Shown: positions 1 to 64,000, counted from the first letter of the stretch. The stretch is DNA of 64,000 nt from a virus (IMGVR_UViG_3300029825_000007:1-64000); one strand, 5' to 3'. Program-made: numbers and translations. The notes: a model not told the origin generated them from the letters alone.

Positions 1-410
1 GATGTCAACTCTCTGTATCTACTTTCATTGTACGGATTGTATACAATATACAGTATACGTTTAATCGAAATAAATGCAAGGCTCTATTTTGCCTTTTTAA
101 GCGTTTAATAATGCTTAGCCTTATAGTTATTCATAAAATGTGTTTTGAAATGAAATAGATGGCAAATTGAAAGCCACAGCGTCAAATAATTTAGTTGTGT
201 GCTTGTACGAAATACAGATATTTGATTTTATTAGGATACTGAGAACAGAAATATCAGTCTTTTACTTTAGCACTTTAAAGTTATAGCTTGAGGTCGTGCA
301 TAGTCGATAATCATGTGTGATTAATCTGATTGACAAGTGATTTTTAGGTGAATTTATGCCATGAATATGGCTGACTTAGAAATGTATAATTATTCATTTA
401 ATGTATAAAA

Positions 411-450
411 ACGTGCATAAAAATAGCCCCTAGCCATGAGACTAAGGGCT
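411..450 (-). terminator. Rho-independent terminator after endolysin
   Basis: agcccctag (425-433) pairs with ctaagggct (442-450), 8 of 9 bp, followed on the minus strand by a T-rich run. Confidence 0.55.
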
Positions 451-455
451 TATAA

Positions 456-1511
456 TTAATGTTCGTTCAAGTATTCCTGTAAAGCAGTAATTGTCTGGGA
501 TGGACTGGACAAGATACCATCTGCCACCTTACCCATTTTATTTTGAAGTGCTATATTGAATTGAGAACCGATATATCCATCCTCTGGTATTCCGAGCCAA
601 TGTTCCATAGCTCTGACAAGTTTAGAACCGCCTTTGGCTACACTTTCCCATTGTGCAGACTTAATTCCCGGCGAAAGATGTTTGTATTTTGTAAGCTGAT
701 TAGAAATTACACCATCCTGTGGAAGTCCAAAATACTGTTGTAATCTTCTTGTCGTAGTCTCTTCCCAATATCCATTAACCTTAAGGATGATCTTATCACT
801 TTGGGGATTAGCTTTTTCTGCTACTTTATCTGGAATAACATATTGAGTGGACATATAACCTATTGTTCTATTTACTTTTATATGTGTCCATTTCCCAGAT
901 GTTTGTCCGTCAATCTCAAAGCGGTTACCTTTGTTTAACTGTAGCAACACTACACCATTCGGTGATTGTCTTACATTAACTTTATCTCCACCACATGTAG
1001 CCGTTCCTGTGGCATGCCACTGCAACTCTGTAAATGATGGTTCTAACGGTTTCATAGGTGTGATCGAAGGTTTGTCCCATGTTTTTTTAAAGTTGTCGAA
1101 ATTGCCATATTTGTTCTTTAGCGGAGTAGGCGTGCTCCCCCAATCAGGCAAGTACAGATGCGGTTTATCGACTGGGCTATGCCAATCGCCGCCCCATGCA
1201 AGCCCGATAGATTTAGCAAGTTGTGATACTCTGGTAAAAAAGTAATTGTCGCTGTATTCTTGACCTTTTACATTTTTAAAAAAATCAAAGGCAATCCCCC
1301 ATTGGTGCTGAGAACTATAGCTAGAACCTCTTGCATTGGTAACCCTGTTCCCCGGTTTGGTTCTTCCTTGTGCATATAATTCATCCTGTTCTTTTGCAGA
1401 CCGGAAGCATTCGCCGATACCTAACTGTAGATTTTCCTTTGCACACAGAACCTGCAACTGTGCAATTTTCTCTTGCAGTCTCGGGTGCAATTCATTGATG
1501 TTTCTTCCCAT
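456..1511 (-). CDS. Endolysin: peptidase M15 (VanY-like) catalytic domain + SH3-like + peptidoglycan-binding repeats
   Basis: N-term SAKEQDELYAQGRT...HQWGIAFDF...WGGDW (M15 zinc peptidase pattern); middle SH3-like segment; C-term LPxDGxIxxQ repeats; last gene of lysis cassette. Confidence 0.85.
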   Translation of the reverse strand: MGRNINELHPRLQEKIAQLQVLCAKENLQLGIGECFRSAKEQDELYAQGRTKPGNRVTNARGSSYSSQHQWGIAFDFFKNVKGQEYSDNYFFTRVSQLAKSIGLAWGGDWHSPVDKPHLYLPDWGSTPTPLKNKYGNFDNFKKTWDKPSITPMKPLEPSFTELQWHATGTATCGGDKVNVRQSPNGVVLLQLNKGNRFEIDGQTSGKWTHIKVNRTIGYMSTQYVIPDKVAEKANPQSDKIILKVNGYWEETTTRRLQQYFGLPQDGVISNQLTKYKHLSPGIKSAQWESVAKGGSKLVRAMEHWLGIPEDGYIGSQFNIALQNKMGKVADGILSSPSQTITALQEYLNEH

Positions 1512-1858
1512 TATTTGCCCTCCTTAGTATGCTTGTCCACTACTTTGTCTAACTGCTGTTTTGCATACAATTCAACGCTGTCAAAAGCATTGTCTACGAT
1601 ATTTGCAACCATATCTTTAGTAATGATTACTTTGAGCGGCGCAGGAATGTAATTATACAATGTATCAATTGCAAACTGATGTTTCTGTCCACCAGATTTA
1701 GCAATATCCTTGTATGTATACTCTGCTTCATTAATCACTGCCGTAGCTTTATCCTGTAGTTTTTTATTGGTTTTAAAGTACCATGCGATAAACCCAATCA
1801 CTACATAAAGTGCAATCCTTACAATTTCTAAAACTAATTTTGTATCCATACTTTTCAC
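1511..1858 (-). CDS. Holin (LL-H-like, single N-terminal TM)
   Basis: 115 aa with N-terminal TM IVRIALYVVIGFIAWYF; overlaps endolysin start (ATGA-type coupling). Confidence 0.55.
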   Translation of the reverse strand: MKSMDTKLVLEIVRIALYVVIGFIAWYFKTNKKLQDKATAVINEAEYTYKDIAKSGGQKHQFAIDTLYNYIPAPLKVIITKDMVANIVDNAFDSVELYAKQQLDKVVDKHTKEGK

Positions 1859-2151
1859 TCTCTTTCTTTTTCGAGATCATTAATTCGATGATTCGCCACT
1901 TTTATCTGTTCATCAGTGACCGCAACAGCCTGTTCTAGCTTATATGTTCGTTCCACAACGTTGTTGTGTTTATCGACACGTTTCGTCAATTCTGATAGCT
2001 TATAATCTATCATGTCGACTGTCTCTTTATTGGCATCTCTCATCTGCTGTTGTTGTACATCAATCTTTTTTTGTTGGCTTCTCTGCTGAAAGCAATTATT
2101 CAGCATGCAAACAATCAAAGTCACACCACTACTTATTAACGCTTCAATCAC
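1855..2151 (-). CDS. Small membrane-anchored coiled-coil protein of the lysis cassette
   Basis: N-terminal hydrophobic segment then heptad-rich region; position just upstream of holin. Confidence 0.35.
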   Translation of the reverse strand: MIEALISSGVTLIVCMLNNCFQQRSQQKKIDVQQQQMRDANKETVDMIDYKLSELTKRVDKHNNVVERTYKLEQAVAVTDEQIKVANHRINDLEKERE

Positions 2152-2232
2152 ACATCTGTCCTCACTTTTTCTGTTTTTAAGACATAAAAATAAGACCTTG
2201 CGGTCTCGCTCGAATGTGCATGTATGCCCTCC

Positions 2233-2415
2233 TTAATCTTTTTCTTTTTCCTGTGCTTGAATCTGGACTTGCTGTAGCTGCTGTACTATGGTCTGCAACT
2301 GTTGTATTGTGTCCCTTAATGTCTCTTCTGTTGCGATTGGTTTACTTGTTTCTGTGCGTACCTCGTTCGGCTCTGCTATTTTAGGGCTTTCACCCTGTTC
2401 CATAATCAATTTCAT
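2233..2415 (-). CDS. Hypothetical small Q/E-rich protein
   Basis: 60-aa ORF between fibre gene and lysis cassette. Confidence 0.35.
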   Translation of the reverse strand: MKLIMEQGESPKIAEPNEVRTETSKPIATEETLRDTIQQLQTIVQQLQQVQIQAQEKEKD

Positions 2416-2436
2416 ACTGATATCTCCAATCTAAAT

Positions 2437-3753
2437 TTATCTTGGTGCGGCAGTAATAATACCATTTGATACATCAATGCTACTAGTTGTCCATGCAATA
2501 CTTCCATTTTCTGCGTCACGGATGCTTGTTACGATTGGTATCTTGCCTGTCCATCCTAGGTAGCCATCCTGCGCTGAAATATGTGTTAATTGTGCATTCA
2601 TCAGCTGAAAACCATTGACGTTTATACTGCATCCGGCATATAGCGTGTTCGGTGTCATGTTCGCACCCACATATTTATTGGAAAAAGTCCATCTCATTAT
2701 ATAGGTAGAATCCGATGAGTACTGCTTATTCGCCCAAGTCATATATGCACCTTGAGATTCCAAATCAAACACAAGGCCTTTTTTGCTAGTATCACTCGCA
2801 TATGAATTAGTTCCGATTGCGCCGACATAGTATCCGTCCCTATAAAAATGATTTCCATTTTCATCGAATACTGCCCTTTTTTTACTATCTGTAATCCCAT
2901 AGTCATAGATACCTATTTGCCCTGTGCTGATTTGCAGATATTTACTAGAATTATTAAAACCATAAATAACCTTGTCATAGTACTGTTGTACGTAAGAGCC
3001 AAACTCATTTTTTGTCACTTTGCTTTCAATCATAGTTGCCTGTTGATTGATTTGAGATTTCAGGGTGTTTGTCTCTGTCTTTGTCGCATACGTTGCAGAT
3101 ACAGTGGATAGTATGGAATCCCCCTTCTGATCTATAATAGTATTCATATGCAGCGTAGTGGAATAGCTTTTAAACCTAGCATCTACAGTACTAGTAATTG
3201 AATCAGCCTTTTGGTTAATTTCACTATTCATCTGTACTGTTGTTGAGTATCCCTTAAGTTTATTATCTGTTGCAGTGTTCGCTGAATTAATGGCATCCTG
3301 CTTTGCTGTATTCATGGATGTTTTAGTTGCGTAGGTATTTGAAACCTCTGTCTTAAAACCGTTCACACTTGCACTAATGGCTGTGTTCATAGCACTGGTG
3401 GTACTATAGTTATCTTTCAGGTTTTGTTTTGTAGCACTTATATCAGCAGACAGCCCATCTACACCGAGCTTGTAATCAGCAACTTTGCTGTCCAAAGAAT
3501 CATACTTTCCTGTCAGACTATTGTATTTCGTAGTCAGGTCACTAAAATTTAAGGTCAGAGAATCCACTTTCAATTCCACATTCGCAAGCTTGCTGTACAT
3601 AGTGGTTTTAGAGTTCTGCAATTCAAGTATTTCGCTATCTGTCAAGATTGCAGATATCTTGCCTTGTACAACTTGTAGGGATGTATCAACCGCACGGAAA
3701 CGCTTAATAATGGCTTCTGACGAATATATGTTTACTTCCTGTGTAAATATCAT
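2437..3753 (-). CDS. Tail fibre / minor structural protein
   Basis: 438 aa with long repetitive S/T/N-rich coiled-coil region (YATKTS, STTxxMN repeats) and a globular C-terminus; sits in tail module. Confidence 0.6.
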   Translation of the reverse strand: MIFTQEVNIYSSEAIIKRFRAVDTSLQVVQGKISAILTDSEILELQNSKTTMYSKLANVELKVDSLTLNFSDLTTKYNSLTGKYDSLDSKVADYKLGVDGLSADISATKQNLKDNYSTTSAMNTAISASVNGFKTEVSNTYATKTSMNTAKQDAINSANTATDNKLKGYSTTVQMNSEINQKADSITSTVDARFKSYSTTLHMNTIIDQKGDSILSTVSATYATKTETNTLKSQINQQATMIESKVTKNEFGSYVQQYYDKVIYGFNNSSKYLQISTGQIGIYDYGITDSKKRAVFDENGNHFYRDGYYVGAIGTNSYASDTSKKGLVFDLESQGAYMTWANKQYSSDSTYIMRWTFSNKYVGANMTPNTLYAGCSINVNGFQLMNAQLTHISAQDGYLGWTGKIPIVTSIRDAENGSIAWTTSSIDVSNGIITAAPR

Positions 3754-3768
3754 AGATCATACCTCCTT

Positions 3769-4764
3769 TCAGGCTATTGCTCTGTTGTAATTATACTTTA
3801 CGCCATCTTGATCTATCGACACATAAATCTGTGTAGTACGCAAATCTGCGTGTCCTAACAGTGTAGAAACGTATTGTATTGGCACACCTTTACGAACTAG
3901 GTTTGTGGCAAAAGTCCGTCTAAACCTGTGTGGATGAGCCTTGTTTACATTTGCACGTTTACCAATATTTCTGACTGCCGCTTCAATCCCCGGTTTTTCA
4001 AGCCTGTTATATGGGGCTTTCCTGCTCACGAATAAAGCGTCATTATCATCTGTTCTGGTTTTAAGATATTGTTTTAAATATTCGCAACAAACATCTGACA
4101 TATAAAATGTCCTTTCCTTGTTTCCCTTTCCAACAACGATTGATTCTTTAGTGGTGAAATCTATATCATCTATATTGAGTGATGCCACCTCTGACACTCG
4201 TAAACCTGTGGCAGATAAAAACTCAATCAATGCCCGATCTCTCTTGTTTGTACAGGCATTCCGTATTTTAAGCATATCAATCGCTGTGAATGGTTTCTTT
4301 TGCACATCTGGAACCTTAATATGTTTCACAGCCAGTGCCGGGTTAATACGGATAAATGATTCCTCATACATCCATCCAAAGAAAGATGATATAATTCTAC
4401 GCTTATTATCCAGTGTCTTGTTGCATATCTTCCTCTCTTCCTGATACATGGCAAGATACATACGTATGTCATATGTATTTACCTCATTAAAGGGCTTATC
4501 TATCGCTTGCACAAACTGCGATAATTCCAGTGAGTATGCGGCGATCGTATTTTCTGACTTGCCCTCTAGCCGCTTTGTGGCAATAAACTTTTTAATTGTC
4601 CGAATATTCCGATCATCATAGGGTACTAGCTCTGTAGTCTTTTCCCTGATCTCGTAATTTTCGAATTGTATATACAGTGTTCGTTCAACCTTTTCAACAA
4701 CTTCCTTGTCTAATCCTGTCAGTGCCACCAATACGTTTTCTATGATTTCTGTTTTCACATCCAT
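3769..4764 (-). CDS. Xer-type tyrosine site-specific recombinase (candidate fibre-cassette invertase)
   Basis: GLRVSE (R), GKGNKER (K), HPHRFRRTFAT (HxxR), LLGHADLRTTQIY (H...Y); embedded in tail genes next to the repeated core sites. Confidence 0.85.
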   Translation of the reverse strand: MDVKTEIIENVLVALTGLDKEVVEKVERTLYIQFENYEIREKTTELVPYDDRNIRTIKKFIATKRLEGKSENTIAAYSLELSQFVQAIDKPFNEVNTYDIRMYLAMYQEERKICNKTLDNKRRIISSFFGWMYEESFIRINPALAVKHIKVPDVQKKPFTAIDMLKIRNACTNKRDRALIEFLSATGLRVSEVASLNIDDIDFTTKESIVVGKGNKERTFYMSDVCCEYLKQYLKTRTDDNDALFVSRKAPYNRLEKPGIEAAVRNIGKRANVNKAHPHRFRRTFATNLVRKGVPIQYVSTLLGHADLRTTQIYVSIDQDGVKYNYNRAIA

Positions 4765-4793
4765 AGTAATACCTCCCTAAAGTTTATAGGAAT

Positions 4794-4866
4794 ATGATAT
4801 CACTATGATATCACCATGTCAATACTTAAAATATATCACCTTGACATCACCTTTTCATCATGCTAC
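4794..4866. promoter_or_regulatory. Divergent control region: four ATATCAC-type repeats plus a plus-strand promoter
   Basis: atgatatcac at 4794-4803 and 4805-4814 (11-bp spacing), tatatcac 4832-4839, acatcac 4844-4850; TTGACA 4841-4846, 17-nt spacer, TACACT. Confidence 0.45.
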
Positions 4867-4890
4867 ACTGTTTTTGGGGAGGTGAATATA

Positions 4891-5049
4891 ATGTCAATCG
4901 GTAAAAACAACACTAGGATGATTGTTACAATTCCTATCAAACTGAAAGAGCAACTTGACGCTCTCGCAGAAGAAGAAGGAAGGTCTACAAGTAATCTGGT
5001 AGTAAAAATAGTAAAAGAATACATTGAACAGAACCAGAGCCGGGAATGA
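4891..5049 (+). CDS. Ribbon-helix-helix (CopG/Arc-like) DNA-binding protein
   Basis: 52 aa; RMIVTIPIKLKEQLDALAEEEGRSTSNLVVKIVKEY is a beta-strand/helix/helix RHH pattern; RBS GGGGAGGTG upstream. Confidence 0.7.
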   Translation: MSIGKNNTRMIVTIPIKLKEQLDALAEEEGRSTSNLVVKIVKEYIEQNQSRE

Positions 5050-5068
5050 ATCCGGCTCTTATTTTTTT
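5036..5068 (+). terminator. Rho-independent terminator after RHH gene
   Basis: agagccgg (5036-5043) pairs with ccggctct (5052-5059), then tattttttt. Confidence 0.7.
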
Positions 5069-5088
5069 GCATAAATTCAATCTCCTAT

Positions 5089-5101
5089 CCGCCGATTTAG
5101 A
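5089..5101 (+). repeat. Core site A (ccGCCGATTTAga)
   Basis: 13/13 identical to site B; read in frame as Ala-Asp-Leu. Confidence 0.7.
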
Positions 5102-5387
5102 TGTTAAAAGCAAATGGAATATACTGGATCAATATAATATTCCTGTCACCGAAGAAGAAAAAGTAAAACATATAACTCCGTATCCGACAGGGAAAAGTCC
5201 AGAAGAATTTTTGGTTTCTTATGGCATTGCAAACGGAGGTCAATCTTATGGTGGATCAACAATCGTTTTACAAGTCAATGAATCCAAACCATGCCATGTT
5301 CCCGTATATGGGTCATATAATGAGAAAATAAGCGGAATCCTAACCGTATACAACGAATTTTTAGACGAATCTAAAAATATTGTGTGA
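5091..5387 (+). other. Silent C-terminal fibre cassette A (ADL-DVKSKWNILDQ..., 95 codons after the core)
   Basis: Open frame from the core to the stop at 5387; sequence upstream of the core is the RHH terminator, so no independent expression is expected. Confidence 0.55.
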
Positions 5388-5493
5388 TCTAAATTTGGAC
5401 AAGCAATAGAAACATACCGGTTAAAAATATACTATCGTTAAGACTAGATATTAAAATTATTTATTACAAATAAATACTATATACAAAGTCACT

Positions 5494-6027
5494 TTATGAG
5501 CTTATAGGTTGTATTGTATAATCCATATTCACAGCGTTACCAACTATATAATAAACATAGCCATAGTAATTTGTGAACGCTATTTCGGCGCCTGTGTCAA
5601 TACTGGTAATAGTTACATAATCACTAAGAGAAGCATGCGCACTCATGGGTACTTTGCCGGTTGAAACGGAAGGAATTAGTGACACAAACGCTGCCCCATG
5701 TGTTGCAAAAAATAAAAAGCTTATGACATTCCCACTAGAGTGACTATCTATGGGAACTGTTATTCTAAACTTTTTAGTGTTACCCATTGCAAACCCTTTA
5801 ATAGATTGCCTGCCTAAATCGGCGTTTAAACCGTTAATTGCCCCCGGTAAGGTCTTATTGCTTGTATTAAGTGTGCTGTATGTTTTGCTTGTCAGTTTAT
5901 TTAAGATCGCATCTGCAAGTTTATTATAATCAATCCGCTTTGTATCCTCTGAATCCTCTAGCAACATAATATCACTGTCAGATGGATTGTCCTTTTTTGT
6001 CAATTCTGATAAATATGTATCTGCCAT
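5494..6027 (-). CDS. Tail fibre tip / receptor-binding protein: constant N-terminus + currently joined cassette D
   Basis: ATG with AAAGGA RBS; N-term LSELTKKDNPSDSDIMLLEDSEDTKRIDYNKL resembles phage fibre N-termini; core ADL at codons 69-71. Confidence 0.6.
   Translation of the reverse strand: MADTYLSELTKKDNPSDSDIMLLEDSEDTKRIDYNKLADAILNKLTSKTYSTLNTSNKTLPGAINGLNADLGRQSIKGFAMGNTKKFRITVPIDSHSSGNVISFLFFATHGAAFVSLIPSVSTGKVPMSAHASLSDYVTITSIDTGAEIAFTNYYGYVYYIVGNAVNMDYTIQPISS
5814..5824 (-). repeat. Core site D (cGCCGATTTAg) inside the expressed fibre gene
   Basis: 11-nt identity to sites A and B in inverted orientation. Confidence 0.7.
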
Positions 6028-6100
6028 AATGTTATTTTTCCTTTCTAAAATGAATTATTTTTATATATTTTATTTCTATATTATTGTCTCCGTTCTTTCA

Positions 6101-6113
6101 CCGCCGATTTAGA
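6101..6113 (+). repeat. Core site B (ccGCCGATTTAga)
   Basis: 13/13 identical to site A; in frame as Ala-Asp-Leu. Confidence 0.7.
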
Positions 6114-6456
6114 GACCGTAGATTTTACGCCACAAATACAATTGCTAAAGGGGGTAAAATTAGCGACTTATTCTGAGGCATCTTGTACAGGTAACATGGT
6201 AATCCTACATCTTCACGTACAATTACCGACTGATTTCCCGATTAACGTAATAACAAATATAGCTACTCTACCACCTGTTTTTTCTCCGAAATCTGCAAAG
6301 TTTCCGACAGTAGTGCAGTACGCGGATGAGTGGAGCATATCATCAGGTGGGTTATGCTACGGATATTTAGGTGGATTGGTGGGGTTACAAGTTTCAATAC
6401 CCGAGAAAAATACCAAATGGTTAGATATTTCAACGACATATTTTCGTAAAGTTTAA
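6103..6456 (+). other. Silent C-terminal fibre cassette B (ADL-ETVDFTPQIQLLKGVK..., 114 codons after the core)
   Basis: Frame is open from 6049 but has no ATG before the core; the ORF track only starts it at a TTG at 6142. Confidence 0.55.
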
Positions 6457-6474
6457 AACTTAAGGCCTAGCTCA

Positions 6475-6816
6475 TTATAATCGTATAATCGTGTAATCAA
6501 AAAAGCTTGATGCAACTATGGTAACTTTGCTCCAGTTATTGCCATTAAAAGTAAAAGTGATATCATCATAGTCCGGATTAGATGTGTCAAACGTTACTAT
6601 TTTATCACCAAATAATGTGTTAACATACATGTTTCTGGGGCCAGCACGTAAAGAGTAATTTACTACACCTGTGCTTACGCCAAAGTTACCATTGAAACTA
6701 GCCATATATAAGAATACATCAGTCTTGATTACACTTTTTGCAATTCTAATCGTAATAGAACGATATGATTCGGAACTTATTGAAAAAATCTTTTTCGATA
6801 AATCGGCGATAATCAA
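6475..6816 (-). other. Fibre cassette C (TTG-II-ADL-SKKIFSISS..., 107 codons after the core); possibly a second expression slot
   Basis: Core lies at codons 4-6 of a TTG-initiated ORF overlapping the stop of the 977-aa gene; C-terminus ends DYTIIRL, related to cassette D (DYTIQPISS). Confidence 0.45.
6799..6808 (-). repeat. Core site C (cGCCGATTTA)
   Basis: 10-nt identity to the other three cores, same orientation as D. Confidence 0.6.
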
Positions 6817-9746
6817 TCTGTTTTCCCAATTAGTAAGTATTTTCCCTTCTTTGTCATTAATTTCTTTTTATCCTTTTTGGTAACAAGATACATAAGTGTT
6901 CTTGTGCCAAACTGGCCGATATATGTTGCACCGCCCAATCCGGAATCGTCATTTTTCACGGTTATACTATATCCTTGCCCTGCATATCCGTTAGATGTTT
7001 CTGATTTTCTATACCATGAAAACCATGTAAATGGATAACTCTTTGTAACCTCTTCCCCCGCCTTATATACATGTGCTGTCAACGTTGTTGTTCCATTTCC
7101 ATTATCTGCATAGGTGACGTTGTACATCAGTATCTTGTCCGATACGCCGTGCAATTGATTCTGTGTGTCTGTGATATCTGTCTTAATGCCGTCTACACTT
7201 GTCTGTATTGTAGTTACGTGCTGATTAGTTTCAGCAACAGCATTCTGTACACCTTTGATATCTTCTGCTAAGCCTTCTGCATCCGTCAAAACTACAAGAT
7301 TCTGGCTGTCCAGTACATTCTGACCACCACTAGCATAGAGCGTAACTTTAATGGATTTTACATCTTTGCCCTGTGGTGTATAAACTTTCGTTGCTTCATC
7401 TTTAGAGGATAAATAGGTCTGTGTAAAGGTTTCTCCGTTACTGCTTTCTTCTACCTTAAATCTCCCGGAATATGCTTGTACCGAATTGCCATCATTATAT
7501 TGACCTGTGAGCGTTATATTTGCCGGAATAAGCGTTCCATTTTGCTTTCGGACAATCGCTAAAGTGGATGCCTTTAAACTGTAGGAAACGCCTGTACGCC
7601 CATCCAGAGCCTTACTAATACTGAATCGTTTGACAAGCCTTGTTTTCTCATCATCTGGATTAGCACTGTAAGATGCTTCAATGTCAACATAGCCGTCATT
7701 TACGGTTAAATTAGACACTTGATAAGTATGTGTTGCGTTGCTCCATACACCTGTCAATCCTGTGGATGCAGTAACTTTATAAGTTGCATTGTCAGATACA
7801 TCTAAATCTCCGAGATACACATACATGGTGGTTCTACAATTGGTAAAATCACCACCGCTGCCATCTGCATTTGTGTGTACAACATGGCTGTCATTACTGA
7901 GAACCGCCGATATACTATCCAGTGATGAGATGCCGTTAATTGCTTCAATCGCCTGATCTGCTGTGTTCTGTGCTGCTTTAACGCTATTTGACATCTGTGA
8001 AAACACCATATCAAGTGATTGCTTTTTATCATCAAAGTAGATTAGGTTTGATTTTATGGTAGTATCACCGTTGTTGATCTCTGTGACAACACTGTTGATA
8101 TCTAGTTTACTTCCGGCTATGTTTGCGTTGTCTGCAACCATGCTGTCCTTGATAATAGGGTCTTTAATGGCATCCGCTGTCAGTCCTAGAGCATTCCACA
8201 TGATCTTGCCATTAGCATCTGCAACGTAATAATTAAATTCTCCATTTGCATCTTGTCCGGCTTGCATACGGATATTACCGTCTTTATCTTTCCACTGCTG
8301 TGTATTACCGGATATTTGTACCCCACCGTCTTGAGAACCAATCATGATTTGGTCTGTGTATATCCGGCCGGAAAGTAACTCTCTCACATTGGCTATATCT
8401 GCAAGTACAGAACGGATAACCGCTGTGTCAATGACCGCATTTTGTGATGTCAAGTGTATATTCTGAATATCTCCTATTCCGGCATTCCCGGATAACAGAG
8501 ATTTGATATTTGCTGTGTCTGCATCTAAGATACCAATATCAGCTTTGGCGGCATCCAAATCTGTTACTGTTAATTCTTTGAATTTTCCATAATCTACATC
8601 CAGATTTTGTATATGTGCGTCTACTGCATTTAAATTCTTAATTGTCGCAAACGTAATATTCGCTGTCTCAACGTCTAATTTATTTGCAATAGCATGGTCT
8701 ATCAATGCAAGTTTGATATTCCAACGGTCCTGTGCTTGTACGTTAGGACCCTTAAAACCTGTTTCTTGTTCGGATTCAGATTTTCCGACCGCTTGTATTG
8801 TTGTTTTGATACCACCGTCATAATCTTGTGTCAGCATCATAACTGGCACTTTAAAACTTTTCCCTTTGCGGTCTTTCACTGTAATGATATCCCAAGGGTC
8901 TATACGTGGGTCACCGAGGAACCCAACTTGTCCCGGCATGTAAGAATAGTTTTTAAGGTTATTCCATACACCATTGAGCATTGACTGTGTCATAAATGGA
9001 TTGGAGAAACTTATCTCCCTGATTCCACTTCCAACACTGATTGAGATATCCTCTCCTTGCTCGTCTTTGCCTGTATAACACGTTATTTTTTGTAATTGGA
9101 ACAAGTAATCATTATGCTTAAAAGAATCGTAGTAGCGGTTATCAGCGACTGTGTATTCGCTATCTGTGTAGGTCTTAATCTCAACTTGTCCTGATCTATT
9201 ACAAATAGCAAATCCGCCATACATTTGTGATATATATGACAGTACTTCTCTGCACGTATATCCAACTGGTTTTTTCATGCTGATAGATGTCAAGCCGGAT
9301 GTTATAACCTGAACATTTGTAATCGTGCTGATTGCATTTAAAATAGCGACCGTATTTGTTGTATCCGGCAAACTCAAAAAACATGGTTTTTCCATTCTCA
9401 TCATACGGTCATAAGCAGTCACCCTTGAAAACTCTTCATCAGCTTGTGGCTTTTCACATGTAAAGAATCCCATTGGGATATATTGCATACTGTCATTGAC
9501 TTCAATACCGATCTTTAATTGTATTTCGTGCCCCTCAAGCAACACATCTGTTGCAATACTCAAGTCTATATATTGTGATACCGCTGAACCAATAGAAAAA
9601 TCAGATTCACTGTTCGAGCCGCCATTAATTGTAATACTCTTGATGCCATCTGTGATATCAGTCTTTCCATCAACAGTTATCAGAGCACGGAACATTCTAG
9701 TGTCTTGCTGTAGAACCTCTTCAATATCTTTATTTACTTGATACAT
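6813..9746 (-). CDS. Tail tip / host-specificity protein (Tal-like)
   Basis: 977 aa; position after tape measure and distal tail genes; N-terminal siphovirus tail-tip-like region, long fibrous C-terminal part. Confidence 0.7.
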   Translation of the reverse strand: MYQVNKDIEEVLQQDTRMFRALITVDGKTDITDGIKSITINGGSNSESDFSIGSAVSQYIDLSIATDVLLEGHEIQLKIGIEVNDSMQYIPMGFFTCEKPQADEEFSRVTAYDRMMRMEKPCFLSLPDTTNTVAILNAISTITNVQVITSGLTSISMKKPVGYTCREVLSYISQMYGGFAICNRSGQVEIKTYTDSEYTVADNRYYDSFKHNDYLFQLQKITCYTGKDEQGEDISISVGSGIREISFSNPFMTQSMLNGVWNNLKNYSYMPGQVGFLGDPRIDPWDIITVKDRKGKSFKVPVMMLTQDYDGGIKTTIQAVGKSESEQETGFKGPNVQAQDRWNIKLALIDHAIANKLDVETANITFATIKNLNAVDAHIQNLDVDYGKFKELTVTDLDAAKADIGILDADTANIKSLLSGNAGIGDIQNIHLTSQNAVIDTAVIRSVLADIANVRELLSGRIYTDQIMIGSQDGGVQISGNTQQWKDKDGNIRMQAGQDANGEFNYYVADANGKIMWNALGLTADAIKDPIIKDSMVADNANIAGSKLDINSVVTEINNGDTTIKSNLIYFDDKKQSLDMVFSQMSNSVKAAQNTADQAIEAINGISSLDSISAVLSNDSHVVHTNADGSGGDFTNCRTTMYVYLGDLDVSDNATYKVTASTGLTGVWSNATHTYQVSNLTVNDGYVDIEASYSANPDDEKTRLVKRFSISKALDGRTGVSYSLKASTLAIVRKQNGTLIPANITLTGQYNDGNSVQAYSGRFKVEESSNGETFTQTYLSSKDEATKVYTPQGKDVKSIKVTLYASGGQNVLDSQNLVVLTDAEGLAEDIKGVQNAVAETNQHVTTIQTSVDGIKTDITDTQNQLHGVSDKILMYNVTYADNGNGTTTLTAHVYKAGEEVTKSYPFTWFSWYRKSETSNGYAGQGYSITVKNDDSGLGGATYIGQFGTRTLMYLVTKKDKKKLMTKKGKYLLIGKTD

Positions 9747-9770
9747 ACAACAGACACCTCACTTTCTTTC

Positions 9771-10166
9771 TTATTCGGTCATTAACTCCAATACTGTCAC
9801 TTCATGTATGGACAGGGAATCAAATTTATCACTGTCGCAACGCTCTAAATCATCTAATGTGACGGTTTGGATATCAATATCATTCTCTATTTCAAGTAAT
9901 TCGGTTACTTCGCTTGTATAGGATTTCTGGGCTTCCTCATTCGGAAATATGTATCTGTTATCTTCAATAACCGGATTGTCATTTTCATCTTTTTTTGCAT
10001 ATTGTTCTACAATTTTATTTCTTTCAGCTTCATAGGCAGTCGCAACTGTCTCCATAGCTTTCATGTTTTTAGTAATCGAAAAACTTACCTTGATAGGCAA
10101 CTTTTTATTCTGTAATTCTGACAAACCATTTAAAAATGTAATTACCTGAGTATTAGTTAGTTTCAT
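9771..10166 (-). CDS. Hypothetical tail-module protein
   Basis: Start moved to MKLTNTQ with GGGAGG RBS 8 nt upstream. Confidence 0.4.
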   Translation of the reverse strand: MKLTNTQVITFLNGLSELQNKKLPIKVSFSITKNMKAMETVATAYEAERNKIVEQYAKKDENDNPVIEDNRYIFPNEEAQKSYTSEVTELLEIENDIDIQTVTLDDLERCDSDKFDSLSIHEVTVLELMTE

Positions 10167-10428
10167 CTTCAATTCCTCCCATATCTGTTTCTGGTCCATC
10201 TGTTATCTGTGACATTCTCTGATCTTCTAAGTCATAGATCATATCGTCAAACTGTGCCATATCAGCCCGGCACTCTCTCCTGTTGGCATCATATAAATCC
10301 ATATCAGTGATATTTTTATTAACCGTACTTGAGCCATTTTCCGGAACTTGACCGGTCATGAATACTGCAGGCTTTCCGTCTATCAAAGACTGATAATTTA
10401 ATGTTGTACTTTTTGTACCTTTAAGCAT
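10153..10428 (-). CDS. Hypothetical tail-module protein
   Basis: 91-aa ORF between Dit-like and next tail gene. Confidence 0.4.
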   Translation of the reverse strand: MLKGTKSTTLNYQSLIDGKPAVFMTGQVPENGSSTVNKNITDMDLYDANRRECRADMAQFDDMIYDLEDQRMSQITDGPETDMGGIEDETN

Positions 10429-10440
10429 TACTGCTCCTCC

Positions 10441-10806
10441 CTATTTCTCAATGAGATCAACCTTTACACCTACATATGTTTTAAATCCGTTGTAATAGCT
10501 ATAGACCGGATATGATGGTGTTCCGGCATAAAACCTACGAGTGATTCTTGAGTTAGTGGCCGGGTCTGTAAAAGTCGCATTAAAAAAAGCAGGCGAAACA
10601 GCTGAATCAACAACTGCTGCCTGACTTCTTGTCAATGGAATAAATTCACAGGTTAACTTATATTTAATTGCCACCAAGTCCCCTATCACTTCACCATTGG
10701 CTGCTCGGCCTGTATTAGCAGACCAAACTTTTTCTCTTGTTATTGTAAGTCCATTTGCCTTTAGTGGCGGCATAGTAACACCGCCAATTACTAATGGGTC
10801 TGTCAT
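10441..10806 (-). CDS. Small distal-tail-like protein
   Basis: 121 aa immediately downstream of the tape measure gene; call is by position only. Confidence 0.35.
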   Translation of the reverse strand: MTDPLVIGGVTMPPLKANGLTITREKVWSANTGRAANGEVIGDLVAIKYKLTCEFIPLTRSQAAVVDSAVSPAFFNATFTDPATNSRITRRFYAGTPSYPVYSYYNGFKTYVGVKVDLIEK

Positions 10807-10821
10807 ATATACCGCCTTTCT

Positions 10822-13800
10822 TTAAAATTCAAAATTAAAAGGGAATGGCAACTTCCCAGATGATTTTACACGTTTTGTAACTTCTTCAATAATAAAATCT
10901 GTAATCTGCTTATTACCAATCTGTATATTGACTACTGGTGCTTGATTGTTGTTATTATCTGAATGAGCATTGCTAAATACTTTATCCATTCCGTCAACAA
11001 CTGCATTTTTAATAGCATCTGCAATAACGGCATTGTTGGCTACTGCATTTTTATTTCCGACTTTACCAACCATTTCTGGATTTCCAAACTCATTCATTCC
11101 CCATATTTCACCAGTTGGGAAACCACCTTTTTTATACCAGTCAATTCCAAACTTCGGTGTAGAAAACTCAATACCACCAATTGAATGTTGTGTTGATGAC
11201 ATATTAATGTGCGGTAATGGAATATGGAAATTTGAGAATCCATCTGCAAAGTTTTTAATTGCATTTCTTCCTATTTTCCATAACCCTCCGAGTTTATCAC
11301 TGATTTTACCCGGCAAACTAGTAAATTCCTTTGCGATATTCGAAACAGCAGTTCCGGCATCGCGTTTCATACCTGCCCAATCACCGGAAAGGATTTGTCC
11401 TATGACACCCCAATCACCACGTGTGTCATTCTCAGTTTTGTTCCATGCTTTTTTGACCGTATCTGCAACTCCGCCGAACTTTTCATTGGCTTTTGTTTTT
11501 AACCCAGACCATGTGTCATTTACTTGTTGACTTACGGAATCCCATGTACTTTTAGTATCTTTTTTTGTTTCTCCCCACCAGTTTGATGCTGAATCATGGA
11601 TGTTCTCAAATGTTTCAGAACCCCATTTTTTTAGATTTCCCCATGCGCCACTCATCTGATCGCATACAGAATCCCAAGTAGCCTTTGAATTTTTTTTGGT
11701 TTCATCCCACCAACCAGAAACGGATTCATATACTTTTTTAGCAGCATCTTTGATCTCATCCCAATGAGTGATAATCAATCCAACACCAATCGCAACACCG
11801 GCTATCAAAGCACCTGTAGGGCTAAAAACAACAGAACCGATAGAATCTAGACTGGAACTAACTTTAGCTACTGCTTCTGCAATAGCAGGTGACATATCCA
11901 TTAATGGTCCCATAAATTTTGCAACTTCTGATGCAATGGTAAACCCTTTAAATAATGCTTTAATAGCAAGTAATCCAGAACCAAGTGCTAGAATAACCTT
12001 TCCGTCTTTAGTGTCAAACAAGCCAGATATAACACCGCTAAATGCTGTCCAAATGATATCCAATAAAGTGCTTGCAATGCCTTTCCAGTCTATAGAACCA
12101 AGAAATTCACCGATATCTCTACCGATTTGTTTCCAGTCGGTATTCTGCACAACTTCATTAATCGTACCAAGCAAATTCATTGTAAGATCACTTAAAGATT
12201 TACCCAATCCAGCCCAGTCTGTGTTGTGAATGAAATAATTGATTCCGTTATAGAGATTTTTAGCAATATCATTCCAATGAACCGTATCGTTAAAGTTATT
12301 TAAAATATCCCTAAGCCCATTAAGCCCACCAGACAATACACGACCAATAGTAGTAAAATTAACTTTTTCAAAGATACCATTGATTCCATCACCGAACTTC
12401 TTACCCATAAGAGCATAATTAAGTCCGGGGTCTTTTTCACCATTACCGTTGAAAAATCCGTCTAAGATATTCCAGATAATCATGAATTTGTTTCCAAGAA
12501 AGTTTCCGATATTCTCAAAGTTTACTTCGGTAAAAATTCCATTCACACCTGTTGCAAATTTAGCACCAAGATTCTTCCAGTTAATGCCCTCAATTAATAA
12601 ATTAAGCGTATTGATTATCGTGTTAATTCCTGCGCCAACAGTTCTACCCATTAAGTCCCAATCAATGTTATCAACAAGACTATTAAAGGTACGTGTAAAC
12701 GCATTGCAGAAATACGTGATCTTTGGCCCGACATTATTCCAATTAATGGCATCATAAACTTTCTGCATTCCTTTATTGAACCCATCAGCTATGATTTTGC
12801 CTAGCCCCTCCCAGTCTTCACGTTTGATTGCATCACGCATTTTTTTAGCAAAAGCACTGATCTCTTTATCTATCGGAACTGTAGTAAACATATCAGCAGG
12901 CGATACACCAGTGTATTTTGATGTTCCTGGTGTTTCTGTGTATGTAGTAGGGTCTTTTGTATTGTCATTTAAGACATTTAATTCATCAAAGCCCATAATT
13001 GTGCGCTTTAACTCTTTGACAGCTTTATTCGCTTTTTTAGTGCCTTTAGTAGCTCTTGTACTTTGATCTTCAAGAACTTTACCGTAATCCTGATATACTT
13101 TCTTAGCTTGAACAGCGTATTTCTTTCCTGTAAGTGCTGCAAAGAATTGACCAACTGCATTTAAGGCTTTAGAGATCATTTCTATGAAGACACTTAAATA
13201 TGGTGCAACTACATTAACAATAGGTGCGAACGCTACTGCAAATGCGTTTTTGAGCATTAAAAGAGCAGATATGATACTTGATATGCTCTTGTTATATTCT
13301 CCGCTGTATTGAACTAGGTTTTTACTTCCCTCTGCTATTGCAGTTTTAATACTAGAAATAAGCTGAAACACACTAGAATACAATACAGACATTCCGATCA
13401 TATGGCCGATTGAAGTCTTCTTCCCTGCTTCTTTTTTGAATCCAAGTAATGATTTAAGAGCATTTCCAATTTCTCTTTGAACAGGCTTAAAAGCATTCCC
13501 AACTTTATTTCCAAACTTACCTATGGATGAATCCATTTTGCCGAATAGTTGTTTTCCGGCATTAGCAAATTTTGAAAATTTAGCCAGCTGTTCTTTTGCT
13601 TGTTTCGCTGAATTTCCTTCTGCTTGTAAACCTTTTTGTGATTCCTGTGCAGACTTATTTAACTCTTTATTATTTGTACTTACTTTGGCTTTTTCACGTG
13701 CTAAATCTTGCATTTCTTTAGCAGTCATACTAGCCGCCTTACCTTCACCAGATAGGGCTTGATTAGATATTTTTGCTAACTCTTCGAGATACTTTTTCTG

Positions 13801-14601
13801 CTCTTTTTGAGCAAGTAACATCTCTTGCATTTGCTCATAAGCATCATCAAAATCATTATCACCGAATGACAGCCCCTGATCTGATAAGGATTTTAGTTCT
13901 GATTTTAGGCTTGACACATTGACTTCAAAGTCCTGTGTGTCTGATATAGTACCTTTAAATTCACCTGATAGATCGTTAAGTGATTGTGTCATTGACACAA
14001 TTCCGCTATCATCTACTTTTGGCTCTATATCCGGAAAATCAAAATTATAATCGTTAGGGTCAGGCTCTTCAAACTTTATAGGAATTGGTTCATCTGTGAA
14101 TCCTTTTTCATTCAAGAGTTTCATTTTACCTGAATCTTCCCAAAAGTTTTTAGGACGATTGGCCGATTGGATAGCTTGCAATTCAAGTAGTTTTTTCTTG
14201 TATGAATCTAATTCGTTTGTAGCCCTTACGATATCATAGGAAAGACTTTTAAACTCTTGTGAATCCTTATTTATACCGAATGTCTCTTTTTTATCTTTCC
14301 GAGCATTCAAAGTTTTTAAACGATTCTCAAGTTTTCCTATTTCTATCTCAACGTCTTTGATGTTGTTCGTATCAACATTGATTTTACCTATGTCTTTGAT
14401 GCTTTTCATAAAGTCTTGATATGCGACTTTGGCTTTCTTAACCTTTCCAGTACCAAAGTCTATATCTTGCTTTGACGCACTAGTAAGAACGGTACGAACA
14501 TCTTTTAAAGCATTTTTTAGATCATCTAATTGAGATATAGCTTTTTTTGATTCTGTTTCAACTAAAATCTCAAGAGAATCTATCTGGCCGTTATCAGCCA
14601 T
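10822..14601 (-). CDS. Tail tape measure protein
   Basis: About 1260 aa; coiled-coil N-term, hydrophobic core region, W/G-rich tandem motifs (NWKNLG, TDWAGLG, WWDETKK/WWGETKK); start set at MADNGQ with AAGGAGGG RBS. Confidence 0.85.
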   Translation of the reverse strand: MADNGQIDSLEILVETESKKAISQLDDLKNALKDVRTVLTSASKQDIDFGTGKVKKAKVAYQDFMKSIKDIGKINVDTNNIKDVEIEIGKLENRLKTLNARKDKKETFGINKDSQEFKSLSYDIVRATNELDSYKKKLLELQAIQSANRPKNFWEDSGKMKLLNEKGFTDEPIPIKFEEPDPNDYNFDFPDIEPKVDDSGIVSMTQSLNDLSGEFKGTISDTQDFEVNVSSLKSELKSLSDQGLSFGDNDFDDAYEQMQEMLLAQKEQKKYLEELAKISNQALSGEGKAASMTAKEMQDLAREKAKVSTNNKELNKSAQESQKGLQAEGNSAKQAKEQLAKFSKFANAGKQLFGKMDSSIGKFGNKVGNAFKPVQREIGNALKSLLGFKKEAGKKTSIGHMIGMSVLYSSVFQLISSIKTAIAEGSKNLVQYSGEYNKSISSIISALLMLKNAFAVAFAPIVNVVAPYLSVFIEMISKALNAVGQFFAALTGKKYAVQAKKVYQDYGKVLEDQSTRATKGTKKANKAVKELKRTIMGFDELNVLNDNTKDPTTYTETPGTSKYTGVSPADMFTTVPIDKEISAFAKKMRDAIKREDWEGLGKIIADGFNKGMQKVYDAINWNNVGPKITYFCNAFTRTFNSLVDNIDWDLMGRTVGAGINTIINTLNLLIEGINWKNLGAKFATGVNGIFTEVNFENIGNFLGNKFMIIWNILDGFFNGNGEKDPGLNYALMGKKFGDGINGIFEKVNFTTIGRVLSGGLNGLRDILNNFNDTVHWNDIAKNLYNGINYFIHNTDWAGLGKSLSDLTMNLLGTINEVVQNTDWKQIGRDIGEFLGSIDWKGIASTLLDIIWTAFSGVISGLFDTKDGKVILALGSGLLAIKALFKGFTIASEVAKFMGPLMDMSPAIAEAVAKVSSSLDSIGSVVFSPTGALIAGVAIGVGLIITHWDEIKDAAKKVYESVSGWWDETKKNSKATWDSVCDQMSGAWGNLKKWGSETFENIHDSASNWWGETKKDTKSTWDSVSQQVNDTWSGLKTKANEKFGGVADTVKKAWNKTENDTRGDWGVIGQILSGDWAGMKRDAGTAVSNIAKEFTSLPGKISDKLGGLWKIGRNAIKNFADGFSNFHIPLPHINMSSTQHSIGGIEFSTPKFGIDWYKKGGFPTGEIWGMNEFGNPEMVGKVGNKNAVANNAVIADAIKNAVVDGMDKVFSNAHSDNNNNQAPVVNIQIGNKQITDFIIEEVTKRVKSSGKLPFPFNFEF

Positions 14602-14617
14602 ATGTGTGTCCCTCCTT

Positions 14618-14944
14618 TTACTTTTCGGTGCGACCAAAGTTTGCTTGCATAACCATTAATTTACTCAAGAACAACTGTCTTTCTTTTTCCTTTTGCTCTT
14701 CTGGAATATTCTCTGGTTTCGTTTCATTTTTGTTATAAGACACTGGTTGATTCGGATACTTTGTTTTCCTGTCAAACATAGAGCCAAGAACCAACATCAT
14801 ATATGTGCCGATATTCCATGCCAAAAAATCAAGATCTTTATCTTTTTGTTCTCTTTTCTTTTCACCATATTTAAAATACCTTGACAGCTTTTTAGGTGTG
14901 GATTTCCAAAATATATCCATTGGAATCTCGTACTTCACTGCCAT
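14618..14944 (-). CDS. Tail assembly chaperone, -1 frame extension (T part of G-T)
   Basis: This frame stays open upstream to the slippery site at 15049-15055, giving a G-T fusion. Confidence 0.6.
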   Translation of the reverse strand: MAVKYEIPMDIFWKSTPKKLSRYFKYGEKKREQKDKDLDFLAWNIGTYMMLVLGSMFDRKTKYPNQPVSYNKNETKPENIPEEQKEKERQLFLSKLMVMQANFGRTEK

Positions 14945-14964
14945 AGGTATATAGATTTCATAAA

Positions 14965-15312
14965 TTATTTCTGTGAAACTTTTGTACTCTTTTTGTGATC
15001 CTGTGGAATCTGTATTTTTTCTGCCTTTTTCTTTTCTTTCAGGCTTTTGAAAAAACCCGATTCATTCACCGCTGTCATAATTTCTGTAAAGAGAGTTCCA
15101 AGATCTCCCCCACTTAAAAGATGTGCTTGCAATTCTTCTCCCGCTTCATCTTCTGAAACATTCTCAATCCATGCGATAAATCCACGAATCATAGTAATTG
15201 TCCTAGGATTTTTTTCATCTGCACCTATCAGATTGACACCTTTATCTTCAAGATCACACATTGCATTCATGTCTAATTCTGGAACTGCATATTCTTTACC
15301 ATTAATTTTCAT
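14965..15312 (-). CDS. Tail assembly chaperone (G)
   Basis: 115 aa between major tail and tape measure genes; carries the slippery heptamer near its 3-prime end. Confidence 0.65.
   Translation of the reverse strand: MKINGKEYAVPELDMNAMCDLEDKGVNLIGADEKNPRTITMIRGFIAWIENVSEDEAGEELQAHLLSGGDLGTLFTEIMTAVNESGFFKSLKEKKKAEKIQIPQDHKKSTKVSQK
15049..15055 (-). promoter_or_regulatory. Programmed -1 ribosomal frameshift heptamer T TTT TTC
   Basis: In the G frame ggT TTT TTC; the -1 frame is open from here into ORF 14618..14944. Confidence 0.6.
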
Positions 15313-15367
15313 AAATATATTTCCTCCCTGAAACCTTGTTATAATTTAATTTGTTATCTTTGCCTGA

Positions 15368-15425
15368 CCGATAAAACCCCGACCGACAACAGCTTGTTCA
15401 GCCGGGGGAATTATTCCCCCGAATC
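15368..15425 (-). repeat. Conserved 3-prime element copy 1 (encloses the major tail gene stop codon)
   Basis: cgggggaa-tta-ttcccccg is a perfect 8-bp hairpin (15403-15421) whose triloop is the TAA stop; about 80 percent identical by eye to 18248-18310. Confidence 0.6.
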
Positions 15426-15884
15426 ACCAAAATCAACTTTGTCATCAAGCCCGACATACTCATTGATCGTTAGAGAAATAGGTACTGTTAAAGCACCATT
15501 CTGTTCAATAGACGGTAAGGGAATTTTTTCACCCGGAGTAGCTACAACAAAGAAACCTTTAGAAACACCGGGAATAAGTACTTCATACCATGTGCGCTTA
15601 CCGGAATTCTTCGCTGTCTTAGAATCATCAATCATTTTCATTAATTCTGTGGCACGCTCTTCGCTGAAATTAAATACCGGGGACCATGTACCGCCTGTAT
15701 CCTGTCTTCCCTCTGCATACTGTGTAATCTTGTCTTCCAGTGCTGATACGTCAATCTGTTCGGATTCAAGATTGATTTCTGGAATTGAATTACATCTCTT
15801 TAACTGTGTAAAAGTGTTTGGTTTTGTTCCAGGAGTAGTTTCAATGCCGTACCCAAAAGTAATACCAAGACTTGTTAAATCCAT
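15411..15884 (-). CDS. Major tail protein (phi13-like)
   Basis: 157 aa; position and size; ITFGYGIETTPGTKP N-terminus; start set at MDLTSLG with GGTGG RBS. Confidence 0.7.
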   Translation of the reverse strand: MDLTSLGITFGYGIETTPGTKPNTFTQLKRCNSIPEINLESEQIDVSALEDKITQYAEGRQDTGGTWSPVFNFSEERATELMKMIDDSKTAKNSGKRTWYEVLIPGVSKGFFVVATPGEKIPLPSIEQNGALTVPISLTINEYVGLDDKVDFGDSGE

Positions 15885-15923
15885 ACCTTTTTCCACCTTT
15901 CTTTACATAAAAAAAGAAGTCCT

Positions 15924-16325
15924 TTAAAGGGCTTCACCATTGCCTAATAGCCTTGTATATCGGCTTGTTACGCGTTTTATAGATTGTTGTGAGTTATCCA
16001 TAGGTGTCGGACCATAAGTACGTCTAAACCCCATGTTAAGCATTTCTTGATGCGCTAAATCATCTATGCCATACGCTTTAATTAATGCCCCGGCACCATC
16101 TGCATAAGAATCTGTCTGTATTGTTACATTAGCATGTGTTTCGTTCCCCTCTGTATCAGTTCTCATTGTTGGATATCCAAGTAATTTAACCGAAAAATAT
16201 GGAAAATCCGAAACCTCTTCTGTGGTGCTCATAGATGAATTGTCACCGACTTTCGGATAGACTGATTTTGCAAGCCTATCAAAAATATCATAGATTGGAT
16301 TCTTTATAACATCCAAGGCAATCAC
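15924..16325 (-). CDS. Tail terminator / tail completion protein
   Basis: 133 aa directly upstream of the major tail gene; call is positional. Confidence 0.45.
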   Translation of the reverse strand: MIALDVIKNPIYDIFDRLAKSVYPKVGDNSSMSTTEEVSDFPYFSVKLLGYPTMRTDTEGNETHANVTIQTDSYADGAGALIKAYGIDDLAHQEMLNMGFRRTYGPTPMDNSQQSIKRVTSRYTRLLGNGEAL

Positions 16326-16835
16326 CTACTTTCCTTTTTCTGCAAACACTTCACTCGCTATCTTTGCAATTTCCATAGACAATTCTTGTGCAGTCTCATA
16401 CATAAAAGGCCTTGATGGCATTCCGCTTGTGTGGTGCCATGCACCATCACGATAATAATTCCAACCACCATTACCATGTTCATTGATGTCATATCTCCAT
16501 CCGACAATTGAAACGTCAGGATGAGGATTGCTCTTGCCTTTAACTCCTGTACCAAACTCGACATATGCCGCCCACGGACAGCCAGTATAAATCTTATAAG
16601 ATGCACCATCTTGTAGTACATCACCTGATCTGACTTGCATGCTGCTTAGCAACTCTGCAGTGTATACGGCATCCTTTTCTGATATCTTAAATTTTGCAAT
16701 ATGTACACCGTCTGTAGCTAATCTCTTTGCAAGTTTTTTAGTCTTTTCGACTATTTCTTTTTGGTAATCCTCAATCTCTTTAATTGCCTTATCTATGCCT
16801 TCGGGACTTAGCTTGCAGTGAATTACCTTGCTCAT
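16326..16835 (-). CDS. HK97 gp10-like head-tail joining protein
   Basis: 169 aa; N-term KLSPEGIDKAIKEIEDYQKEI..., typical gp10-family layout and position. Confidence 0.55.
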   Translation of the reverse strand: MSKVIHCKLSPEGIDKAIKEIEDYQKEIVEKTKKLAKRLATDGVHIAKFKISEKDAVYTAELLSSMQVRSGDVLQDGASYKIYTGCPWAAYVEFGTGVKGKSNPHPDVSIVGWRYDINEHGNGGWNYYRDGAWHHTSGMPSRPFMYETAQELSMEIAKIASEVFAEKGK

Positions 16836-16837
16836 AC

Positions 16838-17242
16838 TTATACCCTCTTAGAAATACCATATCGAGCGACCAAACCGACTTGTGTATCTATTACTTTTTT
16901 AACAATATAATCTGGCTTTGTCACAGGTTCGCCAAATTCTTCTTTTAGCTTTAATTCACCTGAATCATCAACTTGTGGAATATTATCTACAAACAATAGT
17001 TCATTTTCTGTAAATTGTATTTTATGTTTATTGTATACAGTAACTTCACGGTCATAATCTGGAACAATTCCGGCACCAATTTCTTGAGGTGTTCCGGCTG
17101 TTGCTGATACACTACACTGATACAAAACAGGTTTACTATAAGCGTCATACTTTTCGCCAGTGTTTTTCCCATCTATCAGAATAGGTTTCTTATCTACTTT
17201 GACCGACCATATTTTTTGATTCTGTTTTTTTCTTCCACGCAT
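16838..17242 (-). CDS. Head closure / head-tail adaptor protein
   Basis: 134 aa; call is by position in the connector module. Confidence 0.5.
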   Translation of the reverse strand: MRGRKKQNQKIWSVKVDKKPILIDGKNTGEKYDAYSKPVLYQCSVSATAGTPQEIGAGIVPDYDREVTVYNKHKIQFTENELLFVDNIPQVDDSGELKLKEEFGEPVTKPDYIVKKVIDTQVGLVARYGISKRV

Positions 17243-17268
17243 TGATAATCACTTCCCTTTACTATAAA

Positions 17269-17361
17269 AATAAAGATTGTTCCACTTCCCTACCTCGCAC
17301 CATGTGGTGGAACCCCTACGGCAAATGAGGGAGGACGCACTTGCCATGCACCGTCTTTATT
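17269..17361 (-). other. Closed multi-hairpin RNA-like structure in an intergenic gap
   Basis: aataaaga (17269-17276) pairs with tctttatt (17354-17361); inner stems gttccac/gtggaac, ggcaa/ttgcc, gacg/cgtc; GC-rich relative to its surroundings. Confidence 0.35.
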
Positions 17362-17709
17362 TCAAATGAATCTTGCTATCGGTATGATGTTCGCATACAG
17401 TTCCGATTCATTAATAAATGATACCGATACATTGTTCTCAGAATGGGATTTCTCACCCTCTGTACCTTGTCTGTTCCAAGCATTCAAAACCGCATAAATA
17501 ATTGTACCGTAATAATTTTCCAGATCATCAAGAATCATTGTTTCGGAATATTCAGATGGATAATTACGATACTTTTTTACGTTGTCTATTGAAAGCTTTA
17601 CGAACAGGTTTAATTTATTTTCATCATCTGATGTGATATCATCTTTGAGTAGCGTCTTAGCGTCCTCTAATATCCTGTCATTTAATGTTTTTGTTTCTGC
17701 CATTTTCAT
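17362..17709 (-). CDS. Head-tail connector protein (gp6-like)
   Basis: 115 aa; DDITSDDENKLNLFVKLSIDNVKKY pattern; position. Confidence 0.55.
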   Translation of the reverse strand: MKMAETKTLNDRILEDAKTLLKDDITSDDENKLNLFVKLSIDNVKKYRNYPSEYSETMILDDLENYYGTIIYAVLNAWNRQGTEGEKSHSENNVSVSFINESELYANIIPIARFI

Positions 17710-17715
17710 ACCTCC

Positions 17716-17871
17716 TTATTTTTTCGGAGGTCTACCACGTCTTTTAGGCTGTTCCGTATTTGTCTCAACATGAGCAGGCTTTTTATATTCCTCAAATCCG
17801 CTCTGTTTGAAAGCAGCAACTTGTACCGGATTATCAACTTCAAAGACTAGGTTTCCTTTTACTAACTTCAC
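17716..17871 (-). CDS. Small basic-tailed protein (GTG start), absent from the ORF track
   Basis: GGGAGG RBS, then GTG; 51 aa ending QPKRRGRPPKK; its stop overlaps the RBS of the next gene. Confidence 0.4.
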   Translation of the reverse strand: MKLVKGNLVFEVDNPVQVAAFKQSGFEEYKKPAHVETNTEQPKRRGRPPKK

Positions 17872-17901
17872 TAAAATTTTCCTCCCTTGTGTTACGATTA
17901 C

Positions 17902-18192
17902 TTATTCTTCAACCGTTACAGTGACAGCAGATGTGGAATTATCAGATAGCGTCATAACTCCGCCTGTGATTTTACCGTCTGCGTCTGTTGTAAGCGAAAG
18001 GGATTTTAGACTTTTACCATCAGTGCCTTTAGGCCCGGTTGTCCCTGTCTCGCCCTTTTCACCTTTAGCACCGTCCTTACCGGGTGGGCCTTGTGGCCCT
18101 ACCTGATTCGTTTCTGCTAATAACTGCAACTGATTCATGAGTTCCGCTGTAATTACATCTCCAATTTTCCATACATGTTTGGGGTCTGCCAT
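17902..18192 (-). CDS. Collagen-like repeat protein (possible head decoration or fibre)
   Basis: GPQGPPGKDGAKGEKGETGTTGPKGTDGK is a run of 9 G-X-Y triplets; lies between the capsid and connector genes. Confidence 0.6.
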   Translation of the reverse strand: MADPKHVWKIGDVITAELMNQLQLLAETNQVGPQGPPGKDGAKGEKGETGTTGPKGTDGKSLKSLSLTTDADGKITGGVMTLSDNSTSAVTVTVEE

Positions 18193-18247
18193 ATAAAAAT
18201 CAATCTCCTAACTGTGTGCGCGTTTACTGTGTTATAACTGCCTTTTC

Positions 18248-18310
18248 GATAACCCCCGAACCGACAATTGGCTGTTCGTCAGCCGGGGGTGTTATTCCCC
18301 CGAACCGACC
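18248..18310 (-). repeat. Conserved 3-prime element copy 2 (encloses the capsid gene stop codon)
   Basis: cccccgaaccgac is repeated exactly at 18253-18265 and 18297-18309, flanking cggggg at 18284-18289. Confidence 0.6.
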
Positions 18311-19125
18311 TTATTTACAGCGATTGCATTCTTTTTCTGGTTCAGAACGAAAGCGTCAAATCTTACACGTCCCTCAACAAGGAAGCCAGAGATACCAGGT
18401 GCATCAGAATGAATCTTATATTCAGTCAACTTAACAGGAGCGGGCATAACGATAGGATTCGTAATAATAACATCAACACCGGCCGGGAAATAAGACGTAG
18501 GTGCTTTAATTACCGGAATATCATCAATAGTACCGATCTGACCGTTCAGAGCAATTCTAGTAGCAAGATCACCCATTTTAGTGAACGCAGAATCAAGTTT
18601 AATCTTGTTGTAAAATGCCGGGGTCACAATTGCAACTCGTCCACCCTGTGGGGCTTTCGCATCATCCAATTTCTCTTGCAAACCAAGGAAAGTTTCATAT
18701 GCATTATCTTTCGTAGTTGTCACGTTTGTCAGATGAGAAGGATTCACACCCGCAACGATTTTGGAAATTCTGTATGTATCAATCCCCGGAATTACTACCT
18801 GAGAAATTTCTCTTGCCAGTGCAGTTCCAGCTACCATGGTTCCCAGAGTATCCTGTACGGATTTCTGGTCGATTGTAAATGTAAAGGACTTGTCTTGAGT
18901 GAGCATCATGCTCTGTACTTCATTCTCAAGCTCATCCGGTGTGCCATAGCGGTTAGAACCAGACAGTTTATAGTCAACCCAATCTTTTACCGGAATAGAA
19001 AATACTTTAATTGCTTCTACTCCAATCCAGTCATAAGAGTTATTGATAACACCCTGTGTAAGAGCACTCTGTGTAAATGCTTCATCAACAAGTGGAGAAT
19101 ATTTATCTGCATAATTAATAGCCAT
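18292..19125 (-). CDS. Major capsid protein
   Basis: 277 aa; follows the scaffold gene; size and position in head module. Confidence 0.75.
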   Translation of the reverse strand: MAINYADKYSPLVDEAFTQSALTQGVINNSYDWIGVEAIKVFSIPVKDWVDYKLSGSNRYGTPDELENEVQSMMLTQDKSFTFTIDQKSVQDTLGTMVAGTALAREISQVVIPGIDTYRISKIVAGVNPSHLTNVTTTKDNAYETFLGLQEKLDDAKAPQGGRVAIVTPAFYNKIKLDSAFTKMGDLATRIALNGQIGTIDDIPVIKAPTSYFPAGVDVIITNPIVMPAPVKLTEYKIHSDAPGISGFLVEGRVRFDAFVLNQKKNAIAVNKVGSGE

Positions 19126-19152
19126 AATTTATACCTCTTTCTTTTATAAAAA

Positions 19153-19719
19153 TTAATATCCCTTTAATCCCTTTTCGAATCCGGAAACAAAAGGGTCTTT
19201 TTCATTGTCATCATCTTCATTTCCACCTTGCGGTTCAGGTCGATTTCTTAACCATTCCTGTTCGGCTTCTTTGATCTTTAGTTCCTGATTTCTTTGAATA
19301 TTGGAATTGACAGTTTCTTCGTCACCCTCCAAATCCGCTTTTGCCGTAGCAGCCGCTAATTCTTCGGTCATTCCCAATCGCATGTAGTTTTTTGTTTTGG
19401 TGCTAAGAGCGATCTTATCTTCCAGACTTTTCACATAGGCTTTGTGATTCTCTTCCGCAATCTTCTTTTCTTCGGCTTCTTCTTCCTCAGCGGTCATTTT
19501 TGCTTTTAATTTCTTTCTTAACTCAGCAGTTTCAGAAGCGGCTTTGTCAAAAGAATTTTTTAGTTTTAACTTCTCGGCTCTTTCCTGTGCAAGCTGTGTT
19601 GACAAGTCTTCAATAGATGGTTCATTTGTCTCTTCATTGTTTTGGGATGTGGTATCAGGATTGGTATTTGTTTCTTTTTCAATTTCCTGATTTCCATTTT
19701 TGTTTAATTCATCTGCCAT
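19153..19719 (-). CDS. Scaffolding protein
   Basis: Highly charged E/K-rich coiled coil between the head morphogenesis and capsid genes; start set at MADELNK. Confidence 0.65.
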   Translation of the reverse strand: MADELNKNGNQEIEKETNTNPDTTSQNNEETNEPSIEDLSTQLAQERAEKLKLKNSFDKAASETAELRKKLKAKMTAEEEEAEEKKIAEENHKAYVKSLEDKIALSTKTKNYMRLGMTEELAAATAKADLEGDEETVNSNIQRNQELKIKEAEQEWLRNRPEPQGGNEDDDNEKDPFVSGFEKGLKGY

Positions 19720-19863
19720 AACTGTCATTTCCTTTCTGCGTTTTTTAGACTTCTCTGTCTGATAATTGTTTTTGCGTTTTAGACACTTCTCTGTGCTTGT
19801 TGCGTTTTTTGATAAGGGAGATTTCTCTATCTCCCGCTTAAATTTAAGCAATAAAAAACAGAT

Positions 19864-20481
19864 CTATCGAAATGTCTCGATGCATCTGCAATTCACTATC
19901 ATTTCTGGTGGTGCGCCTAAGGAATCATCCATAGGGAACATCATTTTGTAACCACCGATATTGAATGGTTCGTTAATTGGCCTGATTTGTCCATCGGCAA
20001 CATAATGCGCTTTTCTGGTTTTTTCATCTCTATGTGAGTGCCACACATGATATCGGTATCCGTGCTTATTGGCATTGTCGCTGTTTTTATGGTTATACAT
20101 CAATTCTGATTCATTGAGCGAAATGTCCTTTGCTCTAGTGGGCTTAAAAGCATTATTAAGGCTGCCACGTTTCCAATTAACTGTAGTATCAATAATGTCT
20201 TTTGCGAAATTCTTAGAACGCTGTGTGCCCCAAATATCAAAGTCACCAATCAATGTAGCTTGTTTATAAATCTCTTCTAATTGGTTAATATAGACATCTG
20301 CCATAACTGCGAACATTTCCGGGTCAACATCATATGATACTTTCAGCTTGTTAAAAAAGGGAACTAACAAAGTGTAAAATCGCTTTGCCGTTCTCTCTCT
20401 TCTCTGTTTTTCGTCTTCTGGTATATCTATTGTGCTAAAATATAATTTATTGATTTCATCAAATCCGAATATTGTAGGCAT
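19864..20481 (-). CDS. Head morphogenesis protein (SPP1 gp7 / Mu F-like)
   Basis: C-terminal VWHSHRDEKTRKAHYVADGQ...NCRC motif; follows the portal gene. Confidence 0.7.
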   Translation of the reverse strand: MPTIFGFDEINKLYFSTIDIPEDEKQRRERTAKRFYTLLVPFFNKLKVSYDVDPEMFAVMADVYINQLEEIYKQATLIGDFDIWGTQRSKNFAKDIIDTTVNWKRGSLNNAFKPTRAKDISLNESELMYNHKNSDNANKHGYRYHVWHSHRDEKTRKAHYVADGQIRPINEPFNIGGYKMMFPMDDSLGAPPEMIVNCRCIETFR

Positions 20482-20490
20482 TTATATCAC

Positions 20491-22074
20491 CTACTTCCCT
20501 ATGACCGGGCTATTGCTTGCCTGATCTGACAAATCCTGATCATCAAGATTCTTCTTTATGTCCTCTGTAAACTTGTCTGTACCCTCTTCTTGCGGCTCCA
20601 ATGTGTTAGGGGCATCATTCTTTATCTTGCTATCCTGATAGTCCTCTATACGCTTTTTAGAATCATTCCAAACTTGCTGTGGGTCGCTGAACAGATCAAT
20701 AACCTTAAGAGCGTCTCTGCCGTCAACCATATTATTTATAAGAGTTGCATAAGCATTGACTTTTGTTATCATATCGTAGGTTTTATTGCGTTTGAACTGT
20801 GGTTCAATGTCAGATATTTTTAAGTCTCTCAACGGATTGTTAGCATCCAAATCGCCAGACTTATTTATTATTCTAAGAATCAGCCTTAATTCTCGCATTC
20901 TTGCTTGCCTGATAATCTGCGATTCCTTACATGCCGCAACTTCCGCAGCACTCCATCCAGAACTCATACTCATCGCTGAACCTGTTGAGCCACCACCCGG
21001 CTCACTTCTCAATGGAACATCACACTTCTGCAATATCGTATCTCTACGTCTCTTAATATCATTTGTAATACCAGAATAGTCAAACTGAACTGACATTGGC
21101 TTGATATTGGGTTTCTTGCCATTTGCATCACCATGTGGAGGTGTCTCGGTACTTATCCAATCACCAGATTCTGGCTGTTGAACATTTCCTTCATCATCTT
21201 TGGGAAATTGAATATCATTCGCCCACCATAGCGTCTGAGTCGTCTGCGTTACTTGATTAGAGAAGTCAGAAACAAGAACATTCAAAGCATTCATATCACT
21301 TAATTGACGCTCAAAACATCCCATTCTGTCATAGGACCGGATATATTCTATTATTGGAATCATGCCCCAAGGGTTCATCTCTCCTGACCGAGATCTTTCA
21401 GTAAAATATAATTTTTCTGTTGGATTTCCGTTTATCATTCTCGGCGATAGTTTTACCTCATATCGTAATTCATCTGTAAAACACGTATATAGCGTTTGTC
21501 CGTCTTTAGTGGTTCGATACATAACACCAAGAACCGGACGTTGCGTAACGTCATTTGCGTAAACGACAAAGGTATGCAGTGGATTAAGTGTATACAGATC
21601 AAATACGGAACCGCCATCATAATCATGCTTCATATCAACGTATCTGTATCCGATACCTACAATTTCAATATATCTTGCCAAATCCTGATCTTTGGAAAAA
21701 CATCCCTCATCATCCAACATTTCATTGAGCATCCCAACAGCATTATCATCCTTGTCACTGTTGGAATTGTTAAGGTCCTTACTTCCGCGCTGAGATAATG
21801 TAATCGGATTTCCCCAATTATATCCGAGCTTAAATTCTGTAATCTGATTAGCAACATTATCCACGATCTTGTTGTTGACATCTTTCCGAATGTTCTTCTC
21901 GCGATTTAGAATCGGCTGATTGCCTTTCTCGTAACTCAAAAGTAATTTCATATCAGCGACATTGGCATAGTGGTATGGCAGTGAATCTTCAAGGACCTTG
22001 AATACTTGATTTGCACTCATTATCTCTGTTATGTCTGTGTATATCTTTTTTCTTCCCATCTGTTCCATTGTCAT
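20491..22074 (-). CDS. Portal protein
   Basis: 527 aa; position between terL and the head morphogenesis gene; start may be the ATG at 22068. Confidence 0.8.
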   Translation of the reverse strand: MTMEQMGRKKIYTDITEIMSANQVFKVLEDSLPYHYANVADMKLLLSYEKGNQPILNREKNIRKDVNNKIVDNVANQITEFKLGYNWGNPITLSQRGSKDLNNSNSDKDDNAVGMLNEMLDDEGCFSKDQDLARYIEIVGIGYRYVDMKHDYDGGSVFDLYTLNPLHTFVVYANDVTQRPVLGVMYRTTKDGQTLYTCFTDELRYEVKLSPRMINGNPTEKLYFTERSRSGEMNPWGMIPIIEYIRSYDRMGCFERQLSDMNALNVLVSDFSNQVTQTTQTLWWANDIQFPKDDEGNVQQPESGDWISTETPPHGDANGKKPNIKPMSVQFDYSGITNDIKRRRDTILQKCDVPLRSEPGGGSTGSAMSMSSGWSAAEVAACKESQIIRQARMRELRLILRIINKSGDLDANNPLRDLKISDIEPQFKRNKTYDMITKVNAYATLINNMVDGRDALKVIDLFSDPQQVWNDSKKRIEDYQDSKIKNDAPNTLEPQEEGTDKFTEDIKKNLDDQDLSDQASNSPVIGK

Positions 22075-22258
22075 TCACCACCTTTCTGTTGTCATTGTTG
22101 AACGTACATCCGCTTGAGGTATTATGATTATGTGTTATCCACTTTTTATCTCTGAAATAAATTTTCATATTTTCACACTCAAAAAAAGCATCACTCGGAC
22201 TTCCATTTCCGGGCAACGCTCTTTTATGTCAAATTTTTATATACTTTTTTACAATACC

Positions 22259-22267
22259 ATTATATCA
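22259..22267 (-). promoter_or_regulatory. Extended -10 promoter element (TGaTATAAT) upstream of portal
   Basis: Reverse complement of attatatca; lies in a 230-nt ORF-poor gap. Confidence 0.3.
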
Positions 22268-22304
22268 CATCTATTCTGGTAATTGTGGTACACGTGTCCT
22301 ATTA

Positions 22305-22745
22305 TCAATCTTTGTGTAATTTACTCATGAATCTATCAATCTTTTTTCCAATCGCTTCTCTTGAATAGCACAATTCATCTGCTATCTCCCGGTCTTTCAT
22401 TCCGTCTATGTATTTCATTTCAAATATCTGTCTCATTTCCAGATCGTCTATGTTTTCTATAAACTTTTCAATTTCGATCTGCATAGTTTCGGCAATTTCT
22501 TCATTCGCTTTGATATCAATTAATAGTTGTGCCCTCTGTGACTGTTTCTCTTTATCACATTTCATCCCAATACCAGAAACAACGAAATGTGCTTCTGCAT
22601 AGGGAAACTGATTCATGGAACCTTTTACAACGCCATGCTCTGTGACTTTCAGAAATTCAGAGACACGTTTCTTTTTTTTACGTAGTCTTTCAATTTCTTT
22701 TTGCAAGTAAATATATTTTGAAAGGTATTCTCTTGTTATTTCCAT
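22305..22745 (-). CDS. Sigma-70 region 4-like / ArpU-like transcriptional regulator
   Basis: C-terminal RQIFEMKYIDGMKDREIADELCYSREAIGKKI (sigma region 4 HTH pattern). Confidence 0.5.
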   Translation of the reverse strand: MEITREYLSKYIYLQKEIERLRKKKKRVSEFLKVTEHGVVKGSMNQFPYAEAHFVVSGIGMKCDKEKQSQRAQLLIDIKANEEIAETMQIEIEKFIENIDDLEMRQIFEMKYIDGMKDREIADELCYSREAIGKKIDRFMSKLHKD

Positions 22746-22756
22746 TTTAAGCCCTC

Positions 22757-24466
22757 CTAGAATGGTGAATGCATAATTGTAGTCTTGACTGTGAAACCGC
22801 CCTCTATGAACCGCTCAAGCTGTACCAGACCATCAGGAGAATCATCATGTTCATTCTTGCCAATCTGAACAAACATGCACAACTCATCTACAGCCTTGTT
22901 GTATTCGTCAGTACGCATATAACGTTTTGTTTCTTGATCATCTTTTCTCTTTAATCTCTGTAATTCATAATTCGCTTTCAAGAAAATAAATCTCCGTTTG
23001 ATATCACCAGAATACTGAATGATTTTTGCCATCTTAGCCATAGTGTTTGGGGCTTTTGTACTTGTCACACTGCACTTGTATCCATCTTGTTCCAAAAGCT
23101 CATCTATCTTATCAGCGTACATATTACCGCCGTTATTAGCTTCAAAATTGATCTGCTGAATTTCATATTCTTTTATTTTACCTGCGACTAATGGTAGAGT
23201 AGTTTCTTTCGGTCCTGCATTGAATATCCAATCAACGATGTAAACGTCACCGTTCTCGTATTCAAACCCAATAGGCATGGACAATGAATCACCACCACCC
23301 CACGCCACATCACACGCACTTACAGCCCTCACAAATCCACTTTCTGGTAATACACCATTAAAGAATCGTAAATCATCTTCTGGGAATAACAATCCTTCTC
23401 TTACGAATGGTCTCTGCTGGTATTTTGCCATCCATTCATTTTTATCAAGTCGGTCTCTCATATCCAGATAATATTTTGTTGAGAATCCGCAGCCATACAT
23501 ATAATCAAAATTTGATTCATCATTTTCATTTAATGCAGGGATTTTTCTAAACCGGTAATTTTTATCATTCTTATGCTCTTTTTCAACACGGCCTAATGGG
23601 TCTATGACATTCCATCTTGTACCGACCATTAATTCCCTGGCTCCATCTTTTTTACGGTCTACAAGGATATTTAAATAGTCCTGATACCTATTCTCTAATC
23701 GCCTAGGGTTTAAAGATTCTTCACGGTCACGGACTAAATCATCCACATACAAATATCCATCAGGTGATATATCTACAGCACCTGTCCATGTTCCTTCAAT
23801 TCCTCGACAAGTCAGAGTTGCAAATCTATCAGGGTCACCCAATGTGATTTCTTTCTTTTCTGCTGATTTATTTGTAATGTTTCCGACTTCTGGAAATATT
23901 TCATGAAACGTGTATTCCTCTGTATTAATCAAATTAAGCATTTCACCGTAAAATCCATCCGCTAATATTCCGGAGTGTCCGGACATAGCATTGTGGCTGT
24001 TAGGACGCTTGCCCAGTATCCATGATAAGAAAAATATACACAGAGTGCTCTTGCCCACGCGGCTTGCAAGAGACAATCCATAGAACTCAATTGCCCTATC
24101 TTCCAAGTCCTGCAAATCATTTACAACTGTCTTTAATGTTTTCTGTCTCGGCAAGTAAAATCTCTTTCTGGGATCTCTGTTCTTCTCCATGTAAATCAAG
24201 TATGATTCAAATTTATCCCTTGATTCGAACAGCAAACACTGATAATACAGATCAAGAAACTTTTGGTCTTTTGTATCACTTGTCAATCTAACAGCCCATT
24301 GTTTTACAAAACCAGATACCTTATAGCAATATTCTTTTTCGTTCGGATAATCTTGTTTCATGTACTGTGCAGATGATAATAATGCAAGCAGCACTTTATA
24401 TTCTGGTCTCGTTCCTAATCGCTGTTTTAACGCATTTATCCTTTTTTGATGCTCAATTAACTGCAT
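22757..24466 (-). CDS. terL: Terminase large subunit
   Basis: 569 aa; ATPase N-terminal part (SLASRVGKST) and nuclease-like C-terminal part; upstream of portal. Confidence 0.85.
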   Translation of the reverse strand: MQLIEHQKRINALKQRLGTRPEYKVLLALLSSAQYMKQDYPNEKEYCYKVSGFVKQWAVRLTSDTKDQKFLDLYYQCLLFESRDKFESYLIYMEKNRDPRKRFYLPRQKTLKTVVNDLQDLEDRAIEFYGLSLASRVGKSTLCIFFLSWILGKRPNSHNAMSGHSGILADGFYGEMLNLINTEEYTFHEIFPEVGNITNKSAEKKEITLGDPDRFATLTCRGIEGTWTGAVDISPDGYLYVDDLVRDREESLNPRRLENRYQDYLNILVDRKKDGARELMVGTRWNVIDPLGRVEKEHKNDKNYRFRKIPALNENDESNFDYMYGCGFSTKYYLDMRDRLDKNEWMAKYQQRPFVREGLLFPEDDLRFFNGVLPESGFVRAVSACDVAWGGGDSLSMPIGFEYENGDVYIVDWIFNAGPKETTLPLVAGKIKEYEIQQINFEANNGGNMYADKIDELLEQDGYKCSVTSTKAPNTMAKMAKIIQYSGDIKRRFIFLKANYELQRLKRKDDQETKRYMRTDEYNKAVDELCMFVQIGKNEHDDSPDGLVQLERFIEGGFTVKTTIMHSPF

Positions 24467-24525
24467 AAAAATAGAGAACCTCCCTACAGTGTAGTTATGG
24501 CTCTCTCATGGCTCTATTTAAATAT

Positions 24526-24708
24526 TTACTTATATGAATTGCATAACGCTTCATATGCGTATGAAAGATTAGACACGCTTTCTGAAATTATGTTGTCAGA
24601 TGTGTTTATAGAGGAATCAGTAATATCACTTAGGCACAAGTCTATTGCATCTATAATTGACTCTTTTACTTCTTCTACACGTTGCTGTGCATTATCTTTT
24701 TCAGTCAT
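24526..24708 (-). CDS. Hypothetical acidic protein
   Basis: 60-aa ORF upstream of terL. Confidence 0.35.
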   Translation of the reverse strand: MTEKDNAQQRVEEVKESIIDAIDLCLSDITDSSINTSDNIISESVSNLSYAYEALCNSYK

Positions 24709-24720
24709 TTAATTATCTCC

Positions 24721-24888
24721 CTATCCTTTTATCATACTATCAATTGAATCAAGCATTATTGACCATGCCAGACAAGCTGTAGAACTACGATATATTCCTT
24801 TGAAATAATAATAACATCCTAATATTAGCGCAATTGTGCTTGATACAGTAAGTATTATTTTTATAGTATATTTTATAACATCTTTCAT
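24721..24888 (-). CDS. Small membrane protein
   Basis: Two hydrophobic segments; start set at MKDVIKY. Confidence 0.35.
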   Translation of the reverse strand: MKDVIKYTIKIILTVSSTIALILGCYYYFKGIYRSSTACLAWSIMLDSIDSMIKG

Positions 24889-24889
24889 C

Positions 24890-25084
24890 TCACATCTCCT
24901 CTGCATTACTCCATGATCGTTCTGGAATACATACATTAAACTCTTTCTTGCAATTACTTCCTTTACATTTTAGAGATAAATTATGTATAACAGTTTTACT
25001 ATTAATTTTTAGATTCTTTTTTCCACAATATGGACATGTAACCCATTCTTCTTCATTTTCATCAAACTGAATTCTGCCTAACAT
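24890..25084 (-). CDS. Cysteine-rich zinc-ribbon protein (Cys-rich KTR / Com-like)
   Basis: WVTCPYCGKKNLKI...LKCKGSNCKKEFNV has two CxxC-type pairs. Confidence 0.5.
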   Translation of the reverse strand: MLGRIQFDENEEEWVTCPYCGKKNLKINSKTVIHNLSLKCKGSNCKKEFNVCIPERSWSNAEEM

Positions 25085-25142
25085 CAGATTATCTCCAATC
25101 TATAATTGCATTTTGTATACATTAAATATTAAAAAATAAAAA

Positions 25143-25235
25143 TCAGACTGGCAAGATTCGAACTTGCATCTTAGAGAATATAAGGAGTGGAAGATTGAAA
25201 ATTCTCTACGCTTTTCCTAATTAAGCTACATTCTG
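25143..25235 (-). tRNA. Aberrant tRNA-like gene (canonical acceptor, D and T arms; non-canonical anticodon arm)
   Basis: Acceptor CAGAATG/CAGTCTG (1 mismatch); D arm GCTT..AAGC; T arm GCAAG-TTCGAAT-CTTGC. The centre forms a perfect 8-bp helix TAGAGAAT/ATTCTCTA with a 21-nt loop. Confidence 0.4.
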
Positions 25236-25324
25236 TTAGTGACGGGAACGTTTCTCAGGGTTGTTCTTTAACCGCCACTGTTGCAGTTCATTTGTATTTC
25301 CCACCAACCACAACAAAGGGATAA

Positions 25325-25396
25325 CTGAGATAGTTGGACTCGAACCAACAACTTCCTGATTAACGGCCAGGCGTTCTACCATTGGACTATATCTCA
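25325..25396 (-). tRNA. tRNA-Asn (anticodon GUU) with C at position 33
   Basis: Acceptor TGAGATA/TATCTCA; anticodon arm CCTGG-CCGTTAA-TCAGG; T arm GTTGG-TTCGAGT-CCAAC; 72 nt; CCA not encoded. Confidence 0.8.
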
Positions 25397-26330
25397 TTAT
25401 TACAAACATGATTAACGTTTCCGCTTATTCCCTATAGATTCAATCATATTCGATCACAGTGATGACAAGTCTGAACTTTCGGGAGCTACCCTAGGCTTCT
25501 TGCCACGGTCGAGCACTGGGAGGATTGACTACCTCCAAATTTCACGCATCATTCAGATTATATGTTTTCCATCATATGGTATTTGCTGATTGCGCTACTT
25601 TAACATTCCGACTTGTGTTATACTCGCATTTCTGCGATTCACAGCAAAAATAATGGCTTATTGGAAATTCCTGTCTAGTCCGTAGTCTTCCGCACCACTC
25701 ACATCAACAGGTTATTCTTCCACAGGAAGCGTCTATTGTGCCACCCACAAGGGAACTATCTTTGATTACTCTATAATGATACACTGCATGATTTTGTTGT
25801 CGGATTCCCGGCTTCTGTCTGACATTCGCATATCAGTCAAAGAATCATCAAGCAAGTATCCCAACTTGACTTTTCTCAATTCCATACATCTCGGAGTGGA
25901 TGTTACCCATTTATGCACCGAGGTAATCATGTTTGTAAAAAGAACAGTAGGGTTTGAACCTACAACTCACTGCGACTTACATTTATCAACCGATATGCAC
26001 AGTGTGTCTAACTCCTCTATGAGTTATGTTCCTTTGATTCCGGGCTATGTGGATTTTATATCGCTGCTTGCGGGATGAATAGTTACGCTGATGCAACGCC
26101 CGGATATTGTATCAGAAATTCCTACCGGACCTTGTGACGGTCCTTTAATCAGCATTCCGCTAGTAGGGAAAGGAGGTCTTCTAAATGAACACCGCATAAT
26201 CTATCACTGCAATTCACGGTATGTAGAAACTAGAAGATGTGAATGTGATAGAAAGTAGTGAGTAGTGGAATTGCACCACCTTTAACTACGTCTCACTAAA
26301 ATTTAAATCCAGATTAGAATTGAGTTTATA
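25397..26330 (-). ncRNA. Candidate large structured non-coding RNA region (ROOL/GOLLD-like context); strand and ends uncertain
   Basis: No plausible ORF on the gene strand for about 1.36 kb in a dense genome; many clean hairpins (ggagg/cctcc, cttcc/ggaag, ctcgg/ccgag, ccgggc/gcccgg, ggacc/ggtcc); flanked by tRNA genes. Confidence 0.3.
25940..26033 (-). tRNA. Aberrant tRNA-like element (94 nt) with no foldable anticodon arm
   Basis: Acceptor AGGAACA/TGTTCTT; D arm ACTC..GAGT; T arm GTAGG-TTCAAAC-CCTAC. No register of the central 46 nt gives a 5-bp stem with a 7-nt loop. Confidence 0.3.
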
Positions 26331-26463
26331 AAAAACATTGTCATTATTCCTGACATAACTCTTTGTGTATCACCTGCGGCACCACGATTTCCTGATGATA
26401 TTAGAGCCATAAGGAATATATTTAACGCTGTTATTATTGCTTTTATTGGAATTAGAATCATCA

Positions 26464-27024
26464 TTATATTAAACTCTCTTCTCTTAATTTCCTGTCTAAT
26501 GTTGACCTTGTTATGCCTAATTTTTTGGCAAGCAATGTCTTTGTCATATGCCCATTTTTATAAGCTTCATATCCTGACTTTAAATCATCAATGCTTATAT
26601 CTTTAAATCTTCCATTATACTTTCCACTGGATTTTGCAATCTCAATTCCTTCGCGCTGTCGTTCCAACATGTTTACACGTTCAAATTCATTAATCGCACC
26701 AATCATTGTAAGCATTAATTTTCCAGTAGCCGTTGATGTATCAATGTTTTCCTTGTTGCTTACCAGATGAATGCCACGATTATTCAATGTTTCAACAATA
26801 TCAAGTAAATCTTTTGTGCTTCTCGCAAGTCTTGAAAAATCATGAATATAAATCACATCACCAGGTTCTGATTCTTCCATCATTTTCTTAAACTCTGGTC
26901 TATCTGTGTTCTTACCTGATATTTTTTCTTGATACCAAACATCAATATTATGTTGCTCTAATTCTTTAATCTGTCTCGCTTCATTCTGCTCTATCGTTGA
27001 TACTCTTACGTATGCTCTGTTCAT
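26464..27024 (-). CDS. Small serine recombinase (resolvase/invertase family)
   Basis: AYVRVSTIEQ (catalytic Ser), DRLARS-type motif FSRLARS, C-terminal HTH LAKKLGITRSTLDRKL; 186 aa. Confidence 0.85.
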   Translation of the reverse strand: MNRAYVRVSTIEQNEARQIKELEQHNIDVWYQEKISGKNTDRPEFKKMMEESEPGDVIYIHDFSRLARSTKDLLDIVETLNNRGIHLVSNKENIDTSTATGKLMLTMIGAINEFERVNMLERQREGIEIAKSSGKYNGRFKDISIDDLKSGYEAYKNGHMTKTLLAKKLGITRSTLDRKLREESLI

Positions 27025-27154
27025 AGCTGTTCCCCTCTTTTTTGTGATCTATAGGTATTATATCTTATAGGTCGTAATATGTCAAGATGTTATTGCTTAT
27101 AAATAGTAATTATGTTAAAATAACAATCAGCACCATAGGAGGTGGCTATATTAC

Positions 27155-27355
27155 ATGAGAATACGATTAAAACAAATTCTTGATCAACAGGGGAAAACAC
27201 GGAACTGGTTATCTGTTCAAACTGGCATCAGCTACAATGCTATCCATCAATTATACGAGGAACGGACAACCAAAGTTGAGTTTGATACTATTGAGAAAAT
27301 ATGCAAGGCACTTCAATGTACACCAAACGATATTTTTGAATTAGAGGACAATTAA
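27155..27355 (+). CDS. XRE-family HTH protein
   Basis: 66 aa; QQGKTRNWLSVQTGISYNAIHQL HTH; divergent from the serine recombinase. Confidence 0.7.
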   Translation: MRIRLKQILDQQGKTRNWLSVQTGISYNAIHQLYEERTTKVEFDTIEKICKALQCTPNDIFELEDN

Positions 27356-27372
27356 GTCCTCTTTTTGTTTTT

Positions 27373-27786
27373 TTAAAATTTTTCGAAATAGCTATATGGC
27401 AAATCGTACTTTGTCGCAAGCAACATATTGACAACACTACCTATGTCAGCACGTGTAGTAACTACATTCCGCTGACAGCACATATATGACAGAATAGCAT
27501 GAAGCATATCGTATTCATTGAATTCATCCATATCAAATGTATACATCATGGAAAGATCTATCCCTAGTTTTTCACTCCAGTATTTTGTGCATCTATCTAA
27601 CTGTTTCTGAGAATGGAATACTTTTATTGGCTCTTCACTGACCTTATCAAAATCCAGTTCACATGTCCCAACATCATATTTGAAATAATCATGTCTATCA
27701 TTCTCACTCATACATTGTCTACATGGATAATTAATTTCTGAAACATCTGCATTTATACATGTTGCACATAAATCAGGTTTACACAT
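27373..27786 (-). CDS. Hypothetical Cys-rich protein
   Basis: 137-aa ORF, N-terminal CxxC...CxxC. Confidence 0.4.
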   Translation of the reverse strand: MCKPDLCATCINADVSEINYPCRQCMSENDRHDYFKYDVGTCELDFDKVSEEPIKVFHSQKQLDRCTKYWSEKLGIDLSMMYTFDMDEFNEYDMLHAILSYMCCQRNVVTTRADIGSVVNMLLATKYDLPYSYFEKF

Positions 27787-27788
27787 AT

Positions 27789-28058
27789 TTACTCCTTATC
27801 CGGGACATGCTTATTCTCCCACTTTTTATATGCATCAATATAAGTTTCATGTTTATCGCCATTATATGTAACCTCATAGTACATACCGTCGCTTATTGTA
27901 GTGCTTAATAATGCTTTCCAGTTCTGTAGAGTTTTACAGAACCAAACAACAAATACATCATCAGTATCTAATTCAAAATTGTCTGTCCGGTCACAACGGC
28001 CATTAAAATAGTCAATAACCAGACCTTTTGCTTTGTCTAACATGTCATCACTATGCAT
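27789..28058 (-). CDS. Hypothetical protein
   Basis: 89-aa ORF, tightly packed with its neighbours. Confidence 0.4.
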   Translation of the reverse strand: MHSDDMLDKAKGLVIDYFNGRCDRTDNFELDTDDVFVVWFCKTLQNWKALLSTTISDGMYYEVTYNGDKHETYIDAYKKWENKHVPDKE

Positions 28059-28354
28059 TACTTATCTCCTTTTATACTTCTCCATCTTCTATTACCTTTG
28101 CTTTTATCAATTGAGTAATCCTTTGATAGCACATAGCCTTTTAACTTATCAGCTGAAATACGATACACTGGAACCTCATGTCGCGTAACTTCAATGGTGA
28201 CATTTGTGGCTAACACAGAACCATCCGGCAATACTGAAATGACTTTATAATCTCCATCTTTTTCATGCAGGCGGCGCAAGAGATCATCCCTGTAATATTC
28301 ATTTCTCTTGATAATATCGTTTACTTTGAATTTGCTTTTATTAAATAGTTTCAT
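28058..28354 (-). CDS. Hypothetical protein
   Basis: 98-aa ORF with AAGGAG RBS. Confidence 0.4.
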   Translation of the reverse strand: MKLFNKSKFKVNDIIKRNEYYRDDLLRRLHEKDGDYKVISVLPDGSVLATNVTIEVTRHEVPVYRISADKLKGYVLSKDYSIDKSKGNRRWRSIKGDK

Positions 28355-28579
28355 TGCTTATCTCCTTTTTTATAAAAAATTTCCTCGGTGGGGCGAGATG
28401 GTCACAAGACCATGCCCCCTACAGACCCCCTAACCGGGTTAATTGCGACACAAGATAAATATTGATTTTTTTCGTTGTGATTATGCACAAAAAATATGCA
28501 AATTGCTGATTGTCTGATAGGCTATGCTCTACGTTACAATTACAATTGCATACAATAACGGCATATTATCAGACTATTG

Positions 28580-29182
28580 TTAAAAATCCGGCTCAATATC
28601 GCTGTCCTTGCTCTTATCCTGTGCAATTTCTGCGATCTCTTGATCGGACAACTGCGGTTGCTGTGCATTGCTAACCTCTATGCGCTGTGGTGTCTCTACC
28701 CATCCGTAGTTAGCTTTTAGGGCAAATATACATCCGATACTGTTTTTTTCGGTCGCTCCATCTGCTAGGCTGGACTCGCATTCGCGTTGCCATTTTCTGA
28801 CCGTTCGAGAGTGTTCTGACTGGGTTCCTTGCCCGTTTGACCGATATTCTCCGGTTGCCCATGTGGTAAAAGTATCGTTGCTAATCCCCACTAAAAGACT
28901 AAAGTTAAGTAGTGTAGGTCTTTTACCAAATGAATAACACATATCTGTATATATATCCCATATATTATCTAACAATTTAATATTACTAGTATCTATTTTG
29001 TTATATTTAAACACATGTCTATATATATACTTACACATACCAGTAAATAAAGAACCATTATTATATATATCATCTCTATCTCTTAAAGTATCTCTATACT
29101 CATCACTGTACTGTATTATTTTATTATTATATATCTCTATTGTATTACCATTATTATCTTTAGACTTTATTGTATTAGACAT
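28580..29182 (-). CDS. terS: Terminase small subunit
   Basis: GISNDTFTTWATGEY...SRTVRKWQRECESSLADGATEKNSIGCIFALKANYGW matches the TerS HTH + oligomerisation pattern; first gene of the late operon. Confidence 0.65.
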   Translation of the reverse strand: MSNTIKSKDNNGNTIEIYNNKIIQYSDEYRDTLRDRDDIYNNGSLFTGMCKYIYRHVFKYNKIDTSNIKLLDNIWDIYTDMCYSFGKRPTLLNFSLLVGISNDTFTTWATGEYRSNGQGTQSEHSRTVRKWQRECESSLADGATEKNSIGCIFALKANYGWVETPQRIEVSNAQQPQLSDQEIAEIAQDKSKDSDIEPDF

Positions 29183-29552
29183 TTATATACCTCATTTATA
29201 TATTTACTGTATTTATATATTATTACTTTATTTATCTTGTTTATATATACAATACATAAATATAAAAAAATTACCTGTAAACTGTATATATATTAACTAT
29301 ATACTGGTCTCAGGTATTATTGTACTGCTCTGTTTATTGGATTAATTATTATTATACCACAATATCTAGTACTAGTCTAGTCTTAAACACAAGATATTGT
29401 AAATTGTTTTGTGATTGATAAATATAAAAGTGATGTATATTTATAACGCTCTTAAATACGTCTAAAATCCATTTTAAACATTCAGGCAAACAAGTATCCA
29501 CTATGCATATTATAATTGCAAATAGATATCAAATAGACGCATACAGGCATGA

Positions 29553-29737
29553 ATGATCTGATTGCGATAGATGTACATGTAAAAATAACCTGCCTGCCAG
29601 ATCATGTGCGCTTTTGCACTTTAGTGTAGTGACGTGTCGCCGCGTACATCCAGCTACAGCGGGCAAAGCCCGGTCAACATGGTAGGCGGAAGCCGGTAGG
29701 AGGTGCGGTTTTAGCATCTGCTAAGATGCGTTGCACC
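29553..29737. other. GC-rich structured island in the terS-upstream non-coding region
   Basis: Hairpins: atgatctg/cagatcat (29553-29605), gtgcg-cttt-tgcac (29606-29619), cgggc-aaa-gcccg (29660-29672), ggtgc...gcacc with inner gcatc/gatgc (29702-29737). Confidence 0.4.
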
Positions 29738-30076
29738 GTAACCCGATAACCTACAGCAGCCATGGTCTTAATCTTTTAATCCCTTTGGGTTTGATGTCTT
29801 TAGGTTTTGTGTTTTACGTCTTTTATCTTCTACCCCCCCCTATTTGCAGAAAAAGAAAAGAACCAAAAGAAAAAGATTTTATTTATAAAACCTTTATTAT
29901 TATATATTATATATATTCTTTTATAATCTTTTATTTTACTCTTTATATCTCTTCTCTTTATGTTACTTTCTCTTCTCTCTTTTTCTCTTTTGTTTTTCTA
30001 TGTCCTTTTCTTAACTTTTTACTTTGTGCAAATATGCCAAATTTAATGCTATAAATTTGTGTAAAATTAATCTAGA

Positions 30077-30122
30077 ATATTTGTAAATAACCCTTGAAAC
30101 ATATTTGCAAATATGCTATGCT
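30077..30122 (+). promoter_or_regulatory. Early promoter P1 with palindromic operator ATATTTGCAAATAT in the spacer
   Basis: TTGAAA 30094-30099, 17-nt spacer, TATGCT 30117-30122; second operator-like copy at 30077-30090. Confidence 0.55.
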
Positions 30123-30172
30123 ATATACATAGCAAGGGAACAACAAAACCAAAAAAACGGAGGACAAACAAA

Positions 30173-30577
30173 ATGAAAAAAAATATAAGCATTGAAGAAA
30201 TCAAGAATGTAGTTGAAAATACAATCTTCGACTCTTATGGAATCAGGATTGACGAATGTAAGTATGAAGTGGGAGATATTGCTAATAACTCCCACGAACT
30301 TTATCAAGACCCAGATTTTGACGAGGACGGCAACCTTCTTTTTCCAGAAGGTGAAGGCATCTATGAAGGTTTTTATGATGCCGGAGAAATTGACGGAACC
30401 TGTACCATCGGTTTCGACCCCGAGGATGACGAAAGCATCCAAACGGCAATAGATCGTGTCCGCATCTACTGGGGGAAACATGTAACTGTTGTCGGCGGTG
30501 ATGGTTATGGATGGGGAAATGACCCCGGTGAGTTAATTATCTCCAATGCGGAGGTATTAGCAGTAATTGAAAAATAA
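30173..30577 (+). CDS. Acidic early protein (paralogue of 31417..31833)
   Basis: GGAGG RBS; shared motifs GIR, FPE, DGxC, DxGExI, AxVL. Confidence 0.5.
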   Translation: MKKNISIEEIKNVVENTIFDSYGIRIDECKYEVGDIANNSHELYQDPDFDEDGNLLFPEGEGIYEGFYDAGEIDGTCTIGFDPEDDESIQTAIDRVRIYWGKHVTVVGGDGYGWGNDPGELIISNAEVLAVIEK

Positions 30578-30604
30578 AAAAGTCAAAAAAGTTGTAACAT
30601 ATGC

Positions 30605-30633
30605 TTGACGAATATTTGTAAATATGCTATGAT
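30605..30633 (+). promoter_or_regulatory. Early promoter P2 with operator ATATTTGTAAATAT
   Basis: TTGACG, 17-nt spacer aatatttgtaaatatgc, TATGAT. Confidence 0.55.
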
Positions 30634-30672
30634 AATATCAGATAAAGAACAGAAAGCAAGGAGGAAACAAAA

Positions 30673-30954
30673 ATGAAAAAAATCAACGATGAAAACATTG
30701 AGGAATTGCATACGATTATAGATAGCCTTGAAAAAAACGAACTCGTAGAAATTGACACCATGTATATAGGAGGGAAAGAAAAAAATAAAGTCAGTGAATT
30801 AATTTCATCCCGAGTTATTGTTCCAGTTGATGATGATCTTAAATTTGTAAAACCAGAGCTTTTGTACAGGTATTTTACAGGAGATATAATTATGACTGGT
30901 AAACACTTATATAAAAAGCTAAGACCGTGGGAATATAGATTCGTAGAAAAGTAA
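30673..30954 (+). CDS. Hypothetical early protein
   Basis: 93 aa, AAGGAGG RBS. Confidence 0.45.
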   Translation: MKKINDENIEELHTIIDSLEKNELVEIDTMYIGGKEKNKVSELISSRVIVPVDDDLKFVKPELLYRYFTGDIIMTGKHLYKKLRPWEYRFVEK

Positions 30955-31025
30955 TCCGCCCGGAGGTTACGAGGGCAAGAAACATAGATATGAAAATTAT
31001 AGCCGGGATAATCTCCCGGCTCTTT

Positions 31026-31238
31026 TTACTGCTCTTCTGCTCCGTTCATGCGTGCAATTTCTTTGTCTACGCACATTTCCACAAACTTTGATCTACTCAT
31101 CCCTCTTAGCTTCGCAGCAGTGTTCCACTGCTCCGCTTTACCGGATAGTTTATCTACTGTAACCACTACCCGATCGTATTTTTCCCTTTGAAATTTATTT
31201 TGATATTTGTATTGCGTTTCCGCATCTTTGTAAGCCAC
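31026..31238 (-). CDS. RHH-type (CopG/Arc-like) repressor candidate, GTG start
   Basis: 70 aa; KYDRVVVTVDKLSGKAEQWNTAAKLRGMSRSKFVEMCV is a strand-helix-helix pattern; the only minus-strand gene among the operator-bearing promoters. Confidence 0.5.
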   Translation of the reverse strand: MAYKDAETQYKYQNKFQREKYDRVVVTVDKLSGKAEQWNTAAKLRGMSRSKFVEMCVDKEIARMNGAEEQ

Positions 31239-31267
31239 GCTGTCACTTCCTTTTTTATCTATCTAAT

Positions 31268-31308
31268 ATATTTACAAATATTCTATCATATAAATTCATC
31301 CCTGTCAA
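31268..31308 (-). promoter_or_regulatory. Promoter of the RHH gene, with an operator at the start site
   Basis: Minus strand TTGACA (31303-31308), 17-nt spacer, TAGAAT (31280-31285), then ATATTTGTAAATAT (31268-31281). Confidence 0.5.
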
Positions 31309-31327
31309 ATTTAAAGATAAAAAGTCA

Positions 31328-31375
31328 ATATATTTGTAAATAACCCTTGACGAATATTTACAAATATGCTATAAT
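31328..31375 (+). promoter_or_regulatory. Early promoter P3 with operator ATATTTACAAATAT
   Basis: TTGACG 31347-31352, 17-nt spacer, TATAAT 31370-31375; upstream extra copy at 31328-31343. Confidence 0.6.
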
Positions 31376-31416
31376 AAAGATAGTTAAAGAAGAGATAAAA
31401 AACAGGAGGTCACAAA

Positions 31417-31833
31417 ATGACAAGAACAGGAATGATTAAAAAAATTGAGAAGGCAATTGAAAAATACGAATTTGAATATTCAAATCTCGGTATCAGATTT
31501 GAAAATAAAGAAAGGACCATAGGCGAAGAAATTGAGGACTACTCAAAATCTAACGCTGATAGAGATGATGAAAGAGAATTTCCAGAATATGGGTCCGAAG
31601 AATATGAAGAAATGGATGAACTCGATGGAGTATGTGCCTACTATATTGACACATACAGAGATGATGTGGATTTAGGATTTAACGATCCCAAAAGAGAAAA
31701 TGACATAGAAAGATTTTATGAAGCTAATCACTGCTACATTTTAGGATGTGATCGCGTATCTAGTAACATGTATGCAGAGGATGAGGGAGAAATAATTATG
31801 GAGGATGCAAAGGTCCTTGACATAATTTTTTAA
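31417..31833 (+). CDS. Acidic early protein (paralogue of 30173..30577)
   Basis: 138 aa, very D/E-rich; AGGAGG RBS. Confidence 0.5.
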   Translation: MTRTGMIKKIEKAIEKYEFEYSNLGIRFENKERTIGEEIEDYSKSNADRDDEREFPEYGSEEYEEMDELDGVCAYYIDTYRDDVDLGFNDPKRENDIERFYEANHCYILGCDRVSSNMYAEDEGEIIMEDAKVLDIIF

Positions 31834-31855
31834 AAAACAAATAGTAAATAAGTGT

Positions 31856-31884
31856 TGACGGTTCACACTATGTGTGATATAATG
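31856..31884 (+). promoter_or_regulatory. Promoter P4 (no palindromic operator)
   Basis: TTGACG, 17-nt spacer, TATAAT. Confidence 0.5.
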
Positions 31885-31916
31885 TATTTAGATCAAGAGA
31901 TGAGGAGAAAGGTGTT

Positions 31917-32222
31917 ATGAAGATTATTAGCAGTCAGAAATTCATCAACTACGACATCGTTGATGAGAAAATTGAAAAATATAATAATCGGAAAAGCATT
32001 ACCCTCCCGATTATTGATGCCGGGATAACTGACCTCGATGGGAATGATTTATTTATCCTCATTGACGGACACCATTCAAAAATTGCAGCGGAAGAATTGG
32101 GGATTGAAATCTCATACGAAGAAGTCCCCAATGAGTACGGATTAGTAGGTGACGATTTGTTGATAGCCGCCCACGTGGACAGCGATTGGTACTACGTTGA
32201 CAGTGGGCAACCCGTCTGGTAG
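31917..32222 (+). CDS. ParB/sulfiredoxin-like domain protein
   Basis: FILIDGHHSKIAAEELGIEI resembles the ParB N-terminal DGHHR segment. Confidence 0.4.
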   Translation: MKIISSQKFINYDIVDEKIEKYNNRKSITLPIIDAGITDLDGNDLFILIDGHHSKIAAEELGIEISYEEVPNEYGLVGDDLLIAAHVDSDWYYVDSGQPVW

Positions 32223-32306
32223 TTATTTGCTCCCGGCGGTAAAGCGTAGCATCAAAGCGACCGGGTACCTGGCGAAAGCCAAAATAAAAAACAGGAGGAA
32301 TTTAAG

Positions 32307-32576
32307 ATGAAAGCAAAAATTTTAGAAACAGGGGAAATCGTAGAACTGCCAAAAATCGCTATTGAAAACGATGATTTGGTACAGGGGAATGTAACCAAGG
32401 TCGATAACTCTGATTACAACATCGAAATGCCACAAGCCGATTATAACTGGTGGCAGAAAGTCCAGAAAGGTGTTGATATCGCCGAATCTAACCCAGCTGT
32501 GTACGATACCACAGACTATACGTATGAGGATTACCTTATGATCGTAGATGATTTCTCCTCGGATGATGACATCTAA
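32307..32576 (+). CDS. Small acidic protein
   Basis: 89 aa, ends DDFSSDDDI. Confidence 0.45.
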   Translation: MKAKILETGEIVELPKIAIENDDLVQGNVTKVDNSDYNIEMPQADYNWWQKVQKGVDIAESNPAVYDTTDYTYEDYLMIVDDFSSDDDI

Positions 32577-32683
32577 AATCAAAGGGGCAGTACCAACTAA
32601 AGCACCTGCCCCCAATAGCAACCCAATAACAGGTCACTGTTACAGTATAGCAGTGATCTCCATCAAAAACAAGGAGAACAAAA

Positions 32684-33238
32684 ATGAAATTAAACAATTT
32701 AGTAGAAGATAACAAGGTAACTGTTTATGGATTCCCGGCATTCAAAGGACTTGAAGATTTCTGCAAGGGGACATCTGATTCAAGTTTTGTAATATCAACT
32801 CTGTCCCCGGCAATCATGCATGATATGGGTATCAATTCGTATTATGCCCCTGTAATCCCTAGAAATAGTCGATTCAATACGACTGAAGAAGTTTTAGACG
32901 CTAATCTTGATGTCAACCAGGTTTTCGTAATGGAGTTTCCGTCATGGGACTTGATTAATGAGGATAAAATTGTTATTGTCTCAAGGCACAAGGCGACAAT
33001 CGACATCCTGCAAGACATGTATCCCGATGCGCCGGTCCTGTCCGGGAACGTGTCCGCATCCGACTTGAAAAATTGTCACGTAATCGGTACGTTGCCACCA
33101 GCGTTGATTGCAGAGTGCAAGTCGTACAGAGCGGTAACCATCAAGGATTATAACGCCGCTGTGGATGGCGATTTATCCGCAACGGAAATTAAAGATAGAC
33201 TAGTTATCAGCGAGCCTATCTCAGTAACCATAAAATAA
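32684..33238 (+). CDS. Protein with a C-terminal Csx16-like (Cas_VVA1548 family) domain
   Basis: IVSRHKATIDIL...VIGTLPPALIAECKSYRAVTI...GDLSATEI matches my recollection of the Csx16 pattern SRHxGA..W...GD.V.GTLP..L..E......L....RG.EL. Confidence 0.45.
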   Translation: MKLNNLVEDNKVTVYGFPAFKGLEDFCKGTSDSSFVISTLSPAIMHDMGINSYYAPVIPRNSRFNTTEEVLDANLDVNQVFVMEFPSWDLINEDKIVIVSRHKATIDILQDMYPDAPVLSGNVSASDLKNCHVIGTLPPALIAECKSYRAVTIKDYNAAVDGDLSATEIKDRLVISEPISVTIK

Positions 33239-33286
33239 TAGCACTCACCTGTCCTATCGGGTATACGGGGAAAGGAGAATAATAGA

Positions 33287-33811
33287 ATGAATCAATATGA
33301 CATGTACGCAGATAATGTCTGCTACTTCCCTAGCGATGCAGAAATTTGTAAGTCGTGTCATGGATACGCTTACTTGAACCCAGACTTTAACAACATCTGT
33401 CCTTATGCAATAAAATGTAGGGAGGATGTTAAAAGAAAGGAAGAAAAAATGAAAGAGCAAAAAAGAAACACATTAGAACAATCAGCAAAAGTACTTAGAG
33501 AAATTCTAATTAATCGTAAATCTATATTGATGTACGATGTCAACATGAAATTTTCTGGAGGTGTGTCTTTAACAATAACTCCACATCAGAATAACGAAAT
33601 TATTAAAATGGTGCATTGTGACACCATAAAAGATTTGGGTATAATAGTTAACAAAAATGGAAGCTATAGCATACTTGTCGATACTATAACCCCAGCGAGG
33701 ATAACTCTTTTAAAGGTTACAGGGGCTTTCAATGTTTGTGTAACTACACCACAGGGCACCCGCACATTGGAAATCGGTACTGATATTACAGTGCCTGGTA
33801 AACAAAAATAG
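33287..33811 (+). CDS. Hypothetical protein
   Basis: 174-aa ORF with RBS; N-terminal Cys cluster. Confidence 0.45.
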   Translation: MNQYDMYADNVCYFPSDAEICKSCHGYAYLNPDFNNICPYAIKCREDVKRKEEKMKEQKRNTLEQSAKVLREILINRKSILMYDVNMKFSGGVSLTITPHQNNEIIKMVHCDTIKDLGIIVNKNGSYSILVDTITPARITLLKVTGAFNVCVTTPQGTRTLEIGTDITVPGKQK

Positions 33812-33876
33812 GGTACTCACAAATTTAAATTTTGTATTTGATTTGACCCATGTTAAATGGGAGAAGGAGGAACATT

Positions 33877-34401
33877 ATGACGGGGGTAATTAAGTGTATT
33901 AAAGACCATTCTGTAAATTTTCAAGATTCTCTTTACGTGATGGATATCGAGGAAGGGTCTATCTGGTGGGCTAGTGATACCGCCGATGATGATTTTGGGT
34001 TTGTTACAAACGTAAAAGATGGTAGAGAGTTTGATGTCTGGTGTTTCGAAGCCGGTGTACTAGACCCAAGGTTCTGGGTGTGTGCCCCTCATGCTATGGA
34101 CAATGACCACAGATGGATTAATGAGCCCATGAATGCACGGTTCGACAGTTTATGCGGCCGTACATATTATGTTAAGACTGTTGCAGGAGAGGTTCATCGG
34201 GTGTTTAATCAAGAAGAAAGAATCTTGATTGATGGTGATGCTTTTAAACACATTTCAATCCCATGGACAGATATTGTCTCTTTTATACCGGCACCGATAG
34301 AGCCTAAAAACTATGCTTACAAGCTTCGTTTCAAGGAGGAGTTGAACTGTTATGTTAAAGACTATGGCAATGGAATTGTGAGCTTTAGTCACATTAGGTA
34401 A
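33877..34401 (+). CDS. Hypothetical protein
   Basis: Start set at MTGVIKC with GAAGGAGG RBS. Confidence 0.45.
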   Translation: MTGVIKCIKDHSVNFQDSLYVMDIEEGSIWWASDTADDDFGFVTNVKDGREFDVWCFEAGVLDPRFWVCAPHAMDNDHRWINEPMNARFDSLCGRTYYVKTVAGEVHRVFNQEERILIDGDAFKHISIPWTDIVSFIPAPIEPKNYAYKLRFKEELNCYVKDYGNGIVSFSHIR

Positions 34402-34451
34402 TATGAAATATCTAAAGCATAAAAAGGAGCGCAAGAAGATGGGGTGTAGAA

Positions 34452-34733
34452 ATGGAAGATGGCCCCGATATTGTTGATGAATTTGTCATTGGAAAAGAAA
34501 CAAGAGCCTTCATTGAAGGCTGTATAAACGATTCTTGTTTTAAAGGCTGTTGGTTTACCAATGACAGTAACAATATCATTAGCATAGAAAAAGATTACGA
34601 AAATCATCCGTCTGGTGGATATGATTACTCCATTGAAATCGACATGTGCAGGGGGATGTACAGGACGCTAAAAAACGAAAGTGATGCAACATTTTCAAGT
34701 TGGGTGCCTGTACCACATTTGAAAGAAGACTAA
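34452..34733 (+). CDS. Hypothetical protein
   Basis: 93-aa ORF. Confidence 0.4.
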   Translation: MEDGPDIVDEFVIGKETRAFIEGCINDSCFKGCWFTNDSNNIISIEKDYENHPSGGYDYSIEIDMCRGMYRTLKNESDATFSSWVPVPHLKED

Positions 34734-34825
34734 AAGAAGTAGCACCGCACCCATGCTAAAAATGGAAGAAACATGGGATGCCCTTTCGCTAAATAAAAAA
34801 GAAATCCTCAATACCGAGGGTGAAC

Positions 34826-35173
34826 CTAGTCGTTAAGCTGCTTCTTCCTGTGCTTCCTTATCCTTTTGGCATTCCCCGAAGGATCCTCTAATTTATAAAG
34901 TCCTTTTTTGTATGGTGTGTAATTATTCATTGCTTTCTTCCCAAGTCCAACTTTAATGGCAATTTCGTTGTCACACATGCCGTGTTCTCTAAGGAACTTA
35001 ATTTCATCGTAAGTTTCGGATGTGTACACTCCTGCTGTGACCAGGATCTTTTTAATTTTACTTGCACTATATCCGGTTATTTTTGATATCGTATTTAGAG
35101 ATATGTTAGCGTTATAAGAAGCAACAACCTCTGAAACAATATCTTGTTGTTCCGAATTTCCTTCTTGTTCCAT
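34826..35173 (-). CDS. HTH DNA-binding protein
   Basis: Two HTH-like segments (LNTISKITGYSASKIKKIL; CDNEIAIKVGLGKKAMNNY) and a basic tail. Confidence 0.5.
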   Translation of the reverse strand: MEQEGNSEQQDIVSEVVASYNANISLNTISKITGYSASKIKKILVTAGVYTSETYDEIKFLREHGMCDNEIAIKVGLGKKAMNNYTPYKKGLYKLEDPSGNAKRIRKHRKKQLND

Positions 35174-35318
35174 AATGCCTCCTACAGATATTAAATTTAT
35201 TTTTTATTCGTAAGATAATTATAGCATAATTTACAGGAAAGGGAAATGGGAGGACAAAATAGAAGGTTGATGTATTGCTCAACAAATGGTACGATTGAAA
35301 GTAAGGAGGTTAGATGAA

Positions 35319-36584
35319 ATGCCAAAAAAACCAGATATGTCACTTATCGGCAAGAAATATAACATGCTGACAGTGCTAGAGTTGTCTGATAGACTAAACA
35401 CTAGCGGAAATCGTATGTACAAGTGCCGTTGCGATTGTGGAAATATCCAGTATGCCACAAAGTGGCAGTTGATAAATGGTTATCTGCAAAGTTGCGGATG
35501 TATAAAAAAACGACCAAAAAAAGATATTACCAATCAAAAATTCGGAAAACTTACAGCCTTATATCCTGTTGGACCGAGCGTTTCAAGTGGCACCCTGTGG
35601 CACTGCCGCTGTGACTGTGGTAATGAAGTTGATAAGCCCACAAGCGTATTGGTTTCTGGTGGCGTGAAATCCTGCGGATGCCTAAGAAAAACACACAACC
35701 GCTCAAATTCGTCTGGAACTATAGGCGTAACATTTTATAGTAACAAATGGCGCGCCCATATAACGGTCGATAGAAAACAATATAATCTGGGAGCATTTTC
35801 GGAAAAAGAAGATGCCATAGCGATAAGAAAAGAGGCGGAAAAAATTGATCCTTCTGATTTTGAGGATTGGTATAAAAAAATAGATAAAATTTCAAAAAAA
35901 CAAACTGAAAAGGAAGCCCATATTTCTTGCACGCCCAAAGGTAAAACCATTCGAGAAGGAAACACCTACGGAAATATAAAGGTTATAAGCTTATACAGTT
36001 ATAACCCCAAAACGCACTATTATAAATATAATTGTAAATGTAAAAACTGCGGTTATACTTTTATAGATAGCGCTCAACGAATTTCTATGCATGCAAGGAA
36101 TAATAGTTGCCCCGAATGCTTCAAAAGGCAAAAGGTGGCAGAAAGGAATGAAGATGCAAAAAAGTATATTGGCATGCGTTACGGTGAATTAGAAGTTGTT
36201 GGTTATGCTGGTTTAAAATGTGCATCAAAAAATTTGAGATATGCAATCCCATACATGATATGTAAATGTCATGAGTGCGGAGACACCTCGGAAATACCGC
36301 TTGCAAAGCTAAAAAGCGGACAAACAAGCAAATGTGTGCACTGTGTAAAAAGAGACACATCTGATCACAAAGGTGTGAGCCTTGATAAAAAATCACATAA
36401 ATGGAGGGCATATGTAACTTTTCAGAGAAAGCAATATAATTTAGGATTCTACGATAATATAGACGATGCTCTTTCATCCAGAAGAAAAGGGGATGAAGAA
36501 ATGTTTGAAAGTTTCGTTGGGTGGTATAAGGAAAACTATCCCACACAATGGGAACAACTGCAAAAGGGGAGGAAAAATCAATGA
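35319..36584 (+). CDS. Zinc-ribbon repeat + two AP2 DNA-binding domains protein
   Basis: YKCRCDCGN and WHCRCDCGNEV modules; AP2-like GVTFYSNKWRAHITVDRKQYNLGAF and GVSLDKKSHKWRAYVTFQRKQYNLGFY. Confidence 0.6.
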   Translation: MPKKPDMSLIGKKYNMLTVLELSDRLNTSGNRMYKCRCDCGNIQYATKWQLINGYLQSCGCIKKRPKKDITNQKFGKLTALYPVGPSVSSGTLWHCRCDCGNEVDKPTSVLVSGGVKSCGCLRKTHNRSNSSGTIGVTFYSNKWRAHITVDRKQYNLGAFSEKEDAIAIRKEAEKIDPSDFEDWYKKIDKISKKQTEKEAHISCTPKGKTIREGNTYGNIKVISLYSYNPKTHYYKYNCKCKNCGYTFIDSAQRISMHARNNSCPECFKRQKVAERNEDAKKYIGMRYGELEVVGYAGLKCASKNLRYAIPYMICKCHECGDTSEIPLAKLKSGQTSKCVHCVKRDTSDHKGVSLDKKSHKWRAYVTFQRKQYNLGFYDNIDDALSSRRKGDEEMFESFVGWYKENYPTQWEQLQKGRKNQ

Positions 36585-36973
36585 ATACAGATCAAGCACT
36601 GAATGCAGTATTCAGTATATTCAATAAGTATAACGGTGTAGTTAATCCTACCGTCAATGCAAAAATAGATCCATTTCGCATTGACGATCTGGAGTATATG
36701 TTCCGGGGGAAGGGAAGACAGAAAGTGGCTTTTGGACTCCATTATATTGAGAAGCCTAACGTACTCTGCTTTCAGTTTGATTGGGATTTTTTAACACAAG
36801 ATAAAATAGAAGCAGCAATTGTAAGTGGCCTTTATTTTATCGAATTAGTCGACTGGGGCAGGGTATTTGTCCAAGGAAGTTTTTGTAGCAACGATCAATA
36901 TGTCGATACGCTTCGTAGAGCGTGCGATCTTTTGTCCATAGGGACAATTTATAAAAAATTAGAGGAGGAGTAA
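36581..36973 (+). CDS. Hypothetical protein
   Basis: Start set at MNTDQAL. Confidence 0.4.
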   Translation: MNTDQALNAVFSIFNKYNGVVNPTVNAKIDPFRIDDLEYMFRGKGRQKVAFGLHYIEKPNVLCFQFDWDFLTQDKIEAAIVSGLYFIELVDWGRVFVQGSFCSNDQYVDTLRRACDLLSIGTIYKKLEEE

Positions 36974-36978
36974 AAAAA

Positions 36979-37356
36979 ATGAAATATGAATTATTTTCAA
37001 GATTATATAGAGACTGTAAACTGTACAGCAAGCCGACAGGGAAAAATAAAGAGCTGTATATCCATGAAAGGGGATATCAAGACTGGATGGATGGGTATAG
37101 TCCAGAAAGCATCATAAACACTCTAGAATCAATTTGGTCGCTTTACTGGATAGATATGAGCGATATTAGAAAAGGTCTGGGATTGACACAATATGAAATG
37201 TCTCAGAGGTACTATACATCTAAAAGAACCGTAGAAAGTTGGGAAGCATCCGGGAAAGGTAAAAGAAACATAACAGATTCACAAAAAATGCTGATTGCCT
37301 ATTCAATTTTTGAATCTGAAAGGGATGGAAAGAATGGAAACACTGAAAACACCTAA
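36979..37356 (+). CDS. HTH (XRE-like) domain protein
   Basis: GLTQYEMSQRYYTSKRTVESWE. Confidence 0.45.
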   Translation: MKYELFSRLYRDCKLYSKPTGKNKELYIHERGYQDWMDGYSPESIINTLESIWSLYWIDMSDIRKGLGLTQYEMSQRYYTSKRTVESWEASGKGKRNITDSQKMLIAYSIFESERDGKNGNTENT

Positions 37357-38098
37357 GGGAAGACATATAAGAGAAGGAAACATATATAACAATGTCAGGG
37401 TCGTAAGCTTATATAGTTATGACCCAAAAAACAGATACTACAAATATAAATGCGAATGTCTAAATTGTGGTACTACTTTTATATCCGGATCCCAAACAAT
37501 TACAAATTATTCAAAAAACAATATTTGCCCTGAATGTCTTAAAAAGGAAAATGAAATAAAAAGAAAAAAAGAATCAGAAAAACATATTGGTGAAAGATAC
37601 GGATATCTTGAAATTATCGGATATGCAGGATTAAAAAAACTCGATCAAAAACGTTCGGTCATTACTCCATATATGATATGCAAGTGTCATAAGTGTGGAA
37701 GTACTACAGATATACCTCTTACTAAGCTTGTAAATGGATATGCAAATGAATGTGCAAACTGTAGAAAAAATTACCTAGAAAAGGGATGGAAGGCAAATGA
37801 AGATTATCACAAAGGTGGTTCTTATATCGGAAGTATTGAAAGCAGAAAGCTAAATAAAAATAACGCATCCGGACATAACGGCGTTTCATGGAATAAGAAG
37901 CAAAAAAATTGGCGAGCATATATCGTATTTAAAAGAAAGCAATATCATTTAGGGACCTATGAAAAACTAGAAGATGCTGTAAAAGCAAGAAAGGAAGGTG
38001 AAAAAGAGATATACGGGAGTTTTTTAGCATGGTATAAAGAAACATATCCTGAGTATTGGAAAAGGTTTGAAAGGAATAAAAAGAAGAAAAATGAATGA
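37325..38098 (+). CDS. Zinc-ribbon + AP2 domain protein (paralogue of the C-terminal half of 35319..36584)
   Basis: About half of residues identical by eye over roughly 230 aa (KGxxIREGNxYxN..V.SLYSY.PK..YYKY.C.C.NCG.TF...); start uncertain. Confidence 0.6.
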   Translation: MERMETLKTPKGRHIREGNIYNNVRVVSLYSYDPKNRYYKYKCECLNCGTTFISGSQTITNYSKNNICPECLKKENEIKRKKESEKHIGERYGYLEIIGYAGLKKLDQKRSVITPYMICKCHKCGSTTDIPLTKLVNGYANECANCRKNYLEKGWKANEDYHKGGSYIGSIESRKLNKNNASGHNGVSWNKKQKNWRAYIVFKRKQYHLGTYEKLEDAVKARKEGEKEIYGSFLAWYKETYPEYWKRFERNKKKKNE

Positions 38099-38379
38099 TT
38101 ATTGTAAAGGAATTATATATGCATCTAGTTCTATTGTTCATGATCAGGGGAAAGCCGGTCCTACATAGAAATGCATGGAGTATTGGATAAGTCAAAAAGA
38201 AATGGGAATAAATTTGTAAAAAAGCTGAGGTTACGAATATATGGAAATGAAAATGTATGGAATAAATGGAATGAAATATTATCAGAAAAGTAAAGGGCTT
38301 GTGAAAGGCTCTTTATATTTTGTCATACGTGCAAAAGCTCCTTTCTTACGTGTAAAATATAGTAACCATTCCTATTTGA

Positions 38380-38545
38380 TACCCCACGTGATACCCTGAC
38401 GATACCACATGTCTGCAAACCCTTGATATATAAGGTTTTTTGAAAGCTGATGACGAGAATTGAACTCGTACATACAACTCTATTTTTCCAGTAAATTCAA
38501 GGCTTTCAAGCTCTTTTGTTTGATACCCTTTGATACCCCAGGTAT
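38380..38545. other. attP region: GATACC arm-type repeats flanking a tRNA 3-prime fragment
   Basis: gatacccc/gataccct/gataccac at 38387-38410; gataccct/gatacccc/ggtatc at about 38520-38545. Confidence 0.55.
38446..38469 (-). other. tRNA 3-prime fragment (T arm + acceptor strand), probable att core
   Basis: Minus strand ACGAG-TTCAATT-CTCGT-CATCAGC; no matching 5-prime half upstream. Confidence 0.55.
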
Positions 38546-39759
38546 CATTTTATCATAAAATCAGGTATGTTACTTACGATATCTGCTCTTTCTAACTCAG
38601 ATCTTCGATTCCTATGATAATGTTCTTCACTGGTTCCGATATCAGTATGACCTAGCAATCCGATCACCATACGGTTATCAATGTGATTATCCATTAAGAT
38701 AGTCCCATATGTTTTTCTGATTTTATGAGGGGATTTAGGGACAATGTTAAGTTTTTTACAGAGCCTTGAAAGCCTTCTCCTAACAGAATATGATTTAATT
38801 CTATCTCCATCACGGTTTGTAAAAATAAACTCTCCAAAAGGATTAATATGCTGCACCATTTTAGAAATCCATCTATAGTCTTTAGGTATAGCAATGTCCC
38901 TGATTCCGGCTTCTGTTTTCGGAAAGTCTTTAACCTCAAAGTGTGTGTTGCCAGAACCATCATTATATCTGGTCTCTGTTCTCTGCACCTTTACAGATAT
39001 ACCGTTGAAATCTTCATGTTTCAATGCCACTGCTTCCCCTATTCTCATCCCGGTAACAAACATTAATAAAAGGCATAGATTCTTTTCATCAATGTTATTT
39101 TCGAGATATTCAAGCATCAATGGCATTTCTTTTTCGTCAAACACTTCTTCTCTATCATCCTTTATAGTTTTATGGAAGTCAGTTTCTGAAAGGTCAAGTT
39201 CATCAAAAATATCCTCGATTCTGAAATCTATCAGTTTCCGCTTTTTTGCTCTTTTGAATATTCCTTTTGTAATTGTCTTAAGATTAGAAAAGGCTTTTGC
39301 GGAAAGCTGATGTTTTGGTATCTGCTCCTCAAGAAAATCTGTTATTTCTTCCGGATGTATAGCCTTTATACGGGATTTACCCAGTTCACTATAGAAACGG
39401 TCAAACATCTGTATATAACGGCTGTGTGAGGACTGAGAGATCTTCTCGAGGGAAAGTCTTCGATCATTCCATTCACTGAAAACTTCCTGAATGGTTGGAT
39501 TCTCTTCTTGCTGTTTCCAATAATCCACAAGAACATCTTCTAATGCTTGTTTTGACTTCCGCTTCCGTGGAGTTCTGCCCGTTTCTGTTGGTATATAAGT
39601 GTGCCAATTATTGTCTTTACCATGCCATATCTTATAAGGATGCTTTTCTAGTAATTCCTGTCTATTTTTCATTTTTATTTTTTTTTGCACGTATGACAGA
39701 TCTATCATACCATTGTCAACGGCATATTTCAATAATTCACTATTATTCATTTTTGACAT
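38545..39759 (-). CDS. int: Tyrosine integrase
   Basis: 404 aa; TGMRIGEAVAL (R), HKIRKTYGT (HxxR), LLGHTDIGTSEEHY (H...Y); adjacent to attP. Confidence 0.85.
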   Translation of the reverse strand: MSKMNNSELLKYAVDNGMIDLSYVQKKIKMKNRQELLEKHPYKIWHGKDNNWHTYIPTETGRTPRKRKSKQALEDVLVDYWKQQEENPTIQEVFSEWNDRRLSLEKISQSSHSRYIQMFDRFYSELGKSRIKAIHPEEITDFLEEQIPKHQLSAKAFSNLKTITKGIFKRAKKRKLIDFRIEDIFDELDLSETDFHKTIKDDREEVFDEKEMPLMLEYLENNIDEKNLCLLLMFVTGMRIGEAVALKHEDFNGISVKVQRTETRYNDGSGNTHFEVKDFPKTEAGIRDIAIPKDYRWISKMVQHINPFGEFIFTNRDGDRIKSYSVRRRLSRLCKKLNIVPKSPHKIRKTYGTILMDNHIDNRMVIGLLGHTDIGTSEEHYHRNRRSELERADIVSNIPDFMIK

Positions 39760-39811
39760 TCTCCTTTTATAAAAGGCTTAAGAAATCAATCTCAAGCCCT
39801 ATAGAAATGTC

Positions 39812-40108
39812 TTATGTAATATTATTTTTTTCTATCAAGTCACTTAATGCTTGTACAGTACGTTTATTAGTATTGTCTATCATCCCAATATAGGCACGTA
39901 GTGAAATCTCTTTGCCCTCTGTTATACTGCACTGTTCAAGCTTTAAAAGTTTCTCAATGCAATGTGGGATACTGGAATAATTTCCAATTTTCCGGCTTGC
40001 ATCTCTGCGTTTACCATCCTGTGTATGGCCTATATATCTTTGCTTTAAAGTATAATTAGGCTCTTTAATCTCAACAAAATAATCATCTATTAAATTAACT
40101 ATTGTCAT
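39812..40108 (-). CDS. Hypothetical protein
   Basis: 98-aa ORF. Confidence 0.4.
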   Translation of the reverse strand: MTIVNLIDDYFVEIKEPNYTLKQRYIGHTQDGKRRDASRKIGNYSSIPHCIEKLLKLEQCSITEGKEISLRAYIGMIDNTNKRTVQALSDLIEKNNIT

Positions 40109-40125
40109 TGTTTAAAAATCCTTTC

Positions 40126-40341
40126 CTATTTTAAATGCGTTTTATAGACGCTATGCGGATTTTTGCTGTTACTGGCTCTGTCGAATGCTCGTTGACGATC
40201 AAGAAAATTATAATGATTGTAGTTGTAGGCATTACGTTTTGTTAATTCAACACATCTTTCATGTGCAAAATTTATATATGCAGGACAATCAGAATGGCAT
40301 CCCACATAACGTGATTCACAATTTCGGCAAGGTGAAATCAT
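40126..40341 (-). CDS. Cys-rich small protein
   Basis: CRNCESRYVGCHSDCPAY. Confidence 0.4.
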   Translation of the reverse strand: MISPCRNCESRYVGCHSDCPAYINFAHERCVELTKRNAYNYNHYNFLDRQRAFDRASNSKNPHSVYKTHLK

Positions 40342-40790
40342 CTTGTTTCCTCCTCAATTTCTTGATGCAGTTGCTTTCTGGCTCTATTCTCAAAATCTGA
40401 CATAAATACTTTTATATAATCTTTGCAAAAGTTTCCATCATGTGAAAGCCTGAAATTGCTGAATTCCTGTACAACATTACTCCAATAGTTATCATCTACT
40501 GATGAATGTATAGGAAGAAGCTTTTTATACATAATAAATCCATCATTCAAGGTCTTTATAACCTTTTCTTCTGGTTCTCTTTCCTTATTTTTAAAATAAT
40601 TCAGATACATGTTAGAGTAATTTGTGCAAAAGTCATTATGATATTTTTGCTTCAGGCTTCTAAATTCGTTATTAATATCATCCATCATATTTAAATTTTC
40701 ATCATCGTTCATAGGAAGAAAGCTTTTGAAAAGTTTAAATCCCTCTTTAAAAATGTTAAATTCTTTTTTAATATCTGCATTTCTCACCAT
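40338..40790 (-). CDS. Hypothetical protein (internal duplication)
   Basis: Two similar halves (FKxxLP...D.N...V..EF...). Confidence 0.4.
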   Translation of the reverse strand: MVRNADIKKEFNIFKEGFKLFKSFLPMNDDENLNMMDDINNEFRSLKQKYHNDFCTNYSNMYLNYFKNKEREPEEKVIKTLNDGFIMYKKLLPIHSSVDDNYWSNVVQEFSNFRLSHDGNFCKDYIKVFMSDFENRARKQLHQEIEEETR

Positions 40791-40804
40791 TTCATAGCCT
40801 CCTA

Positions 40805-42823
40805 TCAGTCTTCAAATGGGGAAATTTCATCCAATGGAGAAAAACCATCTTCGTCTTTATCCCACCCATAGATTTTATTTTCAGCTTCATAATTTTTGAG
40901 ACGTTTTGTCTCTTTTTCGTAGAAAAGTGGTACAAATACATCTTGTGTGCCACCATCTCTATCTTTTGCTATCTCTATAACATTTGTAGCGTCATAGATA
41001 GGGTTATCGTCTTTCCATGCGAACATCTGATGCGTTAAACGCTTGAAATCATCATTAACTCTATGAACAATAAAACCATTGTCAGCCGCATTTGTAAGAT
41101 CACCAGTTCCGGATATATCATCAAGCCTTAGGAATCCCATTGCTTTACGAGGATGCGCTACAAAAAGGATATGTACATTCTTCTCTTCTGCCAACTTTTT
41201 TAGCGACCATGTGAATTTGGATTGTGCATCATACTTATTCATATCAAGGCCAGATATATCGAAAGCCATTAAATTATCCAAAACAAGGAAGTCTAGTTTG
41301 TATTCATCTATAGCCTTTTCAAACTCTTTATATATTTGCGTGTAATTATTTCCATATGAATTGTTGAAAAGTACAAACTTTCTACCCATCCATTGTGCAA
41401 TTTTCTTCTGAATATCTTTCGGTGTATTGTAGTATCCTTCGAATTGCGTAGGTGCTACATGTGCTTTCCCGGCCGCTTGCTGATTCATCCACCGCATAAA
41501 GTTTTTAGGTGCTAATTCTCCTGAAAAGCATCCAACATTAAATCCATTATCAATGGCTGATAAAATCATTTGTGATAATATTGTTGACTTAGATGCCCCT
41601 CTCAGGCCTGATAAAACAGATATTTTACCTTTGCATAGACCTCTTAATCTATGGTCTAATTCATCAATTCCGGTCTTGATAAATGTTTCATCTACATGTG
41701 GCATATTAAAAATGCTTTCTGCTGTATAAAATAGCGGTTTTCCTTCTACAGGCTCTAGCTTTTTAGGTGGATGATTTGTATATATTCTTTTTTCATAGTT
41801 CATTTGTTTCTTCTCATATGCATCTGGTTCGTAAAGCATCCTGACATCACGCCATGTCTTTGTTGAACACGAATTGTGAAAACAGTGAAAACCGATAGAA
41901 CCATTGCTTAAACGAAAAATACAAGCATCTTTACCGGTGTGATTACTGTCAAAAGGGCATTCATTAAGGACATATTTGTACCCATTCGAAAAACTTTCTC
42001 TTGTGTATCCTACATTATATTTATTGAGCCATTCTTCAAGATCAAACTCTCTCGGATTGTAGTTGTTGTATGGCTGCGCAGGCTGTGGCTGTGGATAAAT
42101 ATCTGCTAATTTCTCAAGATATTTTGGGTCTGTAACCTTCAAACAGTCAGGGCAACCCACTATTCGGCTCATTCGGTGTGGTCTTAGCTTGCTGTCAGTA
42201 CCTTTTTGTGCCAATGTACCATATAATTTACATACTCTGGATGGGTTGAAATTTGTCATATCAACATCAATTTCATTATCCGTGAACAGCATGCTCAGAG
42301 TTTTTAAGCATTTCTCAAGCAGTTCCCTTTTATCAGGCTCATTTTTAAAATGAATTTTGTAAAGCAGATGAACTCCATTCCCACTAAATCCCAACAAGGG
42401 CTGTTCAAAACCGATACTTGCCATAAATTTATAAACAGCATTTCCTTTATCTTTAGCTTTCTGCAATTGTTCGGCTGTGGCAGATGTTCCGGTCGGTCTT
42501 TTTGGGTCTAAATCCACCATTAACCAATCATAGCCCACAACGTCATTATCGCTTGTTGTAGCCTTACTATGATATTGAAGTATATTCTTCTGCGAACGGT
42601 CGAAACATGCAGGATGTAAGGCGTTTAGGGTCATGTAGATGTTGTACTCACTTCCATCATGGAATATCTGTAAAGCATCAATTAAATGGTCTGCATCACA
42701 AAAGTATCCGCTATAAACTTTTTTATTTTCACAAATCACACGAATTTCAAAAAGTTGATTATCAGGTTTCATGATATTGATCGTTTTTCTTATCTCTTTT
42801 TCGTTAAATTGCGCTATTGCCAT
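40805..42823 (-). CDS. Bifunctional primase-polymerase / DnaB-like helicase
   Basis: N-terminal prim-pol-like region; zinc motif CPFDSNHTGKDACIF...FHCFHNSC; Walker A GLRGASKST and RecA-like C-terminal part. Confidence 0.75.
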   Translation of the reverse strand: MAIAQFNEKEIRKTINIMKPDNQLFEIRVICENKKVYSGYFCDADHLIDALQIFHDGSEYNIYMTLNALHPACFDRSQKNILQYHSKATTSDNDVVGYDWLMVDLDPKRPTGTSATAEQLQKAKDKGNAVYKFMASIGFEQPLLGFSGNGVHLLYKIHFKNEPDKRELLEKCLKTLSMLFTDNEIDVDMTNFNPSRVCKLYGTLAQKGTDSKLRPHRMSRIVGCPDCLKVTDPKYLEKLADIYPQPQPAQPYNNYNPREFDLEEWLNKYNVGYTRESFSNGYKYVLNECPFDSNHTGKDACIFRLSNGSIGFHCFHNSCSTKTWRDVRMLYEPDAYEKKQMNYEKRIYTNHPPKKLEPVEGKPLFYTAESIFNMPHVDETFIKTGIDELDHRLRGLCKGKISVLSGLRGASKSTILSQMILSAIDNGFNVGCFSGELAPKNFMRWMNQQAAGKAHVAPTQFEGYYNTPKDIQKKIAQWMGRKFVLFNNSYGNNYTQIYKEFEKAIDEYKLDFLVLDNLMAFDISGLDMNKYDAQSKFTWSLKKLAEEKNVHILFVAHPRKAMGFLRLDDISGTGDLTNAADNGFIVHRVNDDFKRLTHQMFAWKDDNPIYDATNVIEIAKDRDGGTQDVFVPLFYEKETKRLKNYEAENKIYGWDKDEDGFSPLDEISPFED

Positions 42824-43476
42824 CCTTGCTCCTCCCACAAATCTTCCATTGACATCTGTTCCGGTTCTTTTTTCTCTTTTGGAATTTCATTTTCATCTGG
42901 TAAATAATCTTGATATCCAGAATTAAGCCATGTGGAGCCATGCTTATATTGGAGATCAAAACCTCTTTTGCGTTGTTTCTCGACATCTTCCTTATATTTT
43001 TGTAGCGCATATTCCAAAGTGGGAAGACCGACTTTCTCAAGTTCTTTTTTCTTCTTTTTAGACACACTGGCTTTCCCTTTTTTGTTTGGATATTGTTTCC
43101 AAATTTCTTCAAAAACTGGAAATTCTTCTTCTTTTTTGTCTGGCTGCTTTTCTGGTTCTAGTTCTTCCATTGGATGCATTTTTTCGGATTCTCGCACAGT
43201 TACCATACGCATAGAACGCTTTTCAACCTCTTTTGAGCCGCTTTTATATATAATGTTGACAACTATATACCCTTTAGCCTTAAGGCTTCTTATGATGGCA
43301 CACACACGGTTCTTTGACAGGTCAAAAAAGTCTGCAAAATAAGCGTTTTGTGCAAAGCATCCGTCCCCACAATCTAAACTGTCTATCTCAACCAACATCA
43401 CTTTTTCTTCTAAAGTCAAGGTTTTATCTAGCCATATTTCTTTTGGTATCCATATACCTTTGAATCCTCTTTCCAT
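42814..43476 (-). CDS. Replisome organizer / replication initiator (wHTH N-terminus)
   Basis: GIWIPKEIWLDKTLTLEEKVMLVEIDSL...NRVCAIIRSLKAKGYI. Confidence 0.6.
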   Translation of the reverse strand: MERGFKGIWIPKEIWLDKTLTLEEKVMLVEIDSLDCGDGCFAQNAYFADFFDLSKNRVCAIIRSLKAKGYIVVNIIYKSGSKEVEKRSMRMVTVRESEKMHPMEELEPEKQPDKKEEEFPVFEEIWKQYPNKKGKASVSKKKKKELEKVGLPTLEYALQKYKEDVEKQRKRGFDLQYKHGSTWLNSGYQDYLPDENEIPKEKKEPEQMSMEDLWEEQGWQ

Positions 43477-43611
43477 TTTGAAAACTCCTTAGATGCAGGG
43501 GAACAAGTTAAAAAAGAGTATAAAAAACACAGATAGGCTTATTCCCCTATAAAATTCTTAATTTTATTCTTTTTTGTATTGGTCTCAAGTGATATTTGCT
43601 GATTGAAATTA

Positions 43612-44256
43612 TCAGCAGTCTGATGTGTGTAATAAATCTATAATTTTTTTACCTGTTTCGTTCGGACTGCAAAATTGAAATTCGCATCCATATTTTAACT
43701 GGCATGTTAACATTGATTTTGCTAGTGTCTCACCTTTTGTAGGCGGTTTCTTCGGTAATGGTATATTTTGCCACTTTCCTATATTGTGCATATATTTAAT
43801 CTTGTTGTATCTATGCATCCTCGGATTCTGCCATTTAAAGACATCATCAATTGTATGTATACTCGGTTCTTCCACAAGGATAATCATTTTAGCGTTCATC
43901 TTCTGTGCTAGAATTAATTCATCCCTGAATCTTGCATGACTTCCAGAACAGATATTACCAGCGACTTCCAGAAGATCTTTTTTAGTATCTACAGATATCA
44001 AGATATCTGCTATCAAATCGGCTTTTTTAAGCTTGTCCGCTCTGCGGTCGATAGTTTCTTGCATCTGGCCTGTAACAAGGCAATAATCACCAAATGGCAA
44101 AGGTATAGGTACTACCGTGTACCCCAATCTTTCAAGTTGTCTGTGCTTACTAGCATTATTCTTCCCATGAGAACCAGCAAACTGATTTTTGTCTGCGGCT
44201 ATTTTAAATGTCTGACTGATTGGCAATTTCTTCCAACTCCTTTCTGATTGTAACAT
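43612..44256 (-). CDS. ERCC4/Mus81-like nuclease (structure-specific endonuclease)
   Basis: LPFGDY...SVDTKKDLLEVAGN...RFRDEL pattern; start uncertain. Confidence 0.5.
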   Translation of the reverse strand: MLQSERSWKKLPISQTFKIAADKNQFAGSHGKNNASKHRQLERLGYTVVPIPLPFGDYCLVTGQMQETIDRRADKLKKADLIADILISVDTKKDLLEVAGNICSGSHARFRDELILAQKMNAKMIILVEEPSIHTIDDVFKWQNPRMHRYNKIKYMHNIGKWQNIPLPKKPPTKGETLAKSMLTCQLKYGCEFQFCSPNETGKKIIDLLHTSDC

Positions 44257-44584
44257 TTGTGTCTTCCTCAATTGCACCCCATACATCTTCTACAGATATA
44301 TAACCATCTTGAAATGCTTCGTACTGATGCAACATTTCGTCTTTAAACCTTGTTAAACGCTTTTCTCCCCATCCAAATTTATCATGCAATGCAATAATGG
44401 GTAATCCCATCAAAAGGTCAAAAGACGTATTCATAGCTTTCATAGTGATCTCTTGTTTCATAGCTTCAAGCTGTGATTCTGTAAGATTGTATGTACGTTC
44501 TTTCTTCTTTTGTTCTCTCTGCTGTCTGCGTAATTCTGCTCGTGTCATACCTCGCTCTTCTCCTTCTCTGGAATGTAATAGCAT
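44204..44584 (-). CDS. Hypothetical protein
   Basis: 126-aa ORF. Confidence 0.4.
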   Translation of the reverse strand: MLLHSREGEERGMTRAELRRQQREQKKKERTYNLTESQLEAMKQEITMKAMNTSFDLLMGLPIIALHDKFGWGEKRLTRFKDEMLHQYEAFQDGYISVEDVWGAIEEDTNVTIRKELEEIANQSDI

Positions 44585-44775
44585 CTTAAATCGTTTGCAT
44601 AAAATTCGACAATACTGTTAAATACTCTTTTTGCTCTGATCGGCGATTTGTATATCCCTAATATTCCTGTTTCGCCTGACAAAGTTTTATAACAAATTCT
44701 TTCGTCAACGATGCTCAATATTTCGATATTGTCAAAGTTAATTATTATATTTTTATCCTGACTTATGATTAACAT
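44545..44775 (-). CDS. Hypothetical protein
   Basis: 76-aa ORF. Confidence 0.4.
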   Translation of the reverse strand: MLIISQDKNIIINFDNIEILSIVDERICYKTLSGETGILGIYKSPIRAKRVFNSIVEFYANDLRCYYIPEKEKSEV

Positions 44776-44859
44776 TTTTTATGCCATCCAATCTCTAAAT
44801 TTTTTTTATATACTCGAACCCAATCTCCATTAATTCTCATATAATTATCCTCTTTTTAT

Positions 44860-45075
44860 TTAATTACAGTTCCGCGTCTTGCCAGTTCCCACAGCGGATT
44901 GAAGTAGTCTGGAATATCCGCATCTGTGAGTACATTTTTCTGTGCACCGCTGACAGCATTTTTCATATCCGCAGTAGCAATCGCATTTTTTTAAAGTGGC
45001 TGCACAGGCTTTTTCTGTGAATCTTGCCATTGGCTCCGGCTTTAAGAAGTCAAATATATCCATCTGTCCATTCAT
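44860..45075 (-). CDS. Cys-rich protein
   Basis: CDCYCGYEKCCQRCTEKCTHRC; start set at MNGQMDIF. Confidence 0.4.
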   Translation of the reverse strand: MNGQMDIFDFLKPEPMARFTEKACAATLKKCDCYCGYEKCCQRCTEKCTHRCGYSRLLQSAVGTGKTRNCN

Positions 45076-45152
45076 GTCTTCACCGCCTTTTCTAAAAGGA
45101 GCCGGGATTCCTATTACAGTGGTCACTGCTCCAACTCTTTTCTATAATTTAA

Positions 45153-45872
45153 TTATTTAATCCCTGTACTGCCAATTCCACCTCTATTTGTATCAGATAG
45201 TTTGTCCACGGTTTCAAACACTATTTTCGGTTGATTCCTGACTATCCTGAACTGGCAGATACGATCATTCTTATGTATCTCCGTATCTCGTAACGCATAC
45301 GCCGGAAAATGCCATATATCTTCATTACCCGAATAACTATTATCTATTACTCCCATGTGGTTCGTTTGAATAATACCAAAATTCTTAAACGTAGAACTTC
45401 TAGGCACAACATGTGCTTCATATCCATCAGGAAGTTTCATGGCAAATCCTAATGATATGAGTTTAAATTCTCCTTTTTTTAAAGAAACGTTTTCTGCTGA
45501 TCTTAAGTCTATCCAATCACCGCCTATTTTTTGCTCCATTGGAATCATATCTGGTTCTGCATATCTCACAAAAACAGGATATTTAAATCGTTCCATCCTT
45601 TCATCTTTATCTGAAAGATATACTCTACTTAACTTTTCTCCATGATTGCTTGTTTTCATTGCTTGTATCACTTTCATTGCTTTCAATTCACTATTCGTTT
45701 TAAGCTCATGTTCATTTACCCACCGAAATGGAAACTTTTCACTGTTTACTTCTATAAAATAATCATTTTGATCTGTTATTTTATCGTGTATCATACTCTT
45801 TACGATTGCTGTCTTCCACTCATTATCTGTAAATAAATTCACCTGCTGTTCTATTTCAAATTTATATTTCAT
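45153..45872 (-). CDS. dut: dUTPase with an N-terminal extension
   Basis: C-terminal AHVVPRSS...[12 protein letters not shown]...RICQFRI (trimeric dUTPase motifs). Confidence 0.75.
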
Positions 45873-45883
45873 CTTCTTCCTCC

Positions 45884-46195
45884 CTACTTTTCATCTATAA
45901 TCACCGTTCCGGTTGTATAGTAAATCACATGGCGTTTGCCATTCTCATCATCAAACTTAATCCTATTACTATCATAATCAACATCAAATTTCCCTTTATA
46001 TTTTTTTATCACATCACCTTCAAAGTCATATACAGTAACTTCTCTCTCAATGCCACCAGATACATTACTTTTAAGATCTTTAACTGTTCGCTTTCCTGAT
46101 TCTGTTCTTGTAAATCCTATAACTGCTCCACATAACACTGCTAAAATTCCTATAACAATAACTGTATTTTTAATATAATCTTTATTTATCTTCAT
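45884..46195 (-). CDS. Membrane-anchored hypothetical protein
   Basis: N-terminal [19 protein letters not shown]. Confidence 0.4.
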
Positions 46196-46395
46196 TCCGC
46201 ATCCTCCTCTGGTGGATTCATAAACTTACTCATATAAAACGGTTCAAACTCATCTGTACAACACTGCCATTCTTTCCCATTCCCTACATCTACACCATAC
46301 TTAGGTTCCTTTGGCCCCGGATGTACATATGTAATCACTCCCGGTACCTTATATAAATTTGTTTTGATCGCAACCCATTGCCCGTATTTAAACAT
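46192..46395 (-). CDS. Hypothetical protein
   Basis: Start set at MFKYGQW with AGGAGG RBS. Confidence 0.4.
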   Translation of the reverse strand: MFKYGQWVAIKTNLYKVPGVITYVHPGPKEPKYGVDVGNGKEWQCCTDEFEPFYMSKFMNPPEEDAE

Positions 46396-46405
46396 TTGTA
46401 TCCTC

Positions 46406-46813
46406 CTAGTCTTCAGTATTTTCTTCATACTCAAATCTGGATATTATTTTCACATGATCATCGGTAACTTTAAGCATTTCCGCAACTCCACATTTGAGAT
46501 CAGCAATTGTATCACTTGTTACTTTCCTTAGCTTATCAAGGTTATCATAATCCAAATTTACTTGAGAATAGCCAATGCTCCCTTCTCCTCCATACATTTC
46601 AGAATCTGATATTTCAAAATAAATTGCTACTGTAACGTCCATCTCTATCCTTTCCGGCAGAGGACTACTCCCCTGCCTAACAATGATATCATTCTGTTTC
46701 TTGCCTTCTCTCACTGGTTTCATCCACTTTATCGGCTCTACGTCTTTCATGGATTCTGCATATGTAATAGGGCTTTCTACGTAGTTTAGATGATCGAATA
46801 GTTTATTTTTCAT
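46406..46813 (-). CDS. Hypothetical protein
   Basis: 135-aa ORF. Confidence 0.4.
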   Translation of the reverse strand: MKNKLFDHLNYVESPITYAESMKDVEPIKWMKPVREGKKQNDIIVRQGSSPLPERIEMDVTVAIYFEISDSEMYGGEGSIGYSQVNLDYDNLDKLRKVTSDTIADLKCGVAEMLKVTDDHVKIISRFEYEENTED

Positions 46814-46840
46814 TCTTCTTTTCCCCTGTCTTATATGGAG

Positions 46841-47992
46841 TTATCTGTTGTGCAACTTAATTCCTTCTTTGCCCATGATGTACACTTTTTCGCCAATTAA
46901 GACTGCGTAAAGCATTTCACCAGATCTGTAGTGCTTTGCTTTCGCCATCACAATTCCAATATCTCCATTTTTAGGGTCGTGAAATTCGTTCCACTGATTT
47001 GCAAATTTAGGCAAATATTTGTCTATCCATTCCTCATAAAGGGAGTAGCAGGCTTTGCTATTCACAATTTCAACCGTATCACAAACTTTAATTTCTTTAT
47101 TGGAGGGTTTTAGCTTTTCAATCTCCGCTTCAAGCTTTTCACATTCATCAGCAAACCTTTTGACTTTTCTCTCTAAATACTGGGCTTCGCTTGTAAGGTC
47201 GGCATTCATGCTTTCTAATTCCTTGACTTTATCTTTGGATTTCTCGTTTTCGTCCACCAGTTCCTTGTTAATCTCTTTCTGCTTGGATAACTGTTCTTCC
47301 AGATCATCAATCCGATTTGTGGCATGTGCATAATCTCTAATCAATTCTGCGTGCTCATCAACCAGTTCCTTATTGATCTCTTTCTGTTTCGACAACTGTT
47401 CTTTCAAATTCGCTTTTTCTTCGCCCAGATTATGCACAGCAGTATCTTTATTCCTTTTCAACTGTGCAAAATTTTCAGCCCAACTCGTATTCGAAATTTC
47501 CAGATCACGGATTCTTTCTTTCAGCTGTTCGTTCTCTTTTTTCGCATCCTTGGACACCTCTGGAAATCCCATCAGTCGGCTATACGCAATGTCCGAGCCT
47601 ATCTCAAAATCATACTCATCATCTGGATGGCACCTCGCAACTGCGGTTTTTGTTATATCTGTCATACCTCCACGAGATGTGTATATAGCAAGTGTTTTAT
47701 TTCCGTCTCTGATTATGGTTATCGCTTGAGTGTTGTCTTCCATATCTTTTTCCTCCAATTTTTTAAGATTCTGTCCATAAGTCATTACGCTTGTGTCTCC
47801 GACATCAACAACATATCTTCCCAAAGGTGTGACTCTGATTATCTTTGCATTTTTTCCATTCCAGATCACTCTATCCCCAACTTCCAATTTAAATAACTTT
47901 CCCGCCGTGTTTATACGGACGTTTCTTGTTATATTCCATTTTTTCTCTAATAGCTGATTCCAAATCAATGCCATAATGGCCGCACATATCAA
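46841..47992 (-). CDS. Coiled-coil protein with a duplicated EQLSKQKEINKELVDE motif; start uncertain
   Basis: Long heptad region; a probable internal start is MEDNTQ, preceded by GGAGG. Confidence 0.45.
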   Translation of the reverse strand: MICAAIMALIWNQLLEKKWNITRNVRINTAGKLFKLEVGDRVIWNGKNAKIIRVTPLGRYVVDVGDTSVMTYGQNLKKLEEKDMEDNTQAITIIRDGNKTLAIYTSRGGMTDITKTAVARCHPDDEYDFEIGSDIAYSRLMGFPEVSKDAKKENEQLKERIRDLEISNTSWAENFAQLKRNKDTAVHNLGEEKANLKEQLSKQKEINKELVDEHAELIRDYAHATNRIDDLEEQLSKQKEINKELVDENEKSKDKVKELESMNADLTSEAQYLERKVKRFADECEKLEAEIEKLKPSNKEIKVCDTVEIVNSKACYSLYEEWIDKYLPKFANQWNEFHDPKNGDIGIVMAKAKHYRSGEMLYAVLIGEKVYIMGKEGIKLHNR

Positions 47993-48209
47993 ACACGCGA
48001 ATCACAACATCAGCCAATTCAAACGGAATGCCACCGGCTGGGGAATAAAATTCTTTCGGATCAAGTCCTCTCCGGTATTCTTCCAATGCCTCTGACAATT
48101 CGCTGTGGCATAAAGCTATCAAGGTTCCAAAATCCGGTTCCTTCTCCCACCAACCATGTTCTACCGCTGTTTTATGTGCTTCTTTTACCAATTCATTTAT
48201 TTGTCCCAT
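47889..48209 (-). CDS. mazG: MazG-like nucleotide pyrophosphohydrolase
   Basis: HGWWE...ALCHSELSEALEEYR...ELADVVIRVFD (EExxE/D helix pattern). Confidence 0.7.
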   Translation of the reverse strand: MGQINELVKEAHKTAVEHGWWEKEPDFGTLIALCHSELSEALEEYRRGLDPKEFYSPAGGIPFELADVVIRVFDMCGHYGIDLESAIREKMEYNKKRPYKHGGKVI

Positions 48210-48501
48210 CTTCACTTTCGTCCATTGCTTCCAGACGTTCAAACGTCTTTTCGTATTTGGCTTTCAGATCCGCTACCTCCCGGCATTTATCTGCGTATAG
48301 CTTATCTATTTCTAGTAGCTGTTCCGGTGTCAGGCCGATATCTTCATAGGCTGCAAGCTTGTTAATCGCTTCTCCATCATACGCTCTTATTTCTTCACAA
48401 CGACGGTAATATAATCCATCCACGGATGTCAAACCTCTATCATAGACTGTCTTGTCTGTGTACCAATGTCCGTATGTATCACGCTTAGTTAATCTATTCA
48501 T
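48193..48501 (-). CDS. Hypothetical protein with LAAYEDxGLTPE motif
   Basis: Motif shared with 51074..51409. Confidence 0.45.
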   Translation of the reverse strand: MNRLTKRDTYGHWYTDKTVYDRGLTSVDGLYYRRCEEIRAYDGEAINKLAAYEDIGLTPEQLLEIDKLYADKCREVADLKAKYEKTFERLEAMDESEDGTNK

Positions 48502-48503
48502 CC

Positions 48504-48779
48504 TTAATCCTCCACTTCACTATCCTGCGGCATCTGAAAACTATATCTAAATCTTTCCGATTGATTCTCCCATGCATCCTGTATCATATCCAGCGCCTTG
48601 ATTGCCGCTTCTTTTGTGCGATACTAGCCAAGCCTAGCTGAAGGTATATCAATTACAAAACGTTTGCTTTTATCATCGTCCAAATTAGTGTAACTGTTGC
48701 CTACCATTCCATAAGCGCATACTTTTTCTACGTTGTTTAGATTTATTAGTCTTGCCTTGTCCTGACTTCTAATTAACAT
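48504..48779 (-). pseudogene. Small gene interrupted by one in-frame TAG (codon 52 of 91)
   Basis: GAAGGAGG RBS + ATG at 48779; TAG at 48624-48626; frame continues 39 codons to the TAA at 48504; its 3-prime end carries the RBS of the next gene. Confidence 0.55.
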
Positions 48780-48801
48780 TCCCTATTCCTCCTTCATAAA
48801 T

Positions 48802-49635
48802 CTATACCCCGGTACCCGTATAGCCCGTTGGGTTTACCGGCATCACACCTGGCATATCTGTAAATGAAATCTGATCATCTCTATAATTCAGCATTTCTTC
48901 CTTTGCCCTGCGGTAAAAATCTTTCGATATCTCAAACCCATACCCATTTCTTTTAGTTTCTTGACACGCTCTAAGCGTTGAACCGCTACCTGCGCATGGG
49001 TCTATCACAACGTCTCCCTCATCTGTAAATATTTCTATAAGCCTTTTCAATACATTTACTGGTTTTTGTGCTGGATGAATTTTGGGATATTCTTTTGTGC
49101 TGTCTCTCTTCCACTCAAACCAATTGAATACCATTTTCCCATTATTCCTAAACTTTGGAAGTTTGTTCCTGTAAAGAAGCAATGCGTATTCAGTAGCACC
49201 GCATACCCTCATGTTCGCTTTCAGCACCTGAGGACTATAATTTTTACAGAAGATCAGTGGAATGTTATGTTTAAATCCATATTTTTCGGCGTATTTAATA
49301 ACCGTCTGTATCTGCTCGAAACTACAAAATACTATCATGCACGGAGCATCAGAAGACTTTCCTCTCCCGTTGCTCTTCTCCGGTTCCTTTTTCAGCAGCC
49401 GATTGCAAAAATGGAAGTATTCCGCAATGTTAAAATTAAAATCTGTGTTAAATGCCGCCTTTTTAGCAAGCTTGCTTTCCCCGTTTTTATTGTCCCCGCC
49501 TATGTACCACATGGGATTGGAACCATAAAAGTTATTGCCTATGTTGTACGGGATATCTGCGATTACAAGCTGTGCTTTTGGTATCCCATACCTTTTATAA
49601 TTCTGGAAATTGTCATTAATTAATTCTGTTTTCAT
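48802..49635 (-). CDS. DNA methyltransferase (beta-class N6A/N4C)
   Basis: Motif IV ADIPYN near the N-terminus; motif I VIDPCAGSGST near the C-terminus. Confidence 0.8.
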   Translation of the reverse strand: MKTELINDNFQNYKRYGIPKAQLVIADIPYNIGNNFYGSNPMWYIGGDNKNGESKLAKKAAFNTDFNFNIAEYFHFCNRLLKKEPEKSNGRGKSSDAPCMIVFCSFEQIQTVIKYAEKYGFKHNIPLIFCKNYSPQVLKANMRVCGATEYALLLYRNKLPKFRNNGKMVFNWFEWKRDSTKEYPKIHPAQKPVNVLKRLIEIFTDEGDVVIDPCAGSGSTLRACQETKRNGYGFEISKDFYRRAKEEMLNYRDDQISFTDMPGVMPVNPTGYTGTGV

Positions 49636-49695
49636 ATTTTTTTAGAAGCCCGGTATACCCTTACCTCTGCAGAAGGCTGGCTCCTTTCTATTTTG

Positions 49696-50373
49696 CTATT
49701 CTGTGTATGCAAACATTTCTTCCTGTGTGTATCCGCTTCCTGCATCATCCACGAAATCAAATAAATTCATTTGTGATGAATATTCAGAAAGTCTTTTGCT
49801 TGCCAATTCGTAATATTGTTTATCAAATTCAAACCCGACATAATCAAGTCCGTTTTTTCTGCACGCTATGAGGCTGCTTGCACTGCCTACATGTGTATCC
49901 AGTATCTTGTCTCCCTTTCTTGCGTATTTATTTAGAATCCAGTCGTATAGGTCTACTGGTTTCTGTGTCGCATGGATTCTGTCTCTTTCATTGCTCATGC
50001 CGACCCATTCTTTTGAGGTCCCGTCAAGATTAGTCCACGCATATTCACACATCGAAAAACTCATGGATTCCGATATTTGAGGCTTCCTCCATATTAAAAA
50101 ACATTTTGTTGGTGGAAGGTCAAAGTAATTTCCACCCCATATGATTGATTTTCTACTTACTCTGAATAATTCATGGAAATACTTTTTATCTGGTGCTGAA
50201 TTATCCCAATATGCTTTTGGGTAATCACTCTTTTTATCTCCACTTCTGCGCCCCATATTGTTGTTTATGTTAATTCCATATGGAGGGTCTACAATGGCCA
50301 AATCAAAATATTTATCCGGGAATTGCTTCATCCCCTCCATGCAATCCATGTTGTAAAACCCAAAGTCTAACAT
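49696..50373 (-). CDS. DNA methyltransferase (beta-class N6A/N4C)
   Basis: IVDPPYG, then THVGSASSLIAC; start uncertain (no good RBS). Confidence 0.75.
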   Translation of the reverse strand: MLDFGFYNMDCMEGMKQFPDKYFDLAIVDPPYGININNNMGRRSGDKKSDYPKAYWDNSAPDKKYFHELFRVSRKSIIWGGNYFDLPPTKCFLIWRKPQISESMSFSMCEYAWTNLDGTSKEWVGMSNERDRIHATQKPVDLYDWILNKYARKGDKILDTHVGSASSLIACRKNGLDYVGFEFDKQYYELASKRLSEYSSQMNLFDFVDDAGSGYTQEEMFAYTE

Positions 50374-50380
50374 ATTTTCC

Positions 50381-50418
50381 AAAAAGGAACCGATGCATCT
50401 TTACCCGGCCGGGGTTCC
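50381..50418 (-). terminator. Hairpin + T-run after the zinc-ribbon gene
   Basis: GGAACC...GGTTCC followed by TTTTT on the minus strand. Confidence 0.5.
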
Positions 50419-50438
50419 GACTCCTTTCTTAGATTTTT

Positions 50439-50612
50439 CTATTTTGCTGCAATCGCTTCTGTGCTCAAAATATCAAGCCTCATGATTGACTCCAACAACA
50501 CCTTGCTGTTATAAACAAAGGCTCCACAGTTCTTACACTTTCTTTGCAATTCTTTGTCTTTAGTTTCATATCGTCTTACAAACCCACAATTAGGGCATAT
50601 GTATTTCTTCAT
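50439..50612 (-). CDS. Zinc-ribbon protein (57 aa), absent from the ORF track
   Basis: CPNCG...CKNCG. Confidence 0.5.
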   Translation of the reverse strand: MKKYICPNCGFVRRYETKDKELQRKCKNCGAFVYNSKVLLESIMRLDILSTEAIAAK

Positions 50613-50637
50613 GTTGTTTTCTCCTCTAAATGGCGGT

Positions 50638-50826
50638 TTAGTGATTCAATTTTTCACACCAATCACCATTAATCTTCCTCATGGTGTAATCTCCTGTTAT
50701 AATCCTGTCACTACAGTCAATTGTCATCTCTTCACAATTAACAGAAATAGTCACACAAGTCATATCTGGATATAATTCTCTTATAATTTCCAATATCTCT
50801 TTATGCTTCTTGTCTTTATTCGTCAT
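50638..50826 (-). CDS. Hypothetical protein
   Basis: Start set at MTNKDKK. Confidence 0.4.
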   Translation of the reverse strand: MTNKDKKHKEILEIIRELYPDMTCVTISVNCEEMTIDCSDRIITGDYTMRKINGDWCEKLNH

Positions 50827-50861
50827 ACCTACTTCTTTCCCCGGCTCAGCAGCCGGACGCT

Positions 50862-51065
50862 CTAATACATACTTTTCCAAGCTACAACTTCACCATCTTT
50901 ATACTCTTTACTTTCAGGATTTCTCCAACAATAACTTCGATAGTCATAATATCCAATACCAGTAGTGCCATCAGTGAACTTTACATATACATCTTCGGTC
51001 AGATTCTTGTAAGGTGGCACGATCTACGGTGTATCTTCTTCTACGGGTACCCATTCATCTTTCAT
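50862..51065 (-). pseudogene. DUF551-like gene interrupted by one in-frame TAG (codon 14 of 67)
   Basis: ATG at 51065; MKDEWVPVEEDTP-TAG-IVPPYKN...GEVVAWKSMY; TAG at 51024-51026. Confidence 0.55.
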
Positions 51066-51073
51066 ACACCCTC

Positions 51074-51409
51074 CTATTCTGCCTTGCACGGTTCCGGCAG
51101 TGGCATCCAGGCAACAACCTCTCCGCTGTCTGCCCATAAGCAAAAACCCTCACCCCTGGTGTAATCCGTAGTAGCCACAAACTCATCATCCATGCAAACC
51201 AATACATATGCATATCCATCTTCGTCAAGTTTAGGCAACTGTTCATCTACCGGAATCCAACCGGTAAGCATCTTGCCGTCCGTGATTTCATCTGGGGTAA
51301 GTCCGGTATCTTCGTAGGCTGCCAGTCTATCGATTGCTTGCCACTCATGCACCCCGGTATTTAATTTATATCCAGCCTCATATCTGGCTTTATGTGTTAA
51401 TCTCTCCAT
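51074..51409 (-). CDS. DUF551-like protein
   Basis: LAAYEDTGLTPDEI, then WIPVDEQLP...VVAWMPLPEP. Confidence 0.55.
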   Translation of the reverse strand: MERLTHKARYEAGYKLNTGVHEWQAIDRLAAYEDTGLTPDEITDGKMLTGWIPVDEQLPKLDEDGYAYVLVCMDDEFVATTDYTRGEGFCLWADSGEVVAWMPLPEPCKAE

Positions 51410-51886
51410 CTATTTTCCCTCCTTTTCTTCCCATGCTTTATAAAACTCACTGCCTTTAATTTCTTCAAACATTTTAGGATTGTTAAAATCATATTGACTT
51501 TGAAAACTGGCATATAAAACATTATTTGACATAAATAATCGTGAGCTTGTTCTTCCAAATAGATTAAATTCAAAATCAATATGTGGCCTTTTTGGAGTTG
51601 TTATTCCCCTTTCCTTGCACCATAAAACCCATTTCTTTGACGTTTTAGAATTAAGCTTAAAATTTCCTTTATCGTTCTTTTTAAACTCATTTCCAAACTT
51701 TTTGCAATCATTATCTGTAGGAACGATAGTCAAACTGTCGCTTGCTAAATATATTTCTGTAGCTTCTATCCCTTCCTCTTTCGCAAATTCCTTAAACGAA
51801 TCGCACATTTTGTGTATCATATCTTGATAAACTAAATAATCTTTATAATATCGGCATTCATTTGGTATGATATAAAACTTTTCCAT
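51410..51886 (-). CDS. Hypothetical protein
   Basis: 158-aa ORF. Confidence 0.4.
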   Translation of the reverse strand: MEKFYIIPNECRYYKDYLVYQDMIHKMCDSFKEFAKEEGIEATEIYLASDSLTIVPTDNDCKKFGNEFKKNDKGNFKLNSKTSKKWVLWCKERGITTPKRPHIDFEFNLFGRTSSRLFMSNNVLYASFQSQYDFNNPKMFEEIKGSEFYKAWEEKEGK

Positions 51887-51905
51887 TTATTTCTCCTCCT
51901 CTTGT

Positions 51906-52544
51906 TTAAAATTCCGGTAACTTTCCGTAATCATCAAGTTCTTTGTATTTCTTTATGTACCAGTCAGATTTCTTCTGGTCTTCTTCCGCACTTCCTTTAC
52001 TTCCGGCTCTGTACCTGTACTTCCATGCGCACAGTTTACAAAAGGCTTTTGTTTCATCCACACCGAATAGGGCAATCATTTCATCTATGCATTCCATTTC
52101 GTGGCACATATAGTGGTTTGGATGATTAACCGCATCTTCAGTATTTCTCTCTGAATTAGAACAGTTTTCGCATGGTTGGAGTAAGGATTCTTCAACTTCT
52201 TTTCGTAATCCAGAAATATTTATTGTATAAGTTGCTATACACTTATCAGGATGTTCAAAAGTTTGCAGAGCTATAGTATTTACCTTTTCAACGAACCCAT
52301 AAGACACGGTTCCATCTGGAAAATTAACTCTAACTGCATCATTTTCCTTGAACTTTGGTTCAAATTCTTCATTTTCTTCATTCCATGGTTCTATCGCACT
52401 TTCCGAGTAGTATTCACACCTACCACCTTTAGCACTATTAAATATCACCTTATATGGGAATACATCATCAAAATCTATGTTTGTTATGATTCCCATTTGG
52501 CCAGAATCATAAGTTTTTACTTTATCTCCAAAATTATAAATCAT
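51906..52544 (-). CDS. DUF3310-like protein with an N-terminal extension
   Basis: NHPNHY...ECIDEM...FCKLCAWKYRYRAGSKG. Confidence 0.5.
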   Translation of the reverse strand: MIYNFGDKVKTYDSGQMGIITNIDFDDVFPYKVIFNSAKGGRCEYYSESAIEPWNEENEEFEPKFKENDAVRVNFPDGTVSYGFVEKVNTIALQTFEHPDKCIATYTINISGLRKEVEESLLQPCENCSNSERNTEDAVNHPNHYMCHEMECIDEMIALFGVDETKAFCKLCAWKYRYRAGSKGSAEEDQKKSDWYIKKYKELDDYGKLPEF

Positions 52545-52928
52545 TTATCCCTCTTTCTGCCCCCTGCGGGGTCTTATATCATGTATATAGTTTAAACGTC
52601 TCACACTGTTTACACGTAGGCCTGTTTGATCTGCTATTTCCCGGTAACTTAGTTTACTGTTTCCCAACAGTTTGATTGTTTTATTTGTCTGATCTTTGTC
52701 GTAATTAACCTTATAGCGGCTCAAATACTCTGCTTTGCTATCAAGTTCTTTTAGCTTTTCAATAAAAAGTTCCGGGTCTATATCTTCTGATATGAGAAGT
52801 CCAAACCATTTTGACCGGATGAACTTCTCTATCTCTTCTTTGTCTTTATTTTTACAGGCAGCCTTATAATCCTTGACAGTCTGAATAATAATTGCTATGC
52901 GTAATTCGTTAATACCATCAGGATTCAT
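52545..52928 (-). CDS. DNA-binding protein (C-terminal HTH)
   Basis: SYREIADQTGLRVNSVRRL. Confidence 0.45.
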   Translation of the reverse strand: MNPDGINELRIAIIIQTVKDYKAACKNKDKEEIEKFIRSKWFGLLISEDIDPELFIEKLKELDSKAEYLSRYKVNYDKDQTNKTIKLLGNSKLSYREIADQTGLRVNSVRRLNYIHDIRPRRGQKEG

Positions 52929-52942
52929 TGAAAATCACCGCC

Positions 52943-53350
52943 TTAATTAAATGGGAGTTCCTCATCAATAGAATCTGGAATATTCGCAAAATCTTCTTTG
53001 TTGCTGTTATTCGCTGCTTCTGACTGGCTTTTCTTACTCTCAACAAATTCATGGTGATCTACAACAACATCTGTTGTGTACACCTTTACACCGTCTTTGT
53101 TGGTATAAGAACCAGTTTGGATGTGCCCGGTGACTGCGATCTTCATTCCTTGATGCAAATATTTTTCGGCAAACTCTCCATTCTTTCCAAAAGTAATGCA
53201 ATTTATAAAATCAGCATTCTGTCCGTCTTTGGTCTTAAAGGACCTGTCAACTGCCAATGCGTACTTTGCAATTGCTGTCGGATTTTCTCCCTGTGAGTAA
53301 TAGACGCTAGGGTCTCTCGAAAGTCTACCTATTAAAACCACATTATTCAT
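52943..53350 (-). CDS. ssb: Single-stranded DNA-binding protein
   Basis: MNNVVLIGRLSRDP... OB fold; acidic tail DEELPF. Confidence 0.85.
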   Translation of the reverse strand: MNNVVLIGRLSRDPSVYYSQGENPTAIAKYALAVDRSFKTKDGQNADFINCITFGKNGEFAEKYLHQGMKIAVTGHIQTGSYTNKDGVKVYTTDVVVDHHEFVESKKSQSEAANNSNKEDFANIPDSIDEELPFN

Positions 53351-53363
53351 AATGTTTTTCTCC

Positions 53364-54095
53364 TTATCCAAATACTGGCTTATCCAGTTTAATTTCAAGT
53401 CCCGGTTCTGCAATTCTTGCTTGAAAATTACCAGGTAACTTGTTTAATGTCTCTATATAACTTTCCGGGTCGCTGTAACTCCCCAGATGCACTAAAATCA
53501 CGTTTTGCAGATCTGATGATACATTATCCTTAATTACATCAAGTGTTGTCTCAAAAGCGCAATGGCCTTGTATCTTATGCTTGTAATTTGCCATACTATC
53601 ATCTATCAATGACTTGCTGTAATTTGATTCAATCAAAATATGATTAAGATCAAATCCTGTCAGATCATATCCTATGTATTCCATGTCTGTTGAAAATAGA
53701 AGATTCCCCATTTCCCGGTGATGGATGATATATCCACAATTAGGAACGCTATGTGGTACTTTAAACGGTATCACCTGAAAACTGCCTATATGCTTAGGCT
53801 TTAAATCATCCAATCCTATCACATGCACACCATTGATCTGCTTAATATTCTTAGCCTGTTCATGACCGGAATAGCACTTGATACCTCGTTTACGATACTG
53901 TTTGATATATTTGCAATGGTCACTTTAACCATGCTCATGAGATATCAGGCATCCTATTACCTTTGATGGTTCAAAGTCTATAGCCTTATTGACTGCTGTA
54001 AAAGGTACTCCTGCTTCCAATAACAATGTTTCATTCTCTGCTATCAACGCATATCCGTTACCCTTACTACTTGAACCAATACATCTTAAGAACAT
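53364..54095 (-). pseudogene. Metallo-beta-lactamase-fold nuclease interrupted by an in-frame TAA inside the HxHxDH motif
   Basis: ATG at 54095; ...LISHEHG-TAA-SDHCKY...; TAA at 53925-53927; removing 6 nt (TAAAGT) restores HEHGDH. Confidence 0.6.
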
Positions 54096-54099
54096 ATAA

Positions 54100-54522
54100 T
54101 CACCCTCTTTCTTCTAACAATTCTTGTTTTTTCATGCGCCTATATTCATTCTGCTTTTTCCTAATTTCTTCTCTGTGTCTATAATAATATCGTTTATTAG
54201 CTTCTCTCGTTGCTTCTGTAGTATTTGCTCTCCTATTCCTTTCCTTATATTTATCTGTTCCTTTAAATCTTTCTTGAGTTGCTATACCTTTCTCAGATTT
54301 CCTATATCTAAGTAATACTTTTTTGCCTTTTTCTGAACGTTCATATTCTCTTTGCTTTATTTTTCGATGCATAGTTCTATTATCAAGTCCATCTATAGTT
54401 GCAAAATCTTCAATTTTTCTTGTTTGTTCCCGTTCTCCGGGGAATGTACCCCCGGCATAGCAATCGCCAAGAGGGCAATTAAAACAGTCTGGATAGCAGC
54501 ACCCCTCTGGAACATAACTCAC
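54100..54522 (-). CDS. Basic Cys-rich protein
   Basis: N-terminal Cys cluster, K/R-rich remainder. Confidence 0.4.
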   Translation of the reverse strand: MSYVPEGCCYPDCFNCPLGDCYAGGTFPGEREQTRKIEDFATIDGLDNRTMHRKIKQREYERSEKGKKVLLRYRKSEKGIATQERFKGTDKYKERNRRANTTEATREANKRYYYRHREEIRKKQNEYRRMKKQELLEERG

Positions 54523-55463
54523 TTTCCATCATCCTCACTTTCCGTCTTATCAAAATCAAATACATTATCTGGCTCTTCAACCTCAACATCTTCATCTGAT
54601 ACTTTCTCTGGTGCGTTATCTTCGGGTTCATCAAACACGCTGTTATCAATAGGCATCTTCTCTTTATTTGCTTTATCCTCAATTTCGACTTGCTGATCTG
54701 CCAGTATAATGTCCTCTGGCTCTTTCATATCCTCTTTTTCATCCATATAGGCGATCATGCTGTCACCGTATGTGTTATTAATAAATTTCAGCAAACGATT
54801 CTTTACGGTCTTTTCTGCCATCTGGTCTGCAAATTTTTGGTGAGCACCGTCACCTTTTTCTTTGTATCCATATCCTTGTTTCCATGCCTGTTTAATCTGG
54901 CTGATATTCATAACTTCGGCGATTTTCTCACCATCACTCATAATAGCCACTGCATAAGCCCCAATAATGCGGTTATTATCAATGTTTTGAAAATCCTGTG
55001 TATGTTCATCAATAACGGTCATTCCATCCTCTTTATGGTATTTAAACGTATCCCCGTCATAGATCACACTGGCATTTATTTTCTTCATTCCGTATCTTCT
55101 GGAAATTGCAGTGTTCCCAAAATAAGATTTCTGGAATTCACACCGGGTACCGTATGCGATAAAATATCCTTGTTTCTTCTGGACAGATAAGCCATATGTA
55201 GCCATATCCATGATGGAGTTCGCAATACTCGATTGTGAGCACTTTTGCAAGATGGATTTTCCGTCTTTCCCCGGTTCCTTGAGTGCAAGATAAGCACCTG
55301 TCAGAGCGTTTGTTACATTGTAATCTGGTGGAAATGTAAGTCCGATCTGTTCTTTCTGCTTTAACTGATTGGCAAGGCCATCAATAAAAGCATTATTTAC
55401 AATTAATTGTGCATCCTGATTTCCTTTATCCTGTGTAGCCTGTGTTTTCTTTGCTGTTGCCAT
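54519..55463 (-). CDS. recT: RecT-family single-strand annealing protein
   Basis: 314 aa; SIANSIMDMATYGLS...GYFIAYG...; position beside the ATPase and SSB. Confidence 0.7.
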   Translation of the reverse strand: MATAKKTQATQDKGNQDAQLIVNNAFIDGLANQLKQKEQIGLTFPPDYNVTNALTGAYLALKEPGKDGKSILQKCSQSSIANSIMDMATYGLSVQKKQGYFIAYGTRCEFQKSYFGNTAISRRYGMKKINASVIYDGDTFKYHKEDGMTVIDEHTQDFQNIDNNRIIGAYAVAIMSDGEKIAEVMNISQIKQAWKQGYGYKEKGDGAHQKFADQMAEKTVKNRLLKFINNTYGDSMIAYMDEKEDMKEPEDIILADQQVEIEDKANKEKMPIDNSVFDEPEDNAPEKVSDEDVEVEEPDNVFDFDKTESEDDGK

Positions 55464-55465
55464 AA

Positions 55466-57400
55466 TTATTTAACCTCCAATTTATGTTCATCACTTCTTG
55501 ACATAGTTATCAATTGTTGTTCCATATCCGGTATGCGGTCCGCATCAACCTCTGATGCTTCATCTAAGAATATAGGAAGATTCAGTTCGTTTACTTTCTG
55601 GAATCCTCTTGCAATGTCAATTTCAGCCAATTTCTTATCTCCGACATTCAAAGTCTGATAGTAATTTACACCATCAACTTCAATCTGACAGCAATCTTCA
55701 ACACCTCCATTGATAAGCGGCCTGCTGAATCTGAACTTCACGATATCAAAGTTTGTATTTACAAGTTCGGATAATTTCCGGTTCTTCTCTACTCCAAACT
55801 TCTCCACCAGATTGATCTGCTTTTCAATATCGGCTTCTTTCTGAGATACATCTGTAAGCTCTGTTTCGAGTTCTGCAATCCTTGCAGCTCTCTGTGTTTC
55901 ATCAGCTTTTATTTTATTTTTCTTTGCTCTCCAGTCAGATAATTCATCCAACAATTCAGCTTTCTTTTTGTTTAATTCATCCCGGTTATCATCAGGCGTA
56001 GTTTCTGATTCAAGTGCTTTATTTTTAGCATCAAGTTCATTACAGATTCTTTCATAGTCCTGATTATGGGATAAATCAGGCTCTTCTTTCAGCTCTGCAA
56101 TCCGTTTTTCTAGCTCTTCAATTTTCTGTTTGGCAGTATCAATTTTTAGATTATGCTCTTTGGTCTCTTCTACTAGATTGTCTAAATCGGATGTAATCTG
56201 CTTCATGGACTTCTTAAGGTCAATACCTTTTGATTCCAGATCAGAAGTATGTCTTAATTGCTCCCTTTCAAAGTTGCTTTTCAGTTCTGCAACCTTTTCT
56301 TCTTGCTTTTCTTCTGGCAACTGACTTCCACATAGCGGGCATTTAAAATCTTTGTCCGGTTCTTCGAAAGACTTTGCTTTCTCCGCTTTCCATTCTTCTT
56401 GCATACTATTGAAATCAGCTTTGTACTTTTTATGTAAATTCTGTTTCTGAACTATAATATTTTCATTCAGTTTTATCTGAGATTCAGCGTCTTTTATAGT
56501 ATCTTTTGATCTGTTTAACTCTCTTTCTAAATTTCTCCTTTTATATAGAAGGGAATCTGTAGCATCCTGTTCAATGCCTGATTTTTGCGTTTTAAGAGAC
56601 ATTAACTCTCTTCTGGTTCTGTCTACCACTTCCATAGATTTTTCAGTTGTAGACAGCTTAGAATCAGTCTCATCAATGCTTTTTTGTAGTTCTTCAATAG
56701 CATTGTCAATTTCTTCTATGCCTGTAGTTTCGCCTGATGTTTTGCTAACTTCATCAATTCTTACTGGAATCTCTTTTAATTTTTTATCAAGAGACAGTCT
56801 GTCTCTTTTTAATTTTTTCAAAGTTTCTTCAACTGTATGTCCCATCATGATATCCGAAACACCGTTAAATTCTTCACTGGCAAACTCTTCTGCATCAAAT
56901 CCGAACAACTCTTCAAGCGTGTTTCTCTGGTCCGCAGGTGCAAGTGTTAAAAACTTCTGTGGATTGCTACAAAATAGAAACGTATCTGTCGGACAAAAAT
57001 TACTTAAAAACTCTTCATATGCATTTGGTTTATAAGGAAAACCGTCAATCTCAAATTCATTGATATTCCCTTCGAATTTCTTATCTGTACCACCTCTATG
57101 TTTCACCCACTTCTGTTTCTGTGTCTTTTTAATAACATGCTGCTTACCATCCATAAGGACAGTAAAAGTAGCTATAATATCCACAAAATCAACTGTTTTT
57201 CCGCTTTTCAGCGGTCTTACATTGTCTGCCTGTCTGCCATCCGGCGTAGTGTTGAAAAACACCCAATAAAACGCATTCATAATCGTAGACTTGCCAACTC
57301 GGTTCCTACCTCTTAAGTCTGTTTTATGTGTAAAATCAACATGCTGTTTCTCAAATTTCATAAAATTCTCTAAATCTAATTCTTTCAATTCTAATGTCTT
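55466..57400 (-). CDS. Rad50/SbcC-like AAA ATPase with zinc hook
   Basis: GRNRVGKST Walker A; long coiled coils; CPLCG hook; start set at MKTLELK. Confidence 0.7.
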   Translation of the reverse strand, partial: KTLELKELDLENFMKFEKQHVDFTHKTDLRGRNRVGKSTIMNAFYWVFFNTTPDGRQADNVRPLKSGKTVDFVDIIATFTVLMDGKQHVIKKTQKQKWVKHRGGTDKKFEGNINEFEIDGFPYKPNAYEEFLSNFCPTDTFLFCSNPQKFLTLAPADQRNTLEELFGFDAEEFASEEFNGVSDIMMGHTVEETLKKLKRDRLSLDKKLKEIPVRIDEVSKTSGETTGIEEIDNAIEELQKSIDETDSKLSTTEKSMEVVDRTRRELMSLKTQKSGIEQDATDSLLYKRRNLERELNRSKDTIKDAESQIKLNENIIVQKQNLHKKYKADFNSMQEEWKAEKAKSFEEPDKDFKCPLCGSQLPEEKQEEKVAELKSNFEREQLRHTSDLESKGIDLKKSMKQITSDLDNLVEETKEHNLKIDTAKQKIEELEKRIAELKEEPDLSHNQDYERICNELDAKNKALESETTPDDNRDELNKKKAELLDELSDWRAKKNKIKADETQRAARIAELETELTDVSQKEADIEKQINLVEKFGVEKNRKLSELVNTNFDIVKFRFSRPLINGGVEDCCQIEVDGVNYYQTLNVGDKKLAEIDIARGFQKVNELNLPIFLDEASEVDADRIPDMEQQLITMSRSDEHKLEVK

Positions 57401-57413
57401 CATATCAGTTCTC

Positions 57414-57962
57414 CTATTCTTCAATGTTATATACTGCAAGTTCCTTTGTTGTGTGACATTTTCCGTCTTTGAAAAAATCACGGCTCTGTAGCCGTCCATG
57501 TACGGTAACCTCATCACCTTTTTTATATTTCTTTGAATAACTTGCTGTTGTTCCAAAGAAGATTATCGGAACATATGCAAAACGTTCATTCACCTTGTAC
57601 TTAAGAGTGGCAGAGGAAACTTTCTTTCCGGTCTTTGTAACCTTGTAATATACAGGATTGCAAAATGTGCCAGTAATACCGATATTGTTTATATCAACAG
57701 AATTGCTGTCGATCTTTGTGATCTTTTCTGCTACAATATAACTTTCCAGAATATCTGATATACGGGAATTTAATGTGCCTGTTATGTATAGCTTTTCAGA
57801 ACTCGAAATAACATCTTTTGCTTTTGCAATTACGGTTACGAGATCTTCTGTGCCGCTCTTCCTTTTTGTAGCAACTACAAGTTCGTAGTAATGTTCTCCT
57901 TTTAAATTTATTTGTTCACCACAGATGTCTAGCACACTGCAGACTATTGTTGCTTTATTCAT
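57414..57962 (-). CDS. Hypothetical protein (possible OB fold)
   Basis: 182-aa ORF in the recombination module. Confidence 0.35.
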   Translation of the reverse strand: MNKATIVCSVLDICGEQINLKGEHYYELVVATKRKSGTEDLVTVIAKAKDVISSSEKLYITGTLNSRISDILESYIVAEKITKIDSNSVDINNIGITGTFCNPVYYKVTKTGKKVSSATLKYKVNERFAYVPIIFFGTTASYSKKYKKGDEVTVHGRLQSRDFFKDGKCHTTKELAVYNIEE

Positions 57963-58234
57963 TTTCTATCCCCCCCTAGTTTGATATATTTGATAAAATT
58001 TTCTGTCAATTTCTGACTTTCTTTTGACGAATTTTTATCCATTTCATTCGCAACTATTAACATAATTGCAATTACTAATGGATAATCTACAGCTGGCATA
58101 CGTAAAATCTCTTTTGAAAACTCAGCCATATAGTGAGCCATTGCATCTGATATAACTTCCCCGGCTTTATCATGATTGCCCTCCATTATGTGGGCGGTTG
58201 CTTTATTCAAATATCCTATGGGTATAAAATCCAT
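57959..58234 (-). CDS. Hypothetical protein
   Basis: 91-aa ORF. Confidence 0.4.
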   Translation of the reverse strand: MDFIPIGYLNKATAHIMEGNHDKAGEVISDAMAHYMAEFSKEILRMPAVDYPLVIAIMLIVANEMDKNSSKESQKLTENFIKYIKLGGDRK

Positions 58235-58253
58235 TTGAATTCATCTCCTTTTC

Positions 58254-58412
58254 TTACTTTTCTGTTGAGCCTTTGGGCTTGTCTGTAAATCCTATTTCCT
58301 TAAGTGCATTTCCAATGGCGATATGCCATTCTTTTTCACGATACTTAGGTATCTGATATACCTGATCGCTGATTGTCTGTAATATTACTGCAATCATTTC
58401 ATCACGGTTCAT
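58254..58412 (-). CDS. Hypothetical small protein
   Basis: Start set at MNRDEM. Confidence 0.35.
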   Translation of the reverse strand: MNRDEMIAVILQTISDQVYQIPKYREKEWHIAIGNALKEIGFTDKPKGSTEK

Positions 58413-58413
58413 A

Positions 58414-58590
58414 TCACATCTCCCTTTTTCGCATCTCTTCAATAACTGCTAAGATACAGAAATAAAGAAAAACATAAAACATGACTACTATAAAAAACGC
58501 GTTCAGTATTTCGCATTGTCCGTACATAAGTCCGCAAAACAGAACTAATGCCAACATGCTACTTAATACTGCCGATTTTATATACATCAT
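58414..58590 (-). CDS. Small membrane protein (58 aa), absent from the ORF track
   Basis: GAGGGGGA RBS; two hydrophobic segments. Confidence 0.4.
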   Translation of the reverse strand: MMYIKSAVLSSMLALVLFCGLMYGQCEILNAFFIVVMFYVFLYFCILAVIEEMRKREM

Positions 58591-58612
58591 GACCGTATCC
58601 CCCTCTCATTAA

Positions 58613-59251
58613 TCAGCCTTTATATTCAATGAATTGTGCGTACATATTTTTATTAACCTCTTCTATAGTTTTGTAGCGATAACCCCAGCCATACGGTTTG
58701 CAATTATCGTCAACGAACATTCCATACCTTACTGTATATTTTTTCCCGACTGTAAAGCGTCCTAGGGTATCACTGACGCAGATCATATCTGTATTTAATA
58801 AAGAAGCTTTTTCTTTAGACTTCTTGTCCACATAAGCAGATACCTTATCTGTGATTTCATCAAAGTCGAAATCCGATAATAAATCAAATAAGTCTATACA
58901 CGTGCCAAACGTTTCTTTCATAGATTTATCATTTCCATAATTAACACGTATCCATTTCCATACTTCATTAGGTGTAAGAACTGGATATACATCTTCTAAC
59001 ATATTATCAGTCAGATAATATCCCATTTCTTCTATCTGATATAACCCATCATCAGGCAGAACTTTGTATATTCTAAATGTCTTTCCACAATAACTTTTCA
59101 TAGAGTTGATAAAATATGTTTTGCAATTTTTATTTACATCATTAGGAACAAGAATTTGTGATATACCTTCACAAATTTCCCTTGCTTCATATTGATCTGC
59201 CATATCATTCCATTTTCTAACCTTTACTAGATCGCCTACTTTATATCTCAT
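58613..59251 (-). CDS. Hypothetical protein
   Basis: Start set at MRYKVGD with GGGAGGAAG RBS. Confidence 0.4.
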   Translation of the reverse strand: MRYKVGDLVKVRKWNDMADQYEAREICEGISQILVPNDVNKNCKTYFINSMKSYCGKTFRIYKVLPDDGLYQIEEMGYYLTDNMLEDVYPVLTPNEVWKWIRVNYGNDKSMKETFGTCIDLFDLLSDFDFDEITDKVSAYVDKKSKEKASLLNTDMICVSDTLGRFTVGKKYTVRYGMFVDDNCKPYGWGYRYKTIEEVNKNMYAQFIEYKG

Positions 59252-60033
59252 AGTTTTACTTCCTCCCAACTTAACTGGCTATTTGTATTAAGAATCAAAT
59301 CTTTTAAATAGGTAGATGGTTCATATTTTTCTATGAACTCATGTGCTAATTCTAAGTACTTTCTCTGAATTGCCTTATAGCTGTTCAACCCATCTCCAAA
59401 CTCTCTTTTAAGCTGAATATAGGCATCTATAAATGCTTTCTGTCTAACAGACTTATCATTGTAGGCATTTGATTTCTTACCACCCAGCAGATTTACTACT
59501 TTCTTTTTTAAATGTTTCTGTAGTTCATCTGATTCACACGCATAAAGAGGAACATCAAACTCCAATCTATCCATACGCTTGTCCATTTCAACGGTGCGCT
59601 TATCCAATACAAATATTGCTTGCAGTTCCTTTGACATATCCGGAACTGTATATGTACCTGTCTTTCGGATCGTTGGTAGTACTTCTGATGTTACCCAGTG
59701 TTTGAATCGCTTTGCTGAATCAAGCTTGCTTCCGAATATTAAAGCGTATAAGCCGGATTCATTAATTACGGTAAACCCTCTATTTGGGATATCTGCGCTT
59801 ATAAAATTCACAGGGAAAACATCTTTAGGCATGTGATTTTCTATGGTCGCAATTTCCGACCTTTGAAGAATTCTCCTATCCTCTTCGGAAACATGGGTGA
59901 TTATCGCATCTTTCGTGTTTTTGTATCCCAGTGCTTCTGCAACGTCTTTCCCCACGAAAAAGACTTCATTATCAATAGTTACTGTTCTTACTTGTCCAAA
60001 TTCTGGACTATCAAAAATTTTCAAGCTGTTCAT
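59248..60033 (-). CDS. Antirepressor (BRO-N domain + C-terminal domain)
   Basis: FGQVRTVTIDNEVFFVGKDVAEALGY...HWVTSEVLPTIRKTG. Confidence 0.75.
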   Translation of the reverse strand: MNSLKIFDSPEFGQVRTVTIDNEVFFVGKDVAEALGYKNTKDAIITHVSEEDRRILQRSEIATIENHMPKDVFPVNFISADIPNRGFTVINESGLYALIFGSKLDSAKRFKHWVTSEVLPTIRKTGTYTVPDMSKELQAIFVLDKRTVEMDKRMDRLEFDVPLYACESDELQKHLKKKVVNLLGGKKSNAYNDKSVRQKAFIDAYIQLKREFGDGLNSYKAIQRKYLELAHEFIEKYEPSTYLKDLILNTNSQLSWEEVKL

Positions 60034-60074
60034 ATGTCCTCTCTTTCTATTCAATCAGTTCATCAAACGCAGCT

Positions 60075-60365
60075 TTATGAGGCATTAAATTCCTTTACCC
60101 ATACATCAGCAAATAATTTGAAAATCTCAAAACACCTTTCGGCATCTTGATATGTTAATATTAGGTTTGTTACGGTCATTTTACGGCTCACAATGTGTGA
60201 ATATAGTTCTCGTGTAGCTGTATCGCAAGCATGTTGCAAGCCCCAAAAGCTTTTATTATGCACCTTACAAACTTGGTTGTAATATTCTTCTGCCAACCTC
60301 TTATATACAATGTTTGGTGATAATCCACATTTTTCGCATTCACTTAATTCTATGGTTATTTTCAT
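60075..60365 (-). CDS. Hypothetical protein
   Basis: 96-aa ORF, second gene of the early operon. Confidence 0.4.
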   Translation of the reverse strand: MKITIELSECEKCGLSPNIVYKRLAEEYYNQVCKVHNKSFWGLQHACDTATRELYSHIVSRKMTVTNLILTYQDAERCFEIFKLFADVWVKEFNAS

Positions 60366-60373
60366 GCGCCCTC

Positions 60374-60571
60374 CTACATTAGCAATTCATCAACCGTGCA
60401 CTTTAAAATATCAGCAACTTTTTTTAAGCTCCTTGCAGACGGACTAACTGTGTTCCACTTACACATACTTCCTATTGCAATCTCCGCTTCTTTCTCTATG
60501 GAATTAATTGAAAGTCCCATTTTTTTAGCTTTGTGACAGATATTGTCATAGACTTTTACTTTGCCCACCAA
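60374..60571 (-). CDS. Cro-like XRE HTH protein (TTG/GTG start)
   Basis: KKMGLSINSIEKEAEIAIGSMCKW HTH; AAGGAGGTG RBS; first gene of the leftward operon. Confidence 0.65.
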   Translation of the reverse strand: MVGKVKVYDNICHKAKKMGLSINSIEKEAEIAIGSMCKWNTVSPSARSLKKVADILKCTVDELLM

Positions 60572-60598
60572 TAGACACCTCCTTTACTATTTATTAAC

Positions 60599-60612
60599 TC
60601 TGAATAAATCGC
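60599..60612 (-). promoter_or_regulatory. Operator copy O4 (tctgaataaatcgc, inverted)
   Basis: Reverse complement of the gcgatttattcaga motif. Confidence 0.5.
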
Positions 60613-60621
60613 TAAAAGTTG

Positions 60622-60650
60622 TTGACTATATGTAGAAAATATTATATAAT
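60622..60650 (+). promoter_or_regulatory. Rightward promoter (towards the cI-like gene)
   Basis: TTGACT 60622-60627, 17-nt spacer, TATAAT 60645-60650. Confidence 0.6.
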
Positions 60651-60709
60651 TTAGCTGTCGAACGAAATTACATAACTGTCAACTGGCATTTTTCTAATCG
60701 CTGTCCTTT

Positions 60710-60723
60710 GCGATTTATTCAGA
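60710..60723 (+). promoter_or_regulatory. Operator O1 gcgatttattcaga
   Basis: Member of the GCGATTnnTTCAGA repeat family. Confidence 0.5.
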
Positions 60724-60735
60724 GGACTTATCTTT

Positions 60736-60763
60736 ATTATACGCGATTAATTCAGAATGTCAA
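60736..60763 (-). promoter_or_regulatory. Leftward (lytic) promoter facing the rightward promoter
   Basis: Minus strand TTGACA (60758-60763), 16-nt spacer containing O2, TATAAT (60736-60741). Confidence 0.6.
60743..60756 (+). promoter_or_regulatory. Operator O2 gcgattaattcaga
   Basis: Lies in the spacer of the leftward promoter. Confidence 0.5.
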
Positions 60764-60774
60764 TAGTTTTCTTT

Positions 60775-60788
60775 GCGATTTTTTCAGA
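60775..60788 (+). promoter_or_regulatory. Operator O3 gcgattttttcaga
   Basis: Just upstream of the leftward -35 and of the cI-like RBS. Confidence 0.5.
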
Positions 60789-60805
60789 ATTATTTAGGAG
60801 CGTAT

Positions 60806-61162
60806 ATGAGCATAAAAGAACGGATACAAGAACTATGTAGAAAGAACAATATATCTATGAATAAGCTAGAAGGTCAATTAGGGTTTGGAAAGGGATATAT
60901 AAGCAAATTAGGGGACGCAACCCCTAGTTCAGCTAAGTTACAGAAAATTGCAGACCACTTTAATGTTTCACTGGATTATATTATAAATGGAGAAGATTCA
61001 GATAAATATTCCGTAGAGGACGCCAAATTCAATGCCGCTGTAGCGAAAGACAAGCAGCTCCAAAGGATGCTACAGTATTTCGTGAAATTAGAACCTGCTA
61101 AAAAAGACATGGTCGAACAAATGTTGAAAGGCCTTTCTGAAAACGAGGAATCTCCTAAGTAA
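60806..61162 (+). CDS. cI-like repressor (XRE HTH + C-terminal domain)
   Basis: NNISMNKLEGQLGFGKGYISKL HTH; AGGAG RBS; divergent from the cro-like gene. Confidence 0.7.
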   Translation: MSIKERIQELCRKNNISMNKLEGQLGFGKGYISKLGDATPSSAKLQKIADHFNVSLDYIINGEDSDKYSVEDAKFNAAVAKDKQLQRMLQYFVKLEPAKKDMVEQMLKGLSENEESPK

Positions 61163-61236
61163 TTTCTGGAATACATCTTGCCATTTCTTCCATAAAAAGG
61201 TAAAATAGTATTAATATTACGAGGGAGGAAATAGGC

Positions 61237-61857
61237 ATGAGAAAAAAACTATTTATTATTCTTATGGCTGGAGCAATTAGTTTATCATTTAATGCTTGTG
61301 GAAACGAATCAAGAAATACGAGCACCAGTCAAGCAAGCACATCATCATCTACTGAAGAAACCGGGTTAAAAGCAGATAAGAACCTTCTGAGTGTGGAGGT
61401 TACTATCCCTGCAAATCTTATTGGGGACAATGAAACCGCACTAACCGAGGAATCTAAAGAAGCCGGAATTAAAGAGATTACTAAAAATGATGACGGTTCT
61501 ATCACTATGAAGATGACAAAAGATGCGCACAGAAAACTATTAGATGATTTGAAATCCAGTGTGGATGACACTATTAATGAAATGGTTACAGACAAGGAAA
61601 ACTATCCATCCTACGATAGTATCACCTACAATGATGATTTAACAGAATTTGATGTTAATGTAGATTCTTCTATATATGGGGGATTCGATTCTCTTGCTGC
61701 GGCTTTCACGTTTTATTTACAGGGGAACATATATCAGTCACTCAACGCTGTTTCTAGTGACAAAATAAAAACCATTGTGAACTTTATAGATAAGGATACT
61801 GGAGATATAATTGAAAGTGGGGATTCCTCTGCTTTAAATTCTGATGCGTCTGAATAA
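61237..61857 (+). CDS. Lipoprotein
   Basis: Signal peptide ending LSFNAC, then an S/T-rich linker. Confidence 0.55.
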   Translation: MRKKLFIILMAGAISLSFNACGNESRNTSTSQASTSSSTEETGLKADKNLLSVEVTIPANLIGDNETALTEESKEAGIKEITKNDDGSITMKMTKDAHRKLLDDLKSSVDDTINEMVTDKENYPSYDSITYNDDLTEFDVNVDSSIYGGFDSLAAAFTFYLQGNIYQSLNAVSSDKIKTIVNFIDKDTGDIIESGDSSALNSDASE

Positions 61858-61890
61858 TATTTTTCAACAAATAGAAAGTGAGATGAATTC

Positions 61891-62448
61891 ATGTACAAGA
61901 AACTCTTAACACTTATTTTAACGGCAACAATGATTATGCCGTTATCCTCTTGTGGAGAGGCTTCTAGTGTCGATATGGATACTACAAAGACAACTTCCGA
62001 AAATGTCACAGCAGAAGAAGAATCAAAAGCAACTACTAAAACCGAATTTTCCACAGGCGAAACATGGGAAGTTGAAGGACAATGGAGGGTAACTGTGAAC
62101 TCGGTTACTCCTACAGATGAAAGAAATGAGTTTTTCGATAAGGAGCCGGCTGCCGTATATGTGATTGAGTACACATATGAAAATCTGGGATATGAGGATG
62201 AATATGGACTTACTGATGGGCTGCTTGTTGATTTCGGTTCTGGTCAAATTGTTGATGCGGGGAAAACAATGGGATATGAATATCCAGGAGGCTTTACCAA
62301 CTACGCAGAACCAGTGCCTATCGGCGCGTCACATACCGCACAATCATACATTGGAGTAAACACGGCGGGTAATTTTACCGTTAAAATAACTGAATACGGC
62401 TCTGATAGCAAAAAACAATCTGCAACATTTATTTGTAATGTAGAATGA
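61891..62448 (+). CDS. Lipoprotein (DUF4352-like beta-sandwich)
   Basis: Signal peptide ending PLSSC; GETWEVEGQWRVTVNSV. Confidence 0.55.
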   Translation: MYKKLLTLILTATMIMPLSSCGEASSVDMDTTKTTSENVTAEEESKATTKTEFSTGETWEVEGQWRVTVNSVTPTDERNEFFDKEPAAVYVIEYTYENLGYEDEYGLTDGLLVDFGSGQIVDAGKTMGYEYPGGFTNYAEPVPIGASHTAQSYIGVNTAGNFTVKITEYGSDSKKQSATFICNVE

Positions 62449-62477
62449 TGTAAATTGGATAAAATGAGGGAATAATT

Positions 62478-62936
62478 ATGGCTAAAATAATTAAAATAAA
62501 TAACACATATGGCGTTGTTTCAATAGGCACGAATGACGGTGGCATTGATGAAGTGAGGATTAGCGATTTTCAGTTTGTGCCACAAATTGGAGACGAAGTA
62601 GAAATTTTTAAATCAGAAAATGAAGTCATTATCAATAAAATTGAGAAGAAAGCCAACGCTTCAGATGGTGGAATTAATATTAATGTCCAAAACACAAACG
62701 GAAACGCAAACCCAAGCCAATATACTCATGGGAAAGCCGTAAATAAAGTGGTTTATTGTGTTTTAACGTTCTTCTTGGGTGGCATCGGCGTTCACAAGTT
62801 TTACGCTGGGAAAATTGGGATGGGAATTTTATACCTCTTACTATGTTGGACTTGGGTTCCTGCATTCATTGCACTTATAGAGTTTATTATTGCCTTGACA
62901 AAGAAATCTGATGATAACGGAATGATAATTATTTAG
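62478..62936 (+). CDS. TM2-domain membrane protein
   Basis: FFLGGIGVHKFYAGKIGMGILYLLLCWTWVPAFIALIEF. Confidence 0.6.
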   Translation: MAKIIKINNTYGVVSIGTNDGGIDEVRISDFQFVPQIGDEVEIFKSENEVIINKIEKKANASDGGININVQNTNGNANPSQYTHGKAVNKVVYCVLTFFLGGIGVHKFYAGKIGMGILYLLLCWTWVPAFIALIEFIIALTKKSDDNGMIII

Positions 62937-63057
62937 GAATATGCGTTATAAAAAGGGTGACATATAGTCACTCTTTTCTTGTTTTACTCTATATAATCAC
63001 TTCTCTTTTTCCCAATTCTGTATTATAATAATAGCAATAGTTGAGGGAGGTAAGCAC

Positions 63058-63585
63058 ATGAACAACCATGGTGATAACATAACTGAAAGAGATTTATTCG
63101 AGAGGGAAGAAAAGGGCAAGGAAATACTCGACAACGGTCAAAGAGTGGTAATGAAATTTAAAACCAAATGGAAATATAGTATAGAGGTTACAAAAAATTC
63201 TATCAAATTAACATGTAAAGGTCTTTCCAGTCCGCTTAATGGAACAAGAACATTTAACATAAATCAAATCCTCACTGCGGAATACAAAGAGCCAAAAACT
63301 CTTTCAGACGGATGCATAAAGTTTGTGCTTGTGGGAAACGGCGAAAACCTCCGTAACCTCTGGGCATCCTCATATGACCCGAACGCAATTATATTTACAA
63401 AAAAAGAAGACAGATTAATGAGAGAATTAAAGGCGTTTGTTGATTACCAAATTGAAAAATCACCCCAGCAAGAAAGCAGCAATTCTAATCTTAATGACCT
63501 AGAAATGTTAAAACAGCTTACAGATAGGGGCATACTTACACAAGATGAATTCACAGCTAAGAAAAAACAAATTCTGGGATTATAA
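63058..63585 (+). CDS. PH-like (DUF4429-type) + SHOCT domain protein
   Basis: C-terminal LEMLKQLTDRGILTQDEFTAKKKQIL. Confidence 0.55.
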   Translation: MNNHGDNITERDLFEREEKGKEILDNGQRVVMKFKTKWKYSIEVTKNSIKLTCKGLSSPLNGTRTFNINQILTAEYKEPKTLSDGCIKFVLVGNGENLRNLWASSYDPNAIIFTKKEDRLMRELKAFVDYQIEKSPQQESSNSNLNDLEMLKQLTDRGILTQDEFTAKKKQILGL

Positions 63586-63602
63586 AAATAAATGTTTAAA
63601 GA

Positions 63603-63628
63603 GGGAACGATATATTCGCTCCCTTTTT
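63603..63628 (+). terminator. Rho-independent terminator ending the lysogeny operon
   Basis: gggaacg / cgctccc stem (1 mismatch), then ttttt. Confidence 0.5.
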
Positions 63629-63630
63629 AT

Positions 63631-63759
63631 TTACGGTTTTTCATATTCTACTATGTATATATAGTAGAATCTTAATTTTTGTAAAGGCATTCTGTCGATT
63701 AGTGCCTTTATCATTGCTCTGTAGTCCTCTTCTGTCAACTCCTGTTTTTCTTCTACCAT
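63631..63759 (-). CDS. Small hypothetical protein
   Basis: Start set at MVEEKQ. Confidence 0.3.
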   Translation of the reverse strand: MVEEKQELTEEDYRAMIKALIDRMPLQKLRFYYIYIVEYEKP

Positions 63760-64000
63760 TGTTCTTTGCACCCTCCATTTTCTCCGCACTCTGAAATTCC
63801 TTGCTCTTATTATAGAACATATGTTCGTATAATGCAAGAACATTTTAAGCGCACCCATTATTTATCTTTTTGCATAATGTTATAGTATCTTATAATCTTT
63901 ACAAATTTGTTAAATCTTTCCAAATGTCCCTAGTTTGGGACGCTATTTATAATCTGATTCATAGAGATCACTGATTGATACTTTTAACCCCTTTGCCAGA

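Follow-up and report, generated by a model that had tools for sequence, protein, structure and literature searches.

A probable four-slot tyrosine-recombinase shufflon varying the C-terminal domain of a small siphovirus tail-tip protein

The stretch of viral DNA analysed here (64,000 nucleotides, referred to as the window) very probably carries a four-slot shufflon, in which a tyrosine recombinase varies the C-terminal domain of a small siphovirus tail-tip protein, a domain that probably binds a receptor. An earlier note on this DNA had proposed such a switch; much of its description held and parts of it had to be revised.

Results

The 10-nt core CGCCGATTTA occurs four times in the window, twice on each strand, and all copies lie within 5090-6808. 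GCCGATTTA was found at 5091(+), 5815(-), 6103(+) and 6799(-), exactly four matches in the 64 kb against a chance expectation of 0.35, and in none of 100 shuffles did its count reach four or more. A search allowing one mismatch added a single site, at 7905, which is unrelated. As the earlier note had claimed, all four cores are read in frame as Ala-Asp-Leu (GCC-GAT-TTA), each precedes a different open frame (Table 1; codons are counted from the Ala), and the frames form two tail-to-tail pairs. Sites s4 and s2 are identical over 13 nt, also in agreement with the note, and the core measures 10-11 bp, with weak likeness between the left flanks of the sites. In Rin-type shufflons (see Discussion), too, each variable cassette is bordered on its 5' side by a short asymmetric repeat that is rare in the rest of the genome.

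Read along the tail operon, which runs on the minus strand of the window, slot 1 begins at the end of the tail gene and consists of a core that leads forward into cassette C. In slot 2, cassette B reads backward from a core that abuts the upstream flank of the constant module. Slot 3 comprises the constant module (68 codons), a core and, in the forward direction, cassette D, and is the expressed fusion. In slot 4, cassette A reads backward from a core next to the terminator and the RHH gene, and past slot 4 lie the recombinase, a gp58-like fibre and the lysis genes.

Table 1. Features of the locus, in window coordinates; letters in parentheses are the site names of the earlier note
Feature	Coordinates	Strand	Remarks
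gp58-like fibre protein downstream of recombinase (context only)	2437..3753	-	
Xer-type tyrosine recombinase, 331 aa, presumed invertase	3769..4764	-	PF00589 1.2e-41; PF13495
Divergent promoter region of recombinase and RHH genes	4765..4890	.	GATATCAC-type direct repeats, likely RHH operators
Ribbon-helix-helix (RHH; CopG/Arc-like) protein, 52 aa	4891..5049	+	PF07878 2.2e-12; Arc-like repressor PHROGs
Intrinsic terminator of RHH gene; left flank of slot 4	5036..5069	+	hairpin 5036-5059 + T-run
Core site s4 (A), CGCCGATTTA	5090..5099	+	crossover point of natural hybrids L003, L022
Cassette A, silent, slot 4	5091..5387	+	open frame, 98 codons from ADL
Cassette D, slot 3, expressed, now fused to constant region	5494..5823	-	109 codons from ADL; ORF 5494-6027
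Core site s3 (D)	5815..5824	-	
Constant N-terminal module of small tail-tip protein	5824..6027	-	68 codons + ADL
Upstream flank and RBS of constant module; left flank of slot 2	6028..6101	.	
Core site s2 (B)	6102..6111	+	
Cassette B, silent, slot 2	6103..6456	+	117 codons from ADL; no start codon
Cassette C, silent, slot 1, straight after tail gene	6475..6807	-	110 codons from ADL
Core site s1 (C)	6799..6808	-	
Distal tail protein (Tal / host-range type), 977 aa; left flank of slot 1	6813..9746	-	

Only cassette D has a credible N-terminus, as stated before: its ORF has an ATG and an RBS and places 68 residues ahead of the cassette, giving a protein of 177 aa, whereas slots 1, 2 and 4 lack the N-domain entirely. 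Fusions of the constant module to cassette C (P0053) and, in close relatives, to a fifth cassette, E (P0004), occur naturally, and residues 1-71 of both are identical to those of the fusion to D (P0001). The exact predicted fusions to A and B were not found in a collection of 15 billion proteins. One constant N-terminal segment with several dissimilar in-frame C-terminal cassettes is likewise a Rin-type feature. The constant domain belongs to a family with 413 representatives; nearly all measure 145-285 aa and carry the domain at residues 1-70, and the C-terminus is hypervariable across the family. The target protein gene lies after the Tal-like tail gene, and in relatives without a shufflon the constant-module gene follows the tail gene directly. 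The 6028..6101 flank and the constant module are kept as one block in L005 and L025. The target protein had no match in Pfam or PHROG, and AlphaFold gave an unusable model of the fusion to D (pLDDT 54); the modelled cassette E gave phi812 baseplate chains and the R2 pyocin fibre tip as best matches, both weak (E 4e-3 to 0.1). Synteny, hypervariability and this weak fold match suggest that the cassette-bearing C-terminal domain is probably receptor-binding.

The four cassettes are pairwise unrelated, bar a marginal signal between A and B. The earlier note took C and D to be related; we found no BLASTP match between them, a Smith-Waterman shuffle test gave z = 0.47, and only a terminal DYTI is common to both. 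No in-frame start lies upstream of core s2, in line with the note. Cassette A has an ATG overlapping the upstream stop, and a possible TTG start of cassette C overlaps the stop of the tail gene; the latter is probably incidental, because relative L023 has no TTG start in slot 1. The startless cassettes are under purifying selection (dN/dS 0.24-0.58), with values of 0.24 for C and 0.25-0.58 for B; cassette D compared with that of L024 gave 0.24. The cassettes also recur elsewhere. The protein of cassette A is 100% identical in L027, an unrelated phage backbone, and cassette D follows another N-terminus in P0002 and a BppU-like protein in L027, and fills a silent slot in L024. Cassette C is joined to the constant module not only in P0053 but also in L025 and L026.

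The nearest relatives here are Clostridia phages and a Lachnospiraceae MAG. When related phages were compared for cassette order, the families were found to differ in slot and strand. B-type cassettes occupy slot 2 in the window, slot 1 in L023 (46% aa identity), slot 4 in L005 (35%) and slots 2 and 4 in L025; the E-type is in slot 3 of L005 and slot 4 of L023, and C, in slot 1 here, is in slot 3 of L025. D, in slot 3 here, is in a silent slot of L024. The strand of the B- and E-types relative to the constant module is opposite between different relatives, and the C-B pair, at s1-s2 in the window, sits at s3-s4 in L025 with its relative orientation unchanged. L005 matches the window at 1-5099, 5815-6108 and from 6804 onward, with breaks exactly at the cores, and in L025 the tail gene stays 100% identical as far as 6799, beyond which the sequence is unrelated. 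The configuration of the window is present in at least seven independent contigs and the constant-E fusion in eight. The shufflon with alternative C-termini put forward in the earlier note finds strong comparative support in natural fusions, permutations, breaks at the cores and recombinants, but no clean inversion isomer, with the same two cassettes flipped, was seen among about 25 contigs. Contigs fork at core s4 (L004/L021, L032), and L004/L031 and L032 end exactly there; these forks may come from coexisting hybrid phages and not from inversion.

The presumed invertase has an N-terminal SAM-like core-binding domain and a catalytic domain, and aligns end to end with XerA and XerD from residue 55, with the ATGLRVSE, GKGNKER, HRFR and LGH..Y motifs in place. 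The R, K, HxxR, H and Y residues listed in the earlier note match those of XerD, and the active site is intact. The protein scored 232.3 bits against NCBIfam NF040815 (XerA-type, the XerA/integron-integrase group; curated cutoff 220). By sequence it is of the Xer type, which does not imply a role in chromosome dimer resolution. As in Rin-type shufflons, the recombinase adjoins the cassettes, here at slot 4, and is without an arm-binding domain. Orthologues with 72-94% nt identity flank cassettes in L005, L023, L025 and L051, in L036 this place is taken by a homologue with 38% identity, and in a sister family with a different, 22-nt inverted repeat a homologue is again beside the cassettes; in every case a recombinase homologue is next to the cassettes. 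Isolated Clostridia phages with no visible cassettes also have homologous recombinases at the boundary between their tail and lysis genes, so that the position of the gene alone proves nothing. In a tblastn search of a phage collection with the recombinase, no Bifidobacterium record appeared among the 30 matches listed, and no serine recombinase was found among the ORFs examined in 1-12 kb. Of the neighbours, the 977-aa protein matches phrog_6616 (tail protein, 2.3e-39) and phrog_9680 (host range/adsorption, 3.2e-21), and the gp58-like protein matches phrog_9886 and, below cutoff, PF07902 (4.3e-06).

The RHH gene and its terminator had both been noted before; the domain assignment was confirmed, and the terminator has a 9-pair stem with 6 GC pairs, followed by a T-run. 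The divergent promoter region has one promoter-like site on each strand, TTGACA-17-TATCAT on the minus strand (11/12, TG) and TTGACA-17-TACACT on the plus strand (10/12, TG), and the direct-repeat family D1 at 4786-4857. The repeats are likely operators of the RHH protein, which probably regulates the recombinase. The RHH gene is present in L005, L025 and L028; L023 lacks it and L051 has an MBL gene in its place, so that it is dispensable for the design.

The cores are also sites of exchange between phages. Both parents (the window and L051) and both reciprocal hybrids (L003 and L022) were recovered; the crossover maps inside AATCGGCG, to a span of 8 bases in the core, and the L022-type junction is present in five samples. 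The unrecombined partner site, X, lies in the tail module of another phage, between that phage's P0002-type constant module, its homologous recombinase (332 aa) and a gp58-like fibre. In addition, the A-D pair is 99.6% identical in the L027 backbone, which has no other detectable similarity, and the homology stops at both cores. Because of this pair and of the reciprocal hybrids, we tentatively suggest, at somewhat less than even chances, that the core and the Xer-type recombinase are not just an inversion switch but form a cassette-exchange system common to gut and fermenter Clostridia phages. If so, tail-to-tail pairs bounded by inverted cores would travel as units between unrelated phage backbones, much as in recombinase-mediated cassette exchange, and a single crossover at a core would yield a viable hybrid phage with whole genome arms swapped.

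Discussion

We propose that the 331-aa recombinase would join any two of the 10-bp cores, with strand exchange inside CGCCGATT. Between oppositely oriented cores on one genome the intervening DNA would be inverted, presumably at a useful frequency, and a new cassette would come to lie in frame after the ...Asn-Ala-Asp-Leu of the constant module. Recombination of s3 with s4 would swap D and A directly, and the cassettes of slots 1 and 2 could reach slot 3 by two successive inversions. This is more likely the productive route to B or C than the flip of the constant segment between s3 and s2, one of the possible inversions in the earlier note: in about 25 contigs the constant segment has the tail-operon orientation only, and a search for promoter-like sites gave none on the flippable segment and none on the minus strand of the upstream flank, so that as a productive state the flip is no more than a candidate. 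The RHH protein would probably hold the recombinase in check by binding operators in the divergent promoter region. Different phage genomes recombine at these sites as well, so that cassette pairs, even whole genome arms, pass from phage to phage.

The slot differences could in principle stem from exchange between genomes alone. The cores would then be hot spots solely for crossovers, double or single, that take place during co-infection or involve a resident prophage, and the locus a store of traded cassettes with no programmed inversion switch. It is true that the direct evidence of recombination is all inter-genomic (the L003 and L022 hybrids and the A-D pair in an unrelated backbone), that the displacement of the C-B pair is a translocation and not a flip, and that the contigs yielded no inversion isomer. 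However, a recombinase that joins cores in trans would, barring some special filter, do the same with inverted cores that lie 0.7 kb from each other on one molecule, and the startless reverse-strand cassettes, being under purifying selection, need inversion for expression in their own genome. The opposite strands of the B- and E-types among relatives, together with the active inversion seen in reads of the Rin and BV01-like precedents, also argue for inversion, and we consider exchange alone an unlikely account of the locus.

Two further explanations appear very improbable. The recombinase might be a phage integrase or a dimer resolvase, with s4 as attP and the repetition of the core incidental; contigs do break at s4, foreign DNA (an MBL gene, an RT fragment) is joined there in some samples, and in isolated Clostridia phages without cassettes nearby the homologues are annotated 'integrase'. 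Yet we had to reject s4 as a phage-host junction, as the only foreign junctions there lead into another phage's tail module and not into a host chromosome. Moreover, the window has a separate integrase (404 aa, 38545-39759), the s4 junction is intact in the 64-kb window, L028 (50.8 kb) and L005 (94.8 kb), and the four in-frame cores and the fusions of the constant module to C and E would be left unexplained. It is no more probable that the repeat is a mere conserved Ala-Asp-Leu at a domain boundary and the four segments independent small genes or decaying duplicates, even though Ala-Asp-Leu does end the conserved N-domain and C and A have the TTG and ATG starts described above. Out of 48 possible spellings, the same three codons are used at every site of every relative examined, and the identity reaches the non-coding base before GCC, the first of the core, which changes jointly at four of four sites (TGCC... 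in L023, a diverged relative, CGCC... in the window). These two observations and the crossovers at the core effectively refute the idea, against which also stand the homology breaks at the core, the startless cassette B, the slot 1 TTG missing in L023 and the absence of the N-domain from three slots.

The preferred reading, an inverting shufflon, has precedents. The earlier note had thought a multi-cassette tyrosine-recombinase switch unusual in a siphovirus, but it is predated by Rin, a phage-encoded multi-cassette shufflon of receptor-binding proteins with a tyrosine invertase in Bifidobacterium siphophages (Mavrich et al., 2018; PMC6109161), by a Rin-type shufflon in Eggerthella prophages (2022; PMC8778435) and by a tail-fibre shufflon of three cassettes, flanked by a recombinase, in BV01-like phages of Phocaeicola vulgatus (2026 preprint; PMC13596623). 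As in Rin, a tyrosine recombinase of the Xer-like ('armless') kind is encoded by the phage and adjoins the cassettes, each of which has a short asymmetric repeat at its 5' edge (rix, 11 bp; 10 bp here). A constant N-terminal segment is again combined with dissimilar C-terminal cassettes in a siphovirus tail-tip gene (here for a probable RBP), and a separate canonical integrase is encoded elsewhere. The locus differs from Rin in its apparent hosts (Actinobacteria for Rin, nearest relatives among Clostridia phages and a Lachnospiraceae MAG here), in the core, to which TTCCCTAACCC of Rin is unrelated, and in its layout, as Rin has five 'tandemly oriented' cassettes and here two tail-to-tail pairs are found with the constant module between two cores. 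The target here has only 68 constant residues in 177, an RHH gene is beside the recombinase, and inversions were seen in reads for Rin, whereas here the variants are known from assembled contigs and proteins alone. The BV01-like system resembles ours in its 1.7-kb recombinase-flanked region, its 10-bp directional motif between non-homologous cassettes and the alteration of the distal end of a tail-fibre gene; it differs in its Bacteroidota host, its motif (TGGGAGAACT), its three cassettes yielding six isoforms and the activity shown in reads.

More distant systems offer partial parallels. In the shufflon of R64 and other IncI plasmids, the Rci tyrosine recombinase acts at sfx sites in pilV. 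Here as there, multiple inversions among short asymmetric sites with one conserved arm would swap in frame the C-terminus of an adhesin behind a constant N-terminus, but the plasmid protein is a pilus adhesin, Rci carries an extra C-terminal domain and sfx sites are 19 bp long (a 7-bp spacer and a conserved 12-bp arm), against a core of 10-11 bp. Gin, Cin, Pin and Min (Mu, P1, e14 and p15B) also switch host range by inverting the C-terminal part of a tail fibre, Min with six sites and multiple cassettes; these enzymes belong to the serine recombinases and depend on an enhancer and Fis, and we excluded this class on the grounds that the adjacent enzyme is a tyrosine recombinase. By analogy, integrons and recombinase-mediated cassette exchange also come to mind, with a tyrosine recombinase related to the Xer/IntI group and short sites bounding promoterless cassettes that are present in unrelated backbones. 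In contrast to integrons, there are no attC-type folded single-strand sites, the cassettes are fused in frame and not expressed from Pc, and the unit of exchange would apparently be a tail-to-tail pair between inverted cores. What is new here is the setting, a Clostridia-type siphovirus with a small 177-aa target protein and a putative RHH regulator, together with cassette pairs common to unrelated phages at 99.6% identity.

Four copies of a short core bound the cassettes at the end of the tail operon

The locus forms the distal part of a minus-strand siphovirus tail operon (see the table), and blastn against GenBank phages found nothing that matches the region. Four copies of the 9-mer GCCGATTTA are present in the 64-kb window, as against 0.35 expected, and none of 100 shuffles contained four. 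The core common to the four sites is the 10-mer CGCCGATTTA; tolerating one mismatch in it adds a single, unrelated site in the window, at 7905. All four copies are read as GCC-GAT-TTA (Ala-Asp-Leu, or ADL) and are followed by open frames of 98 (A), 117 (B), 110 (C) and 109 (D) codons, arranged as two tail-to-tail pairs. Thus, both the four cores with their open frames, as claimed in the earlier note, and the rarity of the core elsewhere in the window are borne out.

Features of the cassette locus, with slots in operon order (minus strand; position and strand are those of the 9-mer), and recombinase homologues in isolated phages
Feature	Position	Strand	Details
Slot 1	6799	-	tail-gene end, core > C
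Slot 2	6103	+	B < core, then upstream flank of the constant module
Slot 3	5815	-	constant module, core > D
Slot 4	5091	+	A < core, then RHH terminator
Tape measure protein	10822-14637	-	tail operon
977-aa Tal/host-range-type tail protein	6813-9746	-	phrog_6616, phrog_9680
RHH gene	4891-5049	+
Tyrosine recombinase	3769-4764	-
gp58-like fibre	2437-3753	-	tail operon
Holin-size genes and endolysin	456-1511	-	tail operon
Recombinase homologue, Terrisporobacter phage TPELB_ph1 (L037)	17645-18640		annotated 'integrase'; phage has another integrase
Recombinase homologue, C. perfringens phage phiCp-D (L038)	21639-22616		annotated 'integrase'; phage has ParM
Recombinase homologue, C. scindens phage phiCs5676-1			annotated 'integrase'

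A start codon and an RBS were found only for the protein of slot 3, a 177-aa ORF (5494-6027) in which the constant N-terminal module (68 codons plus ADL, 5824-6027) is joined to cassette D. This agrees with the proposal that D alone has an N-terminus. The frame before B indeed lacks a start codon, and the terminator of the RHH gene, which codes for a 52-aa ribbon-helix-helix protein, was confirmed as an intrinsic terminator upstream of A. The first description of the locus was accurate apart from the suggestion that C and D are related, for which we detected no relatedness. The TTG before C is absent from the relative L023. Start codons overlap upstream stops after the RHH gene (ATGA, 5046-5049) and after the tail gene (TTGA, 6813-6816), so that cassettes in slots 4 and 1 could be weakly translated as MNPALIFLHKFNLLS-ADL... 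or MII-ADL....

Strong divergent promoter-like sites lie in the 126 bp that separate the RHH gene from the recombinase gene; they overlap GATATCAC-type repeats, and RHH probably represses the recombinase. RHH is absent from L023 and is replaced by an MBL gene in the locus L051; it is thus accessory and not a core part of the design.

The target protein is probably a component of the tail tip

The target protein has no Pfam or PHROG family match. A homologue of 145-163 aa lies directly after the big tail gene in related phages without the recombinase (L001, L002); the first ~70 residues of the protein are conserved, and it is hypervariable past ...INxLN. A full HMMER scan with the 71-residue N-domain recovered 413 cluster representatives, nearly all of 145-285 aa and with the domain at the N-terminus. 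The AlphaFold model of the constant module fused to D (const-D; pLDDT 54) was too poor for a fold search. In the model of const-E (P0004), which carries a fifth cassette known from relatives, the cassette was moderately confident (pLDDT 70-86), and the best PDB matches were phi812 baseplate chains and the R2 pyocin fibre tip, with weak E-values of 4e-3 to 0.1. We infer that the target is a small tail-tip protein that is anchored by its N-terminal part and binds the receptor with its C-terminal domain.

Evidence for cassette exchange among relatives at the cores

The identical constant module (residues 1-71) was found with three cassettes: D in P0001, E in P0004 (8 contigs) and C in P0053, known from 2 contigs of separate studies. 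None of the predicted const-A, const-B, const-C and const-F fusions or the partner ORFs was found by exact look-up in the protein collection; the near-exact const-C protein (P0053) was recovered solely as a cluster member. Exact-pattern scans of JGI metagenome contigs and IMG/VR for the const-core junction gave no matches, and the 8 loci with a 16-nt LN-ADL pattern in IMG/VR are apparently chance matches. Cassette D also follows another constant module (P0002) and a BppU-like protein (L027), and a copy of 91% nt identity fills a silent slot after a different fibre gene in L024. Comparison of related phages for permutations of cassette order, suggested as a check, showed that the families differ in slot and strand between relatives. 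B-type cassettes occupy slot 2 both in the window and in L025 (which has another in slot 4), slot 4 in L005 and slot 1 in L023; L005 has an E-type cassette in slot 3 and L023 has one in slot 4, and cassette C is in slot 1 in the window and slot 3 in L025.

Homology between relatives ends at the cores, as seen from two sets of alignment breaks: L005-L010 align to window positions 1-5099, 5815-6108 and 6804 onward, with nothing in between, and the L025 tail gene is 100% identical over 2559 nt to base 6799 and then continues into an unrelated cassette. All four cores are TGCCGATTTAG in L023, whose backbone is 83% identical, versus CGCCGATTTA at all four sites of the window; the difference is a concerted change that includes the non-coding flanks. 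Cassette homologues show dN/dS values of 0.24-0.58 in whatever slot, so the startless copies are kept as coding sequence.

The A-D pair is present in L027 at 99.6% nt identity to the window, with homology stopping at both cores and flanks that show no similarity, the translated level included. Both A-D flanks of this locus (L027:1-2148; ERZ27283045 k119_174045) share a 20-nt inverted repeat, TTCACTAAACGCCGATTTAG, and the sequence upstream of D reads ...NLTSTDASKPLAAPMGKLLDDKISSLN-ADL, apparently the end of the BppU-like fibre protein broken by a frame change. The two-slot relatives L005-L010 have ttatCGGCGgtgaaag (L005:5917-5935) where the window has ttatCGCCGATTTA, the C..B pair and TAAATCGGCGgtgaaag (6102-6808): the entire pair bounded by inverted cores is precisely missing, and CG+GCG remains. 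This would not be the product expected of a simple core x core deletion.

The recombinase is of Xer type and has homologues beside tail genes of other phages

The recombinase scored 232 bits against the XerA/integron-integrase NCBIfam model (curated cutoff, 220), and its residues 55-326 align to XerA and XerD with the R, K, HxxR, H and Y motifs in place, in keeping with the Xer-type assignment made from the sequence. It is without an arm-binding domain. Orthologues at 72-94% nt identity flank the cassettes in every relative (L005, L023, L025, L051), and the best match in a scan of GTDB genomes was 42% identical, on a 2.3-kb contig of a Lachnospiraceae MAG. In a sister family (L036), a 38%-identical and equally long (331-aa) recombinase is encoded directly downstream of a two-cassette locus (L036:6980-8950; ERZ28614565 scaffold_1171; proteins P0005-P0040). 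A 22-nt inverted repeat, TAATGAACTAAATAGTAAGAGC, brackets the two cassettes (7249-7270 and 7817-7838), and the near-invariant constant N-terminus, MENTNVTEQ...INELNSK, is joined to 35 or more different C-termini among the database proteins.

Clostridia phages known as isolates (see the table) encode homologues of 34-36% identity, placed after the last tail gene and before the holin. A search for cassettes and inverted repeats near them gave nothing convincing; the position of the recombinase gene is therefore older than the shufflon.

Elsewhere in the window, a second tyrosine integrase of 404 aa (38545-39759, minus strand) adjoins a plus-strand gene block (26000-38500) that codes for, among others, two proteins with AP2 domains (35286-36584 and 37295-38098). 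Calculated from its length alone, the contig L003 would end near 38.5 kb, beside this integrase, and the region around it may be a variable island or att region. Genes for tRNA-Glu(ttc) and tRNA-Asn(gtt) (25143-25396, minus strand) lie just upstream of the terminase gene. No circular wrap-around of the window was found; L021 (ERZ922853) matches window 1-5216 at 100% identity and runs on for 1.2 kb past position 1, where it has genes for a 169-aa protein and an HTH protein.

Crossover at the core forms hybrid phages

In sample ERZ724023, one side of core A continues into an MBL/ComEC-like gene (L003) and the other side into a truncated reverse-transcriptase (RT) gene (L022). The two junctions resembled an attL/attR pair, and the possibility that an integrase uses core A as attP was therefore examined. 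The partner site was predicted from both junctions, the predicted product being an RT fragment ending ...YYPSIGV, for which an exact 170-aa match was found (P0321). The partner site, X (CGCCGATTgA), lies in the tail module of another phage (L051-L053), in the order P0002-type constant module, core, long cassette, RT fragment, X, MBL gene, 332-aa recombinase homologue and gp58-like fibre. A role of core A as attP is excluded for these junctions, X being a site in another phage's shufflon locus. Its position inside that tail module indicates that the window and L051 represent the parents, and L003 and L022 the reciprocal products. A four-way alignment (window, L051, L003, L022) places the exchange point within 8 bases, AATCGGCG, or CGCCGATT on the core strand, and the L022-type (RT/RHH) junction was found in 5 samples. 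We conclude that the core is functional in vivo, at least between genomes.

In the second phage type (L051:1-5400, L052, L053), the truncated RT, the degenerate core CGCCGATTgA and the MBL/ComEC-like gene replace slot 4 and RHH. The hybrid and RT junction segments are L003:6928-8213 and L022:1-660, with the related contigs L039-L042. The RT itself is broken at the core-like CTCAATCG, since intact homologues have YYPSIVHDVL at the corresponding position. The contigs L039-L042, from 4 samples and 2 assemblers, have an identical first base (TGAGTAACAGC...), 224 nt upstream of the RT start, and this common start suggests the boundary of a multi-copy retroelement.

Possible inversion within one genome

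No pair of contigs among those compared differs by a simple inversion, and the arrangement of the window is common to at least 7 contigs. The constant module has the same orientation as the tail gene in all contigs compared, and the flippable segment has no promoter-like site; the D x B inversion proposed before, which would flip the constant segment, may therefore be a silent intermediate and not a productive state. B or C would be brought behind the constant module in operon orientation by recombination of slot 1 with slot 4, then of slot 2 with slot 3, plus slot 3 with slot 4. That L004/L031 and L032 end precisely at core A, and that L021 begins with the same 127-mer, proves heterogeneity there. 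Coexisting hybrids, instead of inversion, could account for it. A low-coverage SPAdes contig folds back in the B/C spacer, at window 6408-6467 (L034:957-1016), and is probably an assembly artefact. Altogether, the feature is real, and it is most likely a tyrosine-recombinase shufflon of a tail-tip protein, similar to the published Rin shufflon of Bifidobacterium phages.

Significance and relation to known shufflons

Host range is the chief limit on phage ecology and phage therapy, and few Clostridia-type gut and fermenter phages have been cultured. The locus is a concrete, testable example of putative host-range switching in such phages, the phage carrying a small set of predicted receptor-binding tips together with a recombinase that is presumably dedicated to changing them. 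The design seems widespread, judging from the sister family, with its homologous recombinase, same layout and other repeat, and from the ~400 N-domain representatives. With the crossover narrowed to 8 bases by comparison of parents and hybrids, assays with reporters and the engineered swapping of cassettes are straightforward. If exchange between phages is true, the cores would be a common currency for trading receptor-binding modules between unrelated phages with no need of sequence homology, which would explain part of the tail-tip mosaicism among phages.

A multi-cassette switch based on a tyrosine recombinase had been called unusual for a siphovirus, but the idea has precedents. Rin comprises an armless Xer-like recombinase, 11-bp asymmetric rix sites, a separate integrase and a constant Rc segment with five Rv cassettes (PMC6109161), and is also found in Eggerthella prophages (PMC8778435). 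In a 2026 preprint, BV01-like Phocaeicola phages are described with a recombinase-flanked tail-fibre shufflon of three cassettes and a 10-bp motif, active in reads (PMC13596623), and systematic surveys place phage tail proteins among the common targets of programmed inversion. Given Rin and the BV01-like shufflon, the locus is not a new kind of system. Its new aspects are the group of phages and hosts, the small size of the target protein, a constant module that is placed with a core on either side, the presence of RHH, and the evidence that the same cores mediate the transfer of cassette pairs and the formation of hybrids between phages.
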